This document shows, in pieces, positions 1-64,000 of a DNA stretch of 64,000 bases. Within the stretch, counting starts at the first letter, position 1. Each line of letters starts with the position of its first letter. The notes under the pieces are model-generated. The model did not search any database. It was not told the DNA's origin and saw nothing but the letters and a program-made list of their open reading frames with translations. Made by a program: the position numbers and the translations under genes. The stretch is from positions 1-64,000 of IMG/VR virus record IMGVR_UViG_3300028920_000035; one strand, written 5' to 3'. Source of the stretch: a virus.

Positions 1-2
1 CC

Positions 3-512
3 CTCATCTACCGCGGGGCGGGTGGAATTGCTCGGGGCACGAGTGCCCTTCTCTGGAGCATCCCCGATGTAATTCGGGGGTCGAGCCTGATGTTCGGTGA
101 CCCCGTCGTCGAGCGGGCTCTACCCCCCATCAAAGCTATCCTCCCCCCACCCAAGCAGTTTCGGTATGGCCAGCGCCTGACTCGGGGGGGCCTGAGCATC
201 TACTTGTGCAATCAGGCGGGGCCCATCATCCCAGCCCACATCAGCTTCACCTTGTATCAAGTGCGATCGGATGGGTCCCGTTTTCGGGTGGGCCCCAAGG
301 ATCGAATCCCCGTCCCAGGCTCGATCGGCGAGTTCTACGTGACCGGGAGCGCAGGCGAGTGTGGGCAGCCTGGTTGTTGGCAGATCGAGTGGGTCGTCCA
401 ACAGAACGGATTGTCCCCTGTGCAGACCAGAAGGATGGACTTCTTGGTCGTTGATGCTGCGGCTTCCCCCTGCGACAATACTCCAAGGGTCAGGAAGTAC
501 GGGTGGAGTTGA
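3..512 (+). CDS. 5'-truncated putative virion protein (beta-rich, paralogous to the N-terminus of the next gene)
   Basis: Frame is open from nt 3 (LIYRGAGGIARG...) into the 90..512 ORF, so the true start is probably upstream of the window. FRYGQRLTRGGLSIYLCNQAG...ISFTLY...GEFYV aligns with LYRGQQLGPTDLDIYLANSSG...IHYALY...GHYYA of the next gene. Confidence 0.7.
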   Translation, partial: LIYRGAGGIARGTSALLWSIPDVIRGSSLMFGDPVVERALPPIKAILPPPKQFRYGQRLTRGGLSIYLCNQAGPIIPAHISFTLYQVRSDGSRFRVGPKDRIPVPGSIGEFYVTGSAGECGQPGCWQIEWVVQQNGLSPVQTRRMDFLVVDAAASPCDNTPRVRKYGWS

Positions 513-515
513 ACG

Positions 516-1406
516 ATGAGCGTCGCATTGTATCGAGGTCAGCAGTTGGGTCCCACCGACCTGGACATCTACCTGGCGAATAGCTCTGGGCGCCCGACGG
601 ACGCAGCTGAGATCCACTACGCCCTGTACGACTTCACGACGGGCCAAGAAGTATTGCTGGGGGTGCCCCGCCGTGAGCCTGGGCACCCTTCCGTTGGCCA
701 CTACTACGCGAGCGTCGTGATTCCCCTCGATGCCCGGCTGGGTGACTATCGCATCCGGTGGACCTTTCGAGAGACCATCGGTGGGCCTGTTCAGCAGGTT
801 GTGCAGGAGTTCACTGTGGTGGACAAGGTGATTGACAATACCAGTGATCTCACGGTTTGCCAGCGAGCCATGGTTCATTCCCTGCGCATTCTGCTTCGGG
901 ACAACTCCCCGGACCGGAATTACCATTTCCGCCCACCCACCCACGAGAACACGATCACCCAGTACAACCGGGTCTTCGGTTTCATCTGGGAGGATGACGA
1001 ACTGGTTGAGTACCTTAATCGCGCGCTCGACATGATCAGCGCGGCCCCGCCGCGGACGGTCATAATGAGCTGTGAGCAGCTCTACCAGCAGTTTCCCGAG
1101 TGGCGGACCTTGGCGCTCAACGGGGCAATGATGCACGCGCTCATGGCGCTGACCCTCAACTGGATTGCCGACGAGTTTGACTACTCGATCGGTGGGGTCA
1201 GTTTGGCCATCGAGAAGTCGAGCAAGTACGAGAGTGCCTACGGAAACCTCCGGGACAGCTTCGAGTCTCAGCTGGAAAAGGCCAAGCAAACCATCAAGAT
1301 CGTCAAGGGTTTGCAGCAGCCTCGCTTTGGCACCGGCATACGTAGTGCGTTTGGCCCCTATGTAGGTCGAGGTGCTATGAGTCCCCGAAAGTTCGTGTCA
1401 TTCTAA
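516..1406 (+). CDS. Putative neck / head-tail connector protein
   Basis: 296 aa. Beta-rich N-domain plus helical C-domain (WEDDELVEYLNRALDMIS...DYSIGGVSLAI) like head-tail adaptors; first in the neck cluster. Function inferred from position. Confidence 0.55.
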   Translation: MSVALYRGQQLGPTDLDIYLANSSGRPTDAAEIHYALYDFTTGQEVLLGVPRREPGHPSVGHYYASVVIPLDARLGDYRIRWTFRETIGGPVQQVVQEFTVVDKVIDNTSDLTVCQRAMVHSLRILLRDNSPDRNYHFRPPTHENTITQYNRVFGFIWEDDELVEYLNRALDMISAAPPRTVIMSCEQLYQQFPEWRTLALNGAMMHALMALTLNWIADEFDYSIGGVSLAIEKSSKYESAYGNLRDSFESQLEKAKQTIKIVKGLQQPRFGTGIRSAFGPYVGRGAMSPRKFVSF

Positions 1407-1416
1407 GGGTATTGGT

Positions 1417-1426
1417 GGTGTAATTT
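1417..1426 (+). promoter_or_regulatory. GGTG-TAnnnT putative -10 promoter element
   Basis: GGTGTAATTT in the intergenic gap; same pattern at 13922 and 16024. Confidence 0.35.
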
Positions 1427-1435
1427 TGGGGGTGT

Positions 1436-1684
1436 ATGTCCCCAGGAGGTGATCCGAAAGCCTTGTCCCGAGGGCGGCAAGGGGCAGCTCGAAAGAGGCG
1501 GCAAGGTGCACTTGAGCGGTGTATCTTCTGCAAACGTGACCCTGAGCATCACCACAGGGGGTGCCCCTTGGCCTCCAATTGCGATGTCCGACGGCGCTTG
1601 TTGCAGCGGCACCAAGTGGACTTGCTGCCGTTCATGATGGTGTTGAGGGTCTTGTCCAAATGCGAAAGCGGCGACGATGAGTGA
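1436..1684 (+). CDS. Small Cys/His-rich hypothetical protein (possible Zn-binding)
   Basis: 82 aa with CIFC...HHH..C; its stop overlaps the next start (ATGAGTGA). A competing 62-aa frame (1449..1637) exists. Confidence 0.45.
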   Translation: MSPGGDPKALSRGRQGAARKRRQGALERCIFCKRDPEHHHRGCPLASNCDVRRRLLQRHQVDLLPFMMVLRVLSKCESGDDE

Positions 1685-2015
1685 TGAACAGCAGTCAAAA
1701 CGCCTGACTCCCGATGATCCTCTCTCCCGAGAGGAGATGGCCCAGCTGGATCTGCTGGAGGATGCCTACCAGCAAGTGGGGCGGCGCATGCTCGACATTG
1801 AGCTGGAGAAGGTGCAAATACTGGCCGCGGGGCGTCGGTTGCGAGGGCAGCGGATGGAACTATTTGATAATATCCTCGTCAACCGGGGATTGGACCCGAA
1901 GACTCCCTGTGAAGTTGACCCTCGAACCCACCGGCTCCATGTCCTGGCAAGCCCCAAGGAGGAGTCCGAAGTTCCGCAGGAGGCCCCTCCGGAGCCTGAG
2001 TCCTCCAAGGAGTGA
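1677..2015 (+). CDS. Hypothetical coiled-coil protein
   Basis: 112 aa, typical codon bias, helical heptads, acidic/Pro-rich tail. Confidence 0.75.
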   Translation: MSDEQQSKRLTPDDPLSREEMAQLDLLEDAYQQVGRRMLDIELEKVQILAAGRRLRGQRMELFDNILVNRGLDPKTPCEVDPRTHRLHVLASPKEESEVPQEAPPEPESSKE

Positions 2016-2049
2016 CCTGCGCTTCCATCTATGGCACCCTTCTTGAAGG

Positions 2050-3405
2050 ATGCCCTACGCGAGCCAACGAGATCGACGGCCTCACCAGCTCGAACTGGAG
2101 TCCACTCCGTGGCCCGTGGCCCCGCTCAATCTGTCCCTTCAGAGTGGCTACGAGCCTGGCGTCTACGAGCTGACCTGGGATAACCCGGCCTACCAGGGGC
2201 TGAACGCCAAGTTTAGCATTCTGGGGGTTAACCTCTATCGGAGTTTCGACAGTGAGTTCGGGCCCTACGAGCGGATCAGTGAGTTGCCGATTGGTGCCAT
2301 GTTTTGGCGGGACCGGACCGACGTGGTGGTCGTGCCGGACGAGGACGTGACCGGGAGCTTCATCATCAACGGGGTGGCGGGCAATCAATACCCAACGACC
2401 CACCGCTACGTTTTCCGCACAGCCGCCCCCATCGTCAAGTCCGGCAGTCAAGGCGTCCCAGCGCACGAGCCCACGGATGTGGTGGTTTGCATCGACGGCG
2501 TGCCGACGCGGGTCATCAACGTCCACGGTGAGCGCGGCGAAGTCGAGATTGACCCGGACCTCTACCACCAGGTCGCCACCCAGAGCGTCGAAGAGCGTGT
2601 CCTACCGGGGCCTGGGCGCCGGGTAACATGCACCTACCGGTGTATGAAGAACTTGCTCCGAACTGACCTGATGCGGCGGGTCTTCTATCGCATCACGACC
2701 GTGGGTATGGTGCCTTGCGACACCCCTTGCTCCGACCCAGCGTCTCTCTTGGAGACCCCCTTGGACCGGGCCGCCTTTACCTCGAACCACGAGGTCGAGA
2801 AGATCGATTGGGCTTGGTCTGAGGCCATTCGGCGCAACCGTTGGATTCTTGATCAGGGTGGCGAGCGGGTGAAGGTGTTCATCCGCAAGACCCATGGGCC
2901 TTCCTGTCCTTGTGTCCAGTTTGACCACCACAAGCAGCCCCAGAACGACTGTCATACCTGCTACGGGGTGGGGGTCTTGGGCGGCTATGAAGGGCCCTAC
3001 GACATCGTGATTGCCCCTGACGATGCCGAGCGTCGAATCGCTCAGCGGGAGACAGGACGTACGGTCGAGCACACCTATGAGGTCTTCACGGGCCCAAGCC
3101 CTATCCTTTCGATGCGGGATTTCATCTGCAAGGTCAACGGGGAGCGGTACTCGATCGGGCCAGTACGTTTCCCCAGCAACCGTGGCAACGTGCTCCAGCA
3201 GCACTTCAACATCGGTCACCTCGACGAGAAGGACATCCGCTACCAAGTTCCGGTCAGGCCTGTACTGATCGAGGGTGCCAACCGGGTCGTACCCTCAATT
3301 CCAGCGCATAATGCCCCACCCGAGATCCAGACGGAGAAGGGTAACATTCCGGATGAGCGGGAGTTGCGTGGGCACACCACCACCTGGAAGAATATAACCT
3401 ACTGA
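2050..3405 (+). CDS. Putative neck / head-completion protein with N-terminal Fn3-like domain and Zn-binding motif
   Basis: 451 aa. PVAPLNLSL...ELTWDNP...GVNLYRS is Fn3-like; GERVKVFIRKTHGPSCPC...CHTCYGVG..GGY resembles large-phage head-closure proteins; neck cluster context. Confidence 0.55.
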   Translation: MPYASQRDRRPHQLELESTPWPVAPLNLSLQSGYEPGVYELTWDNPAYQGLNAKFSILGVNLYRSFDSEFGPYERISELPIGAMFWRDRTDVVVVPDEDVTGSFIINGVAGNQYPTTHRYVFRTAAPIVKSGSQGVPAHEPTDVVVCIDGVPTRVINVHGERGEVEIDPDLYHQVATQSVEERVLPGPGRRVTCTYRCMKNLLRTDLMRRVFYRITTVGMVPCDTPCSDPASLLETPLDRAAFTSNHEVEKIDWAWSEAIRRNRWILDQGGERVKVFIRKTHGPSCPCVQFDHHKQPQNDCHTCYGVGVLGGYEGPYDIVIAPDDAERRIAQRETGRTVEHTYEVFTGPSPILSMRDFICKVNGERYSIGPVRFPSNRGNVLQQHFNIGHLDEKDIRYQVPVRPVLIEGANRVVPSIPAHNAPPEIQTEKGNIPDERELRGHTTTWKNITY

Positions 3406-3920
3406 TGATCGGGACCCCCACCATCAAGATCGCTGGCCGGGTCAACTTCAAGCCTCTGGTTCCAGACGCCATCACGGAGGACCTCGACACCAAGAAGGTG
3501 CTGAGGGCTCTGGGGCGAGAGATTGCTCGCCGGTTCAAGCGAGGCATTGAGGACGAACACTTCAGCAACGCGGCCAAGGACCGCCTGAAGGAATCGATTG
3601 GCATCAAGGTGGGCGACAGCAGCGTGACCATCGTTGCTAAGCACAAGGCGTTCCTGCCCTTGCTGGAAGGTCAAAAGCCTGGGCAGATGCGGTGGCTGGT
3701 CAAGGCCCAGCGGCCGATTCCCATCATTACCGACGATGGCGAACTAATCTTCCGCAGCGCGACGGCCCGCTCGATGGAGAATGGATCCTGGTACCACCCC
3801 GGCCGTGGGGGCACCACCTACCTTCAACGCGTACGCAAGGAGGCTCGGGCCGTTATCCGGGAGCGCATACGCCGGGAGCTACAGCGTTCGGTTCGTCGCT
3901 GGTATGTGAAGACAGGATGA
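3405..3920 (+). CDS. Putative neck / tail-completion protein (HK97 gp10-like fold possible)
   Basis: 171 aa, basic, RLKESI...HPG...YLQR pattern of gp10-like virion morphogenesis proteins; translationally coupled. Confidence 0.45.
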   Translation: MIGTPTIKIAGRVNFKPLVPDAITEDLDTKKVLRALGREIARRFKRGIEDEHFSNAAKDRLKESIGIKVGDSSVTIVAKHKAFLPLLEGQKPGQMRWLVKAQRPIPIITDDGELIFRSATARSMENGSWYHPGRGGTTYLQRVRKEARAVIRERIRRELQRSVRRWYVKTG

Positions 3921-4492
3921 GTCATCGCGATGGAATCACCGTGGTGGGCCGCGTCACCGGAAGGCACCCAATCAAGGACCTGCGAACGGATATCCCATTC
4001 AATGTGGCGGTTACGTTCACCAACGACCAGAGGCTACGGTCTCGTGACCTTCAGATCGCTATCCAGCAGGGGTGGGTCACGGTTCTCGATGGGACCGTTC
4101 AGGCCAGCAACCACCTTCCACCCCCACCGGACTACCTCCCTGATGATCGGCTGGAGCGCCTGGAGAAAGAGAATCGGGAGCTAAGGGAGGAGCTGCTGGC
4201 CGAACGGGAAGAGAAGCGGGTCCTACGGTCGTCTCTGAACGCCCTCCAGAATCGCCTGGGCGATGTTTTGGCTGCGGTGGAGCGCCTGGGCCAGGGTCAG
4301 GTTGTCCAGGTCGTCCAGGGGGCGGTAGGCGCCCCCGCGGGTCCTGTGGGCGCCTCCTCCGCGCCCATGTACGTCCCCGATCTCGGGGCTGTGGAAGTTG
4401 AAGAGTCCCGGGTGGAGGTCGAGACCAAGGAGGGCACTTCCGTGTCGGCGGCACGCAACGCCCTCAAGAAACTCCGTTCGGGCCAGGCTTGA
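3917..4492 (+). CDS. Coiled-coil protein (candidate adaptor of the actin-like ATPase)
   Basis: ATG overlaps the previous stop (ATGA 3917-3920); 191 aa. Small N-domain, long heptad coil (RLERLEKENRELREEL...LQNRLGDVLAAVERL), short basic C-terminal helix (SVSAARNALKKLRS). Confidence 0.75.
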   Translation: MSHRDGITVVGRVTGRHPIKDLRTDIPFNVAVTFTNDQRLRSRDLQIAIQQGWVTVLDGTVQASNHLPPPPDYLPDDRLERLEKENRELREELLAEREEKRVLRSSLNALQNRLGDVLAAVERLGQGQVVQVVQGAVGAPAGPVGASSAPMYVPDLGAVEVEESRVEVETKEGTSVSAARNALKKLRSGQA

Positions 4493-4532
4493 CCTTCTTT
4501 TGATGGCGCCTCCCCTGGTGGGAGACCGTCTC

Positions 4533-5234
4533 ATGCATTCTACTCAGCGCCGCCTACTCCGCACCGCCCGCAAACTAGCTTGTGACTGTGGGGGAGGCGA
4601 TCAGATTGTCGATTCGATTGAAGCCGTATGGCAGGACCCCACCCAGTTCAGTCTCAGCAAGAACGGGCCCCCCTACTTCAAGCTCGCGTCCGAAGACGAC
4701 CGGGCAGGGATCGTTAAAGAAGCCGCTGAGCGGGCAGGTACCGCTAAGGAGCTGCTCAACTGGGTGGCTTCCTGGGATACAGTTGAAGCTCCCTACGCAC
4801 CGTTGGTCCACCTGCTTGTGATCTACAAGGCGGTTTTCCATATCCACCAGACCCACCATTGGCTGACCAGCGGGCCCTCGTACTATGGGGACCATTTACT
4901 GTTCCAACGGCTCTACGAAGAGCTGGACGACCTCATCGACGGCATTGCCGAGCGCTCCATCGGTTTGAATGGACCCATCGTCGATCCGGTCGACCTTGCC
5001 ATGCGGATCGGGATGGTGGTTAAGTTCATCTACCCCCAAGATCCGAACATGGACCCCTCGGAGTTGGCGGAACGAAGTCGATCGGTGGTTTTGATGGGCA
5101 TCCAAGCCATTCGCGTCGTCATCGAGCATTTGAAGTCCAAGGACTTGATGACTGCGGGCCTTGACGACCTTTTGCCTGCCCACGCAGGGGTCTTTGAGAG
5201 CCATGCTTACCTCACACGACAACGTGTGTCATAA
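4533..5234 (+). CDS. Dps/ferritin-like protein with N-terminal extension
   Basis: HQTHHWLTSGPSYYGDHLLFQRLYEELDDLIDGIAERSIGL matches the Dps ferroxidase signature (HW..xG...xH..F...Y......D..AER...L). ATG 4533 follows GGGAG. Confidence 0.8.
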   Translation: MHSTQRRLLRTARKLACDCGGGDQIVDSIEAVWQDPTQFSLSKNGPPYFKLASEDDRAGIVKEAAERAGTAKELLNWVASWDTVEAPYAPLVHLLVIYKAVFHIHQTHHWLTSGPSYYGDHLLFQRLYEELDDLIDGIAERSIGLNGPIVDPVDLAMRIGMVVKFIYPQDPNMDPSELAERSRSVVLMGIQAIRVVIEHLKSKDLMTAGLDDLLPAHAGVFESHAYLTRQRVS

Positions 5235-5264
5235 ACCCCCAAATCAGATCAGATAGGAATCCCA

Positions 5265-6308
5265 ATGCAGAAGAAATCGGAATCCGAACTGCCTGGCGTC
5301 GGTCTTGACGTCGGGACCATGAACCTTGTGTCTGCCCGGGAGACGGGTGACCCGAAGTCCCCTAAGACCGTCACCAAGAACGTAAGGGATGCCTTTCTCG
5401 ACCTTGACCCCGACGCCAAGCGAGCCCTCAAGATGAGTGGGGTCAGCTACATCGTGCACAAGGGCCGTCTCATCGTGCTGGGCGATTCTGCCCTGACGAT
5501 GGCGAACTTGTTCAAGCGCGAGGCGCGACGACCTCTGTCGAAGGGCGTCATCTCGGCGGGTGAGTTGGACGCTCAGGAGATCCTCAGCCGTTTGGCCTAC
5601 CACGTGCTGGCGGATCCTGTCATCGACGGTGAGTTTTGCTACTACTCGGTCCCAGCAAACCCTGTGGACGAGCAAGGCCAGAACACATTCTACCACCAAG
5701 AGGTGTTCCGCAAGATCCTGAGCAACCTGGGGTACTCACCAAAGCCGATGAACGAGGCCCAGGCCATCATCTTCAGTCAGTGCGCTGACTACACCTTCAG
5801 TGGGATTGCGGTGAGCTTCGGAGCTGGGATGTGTAACATCTGCCTGAGCTATCGAGCCACCACGGTGTTTTCGTTCTCGATCGCCAAGGGCGGTGACTGG
5901 GTGGACACCAACGCGGGCCACGCCGTGGGCAAGACAGCCTCCCAGATGTGTGCCCTCAAGGAAAAGGGCATTGACCTTTCTCCCACGACAGACGACCGCG
6001 AGTCCGAAGCGATCATGTTCTACCTTCGCGCGCTCATCGGCTATTGCCTGCGCGGGGTCGCTGACGAGTTCAACAAGCGCCGAGGGGATGTGGACCTACC
6101 TGATGCCATCCCTATCGTTGTGTCAGGCGGGACCAGCAAGGCGCACGGGTTCCTCGACCTCTTCAAAGAAGAGTTTCAAAGCCTTCGTCAGCAAGGATTC
6201 CCCATCAAAGTCAGTGACATTCGAGCGGCTACTGACCCGCTCACAGCTGTAGCCGAAGGGCTACTGGTGCTCGCTCGAGACGAGCACTCCGAGGAGAAGG
6301 AAGAATGA
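5265..6308 (+). CDS. Actin-fold ATPase (MreB/MamK superfamily; volactin-like)
   Basis: 347 aa with all actin motifs: phosphate-1 GLDVGT, YSVPA, connect-1 MNEAQAII, phosphate-2 SFGAGMCN, KGGDWVD, adenosine VVSGGTS, connect-2 DPLTAVAEG. Confidence 0.9.
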   Translation: MQKKSESELPGVGLDVGTMNLVSARETGDPKSPKTVTKNVRDAFLDLDPDAKRALKMSGVSYIVHKGRLIVLGDSALTMANLFKREARRPLSKGVISAGELDAQEILSRLAYHVLADPVIDGEFCYYSVPANPVDEQGQNTFYHQEVFRKILSNLGYSPKPMNEAQAIIFSQCADYTFSGIAVSFGAGMCNICLSYRATTVFSFSIAKGGDWVDTNAGHAVGKTASQMCALKEKGIDLSPTTDDRESEAIMFYLRALIGYCLRGVADEFNKRRGDVDLPDAIPIVVSGGTSKAHGFLDLFKEEFQSLRQQGFPIKVSDIRAATDPLTAVAEGLLVLARDEHSEEKEE

Positions 6309-7783
6309 TTCGATTCCCCAAAATCGGTCGTGTTTTTTCCTCCCCCGAGGCCCTCAAGCGGTATTTACAAGAGCATCCGAAGGCAGACCCTTCCAAGCAC
6401 TCTGTCAGGGGTAAGCCCAAGGGTGATAAGCCCAAGGGTGATAAGCCCAAGGACGATAAGGGGAAGGACGATAAGCCCAAGGACGATAAGGGGGAGGGGG
6501 AATCCAAGGGTGATGGGGGGAAGCCGGAAAAGGGGGCTCTCGATAGTGCTATTGATGAGGCCATCCACACTTTCCTCCGCCAGAAGAATCTGACCGAGGG
6601 GCAAAAGAAGCGCGTGCTGGAGCAGGCGATTTCTGACTCTGAGACGGAAAGCAAGGGAAAGGCCCGCAAACTGGTCAGGGACTTTTCCAAGGAAGAAGGG
6701 TTCGAGTCGCTGGAGGGACTGTCCAGTGCCGAACAAAGAAAGGTGATTGAAAGGGCATTGAAGATGGCAAACCAGCGTATTGCATCCCAGGCACAGAAGC
6801 TCGCATTGACAGACCCCAAGGCAGCCTATGATCTGTTGGATCAGGCATACTTTCCCACCGACAAGACCGCTCGTTTGAGAGTACTAGACCTTTCGGATGG
6901 GTATGCTGTGGAGGACACTGACGGAGGCATTTGGTGGCCTGATGACGATGCCCAGGAGGAGATTGCGGAGAGTCGAGACCCCGAACGATCTGCGCTTCAG
7001 ATGGCCCAGAGGCAGCCTCGTCGGGGCATCTGGAAAGATGCCGCTGTGCAGGCAGAAACCTTGGCATCTTCTAACCCCAAGGCAGCCTATGATCTGTTGG
7101 ATCAAGCCTACCTTTCCACCAACAACGCTGCCAAGGTTGCTCGGTCAGTACCCGATATTGATGTGGAGTTCGTAACTCCTCGATCCAACCAGGGTCAAAT
7201 GATCGAGGTTTCGTACTCTTTCTCAGCTGACGACGACGGTTACCTCTATAAGAAGGTGTTGAACCGTGGGTCAGGGAAGGTGACCTACTACCAGGTACAT
7301 GCTGAGGACGTGCGAGGTAAATGGGAGCCTTGGAACAGGGAACCTAAAGCTCGATTCAGGAAGCTGGCTGGTTTCTCCCAGAAGACGATGCGTGCTCACT
7401 TTGAGGAGTTCACCTACGAGGTGCTGAGTACGGTCTACGAGTACGTGGCCATGCTGCACCGTCGTATCAGCCGGCAGGAACGATTTCAGGATGTGCCAGG
7501 GTTCACCAACTGGGATATGTCCCAGAGCATCAGGGGATCCGGGAACGAAGCAGAGGGTCGTGTTTGGCTCAAGGGTGGCCTTGCCATGGACAACGGCATG
7601 GATGGTACCATCAACGTCAAGTTGACTCTGGTAGGTGATGGCGTGCAGCTCGAAGCACTGGACTATCGGACCTCTTTGGTGTCACGACGCTTCAAGTTGA
7701 CCAACACGGCATCCGGTATCGGCATGGCCGTGGGAGAGGCGTGGGAACGCAAGCTCACGGGTAGTGTGGATTACGGCGACTGA
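6305..7783 (+). CDS. Modular hypothetical protein (candidate head-internal polyprotein)
   Basis: 492 aa. K/D/G/P low-complexity linker, duplicated PKAAYDLLDQAY segment, several small domains separated by KLA/KTA/KVA motifs. Confidence 0.75.
   Translation: MIRFPKIGRVFSSPEALKRYLQEHPKADPSKHSVRGKPKGDKPKGDKPKDDKGKDDKPKDDKGEGESKGDGGKPEKGALDSAIDEAIHTFLRQKNLTEGQKKRVLEQAISDSETESKGKARKLVRDFSKEEGFESLEGLSSAEQRKVIERALKMANQRIASQAQKLALTDPKAAYDLLDQAYFPTDKTARLRVLDLSDGYAVEDTDGGIWWPDDDAQEEIAESRDPERSALQMAQRQPRRGIWKDAAVQAETLASSNPKAAYDLLDQAYLSTNNAAKVARSVPDIDVEFVTPRSNQGQMIEVSYSFSADDDGYLYKKVLNRGSGKVTYYQVHAEDVRGKWEPWNREPKARFRKLAGFSQKTMRAHFEEFTYEVLSTVYEYVAMLHRRISRQERFQDVPGFTNWDMSQSIRGSGNEAEGRVWLKGGLAMDNGMDGTINVKLTLVGDGVQLEALDYRTSLVSRRFKLTNTASGIGMAVGEAWERKLTGSVDYGD
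6412..6486 (+). repeat. 5 x 15-nt tandem repeat (TAAGCCCAAGG(GT/AC)GA) encoding KPKGD/KPKDD
   Basis: Units at 6412, 6427, 6442, 6457 (variant GGG) and 6472. Confidence 0.9.
6813..7104 (+). repeat. 31-nt identical direct repeat (ACCCCAAGGCAGCCTATGATCTGTTGGATCA) at 6813-6843 and 7074-7104
   Basis: Direct sequence comparison; copies 261 nt apart and in frame. Confidence 0.9.
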
Positions 7784-8977
7784 GTGTACTACTACCTGAT
7801 CTCCAGTCTGAAGCGGCGCCTGATCCTGGAGCTACAGGACGTCTTCTCGCGGCATCCCGTCTACTCGAAGATCGTCCCCTACATTCAGAATCGGTACAGC
7901 TTCGAGGAGCGCCCCCAGCACGGCATTGTCGTCAAGGGTTCGAGCGCTAATAAGGTACAGTTGTCAGCTGACAACTTCATCGGAGAGATCCAAAGCCACG
8001 TCATGCTTGCCTATGTGGGCGGGCCTGCCTTTCCCTTGGAGTGGGTCCGTGAAGACCTCCAAGCCGTCAGCTTCAATGGCAATGCCATGCCGACTCCACC
8101 AGGGGTTTACTACATCGAAATCCTGGAAGCGCCCACCAACCCGAACGAGCCTGGGTACTACGCCATTGATCCTCTGCTCACACGGACGGCAGAGCCGCTT
8201 TTCCAGTTCCAGAGCGGCGTCGAAAGAGAGGCACAGCTTCAAGCGGTCCCGGTAGAAGGGACCCTCCGTATCTGGGAAAATGAGCGACGGCTTCTCCGAG
8301 AGGGGGTCGAGTATGTGGTGGATTATAGCACGGGCGCTGTGACCTTGACGGGGGACTTCTTTGCAGGCGCCACCCTTGTTGCTGACTACCGCACGGCAGC
8401 ACCCTCGGTCGGACCAGTGGCGTTTGGCTGGAACCAGTCCGATTTCACGACTTTGCCAGGCGTCGTTCTGGCGTTCGGCAAGCGAGCTCGGAAAGGGGAC
8501 AAGGTTGCCGTCGTCATCTACCCTGAGCGAGTTTCGACGGCGCTGGCCTATGGTGGCAAGTTCGAGGTTAGCTTTGACCTGGATGTCATCTCCCGCGACA
8601 CCAACCAGATGGAAGAGTTGGCGGACTTGACCGTCATGTACCTGTGGGGGGAGAAACGCCAGTATCTGGCCTTCGAGGGTATCGAGATTACTGACGTCAA
8701 CATGGGTGGTGAGGCCGAGGAAGTCGCCGATGAGACGGGCGATCTCTACTTCTACCAAGCGAGTCTTGGTGTTTCGATCCAGGCCGATTGGGAGATCCAT
8801 GTCCCGTTGCCGCTGACCATCAGCCGCATGGAGACGAATCCTGAAGACCCCTCCCCAGGTAGCTCGTGTGACCCTGGAGAGGACCCCTTCGGTCTTAAGC
8901 AAGTTGCTTCGTCGTTGTTCTATGCCACCCACCCCGTGGTGGCGGGTCGGAACAACTCGTTCGAGCGAATCGGATAA
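7784..8977 (+). CDS. Putative tail terminator / tail-completion protein
   Basis: 397 aa, GTG start. RYSFEERPQHGIVVKG and FEVSFDLDVISRDTNQMEELAD fit the gp15/gpU-like fold with an inserted beta domain; just upstream of the sheath. Confidence 0.55.
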   Translation: MYYYLISSLKRRLILELQDVFSRHPVYSKIVPYIQNRYSFEERPQHGIVVKGSSANKVQLSADNFIGEIQSHVMLAYVGGPAFPLEWVREDLQAVSFNGNAMPTPPGVYYIEILEAPTNPNEPGYYAIDPLLTRTAEPLFQFQSGVEREAQLQAVPVEGTLRIWENERRLLREGVEYVVDYSTGAVTLTGDFFAGATLVADYRTAAPSVGPVAFGWNQSDFTTLPGVVLAFGKRARKGDKVAVVIYPERVSTALAYGGKFEVSFDLDVISRDTNQMEELADLTVMYLWGEKRQYLAFEGIEITDVNMGGEAEEVADETGDLYFYQASLGVSIQADWEIHVPLPLTISRMETNPEDPSPGSSCDPGEDPFGLKQVASSLFYATHPVVAGRNNSFERIG

Positions 8978-8994
8978 GGATAGAATGTGAAGCC

Positions 8995-9429
8995 ATGCCC
9001 AAGTACAGTTTTGAGTGCCCCAACTGCAAATTGACTTTCTCACGGATGCTCAAGGTGGGGGAGCACCCCGACCACCCGTGTCCTAAGTGCAAAGGGGCAG
9101 CTAAACGACACTGGCACGGGCAAGGAGTATCCTTCAATTTCCAGCCGACCCCGGGCACCGATCAAGGTAATAGCGGTGTCACTAAGGATGACTACCCGAC
9201 GGCGGACCACCTCGTGGGACGGACCGCCGATCAGCGGTGGGGCCACATCCGTGAACGAGACGCCGCCAAGGCAGAGTTGCGGCAGAAAACCGGGACCCAT
9301 GCCTTGCGTCGTCAAAACGGCCCCGGATTCATCGATTACACGAGCATGGACGAGGGGGCCCGCACTCGGCGACGGGAGACGGCCAGGGAAGCCCTGGCGG
9401 CCCAGGAGGCCGTCAATCAGGACTCGTGA
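8995..9429 (+). CDS. FmdB-family zinc-ribbon protein
   Basis: MPKYSFECPNC...CPKC is the characteristic FmdB/CxxC_CXXC_SSSS N-terminus. Confidence 0.8.
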   Translation: MPKYSFECPNCKLTFSRMLKVGEHPDHPCPKCKGAAKRHWHGQGVSFNFQPTPGTDQGNSGVTKDDYPTADHLVGRTADQRWGHIRERDAAKAELRQKTGTHALRRQNGPGFIDYTSMDEGARTRRRETAREALAAQEAVNQDS

Positions 9430-9568
9430 CGTACCCGTTGATAAAGAGCTTTTGCAGCTTCTTTGGGTGAGTTGAGGGCTCAGCATCCAGATGTAGATCG
9501 AATCCAAGCGCCCCTAGAAACGAATCCCGATCCAAAAACCCTAAGAAGAACCCGTAAAGGAGAGCACC

Positions 9569-12500
9569 GTGGCTCTTGGACCTTTCGTCACCTACGTACC
9601 CCCTGGTGTCTACACCCGCACCCTGACCGAGGCCAATGTTGCTTCGTTGGTGTCCGGTCTGCGTATCCCCGTCTACATCGGGGTTGGCCAGGAGGAACTG
9701 GAGCAGCTCGATCTGGAGCTGGTACGCGGTTCGAGCGCCACGCTCGACCAGCAGATCAACAACGAGGACGTCAGTCAGCGCTTTGTGCTCGACGAGACAA
9801 ACCCTAGCAACCCAACGCTTGGGCCGACCGGTGGCACGGTCGCGAAGTTCCAAGTCCGGAACTTCCCCATCGTGGACGGGCAGGGGTTTGGTCGAACCAC
9901 GAATGATGTGCGGTCGGTCCTGGTCACGGTCGATGGTGTCGCCGTAGGAGTGGGGTCGGTCCAAGGCGCCCTGGGCATGGTGACGCTCCAGGTACCGCCG
10001 GCTGCGGGCGCAGACGTCCGCTGCACCTACTTCTTCCACCGTGGCGACACCTCGTTCACGGACGACGTGTCCGACCAGGTGACCCAGGAAACGGCAACGC
10101 TCACGACTCCGGCCGTAGCCGACTTCGTGTTCGTCTTGGGGACTACAGACGAGTTCATTCTCACGATCGATGGGACTGGGGTAGAAATCACCATCACCGA
10201 GGGGACCTACACGGCTACGGGTCTGAAGAGTCACATCGACTCCAAGGCGATCAGCGGGCTGGTCATCTATGTCGAGGCCGACGCCGAGGGCAACGACCAC
10301 CTCAAGTTCGAAGCGGCACAGAGCCTCGTCATTGGTGCTGGCAACGCCAACGGGGTATTGGGCTTCTCGCCCGGCGCCCAGACGAACCGCAACCGCAACT
10401 TCCGCGTCTTCCAGCGTCCTGTCGTGGACGGTACCGACGGCGGCATCACGACGACCGACACGACCAAGGTCGTCGCGGTCGTGAACGGGACCCAGGTCGT
10501 GGTTGAGGCTCTCGACGGCGTGAACGGCGTCGTGACCTTGCCCTTCGCCCCACCGCGTAACTCCACGGTATTCGTCCAGTATTGGGCCAACACATGGCAG
10601 GACACGTTTGACTACCTGCCCAACACGCTGGTCACGACGGTCATCCGCAGCGGTTTCGCGACGGGCCGCAACGACTACATCCAGGGTCAGGATTTCGTCA
10701 TCTCGAACCCGAGTCCGGACGTCTCCGTCATCCACTGGGGTGCCAGCGTCCAGGTCAGCAGCATTCTGCGGACCCCGGGCGCCGAGGTCTTCGATGACAC
10801 CCAGATTCTGCCGACCCTTGTCGACGATCGCCTCTACCTCACCGAGTGCACTCGCGTCGTGGACACGACAGTCGTTCCCGCGGTCCCCAGCACCAAGCAG
10901 TTCCTGCTCCCCCAGGTGCCGACGACTGGCAACGGTCGCGATACACCACTCGGGCAGACCTTGTACAACACGGTCTCCAACAGCCGCATCGGGCTCAACA
11001 CCAATCGTCCCGATCTCGTGGTGGCCTATGCCGGCCGTGACGTGAAGGACGCGACCTCCCGCAACGCGCTGACGGTGGTGGAGGTCAACGCCGACACCCG
11101 GCAGGTGACCTTCCGCGAGACGGTGCCCCCTGACCACAACGTGTACGCCACGTTCTGGTACAGCCGACTTGCTGACGATCAGTTCACCATGACCAACAAG
11201 GTCGCGGGTGCGGTCGGCACCGGCCAGTTTGAGGTCTTCTCGGGCAGCCAAAACCGCAATCTTCACCAGATCCGGTTTGGGACCAAGACGGGCTTGCCCG
11301 AGATTGTCCAGTGGCCACGTGGTGTCGAGGGCATCCCCGATGCGCACCACACGGGCGCGGGCACGCCGGTCAGCGAAGAGGTGACCGTGACCTTTGGGTC
11401 TGCTCTGGCCCAGAACGCCGTCTTCACGACGACGGGCGCTGGCCCTTGGAGCTTCTTCGCGGGCACCAGTGACCAGTTCCGCGTGACGGTCAATGGCACC
11501 GATTTCGACGTTGACCTCGACGTGGCGGTCCCGGGGCAGCTGATCTCTGACAAGATCGCGGTGGATGGCTCCGACCAGATCACCATCGTGTCCGGGGACA
11601 TCCTGGAGCTGACGATCGACGGCATCGACATCACAGTCGACTTGTCCGCGCTGGCGGGTACGCCCACCATCACGGCGGTCGTGGCTGCCATCAACGCTGC
11701 CATTGACGCTGATGCTGCCTTCATTGGTACGGCGCCGAACGACTTGGTGGGCTTCGTGCGCCTGGGCCCCGCGGGCTCCGACCACGTGATCACCATCGCG
11801 AGCCTCGAAGTTCCGGTGGCACTGCCCGACGGCTTCGACAACACCTCCGCGGTGTCGATCCGTCAGGGGACCGCAGAGGCCAAGCTCGGCTTCACGGCGT
11901 TCCAGTCGGCGAGCGGCACTCCGACAGCGACCAACAAGCCGGCGACGGTCCTTGGTACCGAGGCAGGCACGTTCAACATCACCCTCAACGCCACCGATAC
12001 CCTGGAAATCCGGGTCGACGGTATCGACTACACGGTCACACTCCCCCACGGCGCGGCTGTGACACCGGCTTCTGTCGTGGGCGCCATCAACGCTACCCCG
12101 GGCCTGACGGGCGTGGCCAGCTCGAACAGCAGCGGGCCCAACGCTGACAAGATTCGCCTCACCAGTCCGACCAACGGTGCCACGAGCCGTATCGGCATTC
12201 TGGGTGGGACAGCAAACGAGATCCTGGGTTTCATCCAGGGTGACGAAGCGGGCCAGACCTTGGTCGACATCGAAGAGGTCGTCAATGAGATCCTGGCGTT
12301 CACGGGCTTCGTAGCAGAAGGCATCGCCTATATAGCGGAGATCGATGGGGCCGAGTACCTCACCATCGAGTCGGCTACGGTGGGGGCCACGACTTCCAAT
12401 GTGTCGTTCCGTACGGGGACGTCGAGCGCGTTCAACTCGACCACCGGAACCGGAATCATAGCTAACACGAGCGGCGACAACGGCGAGGACGCCTATGACA

Positions 12501-13837
12501 ACTTCGTCGTTACGTCCAACAACGCTAACGGTTCCAGCGGTACGGGCGTTCCGGGCCAGACCTATGTGGATGCTACTACGGGCTTGACCTTCACGGTCCT
12601 TCCGAGTGTCACGGGTAGCTACACGAGTACGGGTGCCTTCACCCTGATCGTGAGCGAGACCTGGACCGTCAGCCCGGCGGTACCAAGCTACAGCGTGGGT
12701 GGCCTGGAGCTGATCGTGACCGACACCGTTGGTGTTGGCGTCAACGACTCAGCTCGACTCCAGACGTTCAACCCTGGTGGCCAGGAGCCGGCGGTTGGCG
12801 ACTTCTACTACGTCTCGTACCGCTACCTGAAGCAGGATTTCTCGACGCGCCTGTTCGCCCAGTTCAAGACCATCGAGGCCAACTACGGGCCACTGACGGG
12901 CGAGAACCGAGTGACCTTGGCGGGCTACCTTGCCATTCTCAATGGTGCGGTCTTGGTCGGCATTAAGCAGGTCCAGAAGGTGGTCAACACCAACCAGGCC
13001 AGCGACCAGGACTTCATCACCGCCATCGGCGAGCTGGCGACCCCACTGCCGGGCAACATCCGTCCGGACGTTATGGTGCCGTTGACGACCTCTCCGGCCG
13101 TCTTCCAGTACTTGATGCAGCACTGCGAGGTTCAGTCGGGCATCCGCTACCAGAGCGAGCGCATGGGCTTCATTGGGTTTGCGAGCGGCACCATCCCGAC
13201 CACGGCCCAGGCGGTGGCTCGAGGGCTGCTCTCCAACCGCATCGTGGCGAGCTACCCGGATGGAGGGGTGATCACCCTGACCAACGAGCTGAACGAGTCC
13301 TACGACCAGCTCGTGGATGGTACCTTCCTGGCAGCGGCTCTCAGCGGCTCGGCGGTTTCCCCTGCTGTGGACGTGGCGACGCCGTACACCCGCCGGATCA
13401 TCCAAGGCTTCTCCTCGCTCCAGCGAATCCTCGATCCCGTCGAATCCAATCAGACGGCGGTCGCGGGCATCACGCTGTTCGAGGACCTCGACCCTGTGAT
13501 TCGGGTCCGCCAGGGCCTGACCACGGACATGAGTTCAGTCCTGACCCGGCTGCCGACGATCACCCAGATCGCCGACTACGTGCAGCAGCAGTCGCGGGCC
13601 ACGCTCGATGTGTTCGTCGGGACCAAGTTCCTGTCGAGCCGCATCAACGAGGTTGAGACGTCGATGGCGTCTCTGATGAGGCAGCTTATCCAGGAAGAGA
13701 TCGTTGCGGCATTCACGGGTATCTCGGCAGAGATCGACGCCGAAGACCCGACGATCATGCGGGTTGAAGCCTTTTATCAGCCTATATTCCCGCTTTTGTA
13801 CATCGTGATCACGTTCAACCTGAGAGCAAGGATTTGA
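9569..13837 (+). CDS. Contractile tail sheath protein (very large, with inserted beta domains)
   Basis: 1422 aa. N-terminal YVPPGVYTRT and C-terminal VRQGLTTD...VEAFYQPIFPLLYIVITFNL are sheath signatures; RBS AAGGAG. Confidence 0.9.
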   Translation: MALGPFVTYVPPGVYTRTLTEANVASLVSGLRIPVYIGVGQEELEQLDLELVRGSSATLDQQINNEDVSQRFVLDETNPSNPTLGPTGGTVAKFQVRNFPIVDGQGFGRTTNDVRSVLVTVDGVAVGVGSVQGALGMVTLQVPPAAGADVRCTYFFHRGDTSFTDDVSDQVTQETATLTTPAVADFVFVLGTTDEFILTIDGTGVEITITEGTYTATGLKSHIDSKAISGLVIYVEADAEGNDHLKFEAAQSLVIGAGNANGVLGFSPGAQTNRNRNFRVFQRPVVDGTDGGITTTDTTKVVAVVNGTQVVVEALDGVNGVVTLPFAPPRNSTVFVQYWANTWQDTFDYLPNTLVTTVIRSGFATGRNDYIQGQDFVISNPSPDVSVIHWGASVQVSSILRTPGAEVFDDTQILPTLVDDRLYLTECTRVVDTTVVPAVPSTKQFLLPQVPTTGNGRDTPLGQTLYNTVSNSRIGLNTNRPDLVVAYAGRDVKDATSRNALTVVEVNADTRQVTFRETVPPDHNVYATFWYSRLADDQFTMTNKVAGAVGTGQFEVFSGSQNRNLHQIRFGTKTGLPEIVQWPRGVEGIPDAHHTGAGTPVSEEVTVTFGSALAQNAVFTTTGAGPWSFFAGTSDQFRVTVNGTDFDVDLDVAVPGQLISDKIAVDGSDQITIVSGDILELTIDGIDITVDLSALAGTPTITAVVAAINAAIDADAAFIGTAPNDLVGFVRLGPAGSDHVITIASLEVPVALPDGFDNTSAVSIRQGTAEAKLGFTAFQSASGTPTATNKPATVLGTEAGTFNITLNATDTLEIRVDGIDYTVTLPHGAAVTPASVVGAINATPGLTGVASSNSSGPNADKIRLTSPTNGATSRIGILGGTANEILGFIQGDEAGQTLVDIEEVVNEILAFTGFVAEGIAYIAEIDGAEYLTIESATVGATTSNVSFRTGTSSAFNSTTGTGIIANTSGDNGEDAYDNFVVTSNNANGSSGTGVPGQTYVDATTGLTFTVLPSVTGSYTSTGAFTLIVSETWTVSPAVPSYSVGGLELIVTDTVGVGVNDSARLQTFNPGGQEPAVGDFYYVSYRYLKQDFSTRLFAQFKTIEANYGPLTGENRVTLAGYLAILNGAVLVGIKQVQKVVNTNQASDQDFITAIGELATPLPGNIRPDVMVPLTTSPAVFQYLMQHCEVQSGIRYQSERMGFIGFASGTIPTTAQAVARGLLSNRIVASYPDGGVITLTNELNESYDQLVDGTFLAAALSGSAVSPAVDVATPYTRRIIQGFSSLQRILDPVESNQTAVAGITLFEDLDPVIRVRQGLTTDMSSVLTRLPTITQIADYVQQQSRATLDVFVGTKFLSSRINEVETSMASLMRQLIQEEIVAAFTGISAEIDAEDPTIMRVEAFYQPIFPLLYIVITFNLRARI

Positions 13838-13845
13838 AAATCCTA

Positions 13846-13883
13846 GTGTTTTTGGCCTGACCTATGGGTCGGGCCAAAAACGC
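13846..13883 (+). terminator. 17-bp stem-loop after the sheath gene (terminator or processing/stabilising hairpin)
   Basis: GTGTTTTTGGCCTGACC-TATG-GGTCGGGCCAAAAACGC; both mismatches are G:U-compatible; no 3' U-tract. Confidence 0.5.
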
Positions 13884-13921
13884 GGCAGGCCAATAATTGT
13901 AGGGTCCCTGGGCCGTTTGGG

Positions 13922-13931
13922 GGTGTATGCT
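13922..13931 (+). promoter_or_regulatory. GGTG-TAnnnT putative -10 element (leaderless start at 13939)
   Basis: GGTGTATGCT, 7 nt, then ATG with no SD. Confidence 0.4.
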
Positions 13932-13938
13932 CTTGAGC

Positions 13939-15978
13939 ATGAACCGGTCCCAAGCTTTGGAAGCCTTCTCCACCGACGAGCCCTTCAAGGCTGTCGCAAA
14001 GCGGTTGGGTATGAGCCCCAACACGTTGCGGAGGTTGTGGAAGGAACGCTATGGGGAGGCCGCCTTCAAGGAACGAGGCTGCCGCATCCAGCAGCTGGGA
14101 GCCACAGCCTACGGGGCGCGGACCAAGGGTCGCGCAAAGGCGCGGACCCAGGTAGAGGTCCAATGCTCACAGTGTGGTAAACCCTTTCAGGTGACGAGGG
14201 GGCAGCGGGCGAAGGCCAGGCGTCTAGTCTGCCCTTCATGCTCGACGGCAGGCAAAGAGGTGTGCCCGGTGTGTAACCTTCACTGCGATGGGGCGAAGGG
14301 GTTGGCAACACACTTCCGCCACCAGGCAGAGGACCCCCCTCATCGAGAATGGCTCGCCGAGCGCGAGGCTGCCAAGTGGAAAGGCTTGACGGAGGGGCTG
14401 GACTATGTGACCTGCCGCGTGTGCGGGCTCAACGCCCACGCCTTGACGGGGCACCTGCGGGTACACCAGCTGACGGCTGAGGAGTACCGCGCGGACCACC
14501 CTGACGCCCTCGTCGTCGCGTCACGAGTCGAGGCACGGAGGCAGGCAGCCTTGGCCCCGATAGCGGCTGAGCGCGCCTATGGGTGGTCACGTGAGGACTT
14601 GCTGAAATTCTGTGACGAGCAGGGCAAGGTGATTGTCGCTGAGGCCGCCATGTACCTGAAGGCGGCCCCTTTGACGGTCTTGCACTACTGCCGGAGCCTT
14701 GGGCTGCCGACCCGGAACCGATTGGCGTGGCAGCGTGCGGTCCTCGACAAGGCTGCAAAGGTCTGGGGGGCCAAGTACCAGTGGGAGTGGTCAACGCCAG
14801 AGATCCGGAACCCCAACACGGGCAGGATGCTCAACTACGACGGCTACTTCCCTTCTCTGAACCTTCTGCTCGAAGCACATGGGGAGCAACACTTCCGCTA
14901 TTCCGAGGCATGGCACGGCTCGCTAGAAGCCTTCAGGACATCACGGCGCAGGGACGAGTTCAAGAAGGCTCGGGCCGAGGAGTTGGGCTATGGTTACAGG
15001 GTCGTCAAGTTCACCGACCCCTGGGACACTGACGAGTTCTGGGAGGCCCTCAAGCTGGGCACGCCCGAGCGCCCAGCGAATCTTGAGGACAAGGTATTCC
15101 ACATCTTGAGACAGGCGGGGTTCCCCCGCCCGGAGCCCAACGTTGCCGAGGCCAAGAAGGCTCTGACCAGGCTGGGATCGACACGTTGCTTCTTGGACGA
15201 CGACTTCCACGTGCGCCCGTACAGCATCGCGGGGACGGCCGCGTGTGCGTCTTTCTTCCCCAACCGCTACCATGCTCACTACCGGGGGGCGAAGAGCGCT
15301 TTTGAGGCATGGCATGATGACGAGGCATTGCGAAAGGCAATCCGGCTGCAATTGGACAGTGGCCATCCGACGACACCAGAGCGTGTGCTTCGGGCGCTGG
15401 TAATGCACCATCGGACGCCTTCGGTGTTTCGACCTGCGGTTGCTAAATACGTCTATCAGACCTACGCCCCCGGCGGTGTTGTGTGGGACCCCTGTGCGGG
15501 TTATGGTGGCCGGCTCATGGGGGCAGTGGCGGCGGGGGTCGAGAGGTATGTTGCAACCGAGGTCGAGCCCGAGACCATCGAGGGAAACCGCGCCTTGGCT
15601 CAGGCTTTAGGTGTCACTATGTGCGAGCTGCATCAGGAAGGAGCCGAGGGATTTGACCCTGGCCCAGTTGACCTTGTGTTCACGTCGCCTCCCTACCTCG
15701 ACTTGGAGGTCTACGGTTCAGCTTCTCAAGCTGACTGCTCTACGTGGGTCGACGAGTTTCTAGTCCCCGTTGTCCACCGCGCGGCTCAGCGCCTTTGGGC
15801 AGGAGGGCACCTGATCCTCAATCTGCCGTTCAAGCCAGTGCGAGGGCTTCGTTTGGACTTGGAAGCCAAGGCGCTCGCCGAGAGGGAGGGGCTGGTGGAG
15901 GAGCCGACCGTGTGGATGCCTGTCCGCGCCTTCAGGGGCCCCTTCAAGGCCGAACCTCTTCTGGTGTGGCGTCGCTAA
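13939..15978 (+). CDS. HTH / Zn-finger / PD-(D/E)XK-like endonuclease / DNA amino-methyltransferase fusion
   Basis: HTH (VAKRLGMSPNTLRRLW); CxxC ribbons; two C2H2-like fingers (CPVC..HFRH; CRVC..HLRVH); nuclease motif YDGYFPSLNLLLEAHGEQH...RDEFKK; MTase motif I DPCAGYGG and motif IV FTSPPY. Start may be 13927. Confidence 0.8.
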   Translation: MNRSQALEAFSTDEPFKAVAKRLGMSPNTLRRLWKERYGEAAFKERGCRIQQLGATAYGARTKGRAKARTQVEVQCSQCGKPFQVTRGQRAKARRLVCPSCSTAGKEVCPVCNLHCDGAKGLATHFRHQAEDPPHREWLAEREAAKWKGLTEGLDYVTCRVCGLNAHALTGHLRVHQLTAEEYRADHPDALVVASRVEARRQAALAPIAAERAYGWSREDLLKFCDEQGKVIVAEAAMYLKAAPLTVLHYCRSLGLPTRNRLAWQRAVLDKAAKVWGAKYQWEWSTPEIRNPNTGRMLNYDGYFPSLNLLLEAHGEQHFRYSEAWHGSLEAFRTSRRRDEFKKARAEELGYGYRVVKFTDPWDTDEFWEALKLGTPERPANLEDKVFHILRQAGFPRPEPNVAEAKKALTRLGSTRCFLDDDFHVRPYSIAGTAACASFFPNRYHAHYRGAKSAFEAWHDDEALRKAIRLQLDSGHPTTPERVLRALVMHHRTPSVFRPAVAKYVYQTYAPGGVVWDPCAGYGGRLMGAVAAGVERYVATEVEPETIEGNRALAQALGVTMCELHQEGAEGFDPGPVDLVFTSPPYLDLEVYGSASQADCSTWVDEFLVPVVHRAAQRLWAGGHLILNLPFKPVRGLRLDLEAKALAEREGLVEEPTVWMPVRAFRGPFKAEPLLVWRR

Positions 15979-16023
15979 GGCACCTTTCCGTTTATCTTCC
16001 CGATGCCAAGGTTGCTCTGGTTT

Positions 16024-16033
16024 GGTGTATAGT
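16024..16033 (+). promoter_or_regulatory. GGTG-TATAGT putative -10 element (leaderless start at 16039)
   Basis: GGTGTATAGT, 5 nt, then GTG with no SD. Confidence 0.45.
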
Positions 16034-16038
16034 GCTTT

Positions 16039-16710
16039 GTGGACCACCGACGCCTATTTGAGGATCTGTCTCGAACTCGAGCATTGGCTCGTAGCGATCG
16101 GGATTGTGCCCGAGAACGCGCTACCGCGGCTTACCATGCTGAAGTGGTCGACGAAGCACAAAAGGCGCGGCCACGATCTCGCCCCAAAGTTCGAGACATG
16201 GCGTGGGCTACCAAGATTCTGAGTTTGGAGAAAGTGCAGAAGATTCGCGAGCAGCATCGAATTTTCGCGGAGGAAGTGGGCGCTGTTTTCACACGTCGGA
16301 TTGAGCGTCTCGATCGGCTACTTTCTAAGGTGGCTGTTCGGGCGCCCGTGCGAGCAGGGGCATCTCCTTCTGTCCTGTACGTGGCTTGGGTGAGTACCTA
16401 CTCTAGTCAAGGATTTGGAGCGAATTCTTACGCACGTAATGCCGCAGAAGCCTATGCTGATGTCGCTCGGGGAGAGAACATTCCCGTTGAGGTGTCCCCT
16501 TCGAAGAAGGGTGGCGGCGACTACGAGGTTTTGGTTTGGGTGGAGAGCCCGTTAGATGTGGAGATTCTTCGACTCAAACCAGGGCCTAGTTTGCGCGAGC
16601 AGATTCGTCTATGCTGGGCACGTGGCGTCAACCCTCGAGTCTACAACCCTTACTTGCCGGTTGGGATCGAGGCTAAGCTGGGGATCGACTGCCAAGGTAG
16701 GTACCTGTAA
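16039..16710 (+). CDS. Hypothetical protein
   Basis: 223 aa, more AT-rich codons than neighbours, coupled to the next gene (TAATG). Confidence 0.7.
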   Translation: MDHRRLFEDLSRTRALARSDRDCARERATAAYHAEVVDEAQKARPRSRPKVRDMAWATKILSLEKVQKIREQHRIFAEEVGAVFTRRIERLDRLLSKVAVRAPVRAGASPSVLYVAWVSTYSSQGFGANSYARNAAEAYADVARGENIPVEVSPSKKGGGDYEVLVWVESPLDVEILRLKPGPSLREQIRLCWARGVNPRVYNPYLPVGIEAKLGIDCQGRYL

Positions 16711-16904
16711 TGGACATCAAGTTTCAATGTGGTTCTGAAGAGGAGAGGCCGGGCACCGTGTTCTGCGCTACTTGCCGACGGTATGTGTATCAAGGGGAGT
16801 GTGGCGTAAAGGTTGAACAGGCGAGTGAGTTCGCGGCCATCACTGCAACCTTTCCGTGCTCCTTCCCAGAAGGGGTACTACCGCCAGCCGATCCGAAGGC
16901 CTAG
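16710..16904 (+). CDS. Small Cys-rich hypothetical protein
   Basis: 64 aa, CATC motif, TAATG coupling, AGGT upstream. Confidence 0.55.
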   Translation: MDIKFQCGSEEERPGTVFCATCRRYVYQGECGVKVEQASEFAAITATFPCSFPEGVLPPADPKA

Positions 16905-16972
16905 CCGACCTCTCCGATAGCCTTTCTATGCTTCTGTAAAGGAAGCCTGGCATACATTTCGAAAGACAGACC

Positions 16973-19900
16973 ATGACTGATCGATGGGCCTCTACTGATA
17001 CCGAGGATATCTTCGCGCCTGAACCAGGAGAGGCACAGGCAACTTCTCAGATAGTTACTGCGGCTAAGGACGAAGAGGTCGACGATGAAGAGGCCCTTGG
17101 AGCCTTGTCCAATGCCGAGTACGTGATCTTCCTGCTCGGGTACGACACATTCCTGCGCTATATCGAGGAGTTCACAGACCCCTTGGGGGAGGAGCAGCTG
17201 AAGGAGCCCGAAACCGCCAAGTACATCAAGGCCCTGGAGGGGCTTGCGGCACAAGGGTCCAAGCTCATGCTGCGGGTCGATCGCGAGGTAACTGCCAACT
17301 TCCAGCGGTTCATGGCTGGTCAGCTGGAAACTCGAGCCCACAAGACGATGTTCACCCGGGCCATGCGGTTCCGCGTGACCAGCGTCGAGGGGATTGCCCG
17401 CCGCGCTCAGATGATTCGCGACGTCATGGAGCTGGGCGGCGCCAAAACGCGGACCGCTGTCTTTGGTAAGAGTCGCAAGGCCGCGACTTGGATTCGCAAA
17501 GCCATCAACGCCACGTGGGAAGACGATGCCGACAAGGCGCTCGACGTCTTCGAGGCGTTCAACCTCTCGAACGCGCGGGTCCGGGCCTGGTTTGATGTCG
17601 CTGCCAAGCTGGCGGGTTCGCACGAGGTCCCAGAGAGTGCCATCGCAGCGGGCGTTCTGGAGGCGTCAGGGCGCGCTCAGGAGCTGTTCAAGGCACAGGT
17701 CGAGGAGACCGGAGCTTCAGACTCAGGTGATTCTCGGCAGGGTGGCGAGGCCAAGCAGCTCGTTCTGGATCAGGTCGAGCAGCATGCGGCGACGGCGGCC
17801 AAGAAGGTCATGGATGCCCGCGGGGAGGACGACACGCCCCCTGCCAAGAGTGAGGTCGTAGGTATTGCCACCGCCGTAGCAACCGCGGTTGTGGCGGATC
17901 CTGCCAATCCTGCCAACGTTCCCCAGTCGCTCAAGGATGCGCTTGGTAAGGATGAGGAGCAGCTTGCGGCGGCTATGACGGAGGGCCGTGCCATCATCGC
18001 GGCCGGCGCGGGCGCGGGCAAGAGCCGCACCCTTGTAGCGCGCGTCACGCACCTCATCAAGGACCGCCCCGATGTGTCCCCTGTCAACGTCCTGGTCTGC
18101 TCCTTCAATGCCGAAGCCGCCGAGGAACTTCGAGGTCGTTTGCGGTTGAGCGTTGGGGGCGACGACTACAAGCAGCTGGAGCGCAACATCGGGACGACCC
18201 ATGCGATCTTCGCTCGATGGTTGCGAGATGACCGCCTCAATACGAGGCATCCCGAATTCAAGACAGCCGCCAGTCAAGGCAATATCGCCGACGGCGGCAG
18301 TGTCGCACGAACGGTCAATGACCTGTGGCGCAAGTGCAAGGCTGAGTTTGATGAGAACGGTGTGCTTCGTCCTGGGAAGCCCCCCGCAGAGGCTCCGAAG
18401 CTCAAGACCTATTGGGCGGGCAACGGTATCGACCCCAAGGAGGCCATGCTGACCGCGAGCAACGACGACGAGCGGGAAGCGGCCGAGTGGTATCAGTGGT
18501 ACGAGGGGCTCAAGGGTGCCATTCCCGGGTGGCGGTTCAACTGCCAAGGGCCGGACCACCGCAAGAATGAAGAGGCCCAGACCATCTATCAAGCACATGA
18601 GGATCGGGCCCGCCGCGGGGGCACCCTGCGGTTGAGTGATTTCGATGACCACTTGTTGATGTGCGCCCGGATGCTCGAAGAGAATCCCGACGCGCGCAGG
18701 AAGCTCCAGCGGCAGTTCAAGCATGTGCTTGTGGACGAATGTGTCAGTGGCGAGACCCAGGTGCAGACCCAGGACGGTCCCGTCGCAGTCAAAGATCTCC
18801 AAGAAGGTACTTTGATCCTATGCTTCAACAATGGGTCAGCTGAGTATAAGAAGGTACTTTCTCTCAGGCAAAGTTCAAAGACAGAGGGCATCAGGGTCAT
18901 TTTGGCGAACGGGTTGGAGCTGGCCATGACTCAGTGTCATCGCCTGTACGCAACTCCTTTTCACAGAGACTTGATTCCGGACGGGTACTTAGCTCTCTAC
19001 TTGATGTATCGGAAGGGGTTCGGTTACCGTGTTGGGGTCAGTGCCAACCCATTTTCTAGAGGGGGTCTAGGGAACGGTCGCACGGCCTCTGAGCGCCCTG
19101 ACGCTCTTTGGATTCTGGAGACTGGGCCTTCTGAGGAAATGCTCTTTAAGGAGCAGTCTACGGCTTTGAACTTTGGGGTGCCCACGAGTGTCTACGAGGG
19201 GGTTCCTAGGGATCTCAACCAACGGTACATTGACAGGATCTTTGCTGAGTTCGGGGACAATGGCACGAAAGTTCTGGAGGCCTACGGTTTCTCACCTGAC
19301 TACCCTCATTGGGTGAATGCCGGCCACTTCAGAGGGCGGGTCCATCGACACGCTGTGATGCTGCATGCTCACCGAGGGAGTATGCCTGGCAAGGGTAGGG
19401 GTTGTTCTGCCATACAGATGAGTTGGACAGGAGATGTCCCTGAAGTGCTCGCGGACGGCGTTTGTCAGACGAGAGACGGTCGAACTAACTATTCTTACCG
19501 TTCAAGCTCTTACAGCGACGTGCGCAAGAAAGCGGTTGAGATCGCAAACACCTTGGGGTGTTTTGTGAGAGAGACTCTGTCCGTGCAGGGGGAGTCCTGC
19601 CTCAAGATCACGGCAGCCAACCTGTTCCCAGGCATGAAGCTTCCTGTATGGGAGGGCGGCGTCCGGCGAGATTCCAACACCCTTTTGAGGGGTAAGGCTA
19701 GTCGTGACAAGGTTGCATCCCTTGGTTTTGACGTTCCCTCTCGTGGGAGCCTTAGTGCAGCTGACTATGCTCACTATCAGGAGCAATCAGAGGGGGCTTT
19801 GCTCTCTCTTGATGATACCCGAGTAGTCTTGGAAGAGATTGTGGAAGTCGTAGCCGAACAAGGCTCGTACTATGACATCACGGTCGAGGATGCAGGCAAC

Positions 19901-22900
19901 TTCTTCGGGAATAGGGTCCTGAGCCACAACTGTCAGGACCTCAGTGCCACCCAGCTCAAGGTATTCGATTTGATTACCGAGCATGTGACTACCAGGGGCG
20001 AGAACGGCACGAGCTACTGGATGGTCGGCGACGACAAGCAGTGTGTGGCCGACGACACCTGGATCACCGTCACGCCCCCAGGTGAGCACAGATTGGACGG
20101 CACGGTGAAAGCTGCCAAGGAGTTGGTTCCTGGCGATGGCATCGTGTCATACCGCAACGGCGACGTCGTGGTGCAGAAGGTGCGCCACGTCGAGAAGTCG
20201 AGTTGGACTAAGGGGTTCAAGATCACGACGGCTTCTGGCCGGTCGCTGGTCATGTCGCCCAATCACAAGATCTGGGCACACGCTCCTTCTTTGCGAGAAG
20301 GTCAGGTCGCCGTTTACCTCATGTTCCGCAACGACATGGGATTCCGTGTTGGTATCACCAACAAGTGCCGTGACGATGAGTACCTCAATTCGTTCGGTGG
20401 GCGTGCTTTCATGGAGAAGGCTGAGCGGATGTGGGTGCTCGACGTCTGTGACGACCGTGAGTTTGCTCTGCTCAAGGAGGAGACCTACTCGCTCCAGTAC
20501 GGCATCCCGACGATGGTGTTCGAGGGTGCCAATCGAGGTGTCAACCAGGACCGCATCGTCAAACTGTTCGAGCAGTTTGGCTCGAACGGGGCCCGTCTGC
20601 TGGAGGAGCGGCATCTTCACTTCGACCTCCCACATTGGATGAGCCAGTCGTACACCAAGCACAGTCGCGGACGCCGCACGGTCCACATGAACGCCCACGC
20701 GGGCAAGGGCACACAGGTTTCTTTGGAGTGGGCTGGTGACGACCTCGACAGTAAGGTCAACACCCCCTTCACGGTTAAGGGTGAGCGCCGCCGCTTGCGC
20801 AAGTTCTTCACCAACTACCGTGCGGCCTTGGAGTTCGCAGAGGGTCTCGCGCGGCGCGCGGAGGCCAACCTGTCACGTCGGCTGTCAACTCCTGAAGGGT
20901 CTGTTCGTTTAACGACGGCCTCTGGCATTCACGTCGGCTCTCAGGTGCTAATCTCAGACGACCAGAACGACGTCATGTTGGACGAGGTGGTCGAGGTCGA
21001 GACCGTCCAGGAGGTCAACTTCATCGACATTGACGTCGATGACGCCTCTAATTTCTTCGGCAACGGTATCCTGAGCCACAACAGCATCTACTCTTGGCGA
21101 GGGGCTAAGAGTGAGACCTTCCAGAGTCGCGCTGACGACGAGAACTGGCAGCTGCGGACCATCACGACCAACTACCGTTGCCCGCCGGCCATTGTTGGGT
21201 TTGCCAACGACCTGATTGCCCACAACGGGGCCGACCAGATCCCGTTCGAGGCCAAGCCCAACCCTTGGAAACAGGCCGACGAGGGCAGCCTTCGAGTCGA
21301 AACCCCCGAGACGGAGGCCGATGCCTCGAACCTGGTGGTCGAGACCATCAAGGCTCGTTTAGCCGATGACACGGAGGAAGGCCACCGGCCACCGTACATG
21401 GAGCATGCAGTCCTTTCACGGACCCAGAAGATGCTCGATATCTACGAGACATCGTTGGTCTTCCAGGGGATTCCTTTCGCACGCAAGGGCCCCCGCTCGA
21501 ACTTCGGGACGCCCGAGATGCGCGGCGTCGTGGGTGCCGTCAAGGTAGCTTTCAGCGACGACCCCGCGGACACCGTGAACGGGCTCGTGGACATGCTGAT
21601 CGCGCCCAACAAGTTCGCGCAGGCGGTCAACAAGCCCAGCATCATGCGCAAGAAGGTCGAGGCGGCGATGCGCCGTGCCTACGGACGCGAGTGGAAGACC
21701 GTTATGGCTCGTGATGCCATGCAGGACCGCACCTTCCAGAATGCCCTCGCGCAAGAGATGGGTGGTTCCCGGATTCACCAGCAACGCGTACGGATGGCAG
21801 CCGAGGACTTCGAGACCTTGTTCAACATTCGAGTCGGCGATGACGGGCTGCCCCCGACCATGACCGAGGTCATGACGACGATTCTCGGCTTCCGAGGAGT
21901 TTCCTGGGAGCTGGACCCAGACAAGATGGGTCAGAAGTTCGAGATGCAGGACGTCATCCGTCCGTGGCGCGAGATGCTCAGCGCCAAGCAACAGGACCGG
22001 GGCGACGATGAAGATGAGAGCGAGGGCGAGGGCGAGGGCGAGGGCGAGGAGAAGGAATCTCTGGGACCCATCGACTTCCTGTGGCAGCTGATGACGCCCC
22101 AGCCGGACGTCGATGAAGCCGACGAGCAGGACCCCCCGGACCGCCCGATAGGCTTTCTTCGTAAGGCGTCCAATTTGAACGAACAGGCTCGCAAGCTCGT
22201 GTATGACATTGGCGCCTACAAGCGTGCTGTGCGTGGTTTGGGCGCCTACCGAGACCGCAAGTTCGGCGGACGTACTGTGACCAAGGAAGAGCAGTATGAG
22301 GCCGACCTGGCCAAATGCCCACCCGGCGGGATGCCCACTCCTGAGGAGATCGCGGCGAATCCCGACCTGTTGAAGCGACCCCCCGCGGTCTACCTGGGAA
22401 CGTGTCACTGCTCGCCCCCAGATGAACCAGTGTTAACCACTCAAGGGTATGTTGCCATTGGTGACCTTGACCCTGAACAACATCGGGTTGCTTCATACCT
22501 CGATAGCTGCAACCAGCTGTTTTGGGGAAAGGACCCTGGCCCGGTCGCGAGCGAACGGAAGGGCTATGCTTTCACGAAGACAGAGTGGCCTTTCCAAGGT
22601 AACTTGGTTGTTCTGAAGACTGGCCAAAGCATTACGCGGGTCACCCCTGATCACCGGTTGCGGGTGAAGTTTGCCCCTGAGTTTTTTGATAAGTACGTCG
22701 TATACTTGATGCGCAGAGGCAGCTGGTGGCGCGTTGGAATGACCCAGTCAGGATCTCGCCCTTACAAGGCTACGACCTTGGAGACTCGATTGGCTGCCGA
22801 GAAGGCGGACAACGGTTGGGTCCTAGGAGTGTTCGAGAGCAGAGAAGCCGCTTTGGAACAAGAAGCCATACTTCAAGGCCGGTACGGCATTCTGGGGCTG

Positions 22901-24274
22901 ACCTTTGAAAGCTCGAAGCAGCGCTCTCTGACGACTGACCAGCTGCACCGCATTCACGACTTCGTAAGTGCTGAGGCGGAAGGGCGAGCCCTTAGGTTGC
23001 TATCCGACCACGGTCTTGATCCTGAAGACCCCCTCTACTCAAGGCCGGGGGACGGCCAAAGGTGGTCCGACAAGCGGGAGTCTTTCACGATCAGGGCTCG
23101 CAACTTCTTGAGTGGTTATATGCTGTTGCCGGTGGTAAAACCCTGCTTTGTCGAATGTACTGGGCCACGGGAGGAGTGGGCTAAGCCTCAGTGGTTGCTA
23201 GGGACGACTCAGGCAATCTTTTACGATGGGCCTGTCTACAGTTTGGATGTCGACCCCCACCACTACTATGTCAGCGGAGGTGCGGTTGTCCACAACTCCA
23301 CAAAGGGTGCCGAATGGAGGAACACCTATGTCTTGATGCCCAAGGACAAGTTCCCAGGGCGGATGCGGCTACCAGATGACCTCAAAGCTCGTGAGCTGGT
23401 TCCCGAAGGTAACTTCGACAGGGTCGACGAGGCCGTCAAGCAAGGTTTGCTTGATGAGGATCGAGCCCGGGAACTCAAGGCGGGGAGCATGGTTGACCCC
23501 AGCAGCCCTGTCGAGATGTTCGTCTCGGGGAGTATCAGCTTGTACGTCTTCGAGCGGTGGCGGAACCACATGCGGGACGAACGCCGATTGGGCTATGTGG
23601 CGATCACGCGCGCCCAAGAGCGGGCGATGGTCCTATGCCCCTCCGAGGTCAATGGCCAAGCAGCGGGGGTCAGTCCCTTCGTCACGGAAATGGGGCTGTT
23701 CCCGGGTGAGAACATCGGTCGAAGCCCCGCGGATGATGAGGTTGACGAGGAGATCGCCGCTGAGGTGGGGTCCCCCGAGGGCGCCGTCGAATTGCAAGGC
23801 GATGGCTCTCCCGTCATTCAGCCTCAGCATCCAGAGGTTCAGGTCGCTGAAGTGGCGGCAGACCCCACGAAGACAGACGACACCTGGCTTCTGGACACCG
23901 CTCTGGTGTATACGATCGAGGACGTTCCCACGCTTGAAGATGCGACGGCCGTTGAGAACCTCCAGAAAACCCTCAATGCCATTACCGGACGGGCACGGGA
24001 AGTGGACCCCAATTGGCAATCGGGGTCCAAGGAAGAGCTGCGGTCGGCTGTCGAAGCAACTTCCAACCTGATGGAGGCCGCTCAGGCCGAGGGCAACGAC
24101 AAGTACAATCAGGCTCTCAACAACTTGTTGGGGGTCTTGATGGGTTTGATGTTCAAGGCCAGGGTTAAGACCAAGATGGCCAAAACCAAGAGGGCCAACG
24201 ATGGTATCACCGTTACCGAGGTCATCTCAACTTGGCTCGATGGTGATGAGCCCCTCATGACTTCGGAGAATTGA
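16973..24274 (+). CDS. UvrD/PcrA/Rep-family SF1 helicase precursor with three inteins and long N-/C-terminal extensions
   Basis: 2433 aa. Walker A AGAGAGKS, Ia SFNAEAAEELRGRL, II DE|CQD, III GDDKQ|SIYSWRGA, IV TNYRC, V TCH|STKGAEW, VI DERRLGYVAITRA. Predicted spliced product 1393 aa. Confidence 0.92.
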   Translation: MTDRWASTDTEDIFAPEPGEAQATSQIVTAAKDEEVDDEEALGALSNAEYVIFLLGYDTFLRYIEEFTDPLGEEQLKEPETAKYIKALEGLAAQGSKLMLRVDREVTANFQRFMAGQLETRAHKTMFTRAMRFRVTSVEGIARRAQMIRDVMELGGAKTRTAVFGKSRKAATWIRKAINATWEDDADKALDVFEAFNLSNARVRAWFDVAAKLAGSHEVPESAIAAGVLEASGRAQELFKAQVEETGASDSGDSRQGGEAKQLVLDQVEQHAATAAKKVMDARGEDDTPPAKSEVVGIATAVATAVVADPANPANVPQSLKDALGKDEEQLAAAMTEGRAIIAAGAGAGKSRTLVARVTHLIKDRPDVSPVNVLVCSFNAEAAEELRGRLRLSVGGDDYKQLERNIGTTHAIFARWLRDDRLNTRHPEFKTAASQGNIADGGSVARTVNDLWRKCKAEFDENGVLRPGKPPAEAPKLKTYWAGNGIDPKEAMLTASNDDEREAAEWYQWYEGLKGAIPGWRFNCQGPDHRKNEEAQTIYQAHEDRARRGGTLRLSDFDDHLLMCARMLEENPDARRKLQRQFKHVLVDECVSGETQVQTQDGPVAVKDLQEGTLILCFNNGSAEYKKVLSLRQSSKTEGIRVILANGLELAMTQCHRLYATPFHRDLIPDGYLALYLMYRKGFGYRVGVSANPFSRGGLGNGRTASERPDALWILETGPSEEMLFKEQSTALNFGVPTSVYEGVPRDLNQRYIDRIFAEFGDNGTKVLEAYGFSPDYPHWVNAGHFRGRVHRHAVMLHAHRGSMPGKGRGCSAIQMSWTGDVPEVLADGVCQTRDGRTNYSYRSSSYSDVRKKAVEIANTLGCFVRETLSVQGESCLKITAANLFPGMKLPVWEGGVRRDSNTLLRGKASRDKVASLGFDVPSRGSLSAADYAHYQEQSEGALLSLDDTRVVLEEIVEVVAEQGSYYDITVEDAGNFFGNRVLSHNCQDLSATQLKVFDLITEHVTTRGENGTSYWMVGDDKQCVADDTWITVTPPGEHRLDGTVKAAKELVPGDGIVSYRNGDVVVQKVRHVEKSSWTKGFKITTASGRSLVMSPNHKIWAHAPSLREGQVAVYLMFRNDMGFRVGITNKCRDDEYLNSFGGRAFMEKAERMWVLDVCDDREFALLKEETYSLQYGIPTMVFEGANRGVNQDRIVKLFEQFGSNGARLLEERHLHFDLPHWMSQSYTKHSRGRRTVHMNAHAGKGTQVSLEWAGDDLDSKVNTPFTVKGERRRLRKFFTNYRAALEFAEGLARRAEANLSRRLSTPEGSVRLTTASGIHVGSQVLISDDQNDVMLDEVVEVETVQEVNFIDIDVDDASNFFGNGILSHNSIYSWRGAKSETFQSRADDENWQLRTITTNYRCPPAIVGFANDLIAHNGADQIPFEAKPNPWKQADEGSLRVETPETEADASNLVVETIKARLADDTEEGHRPPYMEHAVLSRTQKMLDIYETSLVFQGIPFARKGPRSNFGTPEMRGVVGAVKVAFSDDPADTVNGLVDMLIAPNKFAQAVNKPSIMRKKVEAAMRRAYGREWKTVMARDAMQDRTFQNALAQEMGGSRIHQQRVRMAAEDFETLFNIRVGDDGLPPTMTEVMTTILGFRGVSWELDPDKMGQKFEMQDVIRPWREMLSAKQQDRGDDEDESEGEGEGEGEEKESLGPIDFLWQLMTPQPDVDEADEQDPPDRPIGFLRKASNLNEQARKLVYDIGAYKRAVRGLGAYRDRKFGGRTVTKEEQYEADLAKCPPGGMPTPEEIAANPDLLKRPPAVYLGTCHCSPPDEPVLTTQGYVAIGDLDPEQHRVASYLDSCNQLFWGKDPGPVASERKGYAFTKTEWPFQGNLVVLKTGQSITRVTPDHRLRVKFAPEFFDKYVVYLMRRGSWWRVGMTQSGSRPYKATTLETRLAAEKADNGWVLGVFESREAALEQEAILQGRYGILGLTFESSKQRSLTTDQLHRIHDFVSAEAEGRALRLLSDHGLDPEDPLYSRPGDGQRWSDKRESFTIRARNFLSGYMLLPVVKPCFVECTGPREEWAKPQWLLGTTQAIFYDGPVYSLDVDPHHYYVSGGAVVHNSTKGAEWRNTYVLMPKDKFPGRMRLPDDLKARELVPEGNFDRVDEAVKQGLLDEDRARELKAGSMVDPSSPVEMFVSGSISLYVFERWRNHMRDERRLGYVAITRAQERAMVLCPSEVNGQAAGVSPFVTEMGLFPGENIGRSPADDEVDEEIAAEVGSPEGAVELQGDGSPVIQPQHPEVQVAEVAADPTKTDDTWLLDTALVYTIEDVPTLEDATAVENLQKTLNAITGRAREVDPNWQSGSKEELRSAVEATSNLMEAAQAEGNDKYNQALNNLLGVLMGLMFKARVKTKMAKTKRANDGITVTEVISTWLDGDEPLMTSEN
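18740..19930 (+). mobile_element. Intein 1 (397 aa) in helicase motif II
   Basis: Starts CVSGETQV, block B TQCHRLY, ends NFFGNRVLSHN followed by +1 Cys; removal restores VLVDECQDL. Confidence 0.92.
20042..21082 (+). mobile_element. Intein 2 (347 aa) in helicase motif III
   Basis: Starts CVADDTWI, block B SPNHKIW, ends NFFGNGILSHN followed by +1 Ser; removal restores GDDKQSIYSWRGA. Confidence 0.92.
22409..23296 (+). mobile_element. Intein 3 (296 aa) in helicase motif V
   Basis: Starts CSPPDEPV, block B TPDHRL, ends YVSGGAVVHN followed by +1 Ser; removal restores TCHSTKGAEW. Confidence 0.9.
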
Positions 24275-24277
24275 CCG

Positions 24278-25141
24278 ATGGCTGAAGGCACCTATGATTC
24301 CGTCACCGTCGAGGAGTTCGACAGGTATGTATCCCGCACCTTCCGCGGGTTCATTCCTGGCGGCCTTCGCAAGCATCGGGGTAAGACCGGCCACCAGTGG
24401 CACTACGACCTTTGGTTCAACACTGAGGGGACGGTAGGGGTTCGGATCCTCAGCAGCATCACCGTCGGTCGTGAATCAGCGCGCGGTGCGGGCGAAGGGC
24501 TCATCAAGCTTGTCCCGTCTCTTTTCCAGCTTAAGAAGGGAGATTTCACCGAGACTTGGGCCTGGAACAAGGTCTACCGCGAGTTCAAGCGGACCAAGAG
24601 TCGCGAAGGCGCCAAGCGGCGGCAGTCGTGGCGCAACAGCTTGCAGGCTCAAGTGCGTAAGGCTCTCGAGGAGTATTATGAAAAGGATCAGTGGTGGGAC
24701 TGGGTCGGCGGAGGCAAGGAAGGTCCGCCTCCTGAGCGCAGAGACGGCCAGCCCTATCAGGAGGTCAAGGTTCAGGAGAAGGATGACCAGGGGGAAGTCC
24801 AGCAGCGCGTCGTCAAGGTCCACAAGGGCACTCCTCATTCCATCGACCGCGCCCCCCGCCGCCCGACAATGCAGTCAGACTCGAACTCCAGCGGGTGGGG
24901 GTCTCGTCTCGAACGAGGTGTCAAGGGGGAGCCCGGTGATGAGGTGATCACGGTTGCTCGTGGCGGCAAGCGCCGCTTCCAACTCCTGGTCGAGAACCTG
25001 GGCACGACTCAGTACGGGGAGGAAGTTTGGACCGTCAGCACGAACCCCAAGCCGAGTAAGCGGGCGAGTGAGCTGTCTGTAGAGCCCCCCGCGGAAGAGC
25101 CTCCTTCGGCTGAGGTCGACCTCGACGCTTGGAAAGTCTGA
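24278..25141 (+). CDS. Hypothetical two-domain protein
   Basis: 287 aa, typical codon usage, 3 nt after the helicase stop. Confidence 0.8.
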   Translation: MAEGTYDSVTVEEFDRYVSRTFRGFIPGGLRKHRGKTGHQWHYDLWFNTEGTVGVRILSSITVGRESARGAGEGLIKLVPSLFQLKKGDFTETWAWNKVYREFKRTKSREGAKRRQSWRNSLQAQVRKALEEYYEKDQWWDWVGGGKEGPPPERRDGQPYQEVKVQEKDDQGEVQQRVVKVHKGTPHSIDRAPRRPTMQSDSNSSGWGSRLERGVKGEPGDEVITVARGGKRRFQLLVENLGTTQYGEEVWTVSTNPKPSKRASELSVEPPAEEPPSAEVDLDAWKV

Positions 25142-25173
25142 ACGATCTGGGATCCCGAATCGTATAGGGATAC

Positions 25174-25323
25174 ATGACTCTACCCTCGAACACCGACATT
25201 GAGACCGAGGCAAATGCAGTTCAATACCGCGGTCCGGAACGCTACTCAGGAACACATTGGCGACCCTCTTATCGTCGTCGGCTGACGATTAAGGCTAAAA
25301 CCTCCAACGAAGCCCGCGTCTGA
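25174..25323 (+). CDS. Possible 49-aa protein (below ORF-track cutoff)
   Basis: AGGGA then ATG; open to TGA 25321-25323 (MTLPSNTDIETEANAVQYRG...); fills the gap. Confidence 0.35.
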   Translation: MTLPSNTDIETEANAVQYRGPERYSGTHWRPSYRRRLTIKAKTSNEARV

Positions 25324-25332
25324 AAAATCCGT

Positions 25333-26166
25333 ATGGGTGAGGAACTCCGGCTAGAAGTTCGCATCGACCATAGCCTGGTCGAAGCTCCAGAAGGTGCCTT
25401 GGTCATGGGAGCCCTTGGTCACGGGAGCCCTGATGCTTACGATGACGTCGAGCGATTCTACACGGATCTCATTCTGGGCAAACCCTTGCCCTTGGTCTTG
25501 GCGGCCAACGCTATCGAGGTCTTGAGCCACGCCATTATGACTGTCTTGTTCCTGCGCCGGGGGCTCGCCTTGCACCCTCGGATGCACCAGTTGGTGGTCT
25601 CGACCGCGCTGGCGGACCGCCACGGGTTGGGGGGTCTGGCACACGTCGAGCGCGACCTCGCCCGTTTCTTGTTGCTCGTGCAGGGTTATATTGTCGACCC
25701 GAAGCTCAGCCGCCAGGAACTGGGTCGGCGGATCTCGACATTGGTCGGGTGGGTGGAGAACTGGGTCGAGAACGACCATCTCCCCCAGCTGCCGGTAGAC
25801 CCCCCGGTGCCGCGTGTGCTCGACCACGGGACCAACGGCTTCGTGCTTGCCGAGACGACTGGTCCACTGGACGCAGGCTGGTTGGAGTTGTTTCGGATGG
25901 GGTATCTTCGGGGTGTGTTGGCGACCATACCCAAAAATGACCGTCGAGGCGTCTTGATGGCGCGCAAGAGCGCGTTTGTGGCGTTCGACCTGGCTCAGGC
26001 AGCCAAGCTCCTGAACGCCGCTGAGAGTCAGCTAGGGGGCACTGAGGGACGGGAGCCCGACGGGGGTAAGGGGGGGTGGGCGGTCCACAGCTTCGTGTTG
26101 ACGGGGCCTATCAAGGGTACGGCGCTGCCTCTGGAGGGTATCCTCCAGGTCGCGGTTCGGGTCTGA
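25333..26166 (+). CDS. Hypothetical protein, possibly a degenerate DHH-phosphoesterase-like fold
   Basis: 277 aa. ALADRHG and C-terminal RKSAFVAFDL...LNAAE...GGW...GP..GT recall phage DHH-like proteins, but no DxD/DHH motif is present. Confidence 0.5.
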   Translation: MGEELRLEVRIDHSLVEAPEGALVMGALGHGSPDAYDDVERFYTDLILGKPLPLVLAANAIEVLSHAIMTVLFLRRGLALHPRMHQLVVSTALADRHGLGGLAHVERDLARFLLLVQGYIVDPKLSRQELGRRISTLVGWVENWVENDHLPQLPVDPPVPRVLDHGTNGFVLAETTGPLDAGWLELFRMGYLRGVLATIPKNDRRGVLMARKSAFVAFDLAQAAKLLNAAESQLGGTEGREPDGGKGGWAVHSFVLTGPIKGTALPLEGILQVAVRV

Positions 26167-26206
26167 GGCCGTTTCAATAGAGTTTTCGTGTCCCTCCTTG
26201 GGTGGC

Positions 26207-26782
26207 ATGAGGTCTCTCGTCACGATCGGCACAGACAATGGCTATGTGAACTGGGTGCGCTACCCAGATGGGTTGAAGCGCAACCTTGGGTCGTGCTCGG
26301 TCCTGAAGCTGGTGGTCGAGACAGCGCGGTCGGTCGAAGCGATGACACACGCCCTCGACGCCTTCCTGAAGGACGGGGAGACGGTGCTCGACGCTGACTT
26401 GGTGCGGTTGGGGGAGTTGGTGGCCACGCCTCGGGCGCGGTGGGCTGCAAATCCACTTATCGACACCGATCAGCGTCTGGAGCACGTCACCATGCTGAAA
26501 CTGGCCTACGACGAATTTCGTGCCAATGCCGACACGGCGGAGGAAGTCCTGAAGCTCGCCCATGAGGTGAGCACCGCGATCGACGAGAAGGTTGCCGCGG
26601 GGAAGTCGTTCAACTCGAAGCAGGCCAAGCTTGATGTCCATGAGGTCGTGACCAGGACGGCCGGCATCCTGCGGGATACTGACATGGTTCAACCTTGGGT
26701 CAGGGGTGATTTGATGGACCTACACAAGCGCGCCACCCACCTGCACGGCCTGTTCTTCCCTGCTTCGAAGCCCCAGAGTTGA
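26207..26782 (+). CDS. Hypothetical protein (helical C-domain after KLA motif)
   Basis: 191 aa from ATG 26207; directly upstream of the tail tube. Confidence 0.75.
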   Translation: MRSLVTIGTDNGYVNWVRYPDGLKRNLGSCSVLKLVVETARSVEAMTHALDAFLKDGETVLDADLVRLGELVATPRARWAANPLIDTDQRLEHVTMLKLAYDEFRANADTAEEVLKLAHEVSTAIDEKVAAGKSFNSKQAKLDVHEVVTRTAGILRDTDMVQPWVRGDLMDLHKRATHLHGLFFPASKPQS

Positions 26783-26803
26783 CCCAGATGGAGATGAAGC
26801 AAG

Positions 26804-27520
26804 ATGCCTGACGGTAACACCAACACCACCACCAAGAACTACATCTACCGGATGGGTACCACGCCCAACACTCGTGCGGTCGTCAGCCAGAAGAACAAGG
26901 TCTACGGCTATCTTGCCGGACAGACCGCGTTCAAGCAGATTGGCGTCGTCTCTGAGTTCGGGCATGACGAGTCGCGGGCCATCGACCCGGTGCGTGGGGT
27001 TGGCTATGGCGATCAGATCGCCGAGCTGGTGCCGGGCGTCACGGAGCCGATGACGTTGACGATCAACAAGACACTTCTCTACACCCTAAACCTGTTCCAG
27101 GCATTGGGGTACAAGGGTGGCATCGACGGTATTGTGCGGTCACTCAAACACCACCGTTGGCCGTTCGACGTCAAGCAGGAGATGGTTTTCAGTGAGGTCG
27201 CTTCTGGGGACTCTGCGGTGGTTGGAGCCCTAGGTGCCAAGCGCGCCAACGTGCAGCCGTCGGGCGGCAACTACGTGTCTGAGGTCAAGGCCCTGTTCAC
27301 CTTCTTTGAGGGCTGCTGGCTTAACAGTTACTCAGCTTCATACACGTCAGACGCGGCCATTGTTGCAGAGAACAGCTCGGTCACGGTGACCGATGTCCTC
27401 GATGCCTCGGCGGACACGAACTACGGCGAGTACATCGACACGGGCTTGAGCCCGTTCGATCGGAGCGCAGCCTCATCGATCCGCTTCACGGGTAACCTCG
27501 CGGTACCCGTTGCTACCTAA
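26804..27520 (+). CDS. Tail tube protein
   Basis: 238 aa, beta-rich; IAELVPG...PFDVKQE...FEGCWLNSYSASY....AENSSVTVTD is a myovirus tube pattern; upstream of chaperones and tape measure. Confidence 0.8.
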   Translation: MPDGNTNTTTKNYIYRMGTTPNTRAVVSQKNKVYGYLAGQTAFKQIGVVSEFGHDESRAIDPVRGVGYGDQIAELVPGVTEPMTLTINKTLLYTLNLFQALGYKGGIDGIVRSLKHHRWPFDVKQEMVFSEVASGDSAVVGALGAKRANVQPSGGNYVSEVKALFTFFEGCWLNSYSASYTSDAAIVAENSSVTVTDVLDASADTNYGEYIDTGLSPFDRSAASSIRFTGNLAVPVAT

Positions 27521-27533
27521 GCGGTAGACCCCC

Positions 27534-27579
27534 GGATCGGGGACGACCTCCACCTAGGCGGCATGGCCGTCCCCGATCT
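27534..27579 (+). other. Strong intergenic hairpin after the tail tube gene
   Basis: GGATCGGGGACG (27534-45) pairs with CGTCCCCGATCT (27568-79), with further inner pairing; no U-tract. Confidence 0.6.
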
Positions 27580-27607
27580 GCACCCCTAGATGGAGATGTA
27601 GATTAGG

Positions 27608-28777
27608 ATGGCAACACTCAAAGCAAGCAAGCTGAGGGCTTCCCTTGAGCGCGCGAAGAAAGTCGGCATTATCGAGGAGAGCATTCGCCTTGGTGATGTC
27701 GACCTTGTTTTGCGCAATCTTCAGCCCGAGGAGATGGAGCAGATCGTCGCAGAGGCCGACGATAAAGAAGGCGTCGAGTACCTGCACTGCTTCCAAATGG
27801 GGCACGTCTGCCGAGGGTTAGTCGAGATCGACGGTCAAGACCTTCGAGAGGTTGATTTCGTCGAGATCGAGATCGATCAAGGAGAGGGGGAACCAGAAAT
27901 TCGTATCGTCGAACGATATGAGTTCGTTCGAGACGAGCTGTTGAAGACGTGGGGGCGCGAGGCTATCGCCGTGGGGTTTCGCAAGGTCAGTGAACTGTTC
28001 CTCAAGGCTGACTTCAAGATGAAGTCTGGCGTAAAGTTCGATTATGCCGAGGAGACCCCCGAGGACAGGTACCGCCGGCTCTTGGACGAGGCCAAGGAGG
28101 CAGAGGGCCAGATCCAGGATGATGAGCTGAAGAATTCGATCTTGAGTGAGCATGGCTATTTGCCGGCGACGACACCTGAGGAGCGTGAGGCCATCAAGCG
28201 GCGTGCGGATGAGTTCGCTCAAGAGCGTGTCGAGCAGGCCCGAGCCCGGGAAGCAGAGGCCGTTCCTGAGCCCCAGGGAGCGCCGGTTGCTTCACCCCCA
28301 GCCCTGCCCCCACAAGTGCCCAGCCCGGCTTCTGATGCCCCTCAGGCCGTTCCACAACCCCCTCAGGACCTCATGGCAAACCGGCGCCCCTTGAACCGGG
28401 ACGCCATTGACCCTCCGGTCCCTCAGCAGCCCGTCACCCGAGCAGTCCGCCCCCAGCGTCCCCCAGCGTCCCGCTCGCTCCCACCCAACGTTCCTGCCCA
28501 GCCTCCGCAGGTCCTATCTCAGGAGGGGCAGCCGGGCCCGGGCTTCGTGGCGACTCGCAGAGCTCAGATTCAGGCCGAGATGTTAGCCATGGAGGAGCTG
28601 GACCCAGAGATGGCAGCCGAGTTGGAGCAAGCGCGGACCCAGGCGGCCTCGCGCTCCCGAGACCAGATCCCCGAGTTGGCTCGTAGGGCTCCTCAGATGG
28701 ACCCTACGGAGACCGTCCAGATCCTCGACCGCAAGCCTCAGGGAGGCATCAACCCTCGCTACAACCCACCTAGATGA
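27608..28777 (+). CDS. Putative tail assembly chaperone with Pro/Gln-rich disordered C-terminus
   Basis: 389 aa; between tube and tape measure; LVLRNL..EE..I...GLVEIDG pattern. Confidence 0.6.
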   Translation: MATLKASKLRASLERAKKVGIIEESIRLGDVDLVLRNLQPEEMEQIVAEADDKEGVEYLHCFQMGHVCRGLVEIDGQDLREVDFVEIEIDQGEGEPEIRIVERYEFVRDELLKTWGREAIAVGFRKVSELFLKADFKMKSGVKFDYAEETPEDRYRRLLDEAKEAEGQIQDDELKNSILSEHGYLPATTPEEREAIKRRADEFAQERVEQARAREAEAVPEPQGAPVASPPALPPQVPSPASDAPQAVPQPPQDLMANRRPLNRDAIDPPVPQQPVTRAVRPQRPPASRSLPPNVPAQPPQVLSQEGQPGPGFVATRRAQIQAEMLAMEELDPEMAAELEQARTQAASRSRDQIPELARRAPQMDPTETVQILDRKPQGGINPRYNPPR

Positions 28778-30072
28778 ACACTTCAGCCGATGACTCGCGC
28801 TATGTCGAAGAGCAACAGCGGCTGAAGGATCAGCTCGAAGGTGGGACGGCTTACGATGAAGACGGCCAGATCGTCGAGGTAGATCCCGAGGTTAATCCGG
28901 AGGTCTATCGTGACTGTGAACCCTTGCTTTTCAAAGGATTCGTCTACCAAGGGGCGACTATCAATGAAGTCCCCTTTGTTTTCAAGAGCCTCAACCACCA
29001 CGAGTTCGAGTTGATCCGGTTGATGGCAGGCGGCTTGAGGGGCATCAGGGGGACAAAACGGTTCTATGACCTTTTCTTGGCCTACGGAGTGCTCGTCATC
29101 GATGGACAGTTCGTACTCCCCGAGCGAGATCGGTTCATGGGGGAGGTCGCGGACTTCTTCGGGGACCTTCCTGAGGCTGGCCGGCAGAAGGTAATTCGGA
29201 ATCTGAGCGAGTTGAATCGACGGGCTGCCGTGGCGGTGATTCTCAGTGAGGCCTACGCGACAGAGGCGTACTCCAGGCATCGTTGGAACCAGCTCAAGAG
29301 CATCGACTTGACGCAGCCCGCAGTGACTGGATTTGCGGGTACAGACCGCCTAGGCCTCAACTGGGGGCAGCTCGCGTGGATTGCGTTCAACCGGTATGAA
29401 GACGCCAAGTTCGAGATGGAAGCTGCCTGGGAGAACGCCAAGTTCGTTGCGGGTGCCTTCGCGGGCAAGGGTATCAACTCGGTGCATGCTTCAGACCGCA
29501 ACCGTCGCAAGGATGAGCGGGTCGACCGTCGAGAACGAAAGGACCGGATTCTCCGTCACGCCATCTATGGGGACAGTCTCGACTCCAAAAGTGGGGTTCA
29601 CGGTAGGATGGTGGTCGCGCGCACGGTCGAGGAACTGGCAGACCAGCTGGAGCGAGACCTGAAAGGGGAGCAGGACTGGCACGACCGTGTGGTTCATGAG
29701 TACGAGCAGCGACAACAGAATCAGTACGAGGCACGTCAGGCTCAGCTCCAACGATTCCAGGAGGACTACGACCAGAAGTATGGGACTTCACGGGTGAGTG
29801 GTGGAGTTGGGGAGGAGTTGACGGGGTTGACCGCCGCCGAGGTGAGTGAGCGCATTTCTCGACGTCGACAGTTGATGGCTCAGAACGTGGCCGCACGCAT
29901 GGTCTACCCGGAGGCATTGGACGATCGACAACAGAATTTCTCCCAGAAATGGCATGAGGACCGGGTGCCCATGGACCATCAACCAGTCCAGACCGTTGAC
30001 CGGGCTGACCCTACGGCGTTGCCAGCGGTCACCAAGAAACCTTCGTTTGGACGGCCTTTTAGGAGAGGCTAG
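28774..30072 (+). CDS. Putative second tail assembly chaperone
   Basis: 432 aa; FVFKSL..HE..LI...GVLVIDG parallels the previous gene; immediately before the tape measure. Confidence 0.55.
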   Translation: MNTSADDSRYVEEQQRLKDQLEGGTAYDEDGQIVEVDPEVNPEVYRDCEPLLFKGFVYQGATINEVPFVFKSLNHHEFELIRLMAGGLRGIRGTKRFYDLFLAYGVLVIDGQFVLPERDRFMGEVADFFGDLPEAGRQKVIRNLSELNRRAAVAVILSEAYATEAYSRHRWNQLKSIDLTQPAVTGFAGTDRLGLNWGQLAWIAFNRYEDAKFEMEAAWENAKFVAGAFAGKGINSVHASDRNRRKDERVDRRERKDRILRHAIYGDSLDSKSGVHGRMVVARTVEELADQLERDLKGEQDWHDRVVHEYEQRQQNQYEARQAQLQRFQEDYDQKYGTSRVSGGVGEELTGLTAAEVSERISRRRQLMAQNVAARMVYPEALDDRQQNFSQKWHEDRVPMDHQPVQTVDRADPTALPAVTKKPSFGRPFRRG

Positions 30073-30074
30073 TC

Positions 30075-33000
30075 ATGGCGAATACCATCGAGGAAATCCT
30101 GCGGGTCGGGTTCGAGGTCGACACCCGGGGAGCGATGCGCTCGATGGCGAAGTTCCGCCAGCAGGTGAACCAGCAGGTTCAGCGGATGGTGCAGGCGACC
30201 AACAATATCGGTCGGGCCAATGCCAAGATGAACCAGCAAGCGGCCCGCAGCGTTTCCGATTGGCAGGCCCAGTACGACGATCTTGCTGATGCTCAGGACG
30301 CGTACGCCCGCAGTGCGGTGGATGCCGCGCGTCGGGTTGGCAAGGCGGAGGAACGCACGGCGAAGATGGTTCACGAGCAGACGAAGCTGCTCAAGCAACA
30401 AGTAGCCGAACGCCGTAAGTCTATGAAGGCGGGTGCCCGTGGTGGTGCTGCGGTGGGTGATCCCCGTACGGCGAAGAAGGCCGGTAAGTCTTTTGGCGCT
30501 GAGATCGATGAAGCCTTTTCCCGGGGGGGTAAGATGTCCTCCCGCCAAATGCGCAAGGAAACATCCAAGGCAGGTAAGCAGGCCATTAAGGACACGCTGG
30601 CTGGTGGTGGTCGACGGAGTTTGGGCGGCATGGGCGGCATGGGCGGCGGCAAGGACATGAAGATGCCGGACCTGAGCGGCTTGAAGGGTCTTGGTGGTCT
30701 GATGAAGACACTGGGCCCCCTCGTCGGGACTCTGGCCAAGATTGGCCCCGTGCTGGGAACGATCTCTACGGCTGTTGTCGGCCTCATCAAGCTGATGATT
30801 GACGCCGAAGCACAGGCCAAGGAGTTCCAGAAGTCGATCCTCGACTCTGCGAGCAACGCTGAGTTTCTGGCGGCCAATGCCCGCGATGCCGACGCCGCAT
30901 TCTACGACATGGCCGAGACCGTACGGGCGGTGCGCAATGCTGCCTTTGACTTCAATGCTCTCATGGTCGAGGGCCTGGATACCCAGGACTTTCAGGGTAC
31001 CGTCAACGCGCTCAACCAAGAGGGTATCACCTTCAAGAAGATCGGCGAGCTGGCTTACAATCGACGGAAGGAAGGGGAAAACTATCACGATACGGTCAAG
31101 CGTACGACCATCGAGATCACCAAGATGGGGGTAGCCTACTCGAAAGCACTGGGTGTTCCCCTTCAGGAGATCAATCAGCTTCAAGCCGAGATGATGACTG
31201 AGATGGGGCAGAGCCTCGATGAGACCCGGTTGTCGTTCGCGCAGATGACCCGCGCCGCCACGGAATCGACCATCGCGTCCAACAAGTTCTTCGCGATGAT
31301 CCGTGGTGTTTCCCAGGACCTTTCCCTCTACAACACGCGCATCGGGAGCGCGGCCAAGCTACTTTCCAAGCTTGGCAAGGCAATGAGCCCCCGCAACGCC
31401 CAGAAGTTTCTCCAGACGGCAACCCAAGGGTTGAAAACGATGGACCAGGACGCTCGGTTGCGGCTCAATCTGCTGACGGGTAACAAGGGTCAGCAGATTG
31501 TTACGGATGATCTGAACCGCAAGACCGACTTGATGTCGAAAGACATCCTGGCCGCGTTTGCAGAAGGGTCAGGTGTTGTCAAGGAACGTTGGGGGGGTAA
31601 GCAGGTTGACGAGATCAAGGCGATCTTGGAAGCCGGCGGTGAGGGCCGTGCCCGTCTTCTTCGAGACCTGGAGGACATGGGTAAGGGGTCTTTGGTGGAG
31701 GCGGCCGACGAGATCAAGATGGATCGGGCCGCCGCGAAGAAAGGTCAGTACGGCGTTGCCACCGCGATGGGTAACTTGAGCGCAGGTGCCGCGCTCGACA
31801 TGAAGAAAGCGGGGCTGATGAGCTTGTCGGGCGGCGCTGCTCGGAGCATCTCCGATGCCATTGGTGAGTTGGGGTTTGAGAAGACCGCTCAGATGCTGGG
31901 GATCGGGGAGGACGAGGTGCGTGGTATGGCCAAGCTGGAGATGAGCTTGGAGCGCCAACGCGAGATCTTGAAGGCTGACTTGTCGAGCAACGACGAGTCG
32001 CGCAAGGCACAAGCAGAAGCGGCTTTGGAGCAGGCTGGATTGACGAAGGAGAAGCTGGATACTGCGTCGTTCGGTAGTTTGATGGAGACCCTTTCGAGCG
32101 AGGAACGCAAGCAGCTGGAAGATGACGCCTCGACCCAAGAGCAGCTGGCTGCCAAGCAAAAGCAGCTTACTGAGTCGATGCTCCAAAAGCTCGAAAAGTT
32201 GATGAACTTCATCATGAACCAGGTCTACGAGGTGATGCTCAGCATTTATGAGGCCGTAGCGGGGATTTGGGGGAAGAGTCAGGAGGCATCCAACAAGATC
32301 GCTCGAATGCGCGCCGGTAAAGAGGTCGGCGGTGAGGTCGGGACTCTCGCAGGGGAGCAGGATTTCGCGAAGGCATTGGCGGGGTCCAAGACTAACCAAG
32401 CCATGCTCCAAGCCATGCGTGATATCGACCGTGCTATCGAGCTGCGGAACAAAGACAAGCTGACCGAGAAGGAGCAAAAGGAGCTCAAGTCTTTAGAAGG
32501 GGTCGAGGCCCGCAGTGGCGAGTTAATGAAGATGCGATCTGAGATGATGAAGGCTGTGGGTCCTCAGGCGGTCCTTGATGCGGCCAAGATGTCGGGTATG
32601 GGGGAGAAGGGTCTTGCCCTCCTCCAGAAGAAGATGGACTTGGGGGTGAGTGCAGACGAAGCGATCAATCAGATGTACGCCGATGATGACAAGCGGCGAC
32701 AGGTCAAAGAAGGGATCACGTCGAAGCTGGCGTGGACCGAAAGCACTGGCGAGTTGGTGACACAGTTCGGCAAGATTGAGAAGCTCATGTCCGAGCTGGG
32801 GTACATGAAGGGAGGTCCCGCTCCGACGGCGGCCAAGGGCGAAGAGAAGGGGAAAGGGAAGGCCGATGCCCAGCAGAAGGCCAGCGCTAAGGCCGGTGGC
32901 CCCTCAGCGCCTTCCATGCCCGCTGAGAAGAAGGTTGAAGCCCCTGCGACTCCCGTGGCTCCTGTGGCCCCCCAGCCACAGGAGCGTCGTCCAGGCGCGG

Positions 33001-33647
33001 CGGCGGGCGAAGCAGCTCTCACTGGTCGGTCCAAGGAAGTCCCTGCCACTGCTAAGGGGCAAGGCACTTTACACGAGGACATGGCGAGCTTGGAGAAGCA
33101 GCTTGGTCAGAAGGGTATCCGCTACGAGAAGGGTTTTCTCCGCAGTGATTTTGGCAAGCAGGTCGAAGACAGTGTGCTCGATGCCATGCGTGTTGCCCTG
33201 ATGGAATATGCCCTCTACAAGGACACAGCCTCTACTGACCTCGCTGGGATGCTCAAGGGTATTGACCCCAAGGCATTCAGCCGAGGGCTCATGGATGAGG
33301 TTAAGGCTAAGGGTGTTCTCCCCAAGGAGTTCGGCGGGGGAGGAGAAAAGGGCAAAAAAGGCGGGGCCCAGCAGAAGGGTGGCTACATCGTCGGTACAAA
33401 TCCTGATGGGTCGGCGCGTGTGCTCACTCCGCCCGCGGGTGAGGTCCCCATCTACGCGGCCCCTGGAGAGGCTGTGCTCAATTCGAAACAGCAGCGCGCT
33501 GTAGCCGGCGGTCAACGTGGGGGCGGGGGTGATTTACATCTGCACGTTCAGGTCAATGGGGTCGGCGGCCAAGACCTGGCAGCCTATGTCGAGAAAGCGG
33601 CTTCCAACGCTGTCTACGAGTACAAGCGCCGGGAGGGATTGACCTGA
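30075..33647 (+). CDS. Tape measure protein
   Basis: 1190 aa, Ala/Lys/Met/Glu-rich all-helical; C-terminal QKGGYI...APGEAVL...LHVQVNG; canonical position. Confidence 0.8.
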   Translation: MANTIEEILRVGFEVDTRGAMRSMAKFRQQVNQQVQRMVQATNNIGRANAKMNQQAARSVSDWQAQYDDLADAQDAYARSAVDAARRVGKAEERTAKMVHEQTKLLKQQVAERRKSMKAGARGGAAVGDPRTAKKAGKSFGAEIDEAFSRGGKMSSRQMRKETSKAGKQAIKDTLAGGGRRSLGGMGGMGGGKDMKMPDLSGLKGLGGLMKTLGPLVGTLAKIGPVLGTISTAVVGLIKLMIDAEAQAKEFQKSILDSASNAEFLAANARDADAAFYDMAETVRAVRNAAFDFNALMVEGLDTQDFQGTVNALNQEGITFKKIGELAYNRRKEGENYHDTVKRTTIEITKMGVAYSKALGVPLQEINQLQAEMMTEMGQSLDETRLSFAQMTRAATESTIASNKFFAMIRGVSQDLSLYNTRIGSAAKLLSKLGKAMSPRNAQKFLQTATQGLKTMDQDARLRLNLLTGNKGQQIVTDDLNRKTDLMSKDILAAFAEGSGVVKERWGGKQVDEIKAILEAGGEGRARLLRDLEDMGKGSLVEAADEIKMDRAAAKKGQYGVATAMGNLSAGAALDMKKAGLMSLSGGAARSISDAIGELGFEKTAQMLGIGEDEVRGMAKLEMSLERQREILKADLSSNDESRKAQAEAALEQAGLTKEKLDTASFGSLMETLSSEERKQLEDDASTQEQLAAKQKQLTESMLQKLEKLMNFIMNQVYEVMLSIYEAVAGIWGKSQEASNKIARMRAGKEVGGEVGTLAGEQDFAKALAGSKTNQAMLQAMRDIDRAIELRNKDKLTEKEQKELKSLEGVEARSGELMKMRSEMMKAVGPQAVLDAAKMSGMGEKGLALLQKKMDLGVSADEAINQMYADDDKRRQVKEGITSKLAWTESTGELVTQFGKIEKLMSELGYMKGGPAPTAAKGEEKGKGKADAQQKASAKAGGPSAPSMPAEKKVEAPATPVAPVAPQPQERRPGAAAGEAALTGRSKEVPATAKGQGTLHEDMASLEKQLGQKGIRYEKGFLRSDFGKQVEDSVLDAMRVALMEYALYKDTASTDLAGMLKGIDPKAFSRGLMDEVKAKGVLPKEFGGGGEKGKKGGAQQKGGYIVGTNPDGSARVLTPPAGEVPIYAAPGEAVLNSKQQRAVAGGQRGGGGDLHLHVQVNGVGGQDLAAYVEKAASNAVYEYKRREGLT

Positions 33648-33650
33648 TAG

Positions 33651-34532
33651 ATGCCCTACATCAAGTCACCCAATCCGGACTTTCAACGGAACGACGACAA
33701 CGACCCGCGGTACGCCCACCCCGCGGAGAGTCGTTCGACGCGCCCCATTCCTATGGCGTTCCAGATCACGAGCCCCGTCAATAGACGCAAGGTGCTCTTG
33801 CCCCACTCGCTCGTGCTGCATGTCAATCCGATGAGTCTAAATGAGACCCACACCCAGAAGATTGAACGGTTCCAGACCCGCGGGGGCTGGGTTGAGCAGC
33901 ACTGGGGTCACGACCTGACCGAAGTCAGCGCCGACGCCACGACAGGCGCTTTCATGAACGTCTACACGGGGACCGCCAGCGTGATGCGGCAACGCACCAT
34001 TGCGTGGGACCGGTTTCGCGACTTGCTCGACCTCTACCACAACAATGGTAGCCTCCGAGACCCGTTCGGTAACATCGTGCTGCAAGGCTACGTCCAGCTC
34101 ATGTTTGATCGAGGTACCCACCTGGGCTCGTTCCGGTCGTTTGAGGTCACGGAGACCGCCGACTCCCCTTTCGCATTCCAGCTTTCGTGGAGTTTCAAGA
34201 TCGAGCGCACCTTGCTCAAGGCCGTCCCCTCTATACGAGGCATTGCCGGGGACAACCCCTTCAGCCGTGTCCGACGGCCCAACCCCACCACGGTTGAAGC
34301 TCGGATCAGCGAAGAGCAGAAGCTTCTGGAGCAGTCTAAGAGTCCGTCCCTCATTACGCCTGAGGAAGCCCAAGCTCGTCTTGAACAACTGGAGGAGCAG
34401 AACGCTATTCTGGAGGATTCCGCTCGGCGACAGAATGAGCAACGAATCGCTGAAGAGAATGCTCAGCGTCGTTCCGACGCCGCGGAGTATGGGGTCGATG
34501 TCAACAAACTCTTCCCCTCAGGAGGTAGCTGA
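33651..34532 (+). CDS. Baseplate tube-initiator-like protein (paralog A)
   Basis: 293 aa; HVNPMSL...VEQHWG...GSFRSFEVTETADSPF..SWSFKI is a tube-like fold; follows the tape measure. Confidence 0.6.
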   Translation: MPYIKSPNPDFQRNDDNDPRYAHPAESRSTRPIPMAFQITSPVNRRKVLLPHSLVLHVNPMSLNETHTQKIERFQTRGGWVEQHWGHDLTEVSADATTGAFMNVYTGTASVMRQRTIAWDRFRDLLDLYHNNGSLRDPFGNIVLQGYVQLMFDRGTHLGSFRSFEVTETADSPFAFQLSWSFKIERTLLKAVPSIRGIAGDNPFSRVRRPNPTTVEARISEEQKLLEQSKSPSLITPEEAQARLEQLEEQNAILEDSARRQNEQRIAEENAQRRSDAAEYGVDVNKLFPSGGS

Positions 34533-36538
34533 TGGCCCGACGACTGCTCCGAGACATCGAGGCAAACGCCCAGCACCTGACCAGCGGTGACATCGCTCAG
34601 CTGTTGACCTTCTACTCGGACCTGACCCTTGAAACGGACAGCCTCGGAGGTCAATACATCCCGCTCACGGCGGCCAAGACCTACACCCCCAAGCTGTTCG
34701 CGGTTGGTATCATCCCACCTCAGGTGGCCGTCACTGGACGTGCCCTGGACCGCTCGGCAAGTGTCGCTTCTCAGGGTGACCCTCTACCCGTGCTCCCCAA
34801 CTCGTCGGGCGGGCCCACCCTCAACATCGACGGTTCCATTGCGGACGCCACGGTTGATGGGGGTACGACGACTGGGACCCAGGAGTTCGACCCTACCAAG
34901 AATCGCATCAACACCAAAGCCTGGCAGTCGCACCCCGATTCGTTCTGGATCGATTTCGTCAGCATGGCCGAGCGCCAGGGGACAGACCCCATGGAACTGG
35001 CAGCCGTTCTCTGGAATGAGTCCAACTTCGATCCCGGCGCCTACAACGCCTCAGGGCGCGCGAAGGGACTCATCCAGCTTGTCCCGGTATCAGCCTTCTC
35101 CAAGCGGGTGGGGATGGACCGTGAAACCTGGGAGGGGTACCAGGACCTTTCAGCTGAGGACCAGCTCGTCTACGTCGAGAGGTATCTCAACGGGCAGATC
35201 AGAGGCAAGGACCGTGGGCAGATCTACCGGGTTATTTTCGGGGGCTTCAACAACCCCGACGGCTCACTGTATGCCAGCGCCGAGTACCAGAAGCAGTTCA
35301 GTGTCGAGTTTCCACGGGCTGAGTACCAAGCGACGGCCTACAAGATCAACGCTCCCTTGGACAAAGACAAGGACGGGACCATCACGGTCGCGGACCTTCG
35401 TGCCAAGGTAGAAAACCTTCCACCCTTTGGTGTCCGCGCGAAGATTGAACAGGCTGAGAACTCGGGTATTCGGTCCGGTCGCCGAACGGGCACTGAGGGT
35501 GACGCCGCGACGGAAGACACAAGCGTTTGGGCTACCGATGGGTCAGCCCTCAACGATGACCTGCGCCGACAGTTCGATGCCATCGCGGGGACGGGCTACA
35601 ACGCCACCGAGTTTGGGCAGAAGCTCCAGCTCGCTCAGAGGAAGCAGATCGAGGGCCTACAAGCCCAGATCGAAAAGATGAAGAAGCTACCTCCGTTGAA
35701 GATGCTGGTGAATCCCAACAGCTTTGCGGTGGCACACACGAAGGTCGTGGCCGACGCCAACTGGTCCCGCACCGGCCCCATCGTCGAGCACTGGGGTGAG
35801 GAGCAGGATGCCATCAGTGCGTCGGGGCAGCTCGCTGGCTTCTACGCGGTCGATGGTGTCAGCGGCAACGGGGGTCCAGGGCTCACCCGTATGGCTCGTC
35901 AGTTCAGTCAATCGTATCAGAACTTCATGGCGCTCTACCTCCTGTACCGGAGCAACGCTGGTGTCTACATGGAGGACCAGACGGGCGTCACGCCTTCCGA
36001 GAAGCGTGTCAACCTGGCCCTCCTGGGCAGCGTCTACATCTTCTACGACAACATCTTGTACATTGGGTCATTCGAGAACTTCAACATCACGGAAACTGAC
36101 GAGAAGCCTTTCACCTTGGAGTACAACTTCAGCTTCAGGGTTCGCGCATCGTTCCTGCTCGACGAGCCCACCGACCAGCGCTTCACCTATGGCGCTCCAG
36201 GACTCTTCGTCAACGAAGCGACACCAACGCTCCCGTCTCAACAACGGGTAGATGCCTTGGAGGGAGACCTCGAAGAGCTACAACGCCTACGCGAGGAGCA
36301 AATCGTCGCCAACAACGTTGAGCTGTTTGGGAGCGAAGAAGCCACCACTCGATACCTCGAATTGGAAATGAAGGATGCCATCACCAGCTCGCCCAAGACT
36401 CCTGGGAACGAGGCAGGTGCCGAGGCAGAACGCAAGGCTCGTGAGCAACGTCGTGCTCGCGCTCAGCAGAAGTTCATCAACGGGGAGTACTCGCTTGGAC
36501 AGCGAGACAGCATCTATGCCGCTAACCCACTGGATTGA
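34532..36538 (+). CDS. Tail-associated lytic transglycosylase fused to tube-initiator-like domain (paralog B)
   Basis: 668 aa; ELAAVLWNESNFDPGAYN...AKGLIQL is the SLT/lysozyme-like ES...GLxQ motif; C-half LVNPNSF...VEHWG...GSFENFNITETDEKPF is paralogous to the previous gene. Confidence 0.8.
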   Translation: MARRLLRDIEANAQHLTSGDIAQLLTFYSDLTLETDSLGGQYIPLTAAKTYTPKLFAVGIIPPQVAVTGRALDRSASVASQGDPLPVLPNSSGGPTLNIDGSIADATVDGGTTTGTQEFDPTKNRINTKAWQSHPDSFWIDFVSMAERQGTDPMELAAVLWNESNFDPGAYNASGRAKGLIQLVPVSAFSKRVGMDRETWEGYQDLSAEDQLVYVERYLNGQIRGKDRGQIYRVIFGGFNNPDGSLYASAEYQKQFSVEFPRAEYQATAYKINAPLDKDKDGTITVADLRAKVENLPPFGVRAKIEQAENSGIRSGRRTGTEGDAATEDTSVWATDGSALNDDLRRQFDAIAGTGYNATEFGQKLQLAQRKQIEGLQAQIEKMKKLPPLKMLVNPNSFAVAHTKVVADANWSRTGPIVEHWGEEQDAISASGQLAGFYAVDGVSGNGGPGLTRMARQFSQSYQNFMALYLLYRSNAGVYMEDQTGVTPSEKRVNLALLGSVYIFYDNILYIGSFENFNITETDEKPFTLEYNFSFRVRASFLLDEPTDQRFTYGAPGLFVNEATPTLPSQQRVDALEGDLEELQRLREEQIVANNVELFGSEEATTRYLELEMKDAITSSPKTPGNEAGAEAERKAREQRRARAQQKFINGEYSLGQRDSIYAANPLD

Positions 36539-36541
36539 CCC

Positions 36542-39500
36542 ATGCCCAGAGGACCCTTTCAAGGCACATGGCGGCAAGGTATCCGCCCTACCGTCGCCCA
36601 CGCACCCGATGCTCTGGTCTACATCAACGGTGAGATGGACATCTTGGGATGCCCTCGGTGCCGACGGAGGTTCGACCTGAACAAGTACGTCACGAGCGTC
36701 CAGGTTGACTTGAACATCGACTCCCCCCCTGGAAGCGCATCCATTAATCTGAGCCTTCCGCGGCACACCATCGACGACTTCTATTTTGAGGGTACGCCCC
36801 TGATCACGCCTATGATGGAGGTCGAGATCTACATGAAGGGGTTTTTCCTGCTCGAAGGGGTTCCTCAGTACTATCCGACTTTCTGGGGGTTGGTGACCGA
36901 GGTCGAGGACTCCTACTCGGCGGGTGAACACACAGTCTCGATCAACTGCGCGGACATTTTGAAGTGGTGGGAGCTGTGCCGCATGAACATCAACCCGGCT
37001 TGGACGTCGGCGGTGCCCAACATCGGAGGTCGCAACCTGTTTGGGAATGTGTTTTATGGTATGAACCCCTACGACGTCATTTGGTCCTTGGCCCAGCAAA
37101 GTTTTGGGGATGTCGTCGTGGGCTCGGGCTCTCTCGTCTCGGTCTACAAGGAGAAGGCTCAGAAGCAGACCTTCAACACGGCGCTCGCAGACATCATGCT
37201 CTACTGGACCGAGCGCTTCAGTCGCATTCGCAACCGACTTCTGCTCTACGGCACCCAAGGGGTGGCCGTACGTGGCGACACCCTTTTTATGCGCTACCAG
37301 AAGCGGGGGGCCCAATCGGGCAAGCCTTTCGCATCGGCGGTCGTGCGAACCGCCAACGGCGGCAATAAGGGCAGCCAGATGGTGTTCGATCCGACCGACG
37401 AGAACGTGGTCGCGTTCCGCACCCAGTTCATGAACGCAGGTCAGGTGAATTTCTGGCAGAGCGAGTACCAGACGAAGCTGGAAATCGCGATGGCCGCCAA
37501 AGAAGCTATTGGCTTCGAGTTCTACATGGATGTGGACGGCAGCATCGTCTTCAAGCCACCGTTCTACAACCTCGACGTCCTCGGCAACAAGCCGGTGTCC
37601 TGGATCCAGGACATCGATATCATCGACTGGAGCCTGTCTGACAGCGACTCCGAGGTCGTGACCCAGGTCCAAATTCAAGGGTCGTTCGGTGGCAACATCG
37701 ATTACGGTATGAGCGAGGAAACCACCCCGTTTACCAGCGTCACAGACTACCACCTGCTCCGGAAGTATGGGTGGCGCCCCCAGACCTTCAACTCCGAGTT
37801 CATGGGCAGCCCGCAGCTCATGTTCTACGCGGGCCTTGACCTGATGGACCGCTACAATGCGCGCCGGTTTGGCGGGACCATCAACATTCCGTGCCGCCCC
37901 GAGTTGCGGTTGGGCTTCCCCGTCTATGTCGCCCCCAAGGACCAGATTTGGTACATCCAGGGGCTTAGCCACAACGTGCAGATGGGTGGGCGAGCCCAGA
38001 CGACCCTGACGCTCACGGCCAAACGAGAGAAATTCATCGCGCCTCGGGGGATCGGTTCGGTGCGGCTCACTGGGTATTCGACTGGCAAGGGTAAGGTTAC
38101 CGAGATCCCACAGAACCCGGCGGACGACATCGATCGGAAAGTCAAGAGCCTGACCACCCAGCAACTGGCTAAGGGTGGTCAGTTCGAGCTGAAGGTGGGG
38201 GAGGCTGCTGAGCTGCCTCCCATCAATCGGGACAACCCCAACTCCGATGCCTATGCACCCCTGATCTTGCGTCATCCCAAAACTGGACGCATCATGGGGT
38301 ATCCCAACGTCGTGATGGCCTACACCCGGCCATTCTCGAACGTCACCGACAACCAGTTCCTTCGAGCTGCGGGGCAGAAGCAGCTGGGAACGACCAACAA
38401 CGCAACGGGGAAGAAGCTCGACCGCCAGTTGAATGCTGCCTTGGCCGACACTGTGGATACCTTCAAGGGGATTGTCGAGGTCAACGACCGAGACCGCCTG
38501 TTGGAGATCCACTCGACCAACCGGTACGCGTACGGTCTCAATTCCGCAGGTGTGTACACCTATGCTCACGATGTGAGCGAGGTCATCAAGGAGATTCTGA
38601 TGATCGCTCGCAGCAAGATCACTTCGACCGATGTTGCGGGCAACGAGGGGAACTTCCTGACGAGCGACAAGGGCACTGCCATGATCCGTCCCGTTAGCGA
38701 TGAGCGAGGGTTCGAGATCGTCGGGCACTACAAATACGGGCGGGGCATCGCCTTGCGGGATGGGTCCCTTGTTCTGGCAGACGACCCCGGCCGCCCCAAC
38801 ATGAAGGCCAACGTGGACTTCCAGGCGGCTATCGGTGGCGACCTCCAGGAGATTCTGGAAGCACAGTCACAGGGACTCACGACGCTTTCGACGACTTATC
38901 CCAACCCTGCCGATGCCATCGCACGCATGGCACCTGAGGAGCTTCAGACGGCGGCGACCATCGAGCCTGACACGGGCAAGCCGGTCTTCACCGAGGTTCA
39001 GAAGAACTTCGTCGATGCCGCACCTTTGGGATCTCTTGCCAATGATGGGGTGCCCGTCAGCGTTGAGGCTGGTCAGCTCAGCAAGGCTCTGACCTTGGCC
39101 GAAATGAAGGCCCGAGAGGATGAGGCCCTACCAAACGAGGACTGTGAATGCCTGACGGGACGTGCCGACCTCGCTTTCATCAACGTGGGCTACCAGTTGG
39201 CTAGCCCCGTGGGGACGAGCGCCCCAGATACCGGCCAAATCCCAGGAGACGGACGGTCCGAATTTGGGACCCCTGATCTGCTTGTCGACGGGGGCGGCAA
39301 CCAGGTAGACATCCTGGGCGATTTCACGGCTCAGAGCGAGGCTATTCGAGCAGAAGAGCGGGAAGCCATCCTCAACGACCCTCGTGTCACTCTGGGCGAG
39401 ATCACGGAGAATGATGCCCAACGCATCGCTGATTCCAGGGCCAGCGAGCGCATCGCCGTGTTGGCAGGTGAGCAAGGAGTCAGCATCGCTAACCAACAGG

Positions 39501-40081
39501 TAGCAATGGCTGCCAGTGAGGGGCGGCCCATTCAGAGCATCGGGGCTCTTGGGCAGCAGCAGCTCTCCCGGGTGGACGATTTTCTGCTCGACCTCTACCG
39601 CACCCTCGACGATGCTCATCGGCAGTATGAGTCGGCTATCCGAGGCGAGACTCTTGACGTGCCCGGGCGTGACCCTCGAATCGTTCGCTTTGGGGATCCC
39701 ACGGACGTTCCGGGGGACCTTAGCCCCCCCTTCAACAAGGCGAGACGTTTGGGGGGTGACCTAGACGAGATCGTGTCTCAGGCGACGACGGCCCAGGACA
39801 ACCTCCGAAGCAACTGGGAGAACTTCGGTGAGACGCTCAAGGAAGAGACCAATACATCTCTCTACTCCGCCCGAATCGAGTCTAACCAACGCAAGCTTCA
39901 GCAGTTGCAAGAGGAGCGTGACCGCTTGAAAACGGCCAAGGCAACAGGCAGCACAATCATCACGGCCAAATCCGACCGGGGGCCTTCTTCTCAGTTGGAG
40001 CGGGTGGAAGCTCAGATCTCCAGGGTGGAGCAGGACATCGCACGGAATCAGCAGAAGCTGAACCAGGCTAGGAGTAGGTGA
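36542..40081 (+). CDS. Baseplate hub protein (gp27/gpD-like) with long extension
   Basis: 1179 aa; GSASINLS, FEFYMDVDGSIVFKPPFYN, RPELRLGFPVY...YIQGLSH...TTLTLT hub motifs. Confidence 0.75.
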   Translation: MPRGPFQGTWRQGIRPTVAHAPDALVYINGEMDILGCPRCRRRFDLNKYVTSVQVDLNIDSPPGSASINLSLPRHTIDDFYFEGTPLITPMMEVEIYMKGFFLLEGVPQYYPTFWGLVTEVEDSYSAGEHTVSINCADILKWWELCRMNINPAWTSAVPNIGGRNLFGNVFYGMNPYDVIWSLAQQSFGDVVVGSGSLVSVYKEKAQKQTFNTALADIMLYWTERFSRIRNRLLLYGTQGVAVRGDTLFMRYQKRGAQSGKPFASAVVRTANGGNKGSQMVFDPTDENVVAFRTQFMNAGQVNFWQSEYQTKLEIAMAAKEAIGFEFYMDVDGSIVFKPPFYNLDVLGNKPVSWIQDIDIIDWSLSDSDSEVVTQVQIQGSFGGNIDYGMSEETTPFTSVTDYHLLRKYGWRPQTFNSEFMGSPQLMFYAGLDLMDRYNARRFGGTINIPCRPELRLGFPVYVAPKDQIWYIQGLSHNVQMGGRAQTTLTLTAKREKFIAPRGIGSVRLTGYSTGKGKVTEIPQNPADDIDRKVKSLTTQQLAKGGQFELKVGEAAELPPINRDNPNSDAYAPLILRHPKTGRIMGYPNVVMAYTRPFSNVTDNQFLRAAGQKQLGTTNNATGKKLDRQLNAALADTVDTFKGIVEVNDRDRLLEIHSTNRYAYGLNSAGVYTYAHDVSEVIKEILMIARSKITSTDVAGNEGNFLTSDKGTAMIRPVSDERGFEIVGHYKYGRGIALRDGSLVLADDPGRPNMKANVDFQAAIGGDLQEILEAQSQGLTTLSTTYPNPADAIARMAPEELQTAATIEPDTGKPVFTEVQKNFVDAAPLGSLANDGVPVSVEAGQLSKALTLAEMKAREDEALPNEDCECLTGRADLAFINVGYQLASPVGTSAPDTGQIPGDGRSEFGTPDLLVDGGGNQVDILGDFTAQSEAIRAEEREAILNDPRVTLGEITENDAQRIADSRASERIAVLAGEQGVSIANQQVAMAASEGRPIQSIGALGQQQLSRVDDFLLDLYRTLDDAHRQYESAIRGETLDVPGRDPRIVRFGDPTDVPGDLSPPFNKARRLGGDLDEIVSQATTAQDNLRSNWENFGETLKEETNTSLYSARIESNQRKLQQLQEERDRLKTAKATGSTIITAKSDRGPSSQLERVEAQISRVEQDIARNQQKLNQARSR

Positions 40082-42249
40082 TGGCAGGACCTCGACGTAA
40101 GCACCCAGTTGGGCACGTGCCTTTCGACCGCTTCACTACAGGCGGTGATAACCTCTATTGGGGCACCAAGGTCGGCATCATCACCTACGTTGATGAGGTG
40201 AACATGAAGGCGAACGTGCGGGTGATCACGGGCGCCTCCGACCGTTTCGAGCTGGACTTGACTCAGGGCATGGCGGGCGCGCGGTCGTTCTGGGGTGGGG
40301 TTCCCGAAGAGGGCAGCGTCTGCATCATCGGGTATCGTCGGGTCAGCAAGCAGATCAAGGAAGCCGTCATCCTCGGATACATCCCTGTTGGGACCAAGAG
40401 CGGTGCCCGCTTCGATCCCTTCTCCCCTGTGGACCCTGACGATATCGACGAGGGTTCGAGCGAGGCCGTTGAGGACCTGTTCGGGAAGACCCGTCGCTAC
40501 AAGCGCCTCATGCTCAAGCCTGGTGATGTTGGCGGCATGAGTTCCAAAGGGTCAGAGCTGATCCTGAACGAAAACGTCACCCTGACCAACCGGGCTGGCG
40601 ACTTCATGGAGTTCCGGGACGCTGAGCGGGCCATCATCACCTCGACGGTTCACCGAATTGATTCGGTCAGTGGCGTGCGGATCTACTCAGGCCCGGTTCG
40701 ACGCAGTGCCTTCTACCTTCCCGATGACATCTTGCGTGAAGGGTCTCGGGTCCTCAAGGACGAGGGGGAGGGGTACTACGGACGGGATGAGTTGCAGACG
40801 GCGGGGTCGTCCATCGAACCGGGAGAGGCTCCCAACTATGCTCTTTCCGACGGCACCCTTCTGGAGACCTTCAACAACTACACCACGTTCCCACCTACGG
40901 TTTTGGGGAATGGGCGGTATGTTTACTACCCCCCCACGGTGGTGGGGGAGGACATCGAGGTCGATGACGCGATTGCTGATACCTACGTCGAACATCGGTT
41001 GGAGTTAAGCCAGACCAGCAACGCCAACCAAGAAGTGTTGGAGGAGATCGACGGGTTCCGTATGGACCGGCGGCGGGCCTATATCGAGCACGTCCTGGGG
41101 ACCGTAGTTGGCTACGACTACGATTCGTTGCGGGGGCAACGGCAGTACGCCCAGGTGCTCAAGCCGCGCATCTTCACAGATTTCAATTCGCGACAACGGG
41201 GCCGGTTCTCGATGGAACTGTGCAAGCGCCAGGCGACCGAGGACTACGAGCAAGAGACGGCGGCTGGGGCATTCCTCTTTCGAATCCGGCCCCCTCGCAA
41301 CAGCGGAGAGGATGCCTTCGTCACAGCGGTTTCCAAGCAAGGTAAGCTTTTTGTCAATGTCCCGAGCCCGAGCGTTGAGGACTACCCCAGCGGGGCCAAG
41401 AACGTCAGCGCTGAGGTCAACATGGCAGGCGCGCTCAAGGCGTTTTTGGGAGCATCTTTCCCCAACAACATCAGTCTCGACCTGACGTGCTTGGGCGGCA
41501 TTCGTGCAGATCTGGGGCACACTTCGACCGGTAACGCGGTCGAAGTGACCTATCGGTCTGGCGTCAAGACGACCGTGGCGACCACGACGCCTAACGATTC
41601 GGGGGTGGCTTCTGAAGAGAACGTCCAGGGGACCAAGCGGGTCAACATTACGGGGCTGCACCAGGAGCAAGCGGGTCGCAAGCATACCATCGTCGATGGG
41701 GCGGCTCGGGTAGATGCTGATCGGGTAGAGACCAACGCTCACTCGGGACTCACCCAGAACTGTGGTGAGCTGTCCTGTATGGTGAGCGGCAAGAGCCAGT
41801 ACAACTATGCCCTCCAGGTCCTGGAAAACATTGTTTTGGGGGGTAAGGTCACGACGGTGCTTGCAGGTGGGCTTGTGACCACCGTGGCGGCTGGTGCCAT
41901 CACCACGACCGCGGCGGCGGGAGCCATCGCGATGAGTGCGGCGGCGGGCGCGGTCAGCGTGGCAGCTGGTGCTGCTGTTAGCATCACGGCCGGCGCGGGG
42001 GCCACCATGACAGCGACGGGCGCTTTGGGGATGACCGCGGGGGGCGTTCTTTCAATGACGGCGTCGGGCGCTATTTCGGCCACGGCTGTATCTTTGACCG
42101 TTAATGCCGCCCAGGTGATGATTGGCTCCCCTGCGGCGGCGTTTGGGGTCGCACGGGGCACACCCATGATGCCCCCAGGCTCGCCCTCGCTCGATTGGAT
42201 CACTGGTTTGCCGTTGCAAGGGAGCGCCTCATTCCGGTCACTGCTGTAA
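40081..42249 (+). CDS. Baseplate central spike (gp5/gpV-like)
   Basis: N-terminal OB-fold (GIITYVDEVNMKANV...PEEGSVCIIGY); C-terminal Ala/Gly/Thr-rich ~8-residue beta-helix repeats. Confidence 0.75.
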   Translation: MAGPRRKHPVGHVPFDRFTTGGDNLYWGTKVGIITYVDEVNMKANVRVITGASDRFELDLTQGMAGARSFWGGVPEEGSVCIIGYRRVSKQIKEAVILGYIPVGTKSGARFDPFSPVDPDDIDEGSSEAVEDLFGKTRRYKRLMLKPGDVGGMSSKGSELILNENVTLTNRAGDFMEFRDAERAIITSTVHRIDSVSGVRIYSGPVRRSAFYLPDDILREGSRVLKDEGEGYYGRDELQTAGSSIEPGEAPNYALSDGTLLETFNNYTTFPPTVLGNGRYVYYPPTVVGEDIEVDDAIADTYVEHRLELSQTSNANQEVLEEIDGFRMDRRRAYIEHVLGTVVGYDYDSLRGQRQYAQVLKPRIFTDFNSRQRGRFSMELCKRQATEDYEQETAAGAFLFRIRPPRNSGEDAFVTAVSKQGKLFVNVPSPSVEDYPSGAKNVSAEVNMAGALKAFLGASFPNNISLDLTCLGGIRADLGHTSTGNAVEVTYRSGVKTTVATTTPNDSGVASEENVQGTKRVNITGLHQEQAGRKHTIVDGAARVDADRVETNAHSGLTQNCGELSCMVSGKSQYNYALQVLENIVLGGKVTTVLAGGLVTTVAAGAITTTAAAGAIAMSAAAGAVSVAAGAAVSITAGAGATMTATGALGMTAGGVLSMTASGAISATAVSLTVNAAQVMIGSPAAAFGVARGTPMMPPGSPSLDWITGLPLQGSASFRSLL

Positions 42250-42821
42250 TGCCCTACGCTCCTCCCCAAGTTACAGCCACACTGATTCCGCCGCTCTTGG
42301 CTTCGGCCATGATCGGGCCGGGGATGCCTAAGCTTGCTTTGGGTATTGCTACGGGGCTCGCCATTTGGGTACCCAAGATCAAGATCACTACCGTCGATGC
42401 TGGGACCGCGGGGGTGGGTGAAGGCGCCCCTGTCCCCATCCTTGTCCCTCAGCAGCTGCTCTACGCGAACATTCTGCTCGGGATGCGCTTCCAGAAGATT
42501 TTGGGCCCCCTAGCCCCAGTGTACGCCGTGGGGCTGTCCACCGGGTTGAGTCTGGCGTTCCTTCAGATGCTCACTTCGACTCAGCATCCCACCGTGGGTA
42601 CGGGCGCGGCGGTGGCCAAATTCGGGGCGCCCCCAGCGGCTCTGGACTTGCGCAAGGGATTTTCGGTTGTTGGTCTAGTTGGGGATGGAGTCAACAAGAA
42701 ATCCAAGGCTTTGGGTCAGGCGCTGGACCGCACTTTCAGTAGTCTTGTTTTGCCCGTGCCTATCGTAGGCCCACCATCACCGTCACCTAGTTCCGGCTCT
42801 GGGTTCGGGTCAATCATATGA
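42249..42821 (+). CDS. Hypothetical baseplate-associated protein (Gly/Pro/Ala-rich)
   Basis: 190 aa from ATG in TAATG overlap; follows the spike. Confidence 0.7.
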   Translation: MPYAPPQVTATLIPPLLASAMIGPGMPKLALGIATGLAIWVPKIKITTVDAGTAGVGEGAPVPILVPQQLLYANILLGMRFQKILGPLAPVYAVGLSTGLSLAFLQMLTSTQHPTVGTGAAVAKFGAPPAALDLRKGFSVVGLVGDGVNKKSKALGQALDRTFSSLVLPVPIVGPPSPSPSSGSGFGSII

Positions 42822-42834
42822 AGGATCGGATCGA

Positions 42835-45800
42835 ATGGGATTGCAGTTTGGCGGTTACGTTCTGGAGGCGCCCCGAGTAGGCCAACGGAATGCGGCTTTT
42901 ACTTGGACTCCAGACAACTACATCGCCGATCAGTCGGCTTTCGACGTTGCCTACCCGCAAGATCAGTCAGTGCCGCGCACTGACTACCTTGTGGTGGTGC
43001 TCCAGGATGGGGATCTGACCGATGCCGTGTTTGGGTGGACCAAGAACGAGGAGCTGTCGAGGTTCGACTACCAGGGCCAGCAGGGGGCCTTCCTGCCGCT
43101 TCCTGGTGGGCCCCCGGATGAGGTGGGGGTCCTCACCACAGACGCCAACACGACCCGCCTGAGCGTCCTGGCGCCCCAATTAAGCGATCTTGGGAGCTAT
43201 CCCGTGCGGATGGGTCTCGGGGCTTTGCCGGGGACCACCTTCACAGTGGCGCTCGTTTTGAATGATTCCCTGCTTAACAACCCCAGCCCCGCGATGGGGA
43301 CTGTCCAGATCTCGCAAGAATCGGGCGCACTTGGCTGGGCCCCCTCTGACCTGCTGACTTACGCAGGTCTCGACGTTTGGTTCCAACGCCAAACTTTCTT
43401 TAAGTTTGACGACCAGATGACCTTAGGAGAGATCGAGGAAGCTCTGGTTTTGAACCCGTTGCCTGCCACGGGTCAACATCCTCAAATCCGCATTGGCTTC
43501 CAGCCTTACCTGACAGCGGTAGAGGTCACTTCGTTTGGATCGCCCACCAGCGGAACGGTCGAGTGGGACCGCAACACAGGACAGTTGAACTTCAACACCA
43601 GTGACATCACGTCCAACCCAGGGGCCCCAGTCTACTACGACGGAGTTCTTTTAGCGGTTGACCTCACCGTCCAAATCTCGAACCACGGCACGGTGGGTTC
43701 CCCCGGGTCGGTTAGCCTCCCGCTGCCCCCCTATGCCAGCGATGTCTATTTCCGGGCAGTGGGGGTCCTCTCGACTCAGTTCTCCGAGACCGTTCGGAGC
43801 GACACAGCGGTGACTCCCAAGCGGGGCCAGGTCGTTTTGCTCGACAGTGGGGCTCTTTCCACATCCTCTGTTGACCAGTCGGTCTACGGATCTTCAACCC
43901 TTCAGATGGTCGTCCCCGACCTCACCGTCGAACGGGGGTTGAAGCTGCGACTCTTCCGCTCCCCGGGAGACCCAGGGGCCACCGACCCTTCTATCAAGGA
44001 CGTGTCGTCACTCTATTTCACGGAGAACGCCGTTCTGGCTGACCCGATCATTGCGTCCCCCCAGGTCGTTCTGCCGCAGACGCCCTTGGATAACATCAGC
44101 CTGGAGGTCAAGCTCTTTACCGAGTCGGGGGAGCAGGCGTTGGACCGTCTTGACGTGTTACCCCTTCCAGGTGGGTCGGAGGTTCTCGGCTACGTTCTCG
44201 ATTTCGAGGAACAGGCGTTGCTCTACGCACGGCTTCGGCGTGACGTGGAAGTTGACCCGGGGCAGACGTATACGATGGCCCAGCTCCCTGACGCTTTGAT
44301 TCGCCCACAGAATCTGTCCCTAGAATTGCAGGCAATTCCAGGGGGGTCCTACGTGGCGCTGGCTGAGGGGTCTGATTTCATCCTCGACTATTTGAGCGGC
44401 GTGGTGACTCTCACCCAGTCGTCGAGCGAGCTGGTTTCCAAGGGGACAGGTGCCACCTTGACGGGCACCACGCTCGTGGATCCCGATGGTACGCTTGTAG
44501 CCGATGGGGTTCAGCAAGGTGATGTCCTGTTGGTCCGATCGGGTGCGGCGGTAGGGGTTTACACGATCGACACCGTGGGTAGTGACCTTCTTGCCAACCT
44601 GGTCGAAACCGTTACCAACCCGGCTTCCAGTGTTGCCTACAAGATCTGGCGCGGATCCGAGACTTTGGTTGATCGGTATTGGCGCGAGATTCCGCCTGTG
44701 GACCCCAACACCAAGGTTGAGCGCTTGGTGAGCTTGGGATCCACACAAAACTCTCCTCGCCTGAGCATCCCTTTAGGGTTCATCAACCGTACGCGTTTTC
44801 GGTTCGGAACCGACCGATGGGCAACGCACGTTCTTCTGGTCTCGACCTTCTCACCCCCTGCGTCCTTACAACAGGGAAGAGTCGAGATCCTCGAAACTAC
44901 GGGAGAGCTGAACTTCTCGTCCCAAGACCTGGGGGAGACGGTGTTCTGGTCTCGGGAGTTGGTGCTCGGCACCGACTACAGCCTTCAACCCCCACTGGGG
45001 TTCATCGAGTTCTCTGAGCGTTTCTTGGAGAGCGAAGAGGCTTTTCTGACTTACGGGTACGTTGGGGAAGACGACTCAGTCACCATCATCGAAGAGCGAG
45101 CGGCATTCCTCGTTCGCAAGGAGATCTGCACCCACACGGGCTCTGACCGGGTGACCTTCAACCCCTTGGGTCGAGAGCTGGCAGAGGCGCCTACGGTCGA
45201 GGTTTTCCGTGGGGGCCGCCCTCAGCAAGTTGGAATACAGGTCGAAGTTGATCTGGATTCCTCGACCATCATCTTCCAGCCCGATAGTCAGGTGACCGAT
45301 GCTTTGCCCCATGGCAACGTTCTGGAGCCCGACGAGAACGTCTACATCGACTACTACATTCATCAGGCCATCGGCGGGGAGCGGGACGTCACTGTTATCC
45401 AACGACCCATGGCAGGGGTGACCATCGTCATTGACGATGAGGCCACCGAATTTACCCTTCAAGGTGACCGGACTTCCGACTTTCAGGCAGACCACTTGCT
45501 CCAGGTGGACGGGTCTCAGGTCTACATGATTGGTACTGTCACCTATGACAGTGGCGACGGCGTTACCACCGTCACTCTGGCAGGTGGGGCTTTCCGCGAC
45601 GACTTCCTCAACCCCCCACTAGTCACGACTTCTGGCCCTACGTCCTTGTCGTCGAGCCCCGGAAACCCCACCTACTTTATCGCCGAAGTGGCAGCCTTCA
45701 CGACTACGCCGAGGGGCTCGAACTTGGTCCGACTTGTAGGGGACCGGGCCTCCAGCTACGAGCAGGGGACCGTCATCCACTTCACGGGCGCAGGCGCCTA

Positions 45801-48690
45801 TGACTATTTGCTCGTCGAGGCTGCGGTTTACGACCCTGAAATGGATTGGACCGAGCTGACTCTCGCCAGCAACGGGTACCAACAGTACGAGCCGGGAACC
45901 CATACCCTGTTGCGCACGGTACGACCTGTGCTCCCGACGCCCACGGGCTCGGCCACCACCAATCTGACGCCTCTGCTTGCCGATCCGAGCCCCGACGATC
46001 CTGTGCTCCCCGAGCCCCCGGTGACGGTTTATCGCAAAATCCCTGGCCAGGTGGGGGAGGTTCTGACCGCTCCCGAGCAGTACGCCATCGACGATGCTGG
46101 TACGGTGACCCTAGTGGACCCCCTTGCCGTAGGGGAGTCAATCGAGCTGCTCTATGTGGGGATTCAAACCGTAGAAGCTGGTCGTAAGTTGCGAGCCACC
46201 TACGTCCACGGGCTGGTGCCTACCGAGACGAATGGGCTGCTCGACCAGACCCTCAAGATGACCTACCAAGCGTACCTCCCTGACACGTTCTATTGGAGGG
46301 TTGATGTGATGGACGCTTTCAGGGCGGAGTTACGGGACCAATACAGCAGCGACGCCACGGGGTCCTTGCCCACGGCGGGTCCTGTCTTGGAGAACTCTTC
46401 AGAACCACGCTTGTACGAGCAAGGGCGGGAATCGGTTTACTTCACCGAACGTCGGCTTTCGAATGAGGACATCGTATCGCGAGGCACTCTCGTGGCCTAC
46501 AACGACGCGATCAACCTCGTCGAGGATGCCCTCCAACACGCGGATGGTCGGGTCGTGGGCGACCATGATGGACGCTTCTTGTTCGATGGGTCTTTGGTCA
46601 ACCCGCCCCGGGCATCGTTTGCCGCTGCTACCAATCAGATCGACGACTTGATCCAGCTCATCCCGAGCGTCCCAGCCTTCCTGCGCGCGGCGGCTTTCGT
46701 GCGCGCGGCGTACAAGGCCGCTCCTACGAGCCGGTTCTTTCCCACCCAACGCAACCTGTTTGCTGAAGCTGCGGTCAGCTCTCCTGAGATCGGGGACCCT
46801 ATTGCCGACATCGGCTATGAGAACCTCACAGGGGTGGGGTCCGTCAGCGACCGCTTGGCGTGGGGGGTGGTGACTGAGCTTGCCCCCATTGGCCAATTCT
46901 ACGTCTACGTTGACGAAACCGGCGGTTTAGCTGACCTTTTGAGACCCTCCTTTTCCGTGGGCGACCGAGTGGCTGTCATCAGTCAGAGTGGCTCGACCAT
47001 CGTTTCGGACGCCTCTCCCTTGGTGGTGACAGGTGTTCCCAGTTCAACTCGCTTGAACCTTAGTGCCCCCCTCACTTCTGAGGTTCCGGTGGGAGCCACG
47101 GTGCGACATGCCATCGGCGACTTCACATCCGGGGGCGGGAACGTCCAGCCGCAACAGTATCCTGTAGGCATCAGCGTTGCGCTCAACTTGGAGCTGGGGA
47201 TGCTGACCTACTTCGAGCTGTTGGCAAGTTTCTTCTCGTCAACGCCCCCCTCCCCTCAAGACGGGGACCCTCTGGACTTTACAGGGGTTGGGGTTCCAGT
47301 TCCCTACACAGCGCCCGAGCGATTCCCAGCGCTCGATGGGGCCACGACCGATGATGACGGGAACCGCGGATTCCCTATCCTCACTCCCCAGATCGAGAGT
47401 GAAGAGGGGCGGGGCCTTGGACACCTGTCTATTGAATATGCCCTGCTTGCGGACATTCTGTCTCACGCTACAGAGGTCTACGATTCGCAGGGGGGCTTGA
47501 ACGGTACGGGCACGGTCTTGACCAACCTCAATGGGAACTGGCCCAACCCTCAACCGGCAATTGGGGACCTCGTGCGAACCCTCAATGGGGTCAATGGGTT
47601 ATCGACTTTCCGGCGCATTCAGGCGGTAGGTGCTTCGACCGTGACCCTGATCGACACCCTTGCCTTTGACACGGGGTTCGATTTCCAGCTTGTGCGGGGG
47701 TCCACCATTGCTATGGGGTCCGGAACCGTCAGCGGCACTATCTTGACCGATGTCACTGCGGCATTCCAGACCAACGTACGCGTGGGGCACACCGTCGTGG
47801 TCTACCAGTCGGCGTCTAGTACCCGGCGGCGGCAAGTAGTCGCGGTTCTTTCTCAGACCCAGTTGCAGCTGAGCGCCTCAACGTTCAGTGGGGTCGTTAC
47901 CTACCGGGTCACCAATGCCATCTCGACCTACGGAGGTGCTGCGGGTTCTGAGACAGACCGTTTGGCCGAGGCACTTGACGGCCAACTGCGAGTGCTCCGA
48001 GACAACTCTTCTCCCAAGGCCCAGCAACCCGCTTTGGAAGGTTTTTTTGACGCTGTGTTTACAGATGTGGTGCCTACGGGGGGTTCGGCAACGGTTGCCG
48101 GGACTGACGAGTTGTCGGACCCCACCCGCAACTTCCCTGCGTTGGGAGTCGAAGGGGGGCACTTCGTCTTCATCCGCAGTGGCAGCGTGGCGGGGACCTA
48201 CCAGATCCTGGAGATCCTGGACCCCAACACCCTGAGGGTTGATCGCAGCTTTCCCACGGGCGCCACGGGGGTTACCTACTCGATTCGCGAAACCACCTTG
48301 GTTACCTTGGCGAGCCTGCAATCTATCCATGAGGTGCTTTTGCGAGTGGATGCCGCCATCTCGAGTGTCGGGGTCTTCAGGTCTTTGGTTATGACAACGG
48401 TGACTGTAGCAGGGGATTCCAATGCCTTTGCCCTGGCTTGGAGGGGAACCGACCTGGTGGCACGGCAAGGTGTGGTTTCCGTTCGTTTGAATGAGGTAGT
48501 GTCGGACGTTTCGACGCTGGAAGGAGCCCTCAGCTCAGGGGACCGACTTTATGATCGGAGGTATACATGGATCGACGCGAGGATCAACCTGGAGACGGGG
48601 ATCATCGTCCGACAGGAACGAGCGGTAGAGAAGCGGGAGAAGACCCTGGAAGAGGCAAAGAGTCAGATCATCAAGCTGGTGACGACGTAA
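42835..48690 (+). CDS. Very large baseplate/tail structural protein
   Basis: 1951 aa, beta-rich, recurrent GTVxxxxxTGxLNF and L.D....F...GVxxGDxxxIxSG...GxYxI modules; baseplate context. Confidence 0.7.
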   Translation: MGLQFGGYVLEAPRVGQRNAAFTWTPDNYIADQSAFDVAYPQDQSVPRTDYLVVVLQDGDLTDAVFGWTKNEELSRFDYQGQQGAFLPLPGGPPDEVGVLTTDANTTRLSVLAPQLSDLGSYPVRMGLGALPGTTFTVALVLNDSLLNNPSPAMGTVQISQESGALGWAPSDLLTYAGLDVWFQRQTFFKFDDQMTLGEIEEALVLNPLPATGQHPQIRIGFQPYLTAVEVTSFGSPTSGTVEWDRNTGQLNFNTSDITSNPGAPVYYDGVLLAVDLTVQISNHGTVGSPGSVSLPLPPYASDVYFRAVGVLSTQFSETVRSDTAVTPKRGQVVLLDSGALSTSSVDQSVYGSSTLQMVVPDLTVERGLKLRLFRSPGDPGATDPSIKDVSSLYFTENAVLADPIIASPQVVLPQTPLDNISLEVKLFTESGEQALDRLDVLPLPGGSEVLGYVLDFEEQALLYARLRRDVEVDPGQTYTMAQLPDALIRPQNLSLELQAIPGGSYVALAEGSDFILDYLSGVVTLTQSSSELVSKGTGATLTGTTLVDPDGTLVADGVQQGDVLLVRSGAAVGVYTIDTVGSDLLANLVETVTNPASSVAYKIWRGSETLVDRYWREIPPVDPNTKVERLVSLGSTQNSPRLSIPLGFINRTRFRFGTDRWATHVLLVSTFSPPASLQQGRVEILETTGELNFSSQDLGETVFWSRELVLGTDYSLQPPLGFIEFSERFLESEEAFLTYGYVGEDDSVTIIEERAAFLVRKEICTHTGSDRVTFNPLGRELAEAPTVEVFRGGRPQQVGIQVEVDLDSSTIIFQPDSQVTDALPHGNVLEPDENVYIDYYIHQAIGGERDVTVIQRPMAGVTIVIDDEATEFTLQGDRTSDFQADHLLQVDGSQVYMIGTVTYDSGDGVTTVTLAGGAFRDDFLNPPLVTTSGPTSLSSSPGNPTYFIAEVAAFTTTPRGSNLVRLVGDRASSYEQGTVIHFTGAGAYDYLLVEAAVYDPEMDWTELTLASNGYQQYEPGTHTLLRTVRPVLPTPTGSATTNLTPLLADPSPDDPVLPEPPVTVYRKIPGQVGEVLTAPEQYAIDDAGTVTLVDPLAVGESIELLYVGIQTVEAGRKLRATYVHGLVPTETNGLLDQTLKMTYQAYLPDTFYWRVDVMDAFRAELRDQYSSDATGSLPTAGPVLENSSEPRLYEQGRESVYFTERRLSNEDIVSRGTLVAYNDAINLVEDALQHADGRVVGDHDGRFLFDGSLVNPPRASFAAATNQIDDLIQLIPSVPAFLRAAAFVRAAYKAAPTSRFFPTQRNLFAEAAVSSPEIGDPIADIGYENLTGVGSVSDRLAWGVVTELAPIGQFYVYVDETGGLADLLRPSFSVGDRVAVISQSGSTIVSDASPLVVTGVPSSTRLNLSAPLTSEVPVGATVRHAIGDFTSGGGNVQPQQYPVGISVALNLELGMLTYFELLASFFSSTPPSPQDGDPLDFTGVGVPVPYTAPERFPALDGATTDDDGNRGFPILTPQIESEEGRGLGHLSIEYALLADILSHATEVYDSQGGLNGTGTVLTNLNGNWPNPQPAIGDLVRTLNGVNGLSTFRRIQAVGASTVTLIDTLAFDTGFDFQLVRGSTIAMGSGTVSGTILTDVTAAFQTNVRVGHTVVVYQSASSTRRRQVVAVLSQTQLQLSASTFSGVVTYRVTNAISTYGGAAGSETDRLAEALDGQLRVLRDNSSPKAQQPALEGFFDAVFTDVVPTGGSATVAGTDELSDPTRNFPALGVEGGHFVFIRSGSVAGTYQILEILDPNTLRVDRSFPTGATGVTYSIRETTLVTLASLQSIHEVLLRVDAAISSVGVFRSLVMTTVTVAGDSNAFALAWRGTDLVARQGVVSVRLNEVVSDVSTLEGALSSGDRLYDRRYTWIDARINLETGIIVRQERAVEKREKTLEEAKSQIIKLVTT

Positions 48691-48833
48691 AGGAACGACC
48701 ACAGTGGGAGTATCGCGAGCGCTTCAAGGTTCAGGATCGGATGGGGGACGTCGTCCGCAAAACCATCGACGCCTCGAAGCACGAGCTGGATCGCCTGCGC
48801 AAGAGATTGCGGAAGATGCAGTATGGGAGCTGA
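48567..48833 (+). CDS. Small basic coiled-coil protein (start uncertain)
   Basis: Fills the 48691-48836 gap (QWEYRERFKVQDRM...ELDRLRKRLRKMQYGS); only ATGs are 48567 (124-nt overlap) and 48741. Confidence 0.5.
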   Translation: MDRREDQPGDGDHRPTGTSGREAGEDPGRGKESDHQAGDDVKERPQWEYRERFKVQDRMGDVVRKTIDASKHELDRLRKRLRKMQYGS

Positions 48834-48836
48834 CTC

Positions 48837-51029
48837 TTGGCTGATTGGAAAGCACTTGAGCTGAAGGCCCCGGGCAAAGACCTCCTGAAGCCCGTCCGTT
48901 CGATCCTGGAGGTTCTACTCATTTTCCTCGACGTGTTGAGGACTATCCTCAACACCGTCAAGGTGCTTCTGATCGACTTCGGCAACCCTATCCGGGCGTT
49001 GGTCGAAGCGCTCATCAAGCTCATCGAGGAGCTGATTGCTTCTCTGCAAACGACAGGGGTCTTTGCCTACTACGACATCCCCAACCCTTTAGAAGACCCC
49101 AACTTCGATCGCTACCATGGGGGGTTCCCCCACTTCCTTGGCAAGTGGAAGGGTTCCTTGATGGACCAGCAGGACCCTAATCGGCCGCAGCCACGGGGGT
49201 CGAGCACGCAGAGCGGGTTCATCATCATCGCGGTCGATGCCCACGACCCCTTCACCCTGCTGGAGCGCATCAGCCAACTCTTGCGCTTCTTCTCGAAGGA
49301 GCTGACCAAGCCACGGTATGCGGCTCCTGCGGGCTTTCGGGCTTTCCCTGTGGGTGCTGAGGAAGAAGACCCCATCACGGCGTTGGCCGACGTGTTCGGC
49401 AACAGCCCCATCAGCGCTATCGAGTTGAAGTGGGAGCTGCCCACGACCAAGGAAGTGCCCGACCCAGGCTTCACGGATCTTGTGAGCCGCGTGGGTGCCG
49501 ACTTCATCCCGCCCAAGTGGTTGGTCGAACGTGCCGAAACACCTCTCAGCGCCGAACTGGACGTGTCGGGGAGCCAGCCCAACCAGGTTGACCTGACCAC
49601 CCTCAACGCTACGAGCAACGCCGGAAAGTGTGTCTTCACAGTCGATAGTGGGTACAGCTTGCCAGGTGAGTTAAATGAATCCGCTCTCATCAAGCAGCAG
49701 CTGCTTGATGAGACGGGCGAGCAGGTCCTCAAGTTCGACAAGGTGGAGGTTCTGGAACGGGACAGCCTCGAAGGCTTGCTTGGGCAACTGGGGACGTTCC
49801 GGTACATTGACCGCGACATCGAGTTGGACAAGACCTACTTCTACCGCCTCCGCGCCTTCACGGGGCCCTTGAAGGTCGAGGATGGTGCTATTCAGTGGCG
49901 GCAAGCGGCCGTCGTCCTGGGTCAGGATACCCGGCTGCCAACGGTGCGCTGGCCCGCAGAGGACCCGACCAAGGCCGTGATCATGGGCGATCCTTCGCAA
50001 ATCGTCTCGGTCATCGTCCCTGACGTAGGTGACTTCGATGTTTTGGAGCACCTGAAGCGCATCTATCAGGCGGCGTTCTCACATGACTTCCATCTGCCCT
50101 TGCCAGATGACGCTGAGTTCGACAAGAACGGGGAGCCTGTTTCGGGCACCGACCCCGACGCCGTGGGCAAAGGCTCGTTACGCAATCGAGCGGGGGTCCT
50201 GGGTGCTTTCCGGTCGATTGGGCTCCTTGAGCAGTACCTTCAGGCTCAGGGCCCCGACTCCACCATCACGACTCTTTCCGAGCCCAAGATGCCGTGGGAG
50301 CTGTCAAAGGTACGGCGTGCGGCGGCGCGTTTGGCCAACGTCGTAGCTCAGGCAATGCTGGGCGGGACGAGTGCTTCGGTCGAGCAGTTCCGAACGCTCA
50401 TGACGGGCTCGTTCCCCAAGCAGCCTCCTCCGTTGCAGGGATCGGGGGACCCCTTCGACGACCTTTCGACGATGGTGTTCGAGCTGACGGGTATTGACGA
50501 CGACGGTGTGGCTACTTCAGCCGCACGGTCCCTTTATGCCTACAGCTATAACTACACGCGAACGCGCATCAATCTGCTCTACGTCGTGGACTACCTCAAC
50601 GGGTTCGCCTTACAAGGGGAGCCCCCAAACTGGATCTCAGTGCAGCCTTTGCGGGACATCATCCCGTGGTCGGCGCAGTTCCTGTATGACCTGCTTGACA
50701 AGATCGAGGCCCTGCTAGCGGCCTACTCCGGTCTGATGAAGGAGATTGAGAATTTCATTGATTTGCTGATTCGCAAGATCGAGACCCTGGAGCGATTTAT
50801 TCAATTCCTGCTCGATATTCTCAACTTGATCGAGTCTCTTCAGATCGGAGCCTACCTGCTGTCCGCGCCTGAAGCGGGCGGCACCGTCTATGATTGGTGG
50901 GAGGTCGTGGACAACGCGGGTGGAATACAGCCTTCTACCGGACCCGGCGGCTACTCGGCGGGCGTGTCGTTTGCCTGGGTGGCTACCGACATTGGAGCCT
51001 TTGTCACCGCCTTTAAGCAGATCTTCTGA
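48837..51029 (+). CDS. Putative baseplate structural protein (helical ends, Fn3-like middle)
   Basis: 730 aa, TTG start; amphipathic helices at both ends; YIDRDIELDKTYFYRLRAF is Fn3-like. Confidence 0.65.
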   Translation: MADWKALELKAPGKDLLKPVRSILEVLLIFLDVLRTILNTVKVLLIDFGNPIRALVEALIKLIEELIASLQTTGVFAYYDIPNPLEDPNFDRYHGGFPHFLGKWKGSLMDQQDPNRPQPRGSSTQSGFIIIAVDAHDPFTLLERISQLLRFFSKELTKPRYAAPAGFRAFPVGAEEEDPITALADVFGNSPISAIELKWELPTTKEVPDPGFTDLVSRVGADFIPPKWLVERAETPLSAELDVSGSQPNQVDLTTLNATSNAGKCVFTVDSGYSLPGELNESALIKQQLLDETGEQVLKFDKVEVLERDSLEGLLGQLGTFRYIDRDIELDKTYFYRLRAFTGPLKVEDGAIQWRQAAVVLGQDTRLPTVRWPAEDPTKAVIMGDPSQIVSVIVPDVGDFDVLEHLKRIYQAAFSHDFHLPLPDDAEFDKNGEPVSGTDPDAVGKGSLRNRAGVLGAFRSIGLLEQYLQAQGPDSTITTLSEPKMPWELSKVRRAAARLANVVAQAMLGGTSASVEQFRTLMTGSFPKQPPPLQGSGDPFDDLSTMVFELTGIDDDGVATSAARSLYAYSYNYTRTRINLLYVVDYLNGFALQGEPPNWISVQPLRDIIPWSAQFLYDLLDKIEALLAAYSGLMKEIENFIDLLIRKIETLERFIQFLLDILNLIESLQIGAYLLSAPEAGGTVYDWWEVVDNAGGIQPSTGPGGYSAGVSFAWVATDIGAFVTAFKQIF

Positions 51030-51805
51030 TGGCAACGTTCAACTTCCTCGGCACCTTCAACAGAGCACAGTTTGGTCGCCTGGTGGCATTCGTGCGACCC
51101 CAGATGTCGCAGATCGACCGTCGTCTCCAACACCTCAATGCCGAGTTGAATCGAGTAGGACGGGTCGAGTTCCAGTACGACCCCGAGACCAAGGAACCCA
51201 CCGCCTACGTTGCTGAGCCCGAGGGGTCATATCTGTACCGCTTGGTGGCCTGCTACGAGGTGCTTGGTGGCAACCCTTTCATCGATCTGCGCACCCGCAG
51301 CACGGCGCAGGCGGTTTTCATCCGCAAGGGTGACGAGACCGTGAGCCCCACGACCTTGAGCAATGGTGAGGCCCTGCCCGGGAAGGGCCTCAGTGATGGT
51401 CCTAGCGGGGAACTCGTTCGACGCATGAAGGAATGGACCGAGGTCATTTTGGAACGTCGTTTTGGGCGTCTGGAACGTCGTATCCGGCGGACTCTCGACT
51501 ATGCGGATCAGCTTGAAGCAGAGATTGCTCTGTTGGAGACGGCGAGGTCGAGCCCGACGCGCGGATTCGAGAAGACTGTGCAGGATCTCGAACAGCTTCT
51601 CAACGACCCCAACTACCGCGCGATTACGCCCGACAGTGACCCCTTCGGCTTTCTGACCTACGCTCCCTATTCCTCCTATGATGTGGCTCAATCGTCCACT
51701 GACGACGGTCAACCGATTGACCCCAACCAGCTCGTGGAGCGGGAAGCCACCGTCCCTCAGCGCCAGGATGGCGTGATCATCAAACCCGGCCAGAAATCGA
51801 CGTGA
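51029..51805 (+). CDS. Hypothetical virion protein
   Basis: 258 aa, coupled on both sides. Confidence 0.75.
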   Translation: MATFNFLGTFNRAQFGRLVAFVRPQMSQIDRRLQHLNAELNRVGRVEFQYDPETKEPTAYVAEPEGSYLYRLVACYEVLGGNPFIDLRTRSTAQAVFIRKGDETVSPTTLSNGEALPGKGLSDGPSGELVRRMKEWTEVILERRFGRLERRIRRTLDYADQLEAEIALLETARSSPTRGFEKTVQDLEQLLNDPNYRAITPDSDPFGFLTYAPYSSYDVAQSSTDDGQPIDPNQLVEREATVPQRQDGVIIKPGQKST

Positions 51806-52935
51806 GCTACGATCGCAAAATTGATCACACTTGCCCACACTTCGTCCGCGATGAGATGCTCTTTGTGGAGTCGGACCGTCGTACGTTCAAACCCTTCCGC
51901 CCCATCTCGGCCATTAACTCGGTTTCTCTTCGTGTCGATGGGATCGCTTCGGTTCCTTCGACCGGCCTGCTGAATGCCGCCACACTCACAGGCAACCGCC
52001 CAGAGCCCTTCAACATCACGTCTGGCAGCGACAAGCTCGTCTTGAGCGTCGATGGGGGCCCTGACCAGACGCTCACGGCGGTGACTGGCAAGGGCCTCAG
52101 CGCCATTCAGATCGTCCGTTCGCTCCAACATCAGGTCAGCGGCATCGAGGTCGTCCAAGTAGGGCGGAAGGTCGGCATCCGTTCGCGCACCAAGGGCCAG
52201 CAGGCTCGCGTACAGACGCGCGGCGGTGGGCTAGGCCCAGTGCTCGGCATCCTCAACAATCGCGTTTTCAGAGGCCAGCAGGCGATACCTGGGTGGTCCC
52301 TGGTCTACGACCCCAACACCGAGCTCAGCCGCCCGACCCGGCTCATCGTGTTCGACAGGGAATTGCCCGGGTACGCGAGCTACATCGAGGTCGACTACTC
52401 GACCATTCGCGAGGAGTGTCGTCGCTGTGGCGGTCTTGGGGTCGAGAACGATTGGCGGTACGGCGGTACGGGAGAGGTCACACAAGTGACCAACGAAGTG
52501 CTCCTGCTTCAAGAATTCCAGAAATTCTGCTTCACTCTGTTGGGGTCCAATCCCTTCAACAGTTGGTACGGGACAGAGATTCTGAACGCGGTGGGCAAGA
52601 AGCTGTCCGATGCCGCTTTGCTCCAGAACTTCATCTTGACCGACATCTACGAAGGGTTTCGACGCTGGCAGTCGATCAAGAAGCAGCAGGAGGAAACGGT
52701 TGGGCAGGAAGTGTCTGACGAGGAATTCCCTTTGCGTCTGGTCAATGTGACAATGCAGCTCAGCCAACAGGATCCGACGGTCGTCTTCGTCAACGTCGTC
52801 ATCCAGAGCCGGTCGCTAAAAGAGGTACAGTTCGAGCGAGGCATCCGGCTACCTCAACCGCTCGACGTCATGGGTTCTACGGCTCAGGAAGGTGTGTTCC
52901 GTGAGTCAATCAACCGCGCAAGGTTGGTGGGGTAA
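51802..52935 (+). CDS. Baseplate wedge / sheath-initiator (gp25-like C-domain)
   Basis: 377 aa; LLLQEFQKFCFTLLGSNPFNSWYGTEI...QDPTVVFVNVVIQS is gp25-like; directly before the baseplate-J-like gene. Confidence 0.65.
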   Translation: MSYDRKIDHTCPHFVRDEMLFVESDRRTFKPFRPISAINSVSLRVDGIASVPSTGLLNAATLTGNRPEPFNITSGSDKLVLSVDGGPDQTLTAVTGKGLSAIQIVRSLQHQVSGIEVVQVGRKVGIRSRTKGQQARVQTRGGGLGPVLGILNNRVFRGQQAIPGWSLVYDPNTELSRPTRLIVFDRELPGYASYIEVDYSTIREECRRCGGLGVENDWRYGGTGEVTQVTNEVLLLQEFQKFCFTLLGSNPFNSWYGTEILNAVGKKLSDAALLQNFILTDIYEGFRRWQSIKKQQEETVGQEVSDEEFPLRLVNVTMQLSQQDPTVVFVNVVIQSRSLKEVQFERGIRLPQPLDVMGSTAQEGVFRESINRARLVG

Positions 52936-52938
52936 AGC

Positions 52939-55900
52939 ATGGCAACGGCACCGCAAATCGACCTACGTGACGGCAGTGGCGATACCGCCCAGGCGGTTGA
53001 GTTCTCGACCAATCAGGACTTCGTTTCCCTGACTGGCATGGTGACCACCAACACGGTCGACCTTCAAGTCGCCATCAACAGCTCGACCTTCGTTTCCGAC
53101 CCGACGCTTGTGAAGCTCGATGGGGCAAACTTCACGGTCCCCAACCCGGACCTGATGCCAGACGGGATTCCTCTAGATTCTGGGATCAACACTATCCAAC
53201 TGCGGGCCATCGACATCAGCGGGGGGGTCAGTGCGCCTTCCACGGCTCAGGTGAGCCGCATCACTCTGGACCGGAACGTCGAGGATCTAATTCCAACCGG
53301 GGTCCGCCTGCGCCGCCGTCGGGATTCAGTGCAAATTCTTTGCACTCAGCAGAGCACCGCGTCCGTGGGAGACCAGCCTGATGACCTGGAGTTCCGGGGG
53401 TTCAACTTCTACGCCTCGACCGCGCCCGGGGGCACAACCGGCTACTACAAGGTTAACAGAACGCCCGTCACGGACATTGACACCATCGAGGAAGATTTCT
53501 ACCCGTTGGACGGCGGGGAAATCGAAACGACCTGGAGCCCGACGGGTAACTACATCCGCATCGAGGTGACGGAGGTCGATGAGTTCGGTGTCGAGCTGCA
53601 CCGACATGTGGACTCCACCCTCAATGCGCGCATGGTCGAGTCCGACCTGAAGTTCACGTCTGAGTTGACGGGCATCACCCGGACGGATTTTGCAGCCTTC
53701 ATTCACAATCGCAATGGCGGGTCGAACATCATCAACTCCGACCTGTTTCTCGGAGTCCCTGACTCAGATCCTCTCTACTATGTCGTGGCCGGTGTCTACT
53801 ACGACCCCGTTGTCAACGTCGAGTTTGAGTCGCCCTACAGTCAGGAGCTGGTTGGCAAGCCTCATGTTATCGACACCGCCATTCGGGACCTGCCAGGACG
53901 CCGGCAGATTGATGTGGTGGTGGACTATGTGGATGCAGTGCAGCGGGTCAACACCGAGATCGCACTCATTCCGGGCTCGACGACGCGCGACGTGAGCATC
54001 GACCCGTTCGCCAGCGAGGTCGAACGTATCTGGTTCCTACTTGACTTCGTGCACCGCAGCCAGTCATTCCTGACCCTGCTTCAGATCGACGATGTGAACA
54101 ACGACGGGGTGAGTGATCCTGTGCGCAATAGCGCCTATAAGCAGGCGCTCAAGGCCGCTCTGGGGTACACCAACGATCAGGCTGTCCAGAACCTGATTGA
54201 CACCCAGTTCGAGAAGCTCGCCTCGAATTTCGACAAAGCCCGCCTCTCCGGGCGTGCGGCCATCGGCGAGGTCGTCTTCTACACGGCGACAAGACCCGTT
54301 GAGGACAAGACCATTGCCACGGGCACTGTCGTCTCGACCGATTCTGACAACGGCACCGCCTCACGCTTCATCGTCGGTGGTACGTTCGTCATGTTGGCGG
54401 CCAATGCTGACGCCTACTACAATTTTGACACCCAACGGTACGAGATTGTTGCGGACGTCGTTGCCGAGTCTCCTGGCTCAGCTGGCAACCGCCCCGCCAA
54501 CACGATCAAGAACGTCCAGGGTGATGTCGGCGGGCTTAGTGTTACCAACACTGAAGCCACCGTCTTCGGGCGCAATCGGGAAAGCAACCACGACCTGGCA
54601 ATTCGAGCCCAGTTGGGCTTCAGTTCCGTCGATACCGGTACCGAGGGTGGCTACCTCGAAACGAGTGCCAACCAGGTTGGCGTCATCAAGAGCAAGGTTG
54701 TCAAGAGTGGCGACCCCTTGATGATGCGCGACTGGGACCCTATTCGAGTCAAGCACATCGGTGGCAAGGTCGATGTCTGGGTCCAAGGGCTCAAAGAGCG
54801 CACGGTTACCGACACCTTTGCCTTCACCTTCGACATCGCTCGGGACATTCGCTGCGACATCATCGATGTAGCCAACCTCACCTTCCGTGTCCAAGACTCG
54901 CGCGTGACGGAGGACACTCCCATCATCGAGATTCTGGATAACCTGACCCAAGGGTTGGGCGTCCGCAACGTGACCGCGGCAGCGAACTACGACCTCTCGG
55001 GGGTCACCATCCTCGATTACAACACCTTCCAGCTCAACACGAGCATTCCACAGCCAACCACGGCCATCGACGACGTGATCACGGCGGACTACCGGTTTCG
55101 CAGCATCAACCAGTTCATCTTCACGCTTCAGCCCGTACGGCGCGTCATCTCAGTCGTCGGCGAGACTTCGGGTGCCCTCGACCCCTTGCTAGGGTATGAC
55201 CTCTACAAGACGGATGACCCCCTACTCGATGGGGAGTCCACCATTGCCCAGAATTACCTCGTCATCAACCAGGTGGGCGGGATTCCGAGTGGCGACACGG
55301 TTCCCGTCAACGACGAGACCCATGTTCTCATCGGCTTCTTCGAGGAGCCCTTGGCGAGCGTCGGTATCAACACTGCCACGTTACGTATTTTCAACGAAGA
55401 GCGCACGGTCGAGTACAATGGTCCCGATGCGACCGTTCCTGACTACGACATCGTAGGCGGAACTCCCACAACCCCTATTCGCGTCGTGCGGACCAATGAC
55501 TCACAGATTGTCAGCGGCGAAACCGTGAGCGTCGACTATGAGCATGACGAGAACTTCGTCGTGACCTATGTGGTCAACGACTTGCTTCAGGAGCTGCAAG
55601 CGACCTTCAACCAACAGCGACACATTACGGCGGATGTGCTTGCCAAACAGGCGGTCGAGAACGAGCTCGTTCTCGAGACCTCGGTTCAGCTCAATCCTGG
55701 CGCCAAAAAAGACAAGGCTGACCCAGCCATCCGCTCAAATGTGTCGGTCGAGCTGAACAGCCGCACCATCGGGCAGGGAGTCGCCCAATCGGACGTGATC
55801 CAGTCCATTGACGCCACGGAGGGGGTGGACTTCCAGGTTCTGCCGCTTGCCAAGATGGGGTACTCCGATGGATCCGTGAAGCTCCGGGAAGGAGTTCGTA

Positions 55901-56373
55901 CCGATTATGAGCGGGTGACCAGCCTCGATATAGGGGGCAACCGTGCCTTCATCCTCACCGATGCTCTTGACTACCCCACGACCGATGGTGGGGGCCTGGT
56001 CACCGAACACAAGGGCGTGTTCCAGGACGACCGGGCGATGACGCTCAGCTCGACTTTTACCACGGTCGCTTTGACAGCTCCTGGAGCCTTCATCATCGGT
56101 GCCGACGGCGCCATCATCAACGGGTACACAGACGATGTCACGCTCATCGCTGACGGCTTCACGGATCCGGAGGAGATTAAGGCCGAACGCGTACGGCGCA
56201 CCGCCAACCACGTCCTGGTCGCGCTCGCGGGATCAGTCGACGTTCCGACGGACCATGACTACGCGGCGAGCTACGTAGTCCGCAACGATTCTGGCCCACA
56301 CGACCTCGTGGCTTCACAGGTTGAGTTCGTGAGCCAAGGACCCTTCACCATTACCATCCGTGAGACAAGCTAA
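52939..56373 (+). CDS. Baseplate J-like (gp6-like) wedge protein
   Basis: 1144 aa; PGSTTRDV, AIGEVVFY, AESPGSAGN, FGRNRESNHDLAIR, GGKVDVWV are baseplate-J motifs. Confidence 0.85.
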   Translation: MATAPQIDLRDGSGDTAQAVEFSTNQDFVSLTGMVTTNTVDLQVAINSSTFVSDPTLVKLDGANFTVPNPDLMPDGIPLDSGINTIQLRAIDISGGVSAPSTAQVSRITLDRNVEDLIPTGVRLRRRRDSVQILCTQQSTASVGDQPDDLEFRGFNFYASTAPGGTTGYYKVNRTPVTDIDTIEEDFYPLDGGEIETTWSPTGNYIRIEVTEVDEFGVELHRHVDSTLNARMVESDLKFTSELTGITRTDFAAFIHNRNGGSNIINSDLFLGVPDSDPLYYVVAGVYYDPVVNVEFESPYSQELVGKPHVIDTAIRDLPGRRQIDVVVDYVDAVQRVNTEIALIPGSTTRDVSIDPFASEVERIWFLLDFVHRSQSFLTLLQIDDVNNDGVSDPVRNSAYKQALKAALGYTNDQAVQNLIDTQFEKLASNFDKARLSGRAAIGEVVFYTATRPVEDKTIATGTVVSTDSDNGTASRFIVGGTFVMLAANADAYYNFDTQRYEIVADVVAESPGSAGNRPANTIKNVQGDVGGLSVTNTEATVFGRNRESNHDLAIRAQLGFSSVDTGTEGGYLETSANQVGVIKSKVVKSGDPLMMRDWDPIRVKHIGGKVDVWVQGLKERTVTDTFAFTFDIARDIRCDIIDVANLTFRVQDSRVTEDTPIIEILDNLTQGLGVRNVTAAANYDLSGVTILDYNTFQLNTSIPQPTTAIDDVITADYRFRSINQFIFTLQPVRRVISVVGETSGALDPLLGYDLYKTDDPLLDGESTIAQNYLVINQVGGIPSGDTVPVNDETHVLIGFFEEPLASVGINTATLRIFNEERTVEYNGPDATVPDYDIVGGTPTTPIRVVRTNDSQIVSGETVSVDYEHDENFVVTYVVNDLLQELQATFNQQRHITADVLAKQAVENELVLETSVQLNPGAKKDKADPAIRSNVSVELNSRTIGQGVAQSDVIQSIDATEGVDFQVLPLAKMGYSDGSVKLREGVRTDYERVTSLDIGGNRAFILTDALDYPTTDGGGLVTEHKGVFQDDRAMTLSSTFTTVALTAPGAFIIGADGAIINGYTDDVTLIADGFTDPEEIKAERVRRTANHVLVALAGSVDVPTDHDYAASYVVRNDSGPHDLVASQVEFVSQGPFTITIRETS

Positions 56374-57189
56374 GTGGCCCGCTTCGTCATTGATCCGAAT
56401 CGGATCAACTTCAACATCGAACGCAAGGGCAAGGAGTATCAACTCCGGGTAATCCAGCGGGCCCAGACTATCTTCTCAACCCTCCTAAACCTCCTACCTT
56501 CCAACTATGTGGCAGCCGTTCAAGGTGCCAACTACACCAATGAGTTGAAGGTCGTCGCGGTTGAGCTGGCGAAGATTGAGCTAGAGCTGGAAGACATCAA
56601 CCTGGACATCGACTTCAGCGCCACGAGGTCTGAGTTCCTGTACTCAATCGCGGGGTACCTGGTCTTCCTCAACGGTCGCATCCCTGCACTGGAGTTCGAT
56701 GGTGAGGAGTTCCGGCGCTTCGTCCTGTCGCTCATCCGAATCTATTTCCAAGGGTCAGTCCCCAAGAGCATTCGAGATGCGGTAGACTTGTTTTTGGCGG
56801 GCGAGTTCGAGGTCTTGGAGAACTTCCTCTTGGTGCGACAGGGGGTGAGCGGGCTCGACATCAGCGATCAGTTCGGATTCCAGGTGAACGTCGAAGCCCC
56901 CCCGGGGGAGGGTCTCCCCGAGGACATTTTCGGGATTCAGGGTGCGATCAAAACCGTCGTCAACGTGGTTCGACCAGCCCACACCCTGTTCAGGATTAGG
57001 TACATTTTCAACGACGACTACGTACCAAATGGTGAAATTGGTGAGGTTTTAGACGCCATGCGCTGGTGGCTAGCTGCGTACTACTACGACGATTTCCGTT
57101 CCTACTGGGACGGTCTTCGGGACCGTGATCGGCTGGGGCGCAAGACCAATTGCCGGGTAACCGGTGAAGACCACTCGGCCGATTTTTGA
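56374..57189 (+). CDS. Baseplate wedge protein (P2 gpI / gp7-like)
   Basis: 271 aa; EEFRRFVLSLIRIYFQGS..SI...VVRPAHTL follows the gpI pattern; directly after J. Confidence 0.65.
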   Translation: MARFVIDPNRINFNIERKGKEYQLRVIQRAQTIFSTLLNLLPSNYVAAVQGANYTNELKVVAVELAKIELELEDINLDIDFSATRSEFLYSIAGYLVFLNGRIPALEFDGEEFRRFVLSLIRIYFQGSVPKSIRDAVDLFLAGEFEVLENFLLVRQGVSGLDISDQFGFQVNVEAPPGEGLPEDIFGIQGAIKTVVNVVRPAHTLFRIRYIFNDDYVPNGEIGEVLDAMRWWLAAYYYDDFRSYWDGLRDRDRLGRKTNCRVTGEDHSADF

Positions 57190-57235
57190 GAATCTGCTTT
57201 TACCCAGCCTCAGGGCAACGGAGGACAACCGACCA

Positions 57236-57781
57236 ATGCTCATCCAAAGCCACTCGCTCAAGGCCCGCGCCTGTGTTCGCGTCCACCACGAGCGCGCCTA
57301 CGACTATGACGACCAGACTGGACTCTACCTCTACAAGCAGGCGGACGAGGACGAAGAGGTCGGCAACCTCGTGACCGATGCGGGGCGTGTCGTATTGCAC
57401 ACCTTCATCTATGGCTCGTCGGCTCAGCGCACATCGGCGGGGCTCGGCACCGGGATGTATTGGATCGGTCTCTCCGACGACGCCAGCGCCCCCGCAGCGG
57501 GCGACACTTCGCTTGCGAGCGAGCTGACCGCTGACGGTTTGGCTCGTGCCGATGCCAGCACGACGGGCACCATCACGCTCCCAACGGGCTCCGGCACCAT
57601 CACCACGATCTCGAACCAATTCACCTACACTGGCGCTTCCCAGGGTGTTCAGAAGACAGCGCTCTTCGACGACGCGGGGCCACCCGTCAACGGCAACATG
57701 GCTCACGAGATCCAATTTACGCAGCGGACCCTGTTTACAAATGATACGTTGACGCTGACGTTTTCCATAACGCTTACGTAG
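57236..57781 (+). CDS. Tail-fibre-associated structural protein
   Basis: 181 aa from ATG 57236 (GGAGG upstream); NLVTDAGR...IGLSD...AAGDTSLASE...DTLTLTFSITL is a common phage fibre-base module. Confidence 0.65.
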   Translation: MLIQSHSLKARACVRVHHERAYDYDDQTGLYLYKQADEDEEVGNLVTDAGRVVLHTFIYGSSAQRTSAGLGTGMYWIGLSDDASAPAAGDTSLASELTADGLARADASTTGTITLPTGSGTITTISNQFTYTGASQGVQKTALFDDAGPPVNGNMAHEIQFTQRTLFTNDTLTLTFSITLT

Positions 57782-57785
57782 ACTT

Positions 57786-57807
57786 AGCCCCCCTTCGGGT
57801 GGGTTTT
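57786..57807 (+). terminator. Rho-independent terminator with cUUCGg loop
   Basis: AGCCCCCC-TTCG-GGTGGGTTTT, 4 nt after the stop codon. Confidence 0.7.
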
Positions 57808-57809
57808 AA

Positions 57810-57940
57810 CAAGAGGACGTGGTGGCCGAGCTGGGCATCGCGGCCAAGACGCTGCGTCAGGGCTCAAGGCAGCAGGGCTTGTGGTGCCCCAACGGGCGCC
57901 TTCCGCCGCTCGCGAACGTGACAGGCAGGTAGCCATCTAA
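57810..57940 (+). pseudogene. Frameshifted HTH gene remnant
   Basis: QEDVVAELGIAAKTLRQ, then after a 1-nt deletion at ~57861 LKAAGLVVPQR...; resembles the HTH of the 13939 protein. Confidence 0.45.
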
Positions 57941-57992
57941 AGCAGCCTGCTTTGTTGCATTTTGGAAGAACTATTTGTGCCCGACTTCGAGT

Positions 57993-58412
57993 ATGAAACT
58001 CTCTGATCCTCGTGACCTACAGCTTGAACTCCAGGCCCTTCGTCGGTACGCCGCGTCCCCACGACCGTCCCGCAAGCTGATTGCCGAAGTCCTTCAGGCA
58101 CTTGCCGCCAGCGTCGAAGGGGAAGGCCGCTCGAAGACCGCTCGGGGAGGATTCAACCCCCTTCTGGTGGACCAGATTCGGGACATGACCAACCGGAACC
58201 ACCACACACGGGCGATGGCTTTGGGTGCCAAGATGCTGGGATACACGCACCTGGCCAAGCGCATACAGCTCCTATCTCAGCTGGTTGACTTGGAGGGCTA
58301 CCTGCCCCCCACGCTCAAGAATTATTCCAACGGTCTGTACGATGTCTTGATGGGGCAGGCCGAGCGTACTCTTTCAAAAGAAGAGTACGCTGAGTTCTAT
58401 GCTGCATTCTGA
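57993..58412 (+). CDS. Small helical protein (leader + KTA + cargo domain)
   Basis: 139 aa from ATG 57993; all-alpha, unlike the flanking beta-rich fibre genes. Confidence 0.75.
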   Translation: MKLSDPRDLQLELQALRRYAASPRPSRKLIAEVLQALAASVEGEGRSKTARGGFNPLLVDQIRDMTNRNHHTRAMALGAKMLGYTHLAKRIQLLSQLVDLEGYLPPTLKNYSNGLYDVLMGQAERTLSKEEYAEFYAAF

Positions 58413-58450
58413 CCGGCACTGATCGTCTTGTGCACCGTGGTTAGGGAGTC

Positions 58451-59725
58451 ATGGCATTCGCGACGATCCAAATCACTCAGGGCGCAACCGTCGGAGGGGG
58501 TGGTGAGTCTGTCATTGGCCTCGTTCCTGGCACCGACATCACACTGACCGACTCTGGGGGTGCCGGCGCCACGAGCTACCTTTGGGAGATTCTCCAGTGG
58601 CCTGCTCCTGATGCGGTAGCACCCACTTTGGTCAATTCGACCAACCAGGTCTGCACGGTTCAAGCAGGAGCAGGTCTGACCGACGGTGTGTACATCGTTC
58701 GTCTGACCCGGGATGATCCGGCTGATGGTGTATCAGCAGACACCAAATTCTTTGCCGTCGCGGACGACGACGGGCTGTCGTTGCCTGTGGCCGGCATGAA
58801 CCGCACAATGAGCAACGTCTTAGGCTCCAGCGAGGCCCAAAAAGCGGGTTGGTTCGGGTCCACGGCGGGAGGCACCAACGTCTTCCTCGACGCCTACTTG
58901 CGTCTCAGAAGGGCCAGGGAAGGCCTATCCAAGGTTAGTTCGAATGACACCACCTTTCTCCATCTGGAGAACAAGGTGGCCGTCGGGGTTGGTATCAGTA
59001 AGCAGACCCTCAACGATGGCGCTTCAGAGCAGGTCGAGCTGAGTTCTTTGCTGGAGACCATCTTGACCCCTACCCTGATCACCGCGGATCAGGACGACTA
59101 CACCCCTACGGGGTTCGGACCCGCGGGCGTCTTGCGCCTTTCGACAAATGCCTCGCGCACCATTACGGGCTTCGGGACGGCCACCGAGCAGCCCATCAAG
59201 CACCTTGTGAACGTGGGCTCGAATGACCTCGTTCTATCCCACCAGAACAGCAACTCGACGGCGGCCAACCGCATCACGACCCCCGATGGCCAGAACTTCA
59301 CGATTAGCCCCAATGGGACTACTGCCCTTTGGTACGACACCACCAGCTTGACGTGGCGAATTCTTGACTATTCAAGCGGTGGTAATGGGGGCGCCGTTGC
59401 TGAGTCGTTCATCAGCCCCACAGCTCTGGCAGCCAACACCGACGACTATGGTCCCACGGATTGGCAGACGGCCACCGTGGTGCGTCTCAGCACAAATGGT
59501 AGTGACTACGACATCACGGGCTTTGTGGCCCCCACGGGAGACGCAGTTCGGAAAACGCTCATCAACGTCGATTCGACGTCGACCATCACTCTGAAGAACG
59601 AGGACTCCAACTCGACGGCGACCAACCGCATCACCACGTCCCCCGGTACAGGATTTGCCATGCTGCCTGAGGATGCCGTCGAGATCTTGTACGACCCAAC
59701 CAGCGAGCGGTGGAGGACGGTGTGA
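58451..59725 (+). CDS. Tail fibre / receptor-binding-like protein with PKD-like N-domain and duplicated C-domain
   Basis: 424 aa; SYLWEIL..P...GVYIVRLT (PKD-like); two ~100-aa repeats (DDY.PT...VLRLSTN...ITGF...NSTA.NRITT...YD.TS..WR). Confidence 0.7.
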   Translation: MAFATIQITQGATVGGGGESVIGLVPGTDITLTDSGGAGATSYLWEILQWPAPDAVAPTLVNSTNQVCTVQAGAGLTDGVYIVRLTRDDPADGVSADTKFFAVADDDGLSLPVAGMNRTMSNVLGSSEAQKAGWFGSTAGGTNVFLDAYLRLRRAREGLSKVSSNDTTFLHLENKVAVGVGISKQTLNDGASEQVELSSLLETILTPTLITADQDDYTPTGFGPAGVLRLSTNASRTITGFGTATEQPIKHLVNVGSNDLVLSHQNSNSTAANRITTPDGQNFTISPNGTTALWYDTTSLTWRILDYSSGGNGGAVAESFISPTALAANTDDYGPTDWQTATVVRLSTNGSDYDITGFVAPTGDAVRKTLINVDSTSTITLKNEDSNSTATNRITTSPGTGFAMLPEDAVEILYDPTSERWRTV

Positions 59726-60417
59726 CTTTTCTCGAACGGCCCATGGTCCATGACTCCAACGACGTCGTCATTTGGCGCGGGGATGGGGTATCTGGCAATT
59801 CCATCAGCAATCTCGGGTCTGGGGGCTCGTCCTACGATCTAGTCGGAAGCGGGGCAAGCGTTACCACGGGGGCAGCGCCTTTCTGGTCGAGTTTCAACTC
59901 CGACGCGGAGTTCTACCAGAGTGCCAACATGGCGTTCGGGGTTTCGCTGACGAGTGGGATCACCATCTCCTGTTGGATTTACACGTCGGCTCCATCGTCC
60001 CTGGATCGAATCATCATCAAGCAGAACAACGCTACCTGGGCAGGCTCACCCATCTACCCGGTGGGGTTGATCATGCAGGGCTCCACAGAGGTTCGAGCGG
60101 TCGTGAATGATGCAGCAGCTCAGGTAGTGGCTACCAGCGTCGGGGTTGGGGCTTGGCACCACGCGGGGCTGACAGTCAATGCCGCACAGGACACTCTTGA
60201 GTTCTATGTGGACGGTATTTCAAAGGGGGCTGACACCATTTCAGGAGGTCTTGACCTGGACAACGACAACGGTCCCTGGTGCCTTGGGGGTCGTACTAAC
60301 TCAAACTTTTTCGGGGGAAACATCTGGGATGCTCGGATCGCTACCACCGTGCGGCCCGCGGCCTGGTTTCAGAACAGTTATGTGCGAGGTCTGCGGTTCT
60401 TCGGCACCTATGCCTGA
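59722..60417 (+). CDS. LamG / concanavalin-A-like lectin domain protein
   Basis: GTG overlapping the previous stop, GGAGG upstream; ITISCWIY, WHHAGLTV, LEFYVDG, FFGGNIWDARI. Confidence 0.8.
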   Translation: MTFLERPMVHDSNDVVIWRGDGVSGNSISNLGSGGSSYDLVGSGASVTTGAAPFWSSFNSDAEFYQSANMAFGVSLTSGITISCWIYTSAPSSLDRIIIKQNNATWAGSPIYPVGLIMQGSTEVRAVVNDAAAQVVATSVGVGAWHHAGLTVNAAQDTLEFYVDGISKGADTISGGLDLDNDNGPWCLGGRTNSNFFGGNIWDARIATTVRPAAWFQNSYVRGLRFFGTYA

Positions 60418-60455
60418 TTTCTGGGTTTCCTTCTATGCTCTTGCTCAGGGCGTAG

Positions 60456-63400
60456 ATGTCCTACGGACAAGGTGAGTATGGTCAACAAGGGTACGGCGGC
60501 TCCAGTTACGAGTCAGGCGGCCCTCAGCTCGTTAGCAGTGATCCCCCCGATTCGGGGACCGGTGTCAATGTCGATACCCCTATCGAGATGGTTTTGGCGA
60601 GCCCTGCCTCGCTTGACCTCAACACCCTGAACGTTGACATCGATGGTGCTCAAGCCATCGTCGGAGGGGTTTTCCAGGCTGGGTACACCGGTACCATCGA
60701 CCAGGACCCCGAGACCGAGATGGTGGTCACCATCTTGACGCACCCACAGTTCCCGGTGAGCGATGTCACCGTCGACATCACGATCACCGACCTTGCTGGG
60801 TTGTTGGCGACTCCTTCGTTCACTTTCACGGCCGGTCAGCTCGAAGAGACTGTGACCCTTGCCGAGACGGCGGCGGTCACCGTGGGCCACGCCGTCCCTG
60901 TGGCGGACTCGGTGGCCCTTGCTGAGGCGTTTTCTGAGGGTCCCGTTGTTAGTGAGTCCCTGGCTGTTTCTGACGCCGTAGTCAGCTATGAGGGCCAGGG
61001 CGTTGGCGCCCCCGACACGCTGTCCCTGTCGGAAGCCATCGAGCTGGGTCAGGGCCTGATCGTTGGTGTCACCGACTCCTTGGTTCTGGCTGATTTCGCC
61101 TACACGAGGGAGGCTGTCGAGGTCGCTGACAGCTTGGCCATCAGCGACGCCATCAACATCGGAACCGGAATCGACGTTCCTGAGACGTTGACCCTTTCTG
61201 ACAGCCTAGAAACCCTTCAAGCGCTTCAGGCCACAGTCCTCGACTACGCTTCAGCGTTTGAGACCGTCACTCTGAGTGTGGGCATAATCGTTGGGGTGGC
61301 GGACTCGCTGACCCTGACTGACGGGCTCGAAGAGTCCGTAGCCTACGCTGACGACCCCCTTACCGTGACCGACGGGGTGGAGGTCCTGGCCGGGCGCCAA
61401 GTGGGTGTCACCGACTCCCTTGCTTTGACCGAGAGCGTGGGCTTTGGTCGTGAGCACACTGTAGCAGAGTCCCTGACGGTTTCGGGTGCCGTTGATGCCG
61501 ACATGGGGCTGTCGGTTTCCGAAACCCTGAGCGCTTCTGACGCTGTAGGGACCGAGCAAGCACATGCTCGGGGGGCCTCGGAGACCGTTTCGCTATCGGA
61601 GGTTCTGGCCACTAGCGCGGGGCACAAGGCTACCGCCGCGGAAACCGTCTCAATCACCGAGAATGCGCTGAGCATCGACATCGGGGCAAACGTTTCGGAA
61701 TCCCTGAGCTTGTCCGAAGGAGTTGTTCCGGAGCAGGCCGCTGGGGTCACCGTCAATGAGACCATGAGCGTCACCGAGGGCGCTCTTGACATTGACCGAG
61801 GGACCACGGTCCTCGACTACCTGACTTCTTCTGACGGAGTTGCCGTCGAGCAGGCGACTCCTGTTCAGGATTCGGTTTCGGTTAGCGACGCCGCTGAGGC
61901 CGTCCAGGGCTACGAGGTAGGGGTCAGCGACTCCTTGCCTACCTTGGATTCGATCTCCACGGTGGTGGGGCAGGTTCTGCCCGTGTCCGACTTGATGGGC
62001 ACCGTCGATGCAGTTGATGTCAATGTCGAGATCACTCTCCCCGACTCCCTATCCACCAGTGATGCAGTGGGACCCTCTGCGGGTAATGCCCAGCCTGTTG
62101 CTGATGTCGTCGTAGCCGGGGATGCCGCCCAGACCCAATCCGACGCTTCGACTACCGTTGCCGACTCGACTACCTTGGCCGAGGGCCTCGACGTCGGCGT
62201 CTCGGTCATCCTGTCTGAATCATTGGCCGTCAGCGACGACGTGGGGGCCCAGCAGGGGTATCAGGTTCCCACGGGCGACGCGCTGGCGGTAGCCGATGTC
62301 GTTGGCACCGAGCAGGAGTATCAGGTCCCGGTTGCCGACTCTACGGCCACCAGCGACTCCTTCGGGCTGGGGGTCAGCATTGACGTCACGGAATCCTTAG
62401 GGGCTTTCGATAACGTCACCGAGAGTCGACTCGACCGTACCGTGGAGGCGGCCGAATCTGCTTCGGCTGTTGATGCCCTTGACGAGCAGGTTGGTCAAGG
62501 GGTGGTTGTCTCCGAAATCGCTTCGGTGGGGGATCTTGCCTCGTTAGGAGAGGGCCAGGTCGTCGGAGAAGCTCTGACAGTCGCCGATACCGTAGCGACC
62601 TCGATTCCAGAGACCGTCAACGTGGGGGACACCCTCACCGTTTCAGACGTCACTTCCCAAGGGTACGACGTTGGAATCGAAGTTGCGGAGGCCCTGGCTC
62701 TCACCGACGCCACGGCACCTTCCCGCAACGAAGACTTTGGGGTCGCCGAGACGCTGGCGATTCAAGAGCAGCTGTCCACGGGCTCGTTTCAGCTCATCAC
62801 AGGTGGGGACGGGCGCCTCCTGGAGGTCTACTTCACACAAGAAATACGGGTGGATGGGGTCTCCAACCTCTCGAACTACACTCTGGAGCCGACCCTTGAA
62901 TCCGACGGCGTGCCGGTTGCCATTCGATCAGCTGAGCCTATCTACGAGACCTTCCAGACGGGCTCTTCAGCTTTCTTGGCACCCAACAACCCTACGGACC
63001 TTTTCACTCGTCGGGTCTCGATCAACGGTGTGCTCAAGTCGGTCGAGCACGTGGGAACCTACTTCAGAATCTTGACCGGTCAGAACGTTGGAATCTATCG
63101 TATCGTCTCTATCGAGCAGGAGATTCCGGGGATTGCCATCGTAGATCGGGACCTTCAAACGGTCGACAACCTCTCCCTGGTTTGGCATCACACGTCGGCG
63201 GTTCGAGGGGTTCGGTTCCGAACCACCAAGTTCACTAACCTCCAGCCTTACCACTTTGAGGCTCGCAACCTGAAATCATGGGTTGCCGGCACTTCCGTGA
63301 CCGAGAGTGGCAACTTCCTGGCGCAGAACATCCCGGCCCCCCGTCTTCTGGAGGTCGAACCTCAGGACGACGGGTCCCTCATCGTCACTTATGACGAGAC

Positions 63401-64000
63401 CATGCGGATGGATGAGTCAGTGGGCAACCCTGCCGATTACTTGGTGTCAGGGCCCACCGCCGTCGTGGTGGATGTCAAAGTGCTCAACGATCGCCAGGTC
63501 CGATTGGAGCTGAGGGGCTTGTCGGCGGGCCTCTACACGCTGACTATCTCGACCTCGACCCCCAAAGACATCGCTGGCAACCCCCTTGACCCCGTATACA
63601 ACCAAGCCGCGTTCACGGGGGGTACACCGTTGCAGGTCCGCAGCGTTTTCACGGACAAGGGCCCCATTACCAAGCCGCCCGAGACTTTAGCGAGTGGCAC
63701 GGGTGCCGTACTTGATGACTTCAACGCTGTGACCTTGACGGGCGCCTCCTTGACTTCGGACGTGGTGGGCCGCCGCTTGACCCTGAGTGGTACAGGGTCC
63801 CATGCTGATGAGTACCTCATCAAGAGCTTGGTCAGCCCCACTCAGGTGCGAGTGAAGGGATGCTTCACTTTGCCCCACAGTGACACCTACGACTGGGAGG
63901 TTTTTGACCCCCGTGACGGGCAGATTGCCGACGACCCTAGCGATGTGGAGGTCCGGATCAACGGCACTCCCACGATGGTCGAGGCAGTCGTGGGCCTTTT
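60456..64000 (+). CDS. 3'-truncated giant acidic repeat / Ig-like virion protein (absent from ORF track)
   Basis: ATG 60456 (MSYGQGEYGQQGYGG...); frame open in all stretches I translated and ends in frame at the edge (...DVEVRINGTPTMVEAVVGL). Ig-like domain, ~650 aa of repeats, then Ig-like domains (NPADYLVSG...KDIAGNPL). Confidence 0.85.
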   Translation, partial: MSYGQGEYGQQGYGGSSYESGGPQLVSSDPPDSGTGVNVDTPIEMVLASPASLDLNTLNVDIDGAQAIVGGVFQAGYTGTIDQDPETEMVVTILTHPQFPVSDVTVDITITDLAGLLATPSFTFTAGQLEETVTLAETAAVTVGHAVPVADSVALAEAFSEGPVVSESLAVSDAVVSYEGQGVGAPDTLSLSEAIELGQGLIVGVTDSLVLADFAYTREAVEVADSLAISDAINIGTGIDVPETLTLSDSLETLQALQATVLDYASAFETVTLSVGIIVGVADSLTLTDGLEESVAYADDPLTVTDGVEVLAGRQVGVTDSLALTESVGFGREHTVAESLTVSGAVDADMGLSVSETLSASDAVGTEQAHARGASETVSLSEVLATSAGHKATAAETVSITENALSIDIGANVSESLSLSEGVVPEQAAGVTVNETMSVTEGALDIDRGTTVLDYLTSSDGVAVEQATPVQDSVSVSDAAEAVQGYEVGVSDSLPTLDSISTVVGQVLPVSDLMGTVDAVDVNVEITLPDSLSTSDAVGPSAGNAQPVADVVVAGDAAQTQSDASTTVADSTTLAEGLDVGVSVILSESLAVSDDVGAQQGYQVPTGDALAVADVVGTEQEYQVPVADSTATSDSFGLGVSIDVTESLGAFDNVTESRLDRTVEAAESASAVDALDEQVGQGVVVSEIASVGDLASLGEGQVVGEALTVADTVATSIPETVNVGDTLTVSDVTSQGYDVGIEVAEALALTDATAPSRNEDFGVAETLAIQEQLSTGSFQLITGGDGRLLEVYFTQEIRVDGVSNLSNYTLEPTLESDGVPVAIRSAEPIYETFQTGSSAFLAPNNPTDLFTRRVSINGVLKSVEHVGTYFRILTGQNVGIYRIVSIEQEIPGIAIVDRDLQTVDNLSLVWHHTSAVRGVRFRTTKFTNLQPYHFEARNLKSWVAGTSVTESGNFLAQNIPAPRLLEVEPQDDGSLIVTYDETMRMDESVGNPADYLVSGPTAVVVDVKVLNDRQVRLELRGLSAGLYTLTISTSTPKDIAGNPLDPVYNQAAFTGGTPLQVRSVFTDKGPITKPPETLASGTGAVLDDFNAVTLTGASLTSDVVGRRLTLSGTGSHADEYLIKSLVSPTQVRVKGCFTLPHSDTYDWEVFDPRDGQIADDPSDVEVRINGTPTMVEAVVGL
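60843..62790 (+). repeat. Degenerate ~18-20-aa protein repeats, consensus VxV(S/A/T)(D/E)(S/T)Lxx(S/T)(D/E)
   Basis: e.g. VPVADSVALAE, VGVTDSLVLAD, VGVADSLTLTD, ANVSESLSLSE, VGVSDSLPTLD; roughly 30-35 units; boundaries approximate. Confidence 0.8.

Follow-up and report, generated by a model that had tools for sequence, protein, structure and literature searches.

Uncultured huge phages with contractile tails carry, as a fixed gene of their clade and inside the virion-morphogenesis operon, a true actin-fold ATPase of the volactin family (ORF 5265-6308 of the window, the entire 64,000-nucleotide stretch analyzed). The product of ORF 3917-4492 is most likely the adaptor of this actin, dimerizing through a short leucine-zipper-like coil. 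Because the volactin-family actin is conserved, and because the adaptor tail is predicted to plug into it, these phages probably make their own actin filaments late in infection.

The source phage and its clade

The window covers the initial 64 kb of a 148-kb fragment (31% complete according to CheckV) of a huge, uncultured myophage, whose genome we place at roughly half a megabase, the fragment representing about one third of it. A bacterial host is suggested by the SLT lysozyme domain carried by a tail protein. The clade is widespread, with contigs reaching 529 kb, and actin orthologs approximately 60-65% identical to the one described here were found in this search on IMG/VR contigs of up to 513 kb. 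The GenBank phage collection yielded only two actin matches, both in records of uncultured huge phages (48% and 30% identity); no isolate phage with a volactin-family actin was found in that collection, and the phage volactin module is undescribed in the literature searched, the 2020 huge-phage paper included. Profile searches of the phage's own 148-kb contig returned no matches to tubulin, tail sheath (PF04984), or terminase (PF17289), results that carry little weight because the fragment is divergent and far from complete.

The actin gene and its neighborhood

The genes discussed here are listed in Table 1. Judging by the common strand and the tight or overlapping junctions, the actin gene probably shares a transcript with the neck, tail-terminator, and sheath genes, and gene order points to late expression.

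Table 1. Features of the head-tail assembly region; positions refer to the window.
Feature	Position	Strand	Basis
Head-tail connector-like protein	516..1406	+	PHROG 17327, E 3.2e-5; 60-72% identical clade-wide
451-aa four-Cys-cluster protein, probably a virion protein	2050..3405	+	Weak PHROG "virion structural protein" match, E 0.005
171-aa conserved protein, fold unknown	3405..3920	+	Synteny
Phage-only adaptor candidate, 191 aa	3917..4492	+	Ortholog alignment, synteny, complex prediction
Dps/ferritin-like protein with N-terminal extension	4503..5234	+	Pfam Ferritin, 25.1 bits (cut-off 24.5); PHROG 3636, E 2e-10
Volactin-family actin-like ATPase, 347 aa	5265..6308	+	ATG start; Pfam PF25216; AlphaFold model
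492-aa insertion ORF between actin and tail terminator	6305..7783	+	No Pfam/PHROG family match
Tail-terminator (neck "gateway") protein with inserted beta domain	7784..8977	+	Model pLDDT 78.5; fold match
Zn-ribbon protein, conserved between terminator and sheath	8995..9429	+	Pfam Zn_ribbon_8, E 4.7e-9
Tail sheath, 1422 aa, with large insertions	9569..13837	+	Transitive homology

An earlier note on this DNA, made from the sequence alone, had placed the actin gene between neck and tail-terminator genes. The terminator side of that statement holds by fold, whereas the neck label is weaker (PHROG E 3e-5). Using VIA-align, the model of ORF 7784-8977 matched the phage 812 neck, the E217 and Pa193 neck entries (which include the gateway protein), and T5 p142 at Z 13-14.6, lambda gpU at Z 10.8-11.0, and T4 gp15 at Z 9.4-9.6; Foldseek gave several phage-neck entries a probability of 1.0, and a tail-terminator lead from the ESM Atlas was later borne out by these fold matches. 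For ORF 2050-3405, the ESM Atlas returned unnamed viral clusters only. This protein is 57% identical clade-wide and is retained even in deep relatives, with cysteines C286, C288, and C304 invariant and C301 nearly so. ORF 3405-3920, after which the adaptor gene always comes directly next in the close clade, matched no family or solved structure (Pfam, PHROG, and profile search of PDB sequences), and profile searches of PDB sequences with ORFs 7784-8977, 2050-3405, and 3405-3920 and the sheath C-terminus found nothing meaningful. The Zn-ribbon gene is syntenic in 66 of 80 loci. Of the sheath, the C-terminal 382 aa can be aligned with orthologs (alignment A5), and a distant ortholog, in the deep relative L069, matches Pfam Phage_sheath_1C (E 3.1e-8, 34 bits, cut-off 26.9); the window's own copy falls below the Pfam threshold.

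Throughout the clade, the actin gene keeps its linkage to structural genes: in a search led by the terminator gene, it lay directly before that gene in 70 of 70 loci, at a median gap of 13.5 nt. The separation of the two genes by an insertion ORF is seen in the window and not in most relatives; tblastn detected a homolog of ORF 6305-7783 in only five of 80 related loci, in none of which it separates the actin gene from the terminator gene. This ORF contains a coding tandem array (15 nt x 5.3, positions 6412-6490). No centromere-like intergenic repeat array is present in positions 1-16,000, where every tandem array is either short or part of a coding sequence, in agreement with the previous remark that nothing resembling parC lies nearby. 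The Dps-like gene, whose start codon is uncertain (4503 or 4533), is upstream of the actin gene in 60 of 61 close loci and does not separate adaptor and actin genes in two deep relatives (L063 and L069); by this distribution, it is a clade-specific neighbor outside the core adaptor-actin pair.

A volactin-family actin

ORF 5265-6308 matched the Pfam family Volactin (PF25216) over essentially the entire profile (positions 3-321 of 321) with an E value of 1.7e-68 and 231.9 bits (cut-off 35), and a six-frame genome search gave the same outcome. No other actin-like Pfam family (MreB_Mbl, MamK, ParM/StbA) matched at E ≤0.01, which upholds the original assignment, made from the motif pattern, to volactin rather than to MreB, ParM, or MamK. 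PHROGs hold no family for either the actin or the adaptor candidate, and a sequence search with the actin among sequences of solved structures found only FtsA (E 0.35).

The nucleotide motifs, read from the sequence and then checked in alignments, form the complete actin-fold set that had been claimed: phosphate-1 GLDVGTMN (residues 13-20), connect-1 NEA (163-165), phosphate-2 SFGAGM (184-189), GGDW (209-212), adenosine SGGTS (287-291), and connect-2 AEGLL (330-334). The phosphate-2 loop had been called unusual. Its serine in place of aspartate is confirmed, yet characterizes the entire volactin family, archaeal members included; the probable haloarchaeal volactins (acidic proteins encoded at GC-rich loci) have ISFGAGMTNV at this position. 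Across 23 phage and 29 archaeal sequences, the consensus for GLDVGTMN, SFGAGM, GGDW, and SGGT is the same or nearly so, the nucleotide-binding motifs being invariant among phage and archaeal members of the family, and residues S184, G186, G188, M189, G210, D211, and W212 are invariant in the ortholog alignment (A1). In several actin orthologs, the phosphate-2 loop and the GGDW motif are sites of intein insertion; inteins are typically inserted in essential catalytic motifs. Overall, the orthologs are approximately 60% identical, a level of conservation equal to that of the sheath and the terminator.

The AlphaFold model of the actin (pLDDT 89.9, pTM 0.88) has as its nearest solved structure the MamK filament (5ljv_A; Z 28.6, rmsd 2.9 over 295 residues, 22% identity), followed by BeeR (Z 26.5), MreB (approximately 26), and crenactin and actin (approximately 25). 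All of these nearest chains are filament formers, and the resemblance to MreB and MamK is structural only, at 16-22% identity.

In a quick phylogeny (LG+G4, 146 rows, rooted on E. coli MreB), the phage actins formed a clade of their own (SH-aLRT 100), and the archaeal volactins a separate one (99). By HMM and tree, the phage actin is a member of the volactin family and no ortholog of the Haloferax protein. A scan of genome contigs recovered 13 cellular relatives when the alignment served as query, and nothing when a single actin protein was used.

A candidate adaptor and its predicted contact with the actin

The 191-aa coiled-coil protein that the earlier note had described two genes upstream of the actin, ending in a basic helix, is encoded by a real ORF, the start of which overlaps the stop of ORF 3405-3920 by 4 nt. 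It consists of an N-terminal domain of approximately 65 aa, a Pro-rich linker, a leucine-zipper-like coiled coil, and a C-terminal strand followed by a basic amphipathic helix; in the ortholog alignment, the strand and helix are conserved clade-wide and constitute the best-conserved part of the protein. The middle region matches only coiled-coil Pfam families (ZapB in 12 and bZIP in nine of 39 orthologs), and the N-terminal domain matched no known family, DNA-binding ones included, in a Pfam scan of the 39 orthologs at E 1.

Close relatives keep the adaptor gene coupled to ORF 3405-3920, with the Dps-like gene and variable inserts standing between it and the actin gene, so that synteny alone cannot single out an adaptor-actin pair. 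In L063 and L069, the actins of which are only 47-50% identical to that of the window, homologs of both ORF 3405-3920 and the Dps-like gene are undetectable, and the adaptor gene is immediately upstream of the actin gene.

Complex prediction docked the adaptor tail in the groove between actin subdomains IA and IIA with a score of 0.67, against 0.00 for the best of three controls. Of 80 solved complexes, 58 attained the mark for a pass, as did two of 110 mismatched pairs; these counts hold only roughly here, since alignments of our own were used. Between runs, at least 43% of contacts coincide, and the partner pLDDT is at least 59. Adaptor residues 165-187 are predicted to contact actin residues 170-178, 197-198, and 323-342, the walls of the groove being formed by the hinge helix (164-178) and the C-terminal helix (328-342). 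ParR occupies the same groove on ParM, and the pass may stem in part from the predictor's familiarity with actin-groove complexes of the ParM-ParR kind. Together, the adjacency in deep relatives, the conserved tail, and the predicted complex make the coiled-coil protein the credible partner that it had been proposed to be. Family membership, fold, conservation, synteny, and the passed complex prediction were all computed directly.

Proposed role and alternatives

We favor, with moderate confidence, a reading in which the volactin-family actin fixed in this clade polymerizes late, ORF 3917-4492 is its adaptor, and the cargo is more likely virion material than DNA; polymerization, end-binding, late timing, and cargo are the elements that we infer. 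Like volactin in Haloferax, the actin would assemble into dynamic filaments, in this case late in infection, and the C-terminal strand and basic helix of the adaptor would insert between subdomains IA and IIA. Inside an actin filament, the next protomer fills this groove, and the groove-bound adaptor would be found on monomers or at the ends of filaments. With its N-terminal domain it would hold a cargo, the nature of which is a guess because that domain matches no known family; a virion sub-assembly or an assembly site would be more likely than DNA, given the position of the gene among neck and tail genes and the lack of a centromere nearby. More tentatively, and as a reading less likely than not, we suggest an actin assembly line, in which the adaptor captures the ends of volactin filaments, its N-terminal domain grips neck or tail sub-assemblies, and polymerization positions heads, tails, or the assembly site. 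Were this correct, it would mark the first case of a viral actin cytoskeleton devoted to virion morphogenesis. The tail-in-groove pairing that may link archaeal volactin to its membrane-anchored CdpA-like neighbor would then recur here with the anchor exchanged. Capsid trafficking, positioning of assembly sites, and remodeling of host shape were put forward as roles in the earlier note by inference, and keep that standing here.

Phages often have coiled-coil proteins in their necks and scaffolds, and the 191-aa protein might be a virion part (a fibritin-like whisker, a collar, or a scaffold) unrelated to the actin, which would then act alone, for instance in remodeling host shape. Its gene does lie in the neck module, translationally coupled to ORF 3405-3920, and the entire block is syntenic, so that linkage to the actin is unspecific in the close clade; volactin, moreover, affects Haloferax cell shape (PMC10869688). 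We nevertheless regard this reading as quite unlikely, for the adaptor gene adjoins the actin gene in L063 and L069, where the intervening and coupled genes have no detectable homologs, the complex prediction passed while its controls scored zero, and the docking tail is the part of the protein that is best conserved. The predicted contact, that of a dimerizing adaptor whose C-terminal helix enters the IA/IIA groove, follows ParR-like logic and is in line with DNA positioning of the ParMRC or AlpAC type, in which the adaptor would bind phage DNA and filaments would move or segregate replicating or plasmid-like genomes; a prophage actin with a DNA-binding adaptor, AlpC/AlpA, is known (PMC4446434, PMC5539076). 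The absence of an intergenic repeat array within 16 kb, the location of the genes between neck and tail genes and away from replication genes, the lack of a DNA-binding family match for the adaptor N-terminal domain, and the lack of a ParM/StbA match for the actin make this unlikely.

The location inside a morphogenesis operon would also suit a non-polymerizing ASKHA ATPase that helps neck or tail proteins assemble in the manner of an Hsp70 chaperone, with the coiled-coil protein as co-chaperone or client. Closterovirus Hsp70 homologs help virion assembly, and matches to the actin model in a library of viral structures are mostly viral Hsp70 homologs, at 12-16% identity. Among solved structures, however, filament-forming actins come first, led by the MamK filament, and DnaK ranks only 46th; a 347-aa protein has no Hsp70 substrate-binding domain; and the founding member of the HMM family makes dynamic filaments in vivo (PMC10869688). 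Of the readings weighed here, we give the chaperone the least credence.

The phage cytoskeletons described hitherto are mainly the PhuZ tubulin of nucleus-forming jumbo phages and one DNA-moving prophage actin, AlpC. The actin described here belongs to a different family, is fixed and strongly conserved in the virion-assembly operon of huge phages, and is accompanied by its own candidate adaptor. If filaments form, bacterial viruses would possess an actin system linked to the assembly of their particles. For the volactin family, which is poorly understood, these proteins would be the first candidate binding partners, and the contact predicted between tail and groove lends itself to a direct test with two small recombinant proteins.

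Comparison with known systems

MamK, the magnetosome actin that positions a large cargo, provides the nearest solved structure (5ljv), but identity is 22% and both partner and genomic context are unlike. With ParM-ParR-parC, the phage module shares an actin-like ATPase and a dimeric adaptor with a C-terminal helix entering the IA/IIA groove (predicted for the phage); in contrast, it has no centromere repeats, no StbA/ParM match, and no recognized DNA-binding domain in the adaptor, and it is found among virion genes. Like the putative filaments of the phage actin, PhuZ is a phage-encoded cytoskeletal polymer of very large phages; it belongs to the tubulin superfamily rather than to the actins, and no tubulin was found on the 148-kb fragment (approximately one third of the genome). 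The PhuZ tubulin spindle belongs to nucleus-forming jumbo phages and delivers capsids to the phage nucleus.

The earlier premise that phage cytoskeletons are based on tubulin only overlooks AlpC and its adaptor AlpA in prophage CGP3 of Corynebacterium glutamicum, a phage-borne actin-like protein with an adaptor as in the system described here; AlpA binds alpS DNA sites, and the pair serves viral DNA replication and transport (PMC4446434, PMC5539076). The phage volactin module, found in a putatively late structural operon of huge lytic-type phages, is set apart from it by description.

The closest relative is volactin itself (VolA, HVO_2015) of Haloferax volcanii, which forms dynamic filaments in vivo, contacts the membrane at filament tips, and influences cell shape (PMC10869688). 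The phage actin belongs to PF25216 over its full length, has GLDVGTMN, SFGAGM, and GGDW in common with volactin, and is 36-39% identical to probable haloarchaeal volactins. Binding partners of volactin were listed as unknown in the paper that named it. HVO_2016 adjoins HVO_2015 (PMC12126565). Ahead of archaeal volactin genes, in the same orientation, lies a gene for a CdpA-like membrane protein whose C-terminus is likewise a basic amphipathic helix, so that in the phages as in the archaea a gene just upstream of the actin gene codes for a candidate partner with such a C-terminal helix (PMC12126565). The two differ in that the phage partner is a soluble coiled-coil protein, whereas the CdpA-like HVO_2016 is a four-TM membrane protein; in that the phage actins form a separate, well-supported clade, filaments having been observed only for the archaeal protein; and in that the archaeal gene resides on a cellular chromosome, whereas the phage genes belong to a bacteriophage virion-assembly operon.

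Genomic setting of the phage actin

The complete IMG/VR record from which the window is taken (its first 64 kb) is linear, 147,622 bp long and 31% complete by CheckV, so that the full genome should be roughly 450-480 kb. The window has a GC content of ~60%, carries every long ORF on the + strand and includes several ORFs of >1,000 aa; no tRNAs were found in it, and standard family libraries gave very few matches across it. On the basis of the terminator, sheath and SLT/hub ORFs, the region is assigned to the virion module of a phage with a contractile tail. In VIA-align, the terminator model matched the phage 812 neck, E217 and Pa193 neck entries (gateway protein included) and T5 p142 at Z 13-14.6, lambda gpU at Z ~11 and T4 gp15 at Z 9.4-9.6. 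The window's sheath resembles a normal sheath only in its last ~380 residues and falls below the Pfam threshold, while a distant orthologue (996 aa) at L069, the locus of a deep relative, scores above that for Phage_sheath_1C (E 3.1e-8). The SLT transglycosylase domain suggests a host with peptidoglycan, hence a bacterium.

Features of the actin region and the virion module
Feature	Coordinates	Strand	Remarks
Head-tail connector-like ORF (ORF 516)	516-1406	+	PHROG resemblance, E 3.2e-5
ORF 2050	2050-3405	+	451 aa, conserved
ORF 3405	3405-3920	+
Candidate adaptor	3917-4492	+	191 aa
Dps/ferritin-like protein	4503-5234	+	long N-terminal extension
Actin	5265-6308	+	347 aa
Insertion ORF	6305-7783	+	492 aa; no family match; most relatives have a 3-60 nt gap instead
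Tail terminator	7784-8977	+	predicted model, pLDDT 78.5; fold matches
Zn-ribbon ORF	8995-9429	+
Tail sheath	9569-13837	+	1422 aa; C-terminal 382 aa alignable with orthologues (alignment A5)
Putative regulatory or DNA-binding gene	13927-15978	+	683 aa
SLT transglycosylase-domain ORF	34532-36538	+	28.1 bits vs cut-off 21.3; baseplate-hub PHROG matches

Of the 98 actin relatives taken from IMG/VR, 80 loci were kept, and 73 of these share the order ORF 516 - 1677 - 2050 - 3405 - adaptor - Dps-like - actin - terminator - Zn-ribbon - sheath. Because an actin-based search is biased, the terminator was also used as query, and the count was restricted to loci whose upstream sequence spanned 1.3 kb or more; actin lay upstream in all 70, at a median gap of 13.5 nt. 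Given this gap in the relatives, the ORF between actin and terminator in the window is a lineage-specific insertion. In the close clade, actin and terminator are each about 60% identical and the sheath C-terminal domain 63-75%; actin is thus as conserved as the terminator, and the sheath domain somewhat more so.

Several other features of the block were observed. Within the insertion ORF, a 15-nt unit is tandemly repeated at 6412-6490, and a direct repeat of 77 nt has its copies at 6788 and 7049. The Dps-like gene is directly upstream of actin in 60/61 close loci and is missing in deep relatives. ORF 2050, whose place beside the actin module persists in deep relatives too, encodes an N-terminal Ig/FN3-like sequence pattern and a four-Cys cluster (C286, C288 and C304 invariant, C301 nearly so). 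The gene after the sheath, unexpected within a tail block, matches HTH families and a Ros/MucR-type zinc finger (24.2 bits vs cut-off 25.4) only weakly, below threshold.

Family, fold and distribution of the actin

The actin aligns with the Pfam Volactin profile (PF25216) across positions 3-321 of 321 at E 1.7e-68, and no other actin-like Pfam family reached E 0.01 or better, bearing out the earlier note's assignment to volactin rather than MreB, ParM or MamK. The SFGAGM phosphate-2 loop, which that note considered unusual, is instead a hallmark of the family, as archaeal volactins read ISFGAGMTNV at the same position. These archaeal proteins, drawn from genomes of the phylum containing the Archaeoglobaceae match, are 36-39% identical to the phage actin and carry GLDVGTMNI, the loop and GGDW at equivalent positions; some, acidic proteins from GC-rich loci, are probably haloarchaeal. 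The AlphaFold model (alignment of 27 relatives; pLDDT 89.9, pTM 0.88) falls, by Foldseek and VIA-align, among the filament-forming actins: the MamK filament 5ljv_A (Z 28.6, rmsd 2.9 over 295 residues, 22% identity), BeeR (Z 26.5), MreB (Z about 26), and crenactin and eukaryotic actin (Z about 25).

A word-indexed search returned 1,715 relatives, the top ones 58-66% identical and many on 200-620 kb contigs; an exhaustive search gave 1,026 clusters (50% identity) at E <= 0.001. In a quick maximum-likelihood tree (LG+G4, 146 rows, outgroup E. coli MreB), the window's actin lies within a clade of 18 huge-phage sequences (SH-aLRT 100), with archaeal volactins grouped apart in a clade of their own (support 99); the phage actin therefore belongs to the volactin family without being orthologous to the Haloferax protein. 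Hyphomicrobiales bacteria have cellular relatives as well, and the tree does not reveal the direction of any gene transfer.

Inteins, which are usually located in essential catalytic motifs, interrupt several actin orthologues at the phosphate-2 loop or the GGDW motif (LAGLIDADG, HNH and Hint domains). Among orthologues from the representative search, P0127, P0124 and P0131 carry HNH or Hint types in or near the loop and P0123 a LAGLIDADG intein at GGDW, making at least two separate insertion sites for one 347-aa protein. Two further proteins have a volactin domain: in P0161 (1160 aa) it is fused to components of polysaccharide chain-length machinery, namely Wzz, GNVR and a BY-kinase of ParA/MinD-like type, and P0125 (729 aa) has two stretches matching the profile, a full-length copy at residues 348-667 and possibly a second domain.

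A candidate adaptor

The candidate adaptor gene begins 4 nt upstream of the ORF 3405 stop. In its orthologues an N-terminal domain of ~65 aa is joined by a proline-rich linker to a short LE.EN..LRE-type coil, after which come a P.FIP motif, a short strand and a basic helix that is strongly conserved (consensus AA..LR.LRK); a Pfam scan of 39 orthologues found coiled-coil families only (ZapB in 12, bZIP in 9). In the close clade the gene always follows ORF 3405, and the Dps-like gene, sometimes with further inserts, separates it from actin; this linkage is therefore little evidence of a specific partnership. More telling are L063 and L069, loci of deep relatives (actins 50% and 47% identical to the window's), where homologues of ORF 3405 and the Dps-like protein are not detectable and a protein of adaptor architecture is encoded immediately upstream of actin.

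The coiled-coil partner envisaged earlier is also favored by complex prediction, in which actin and adaptor scored 0.67 and the best of three controls 0.00. The complex-score mark is attained by 58/80 solved complexes and 2/110 mismatched pairs, counts that hold only roughly here because we built the alignments for both chains; contact agreement between runs was at least 43% and partner pLDDT at least 59. The prediction supports, rather than demonstrates, binding of the adaptor to actin. Adaptor residues 165-187 are predicted to contact actin residues 170-178 (the connect-1 helix end and the loop preceding the phosphate-2 strand), 197-198 and 323-342 (the C-terminal helix), plus the hairpin 32-41. 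Judged from the model's secondary structure, this predicted site corresponds to the IA/IIA inter-subdomain groove, into which ParR inserts its C-terminal helix on ParM and which the adjacent protomer occupies within actin filaments, so the score may partly reflect the predictor's memory of such complexes.

Proposed role and alternatives

We consider it fairly probable that, late in infection, the actin forms dynamic filaments of the volactin type, with a dimeric adaptor that would bind filament ends or monomers via its tail while its N-domain would hold cargo. This cargo is more plausibly a virion sub-assembly or assembly site than DNA, because the genes lie between neck and tail genes, the repeat search found no centromere-like array near the actin and adaptor genes (as the earlier note had said of parC-like repeats), and the Pfam scan of 39 orthologues found no recognisable DNA-binding domain in the adaptor. 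On these counts a DNA-positioning system of the ParMRC/AlpAC kind, with which the pair would share the groove used by ParR, is unlikely.

Slightly less likely still, we judge, is that the actin acts without the coiled-coil protein, the latter being an ordinary neck or scaffold part; the close-clade gene order fits this, and the deep relatives and the predicted complex argue for a partnership. Least probable is a non-polymerising Hsp70-like assembly chaperone. The viral structure library held nothing close to the actin model, its best match being Bacillus phage G gp506 (12% identity) and the next ones viral Hsp70 homologues; among solved structures, DnaK is first seen at rank 46. No tubulin was found on the 147,622-bp fragment, which covers only about a third of the genome.

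Comparison with known systems

The filament-and-adaptor arrangement that we favor has possible parallels in archaea. A neighbouring ORF was readable in 4/7 archaeal volactin loci inspected, and in those four the same-strand gene just upstream encodes a 250-307-aa membrane protein whose C-terminal end, a basic amphipathic helix, resembles in character the tail of the phage adaptor. Volactin HVO_2015 has as its neighbour HVO_2016, a four-TM protein of CdpA-like type (PMC12126565), and volactin filaments contact the membrane solely via their tips, their binding factors being unknown (PMC10869688); the upstream membrane protein may be such a factor. Together, these observations suggest a family-wide design in which an upstream partner would grip actin through its tail, probably at filament ends; in the phages, a soluble N-domain plus a dimerising coil would have taken the place of the membrane anchor. 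Another viral volactin group, more distant (loci L075-L081; 35-36% identical, no shared synteny) encodes, directly upstream of volactin (e.g., L078:7648-9008), a small protein of 88-108 aa whose N-terminal stretch is hydrophobic and probably spans the membrane and whose conserved tail reads PKIETSFGD.RIG; this protein may be a membrane-anchored counterpart of the adaptor.

We found no paper connecting volactin or PF25216 with phages, and the huge-phage literature examined does not mention actin. Phage-borne actin as such is not new: prophage AlpC, with its adaptor AlpA, is already known (PMC4446434, PMC5539076), and the present module is therefore a variation on the actin-plus-adaptor theme rather than the first phage actin. 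It differs from AlpC-AlpA in its actin family, its adaptor and its genomic setting, and what appears to be new is an actin of the volactin family with a predicted groove-binding adaptor.
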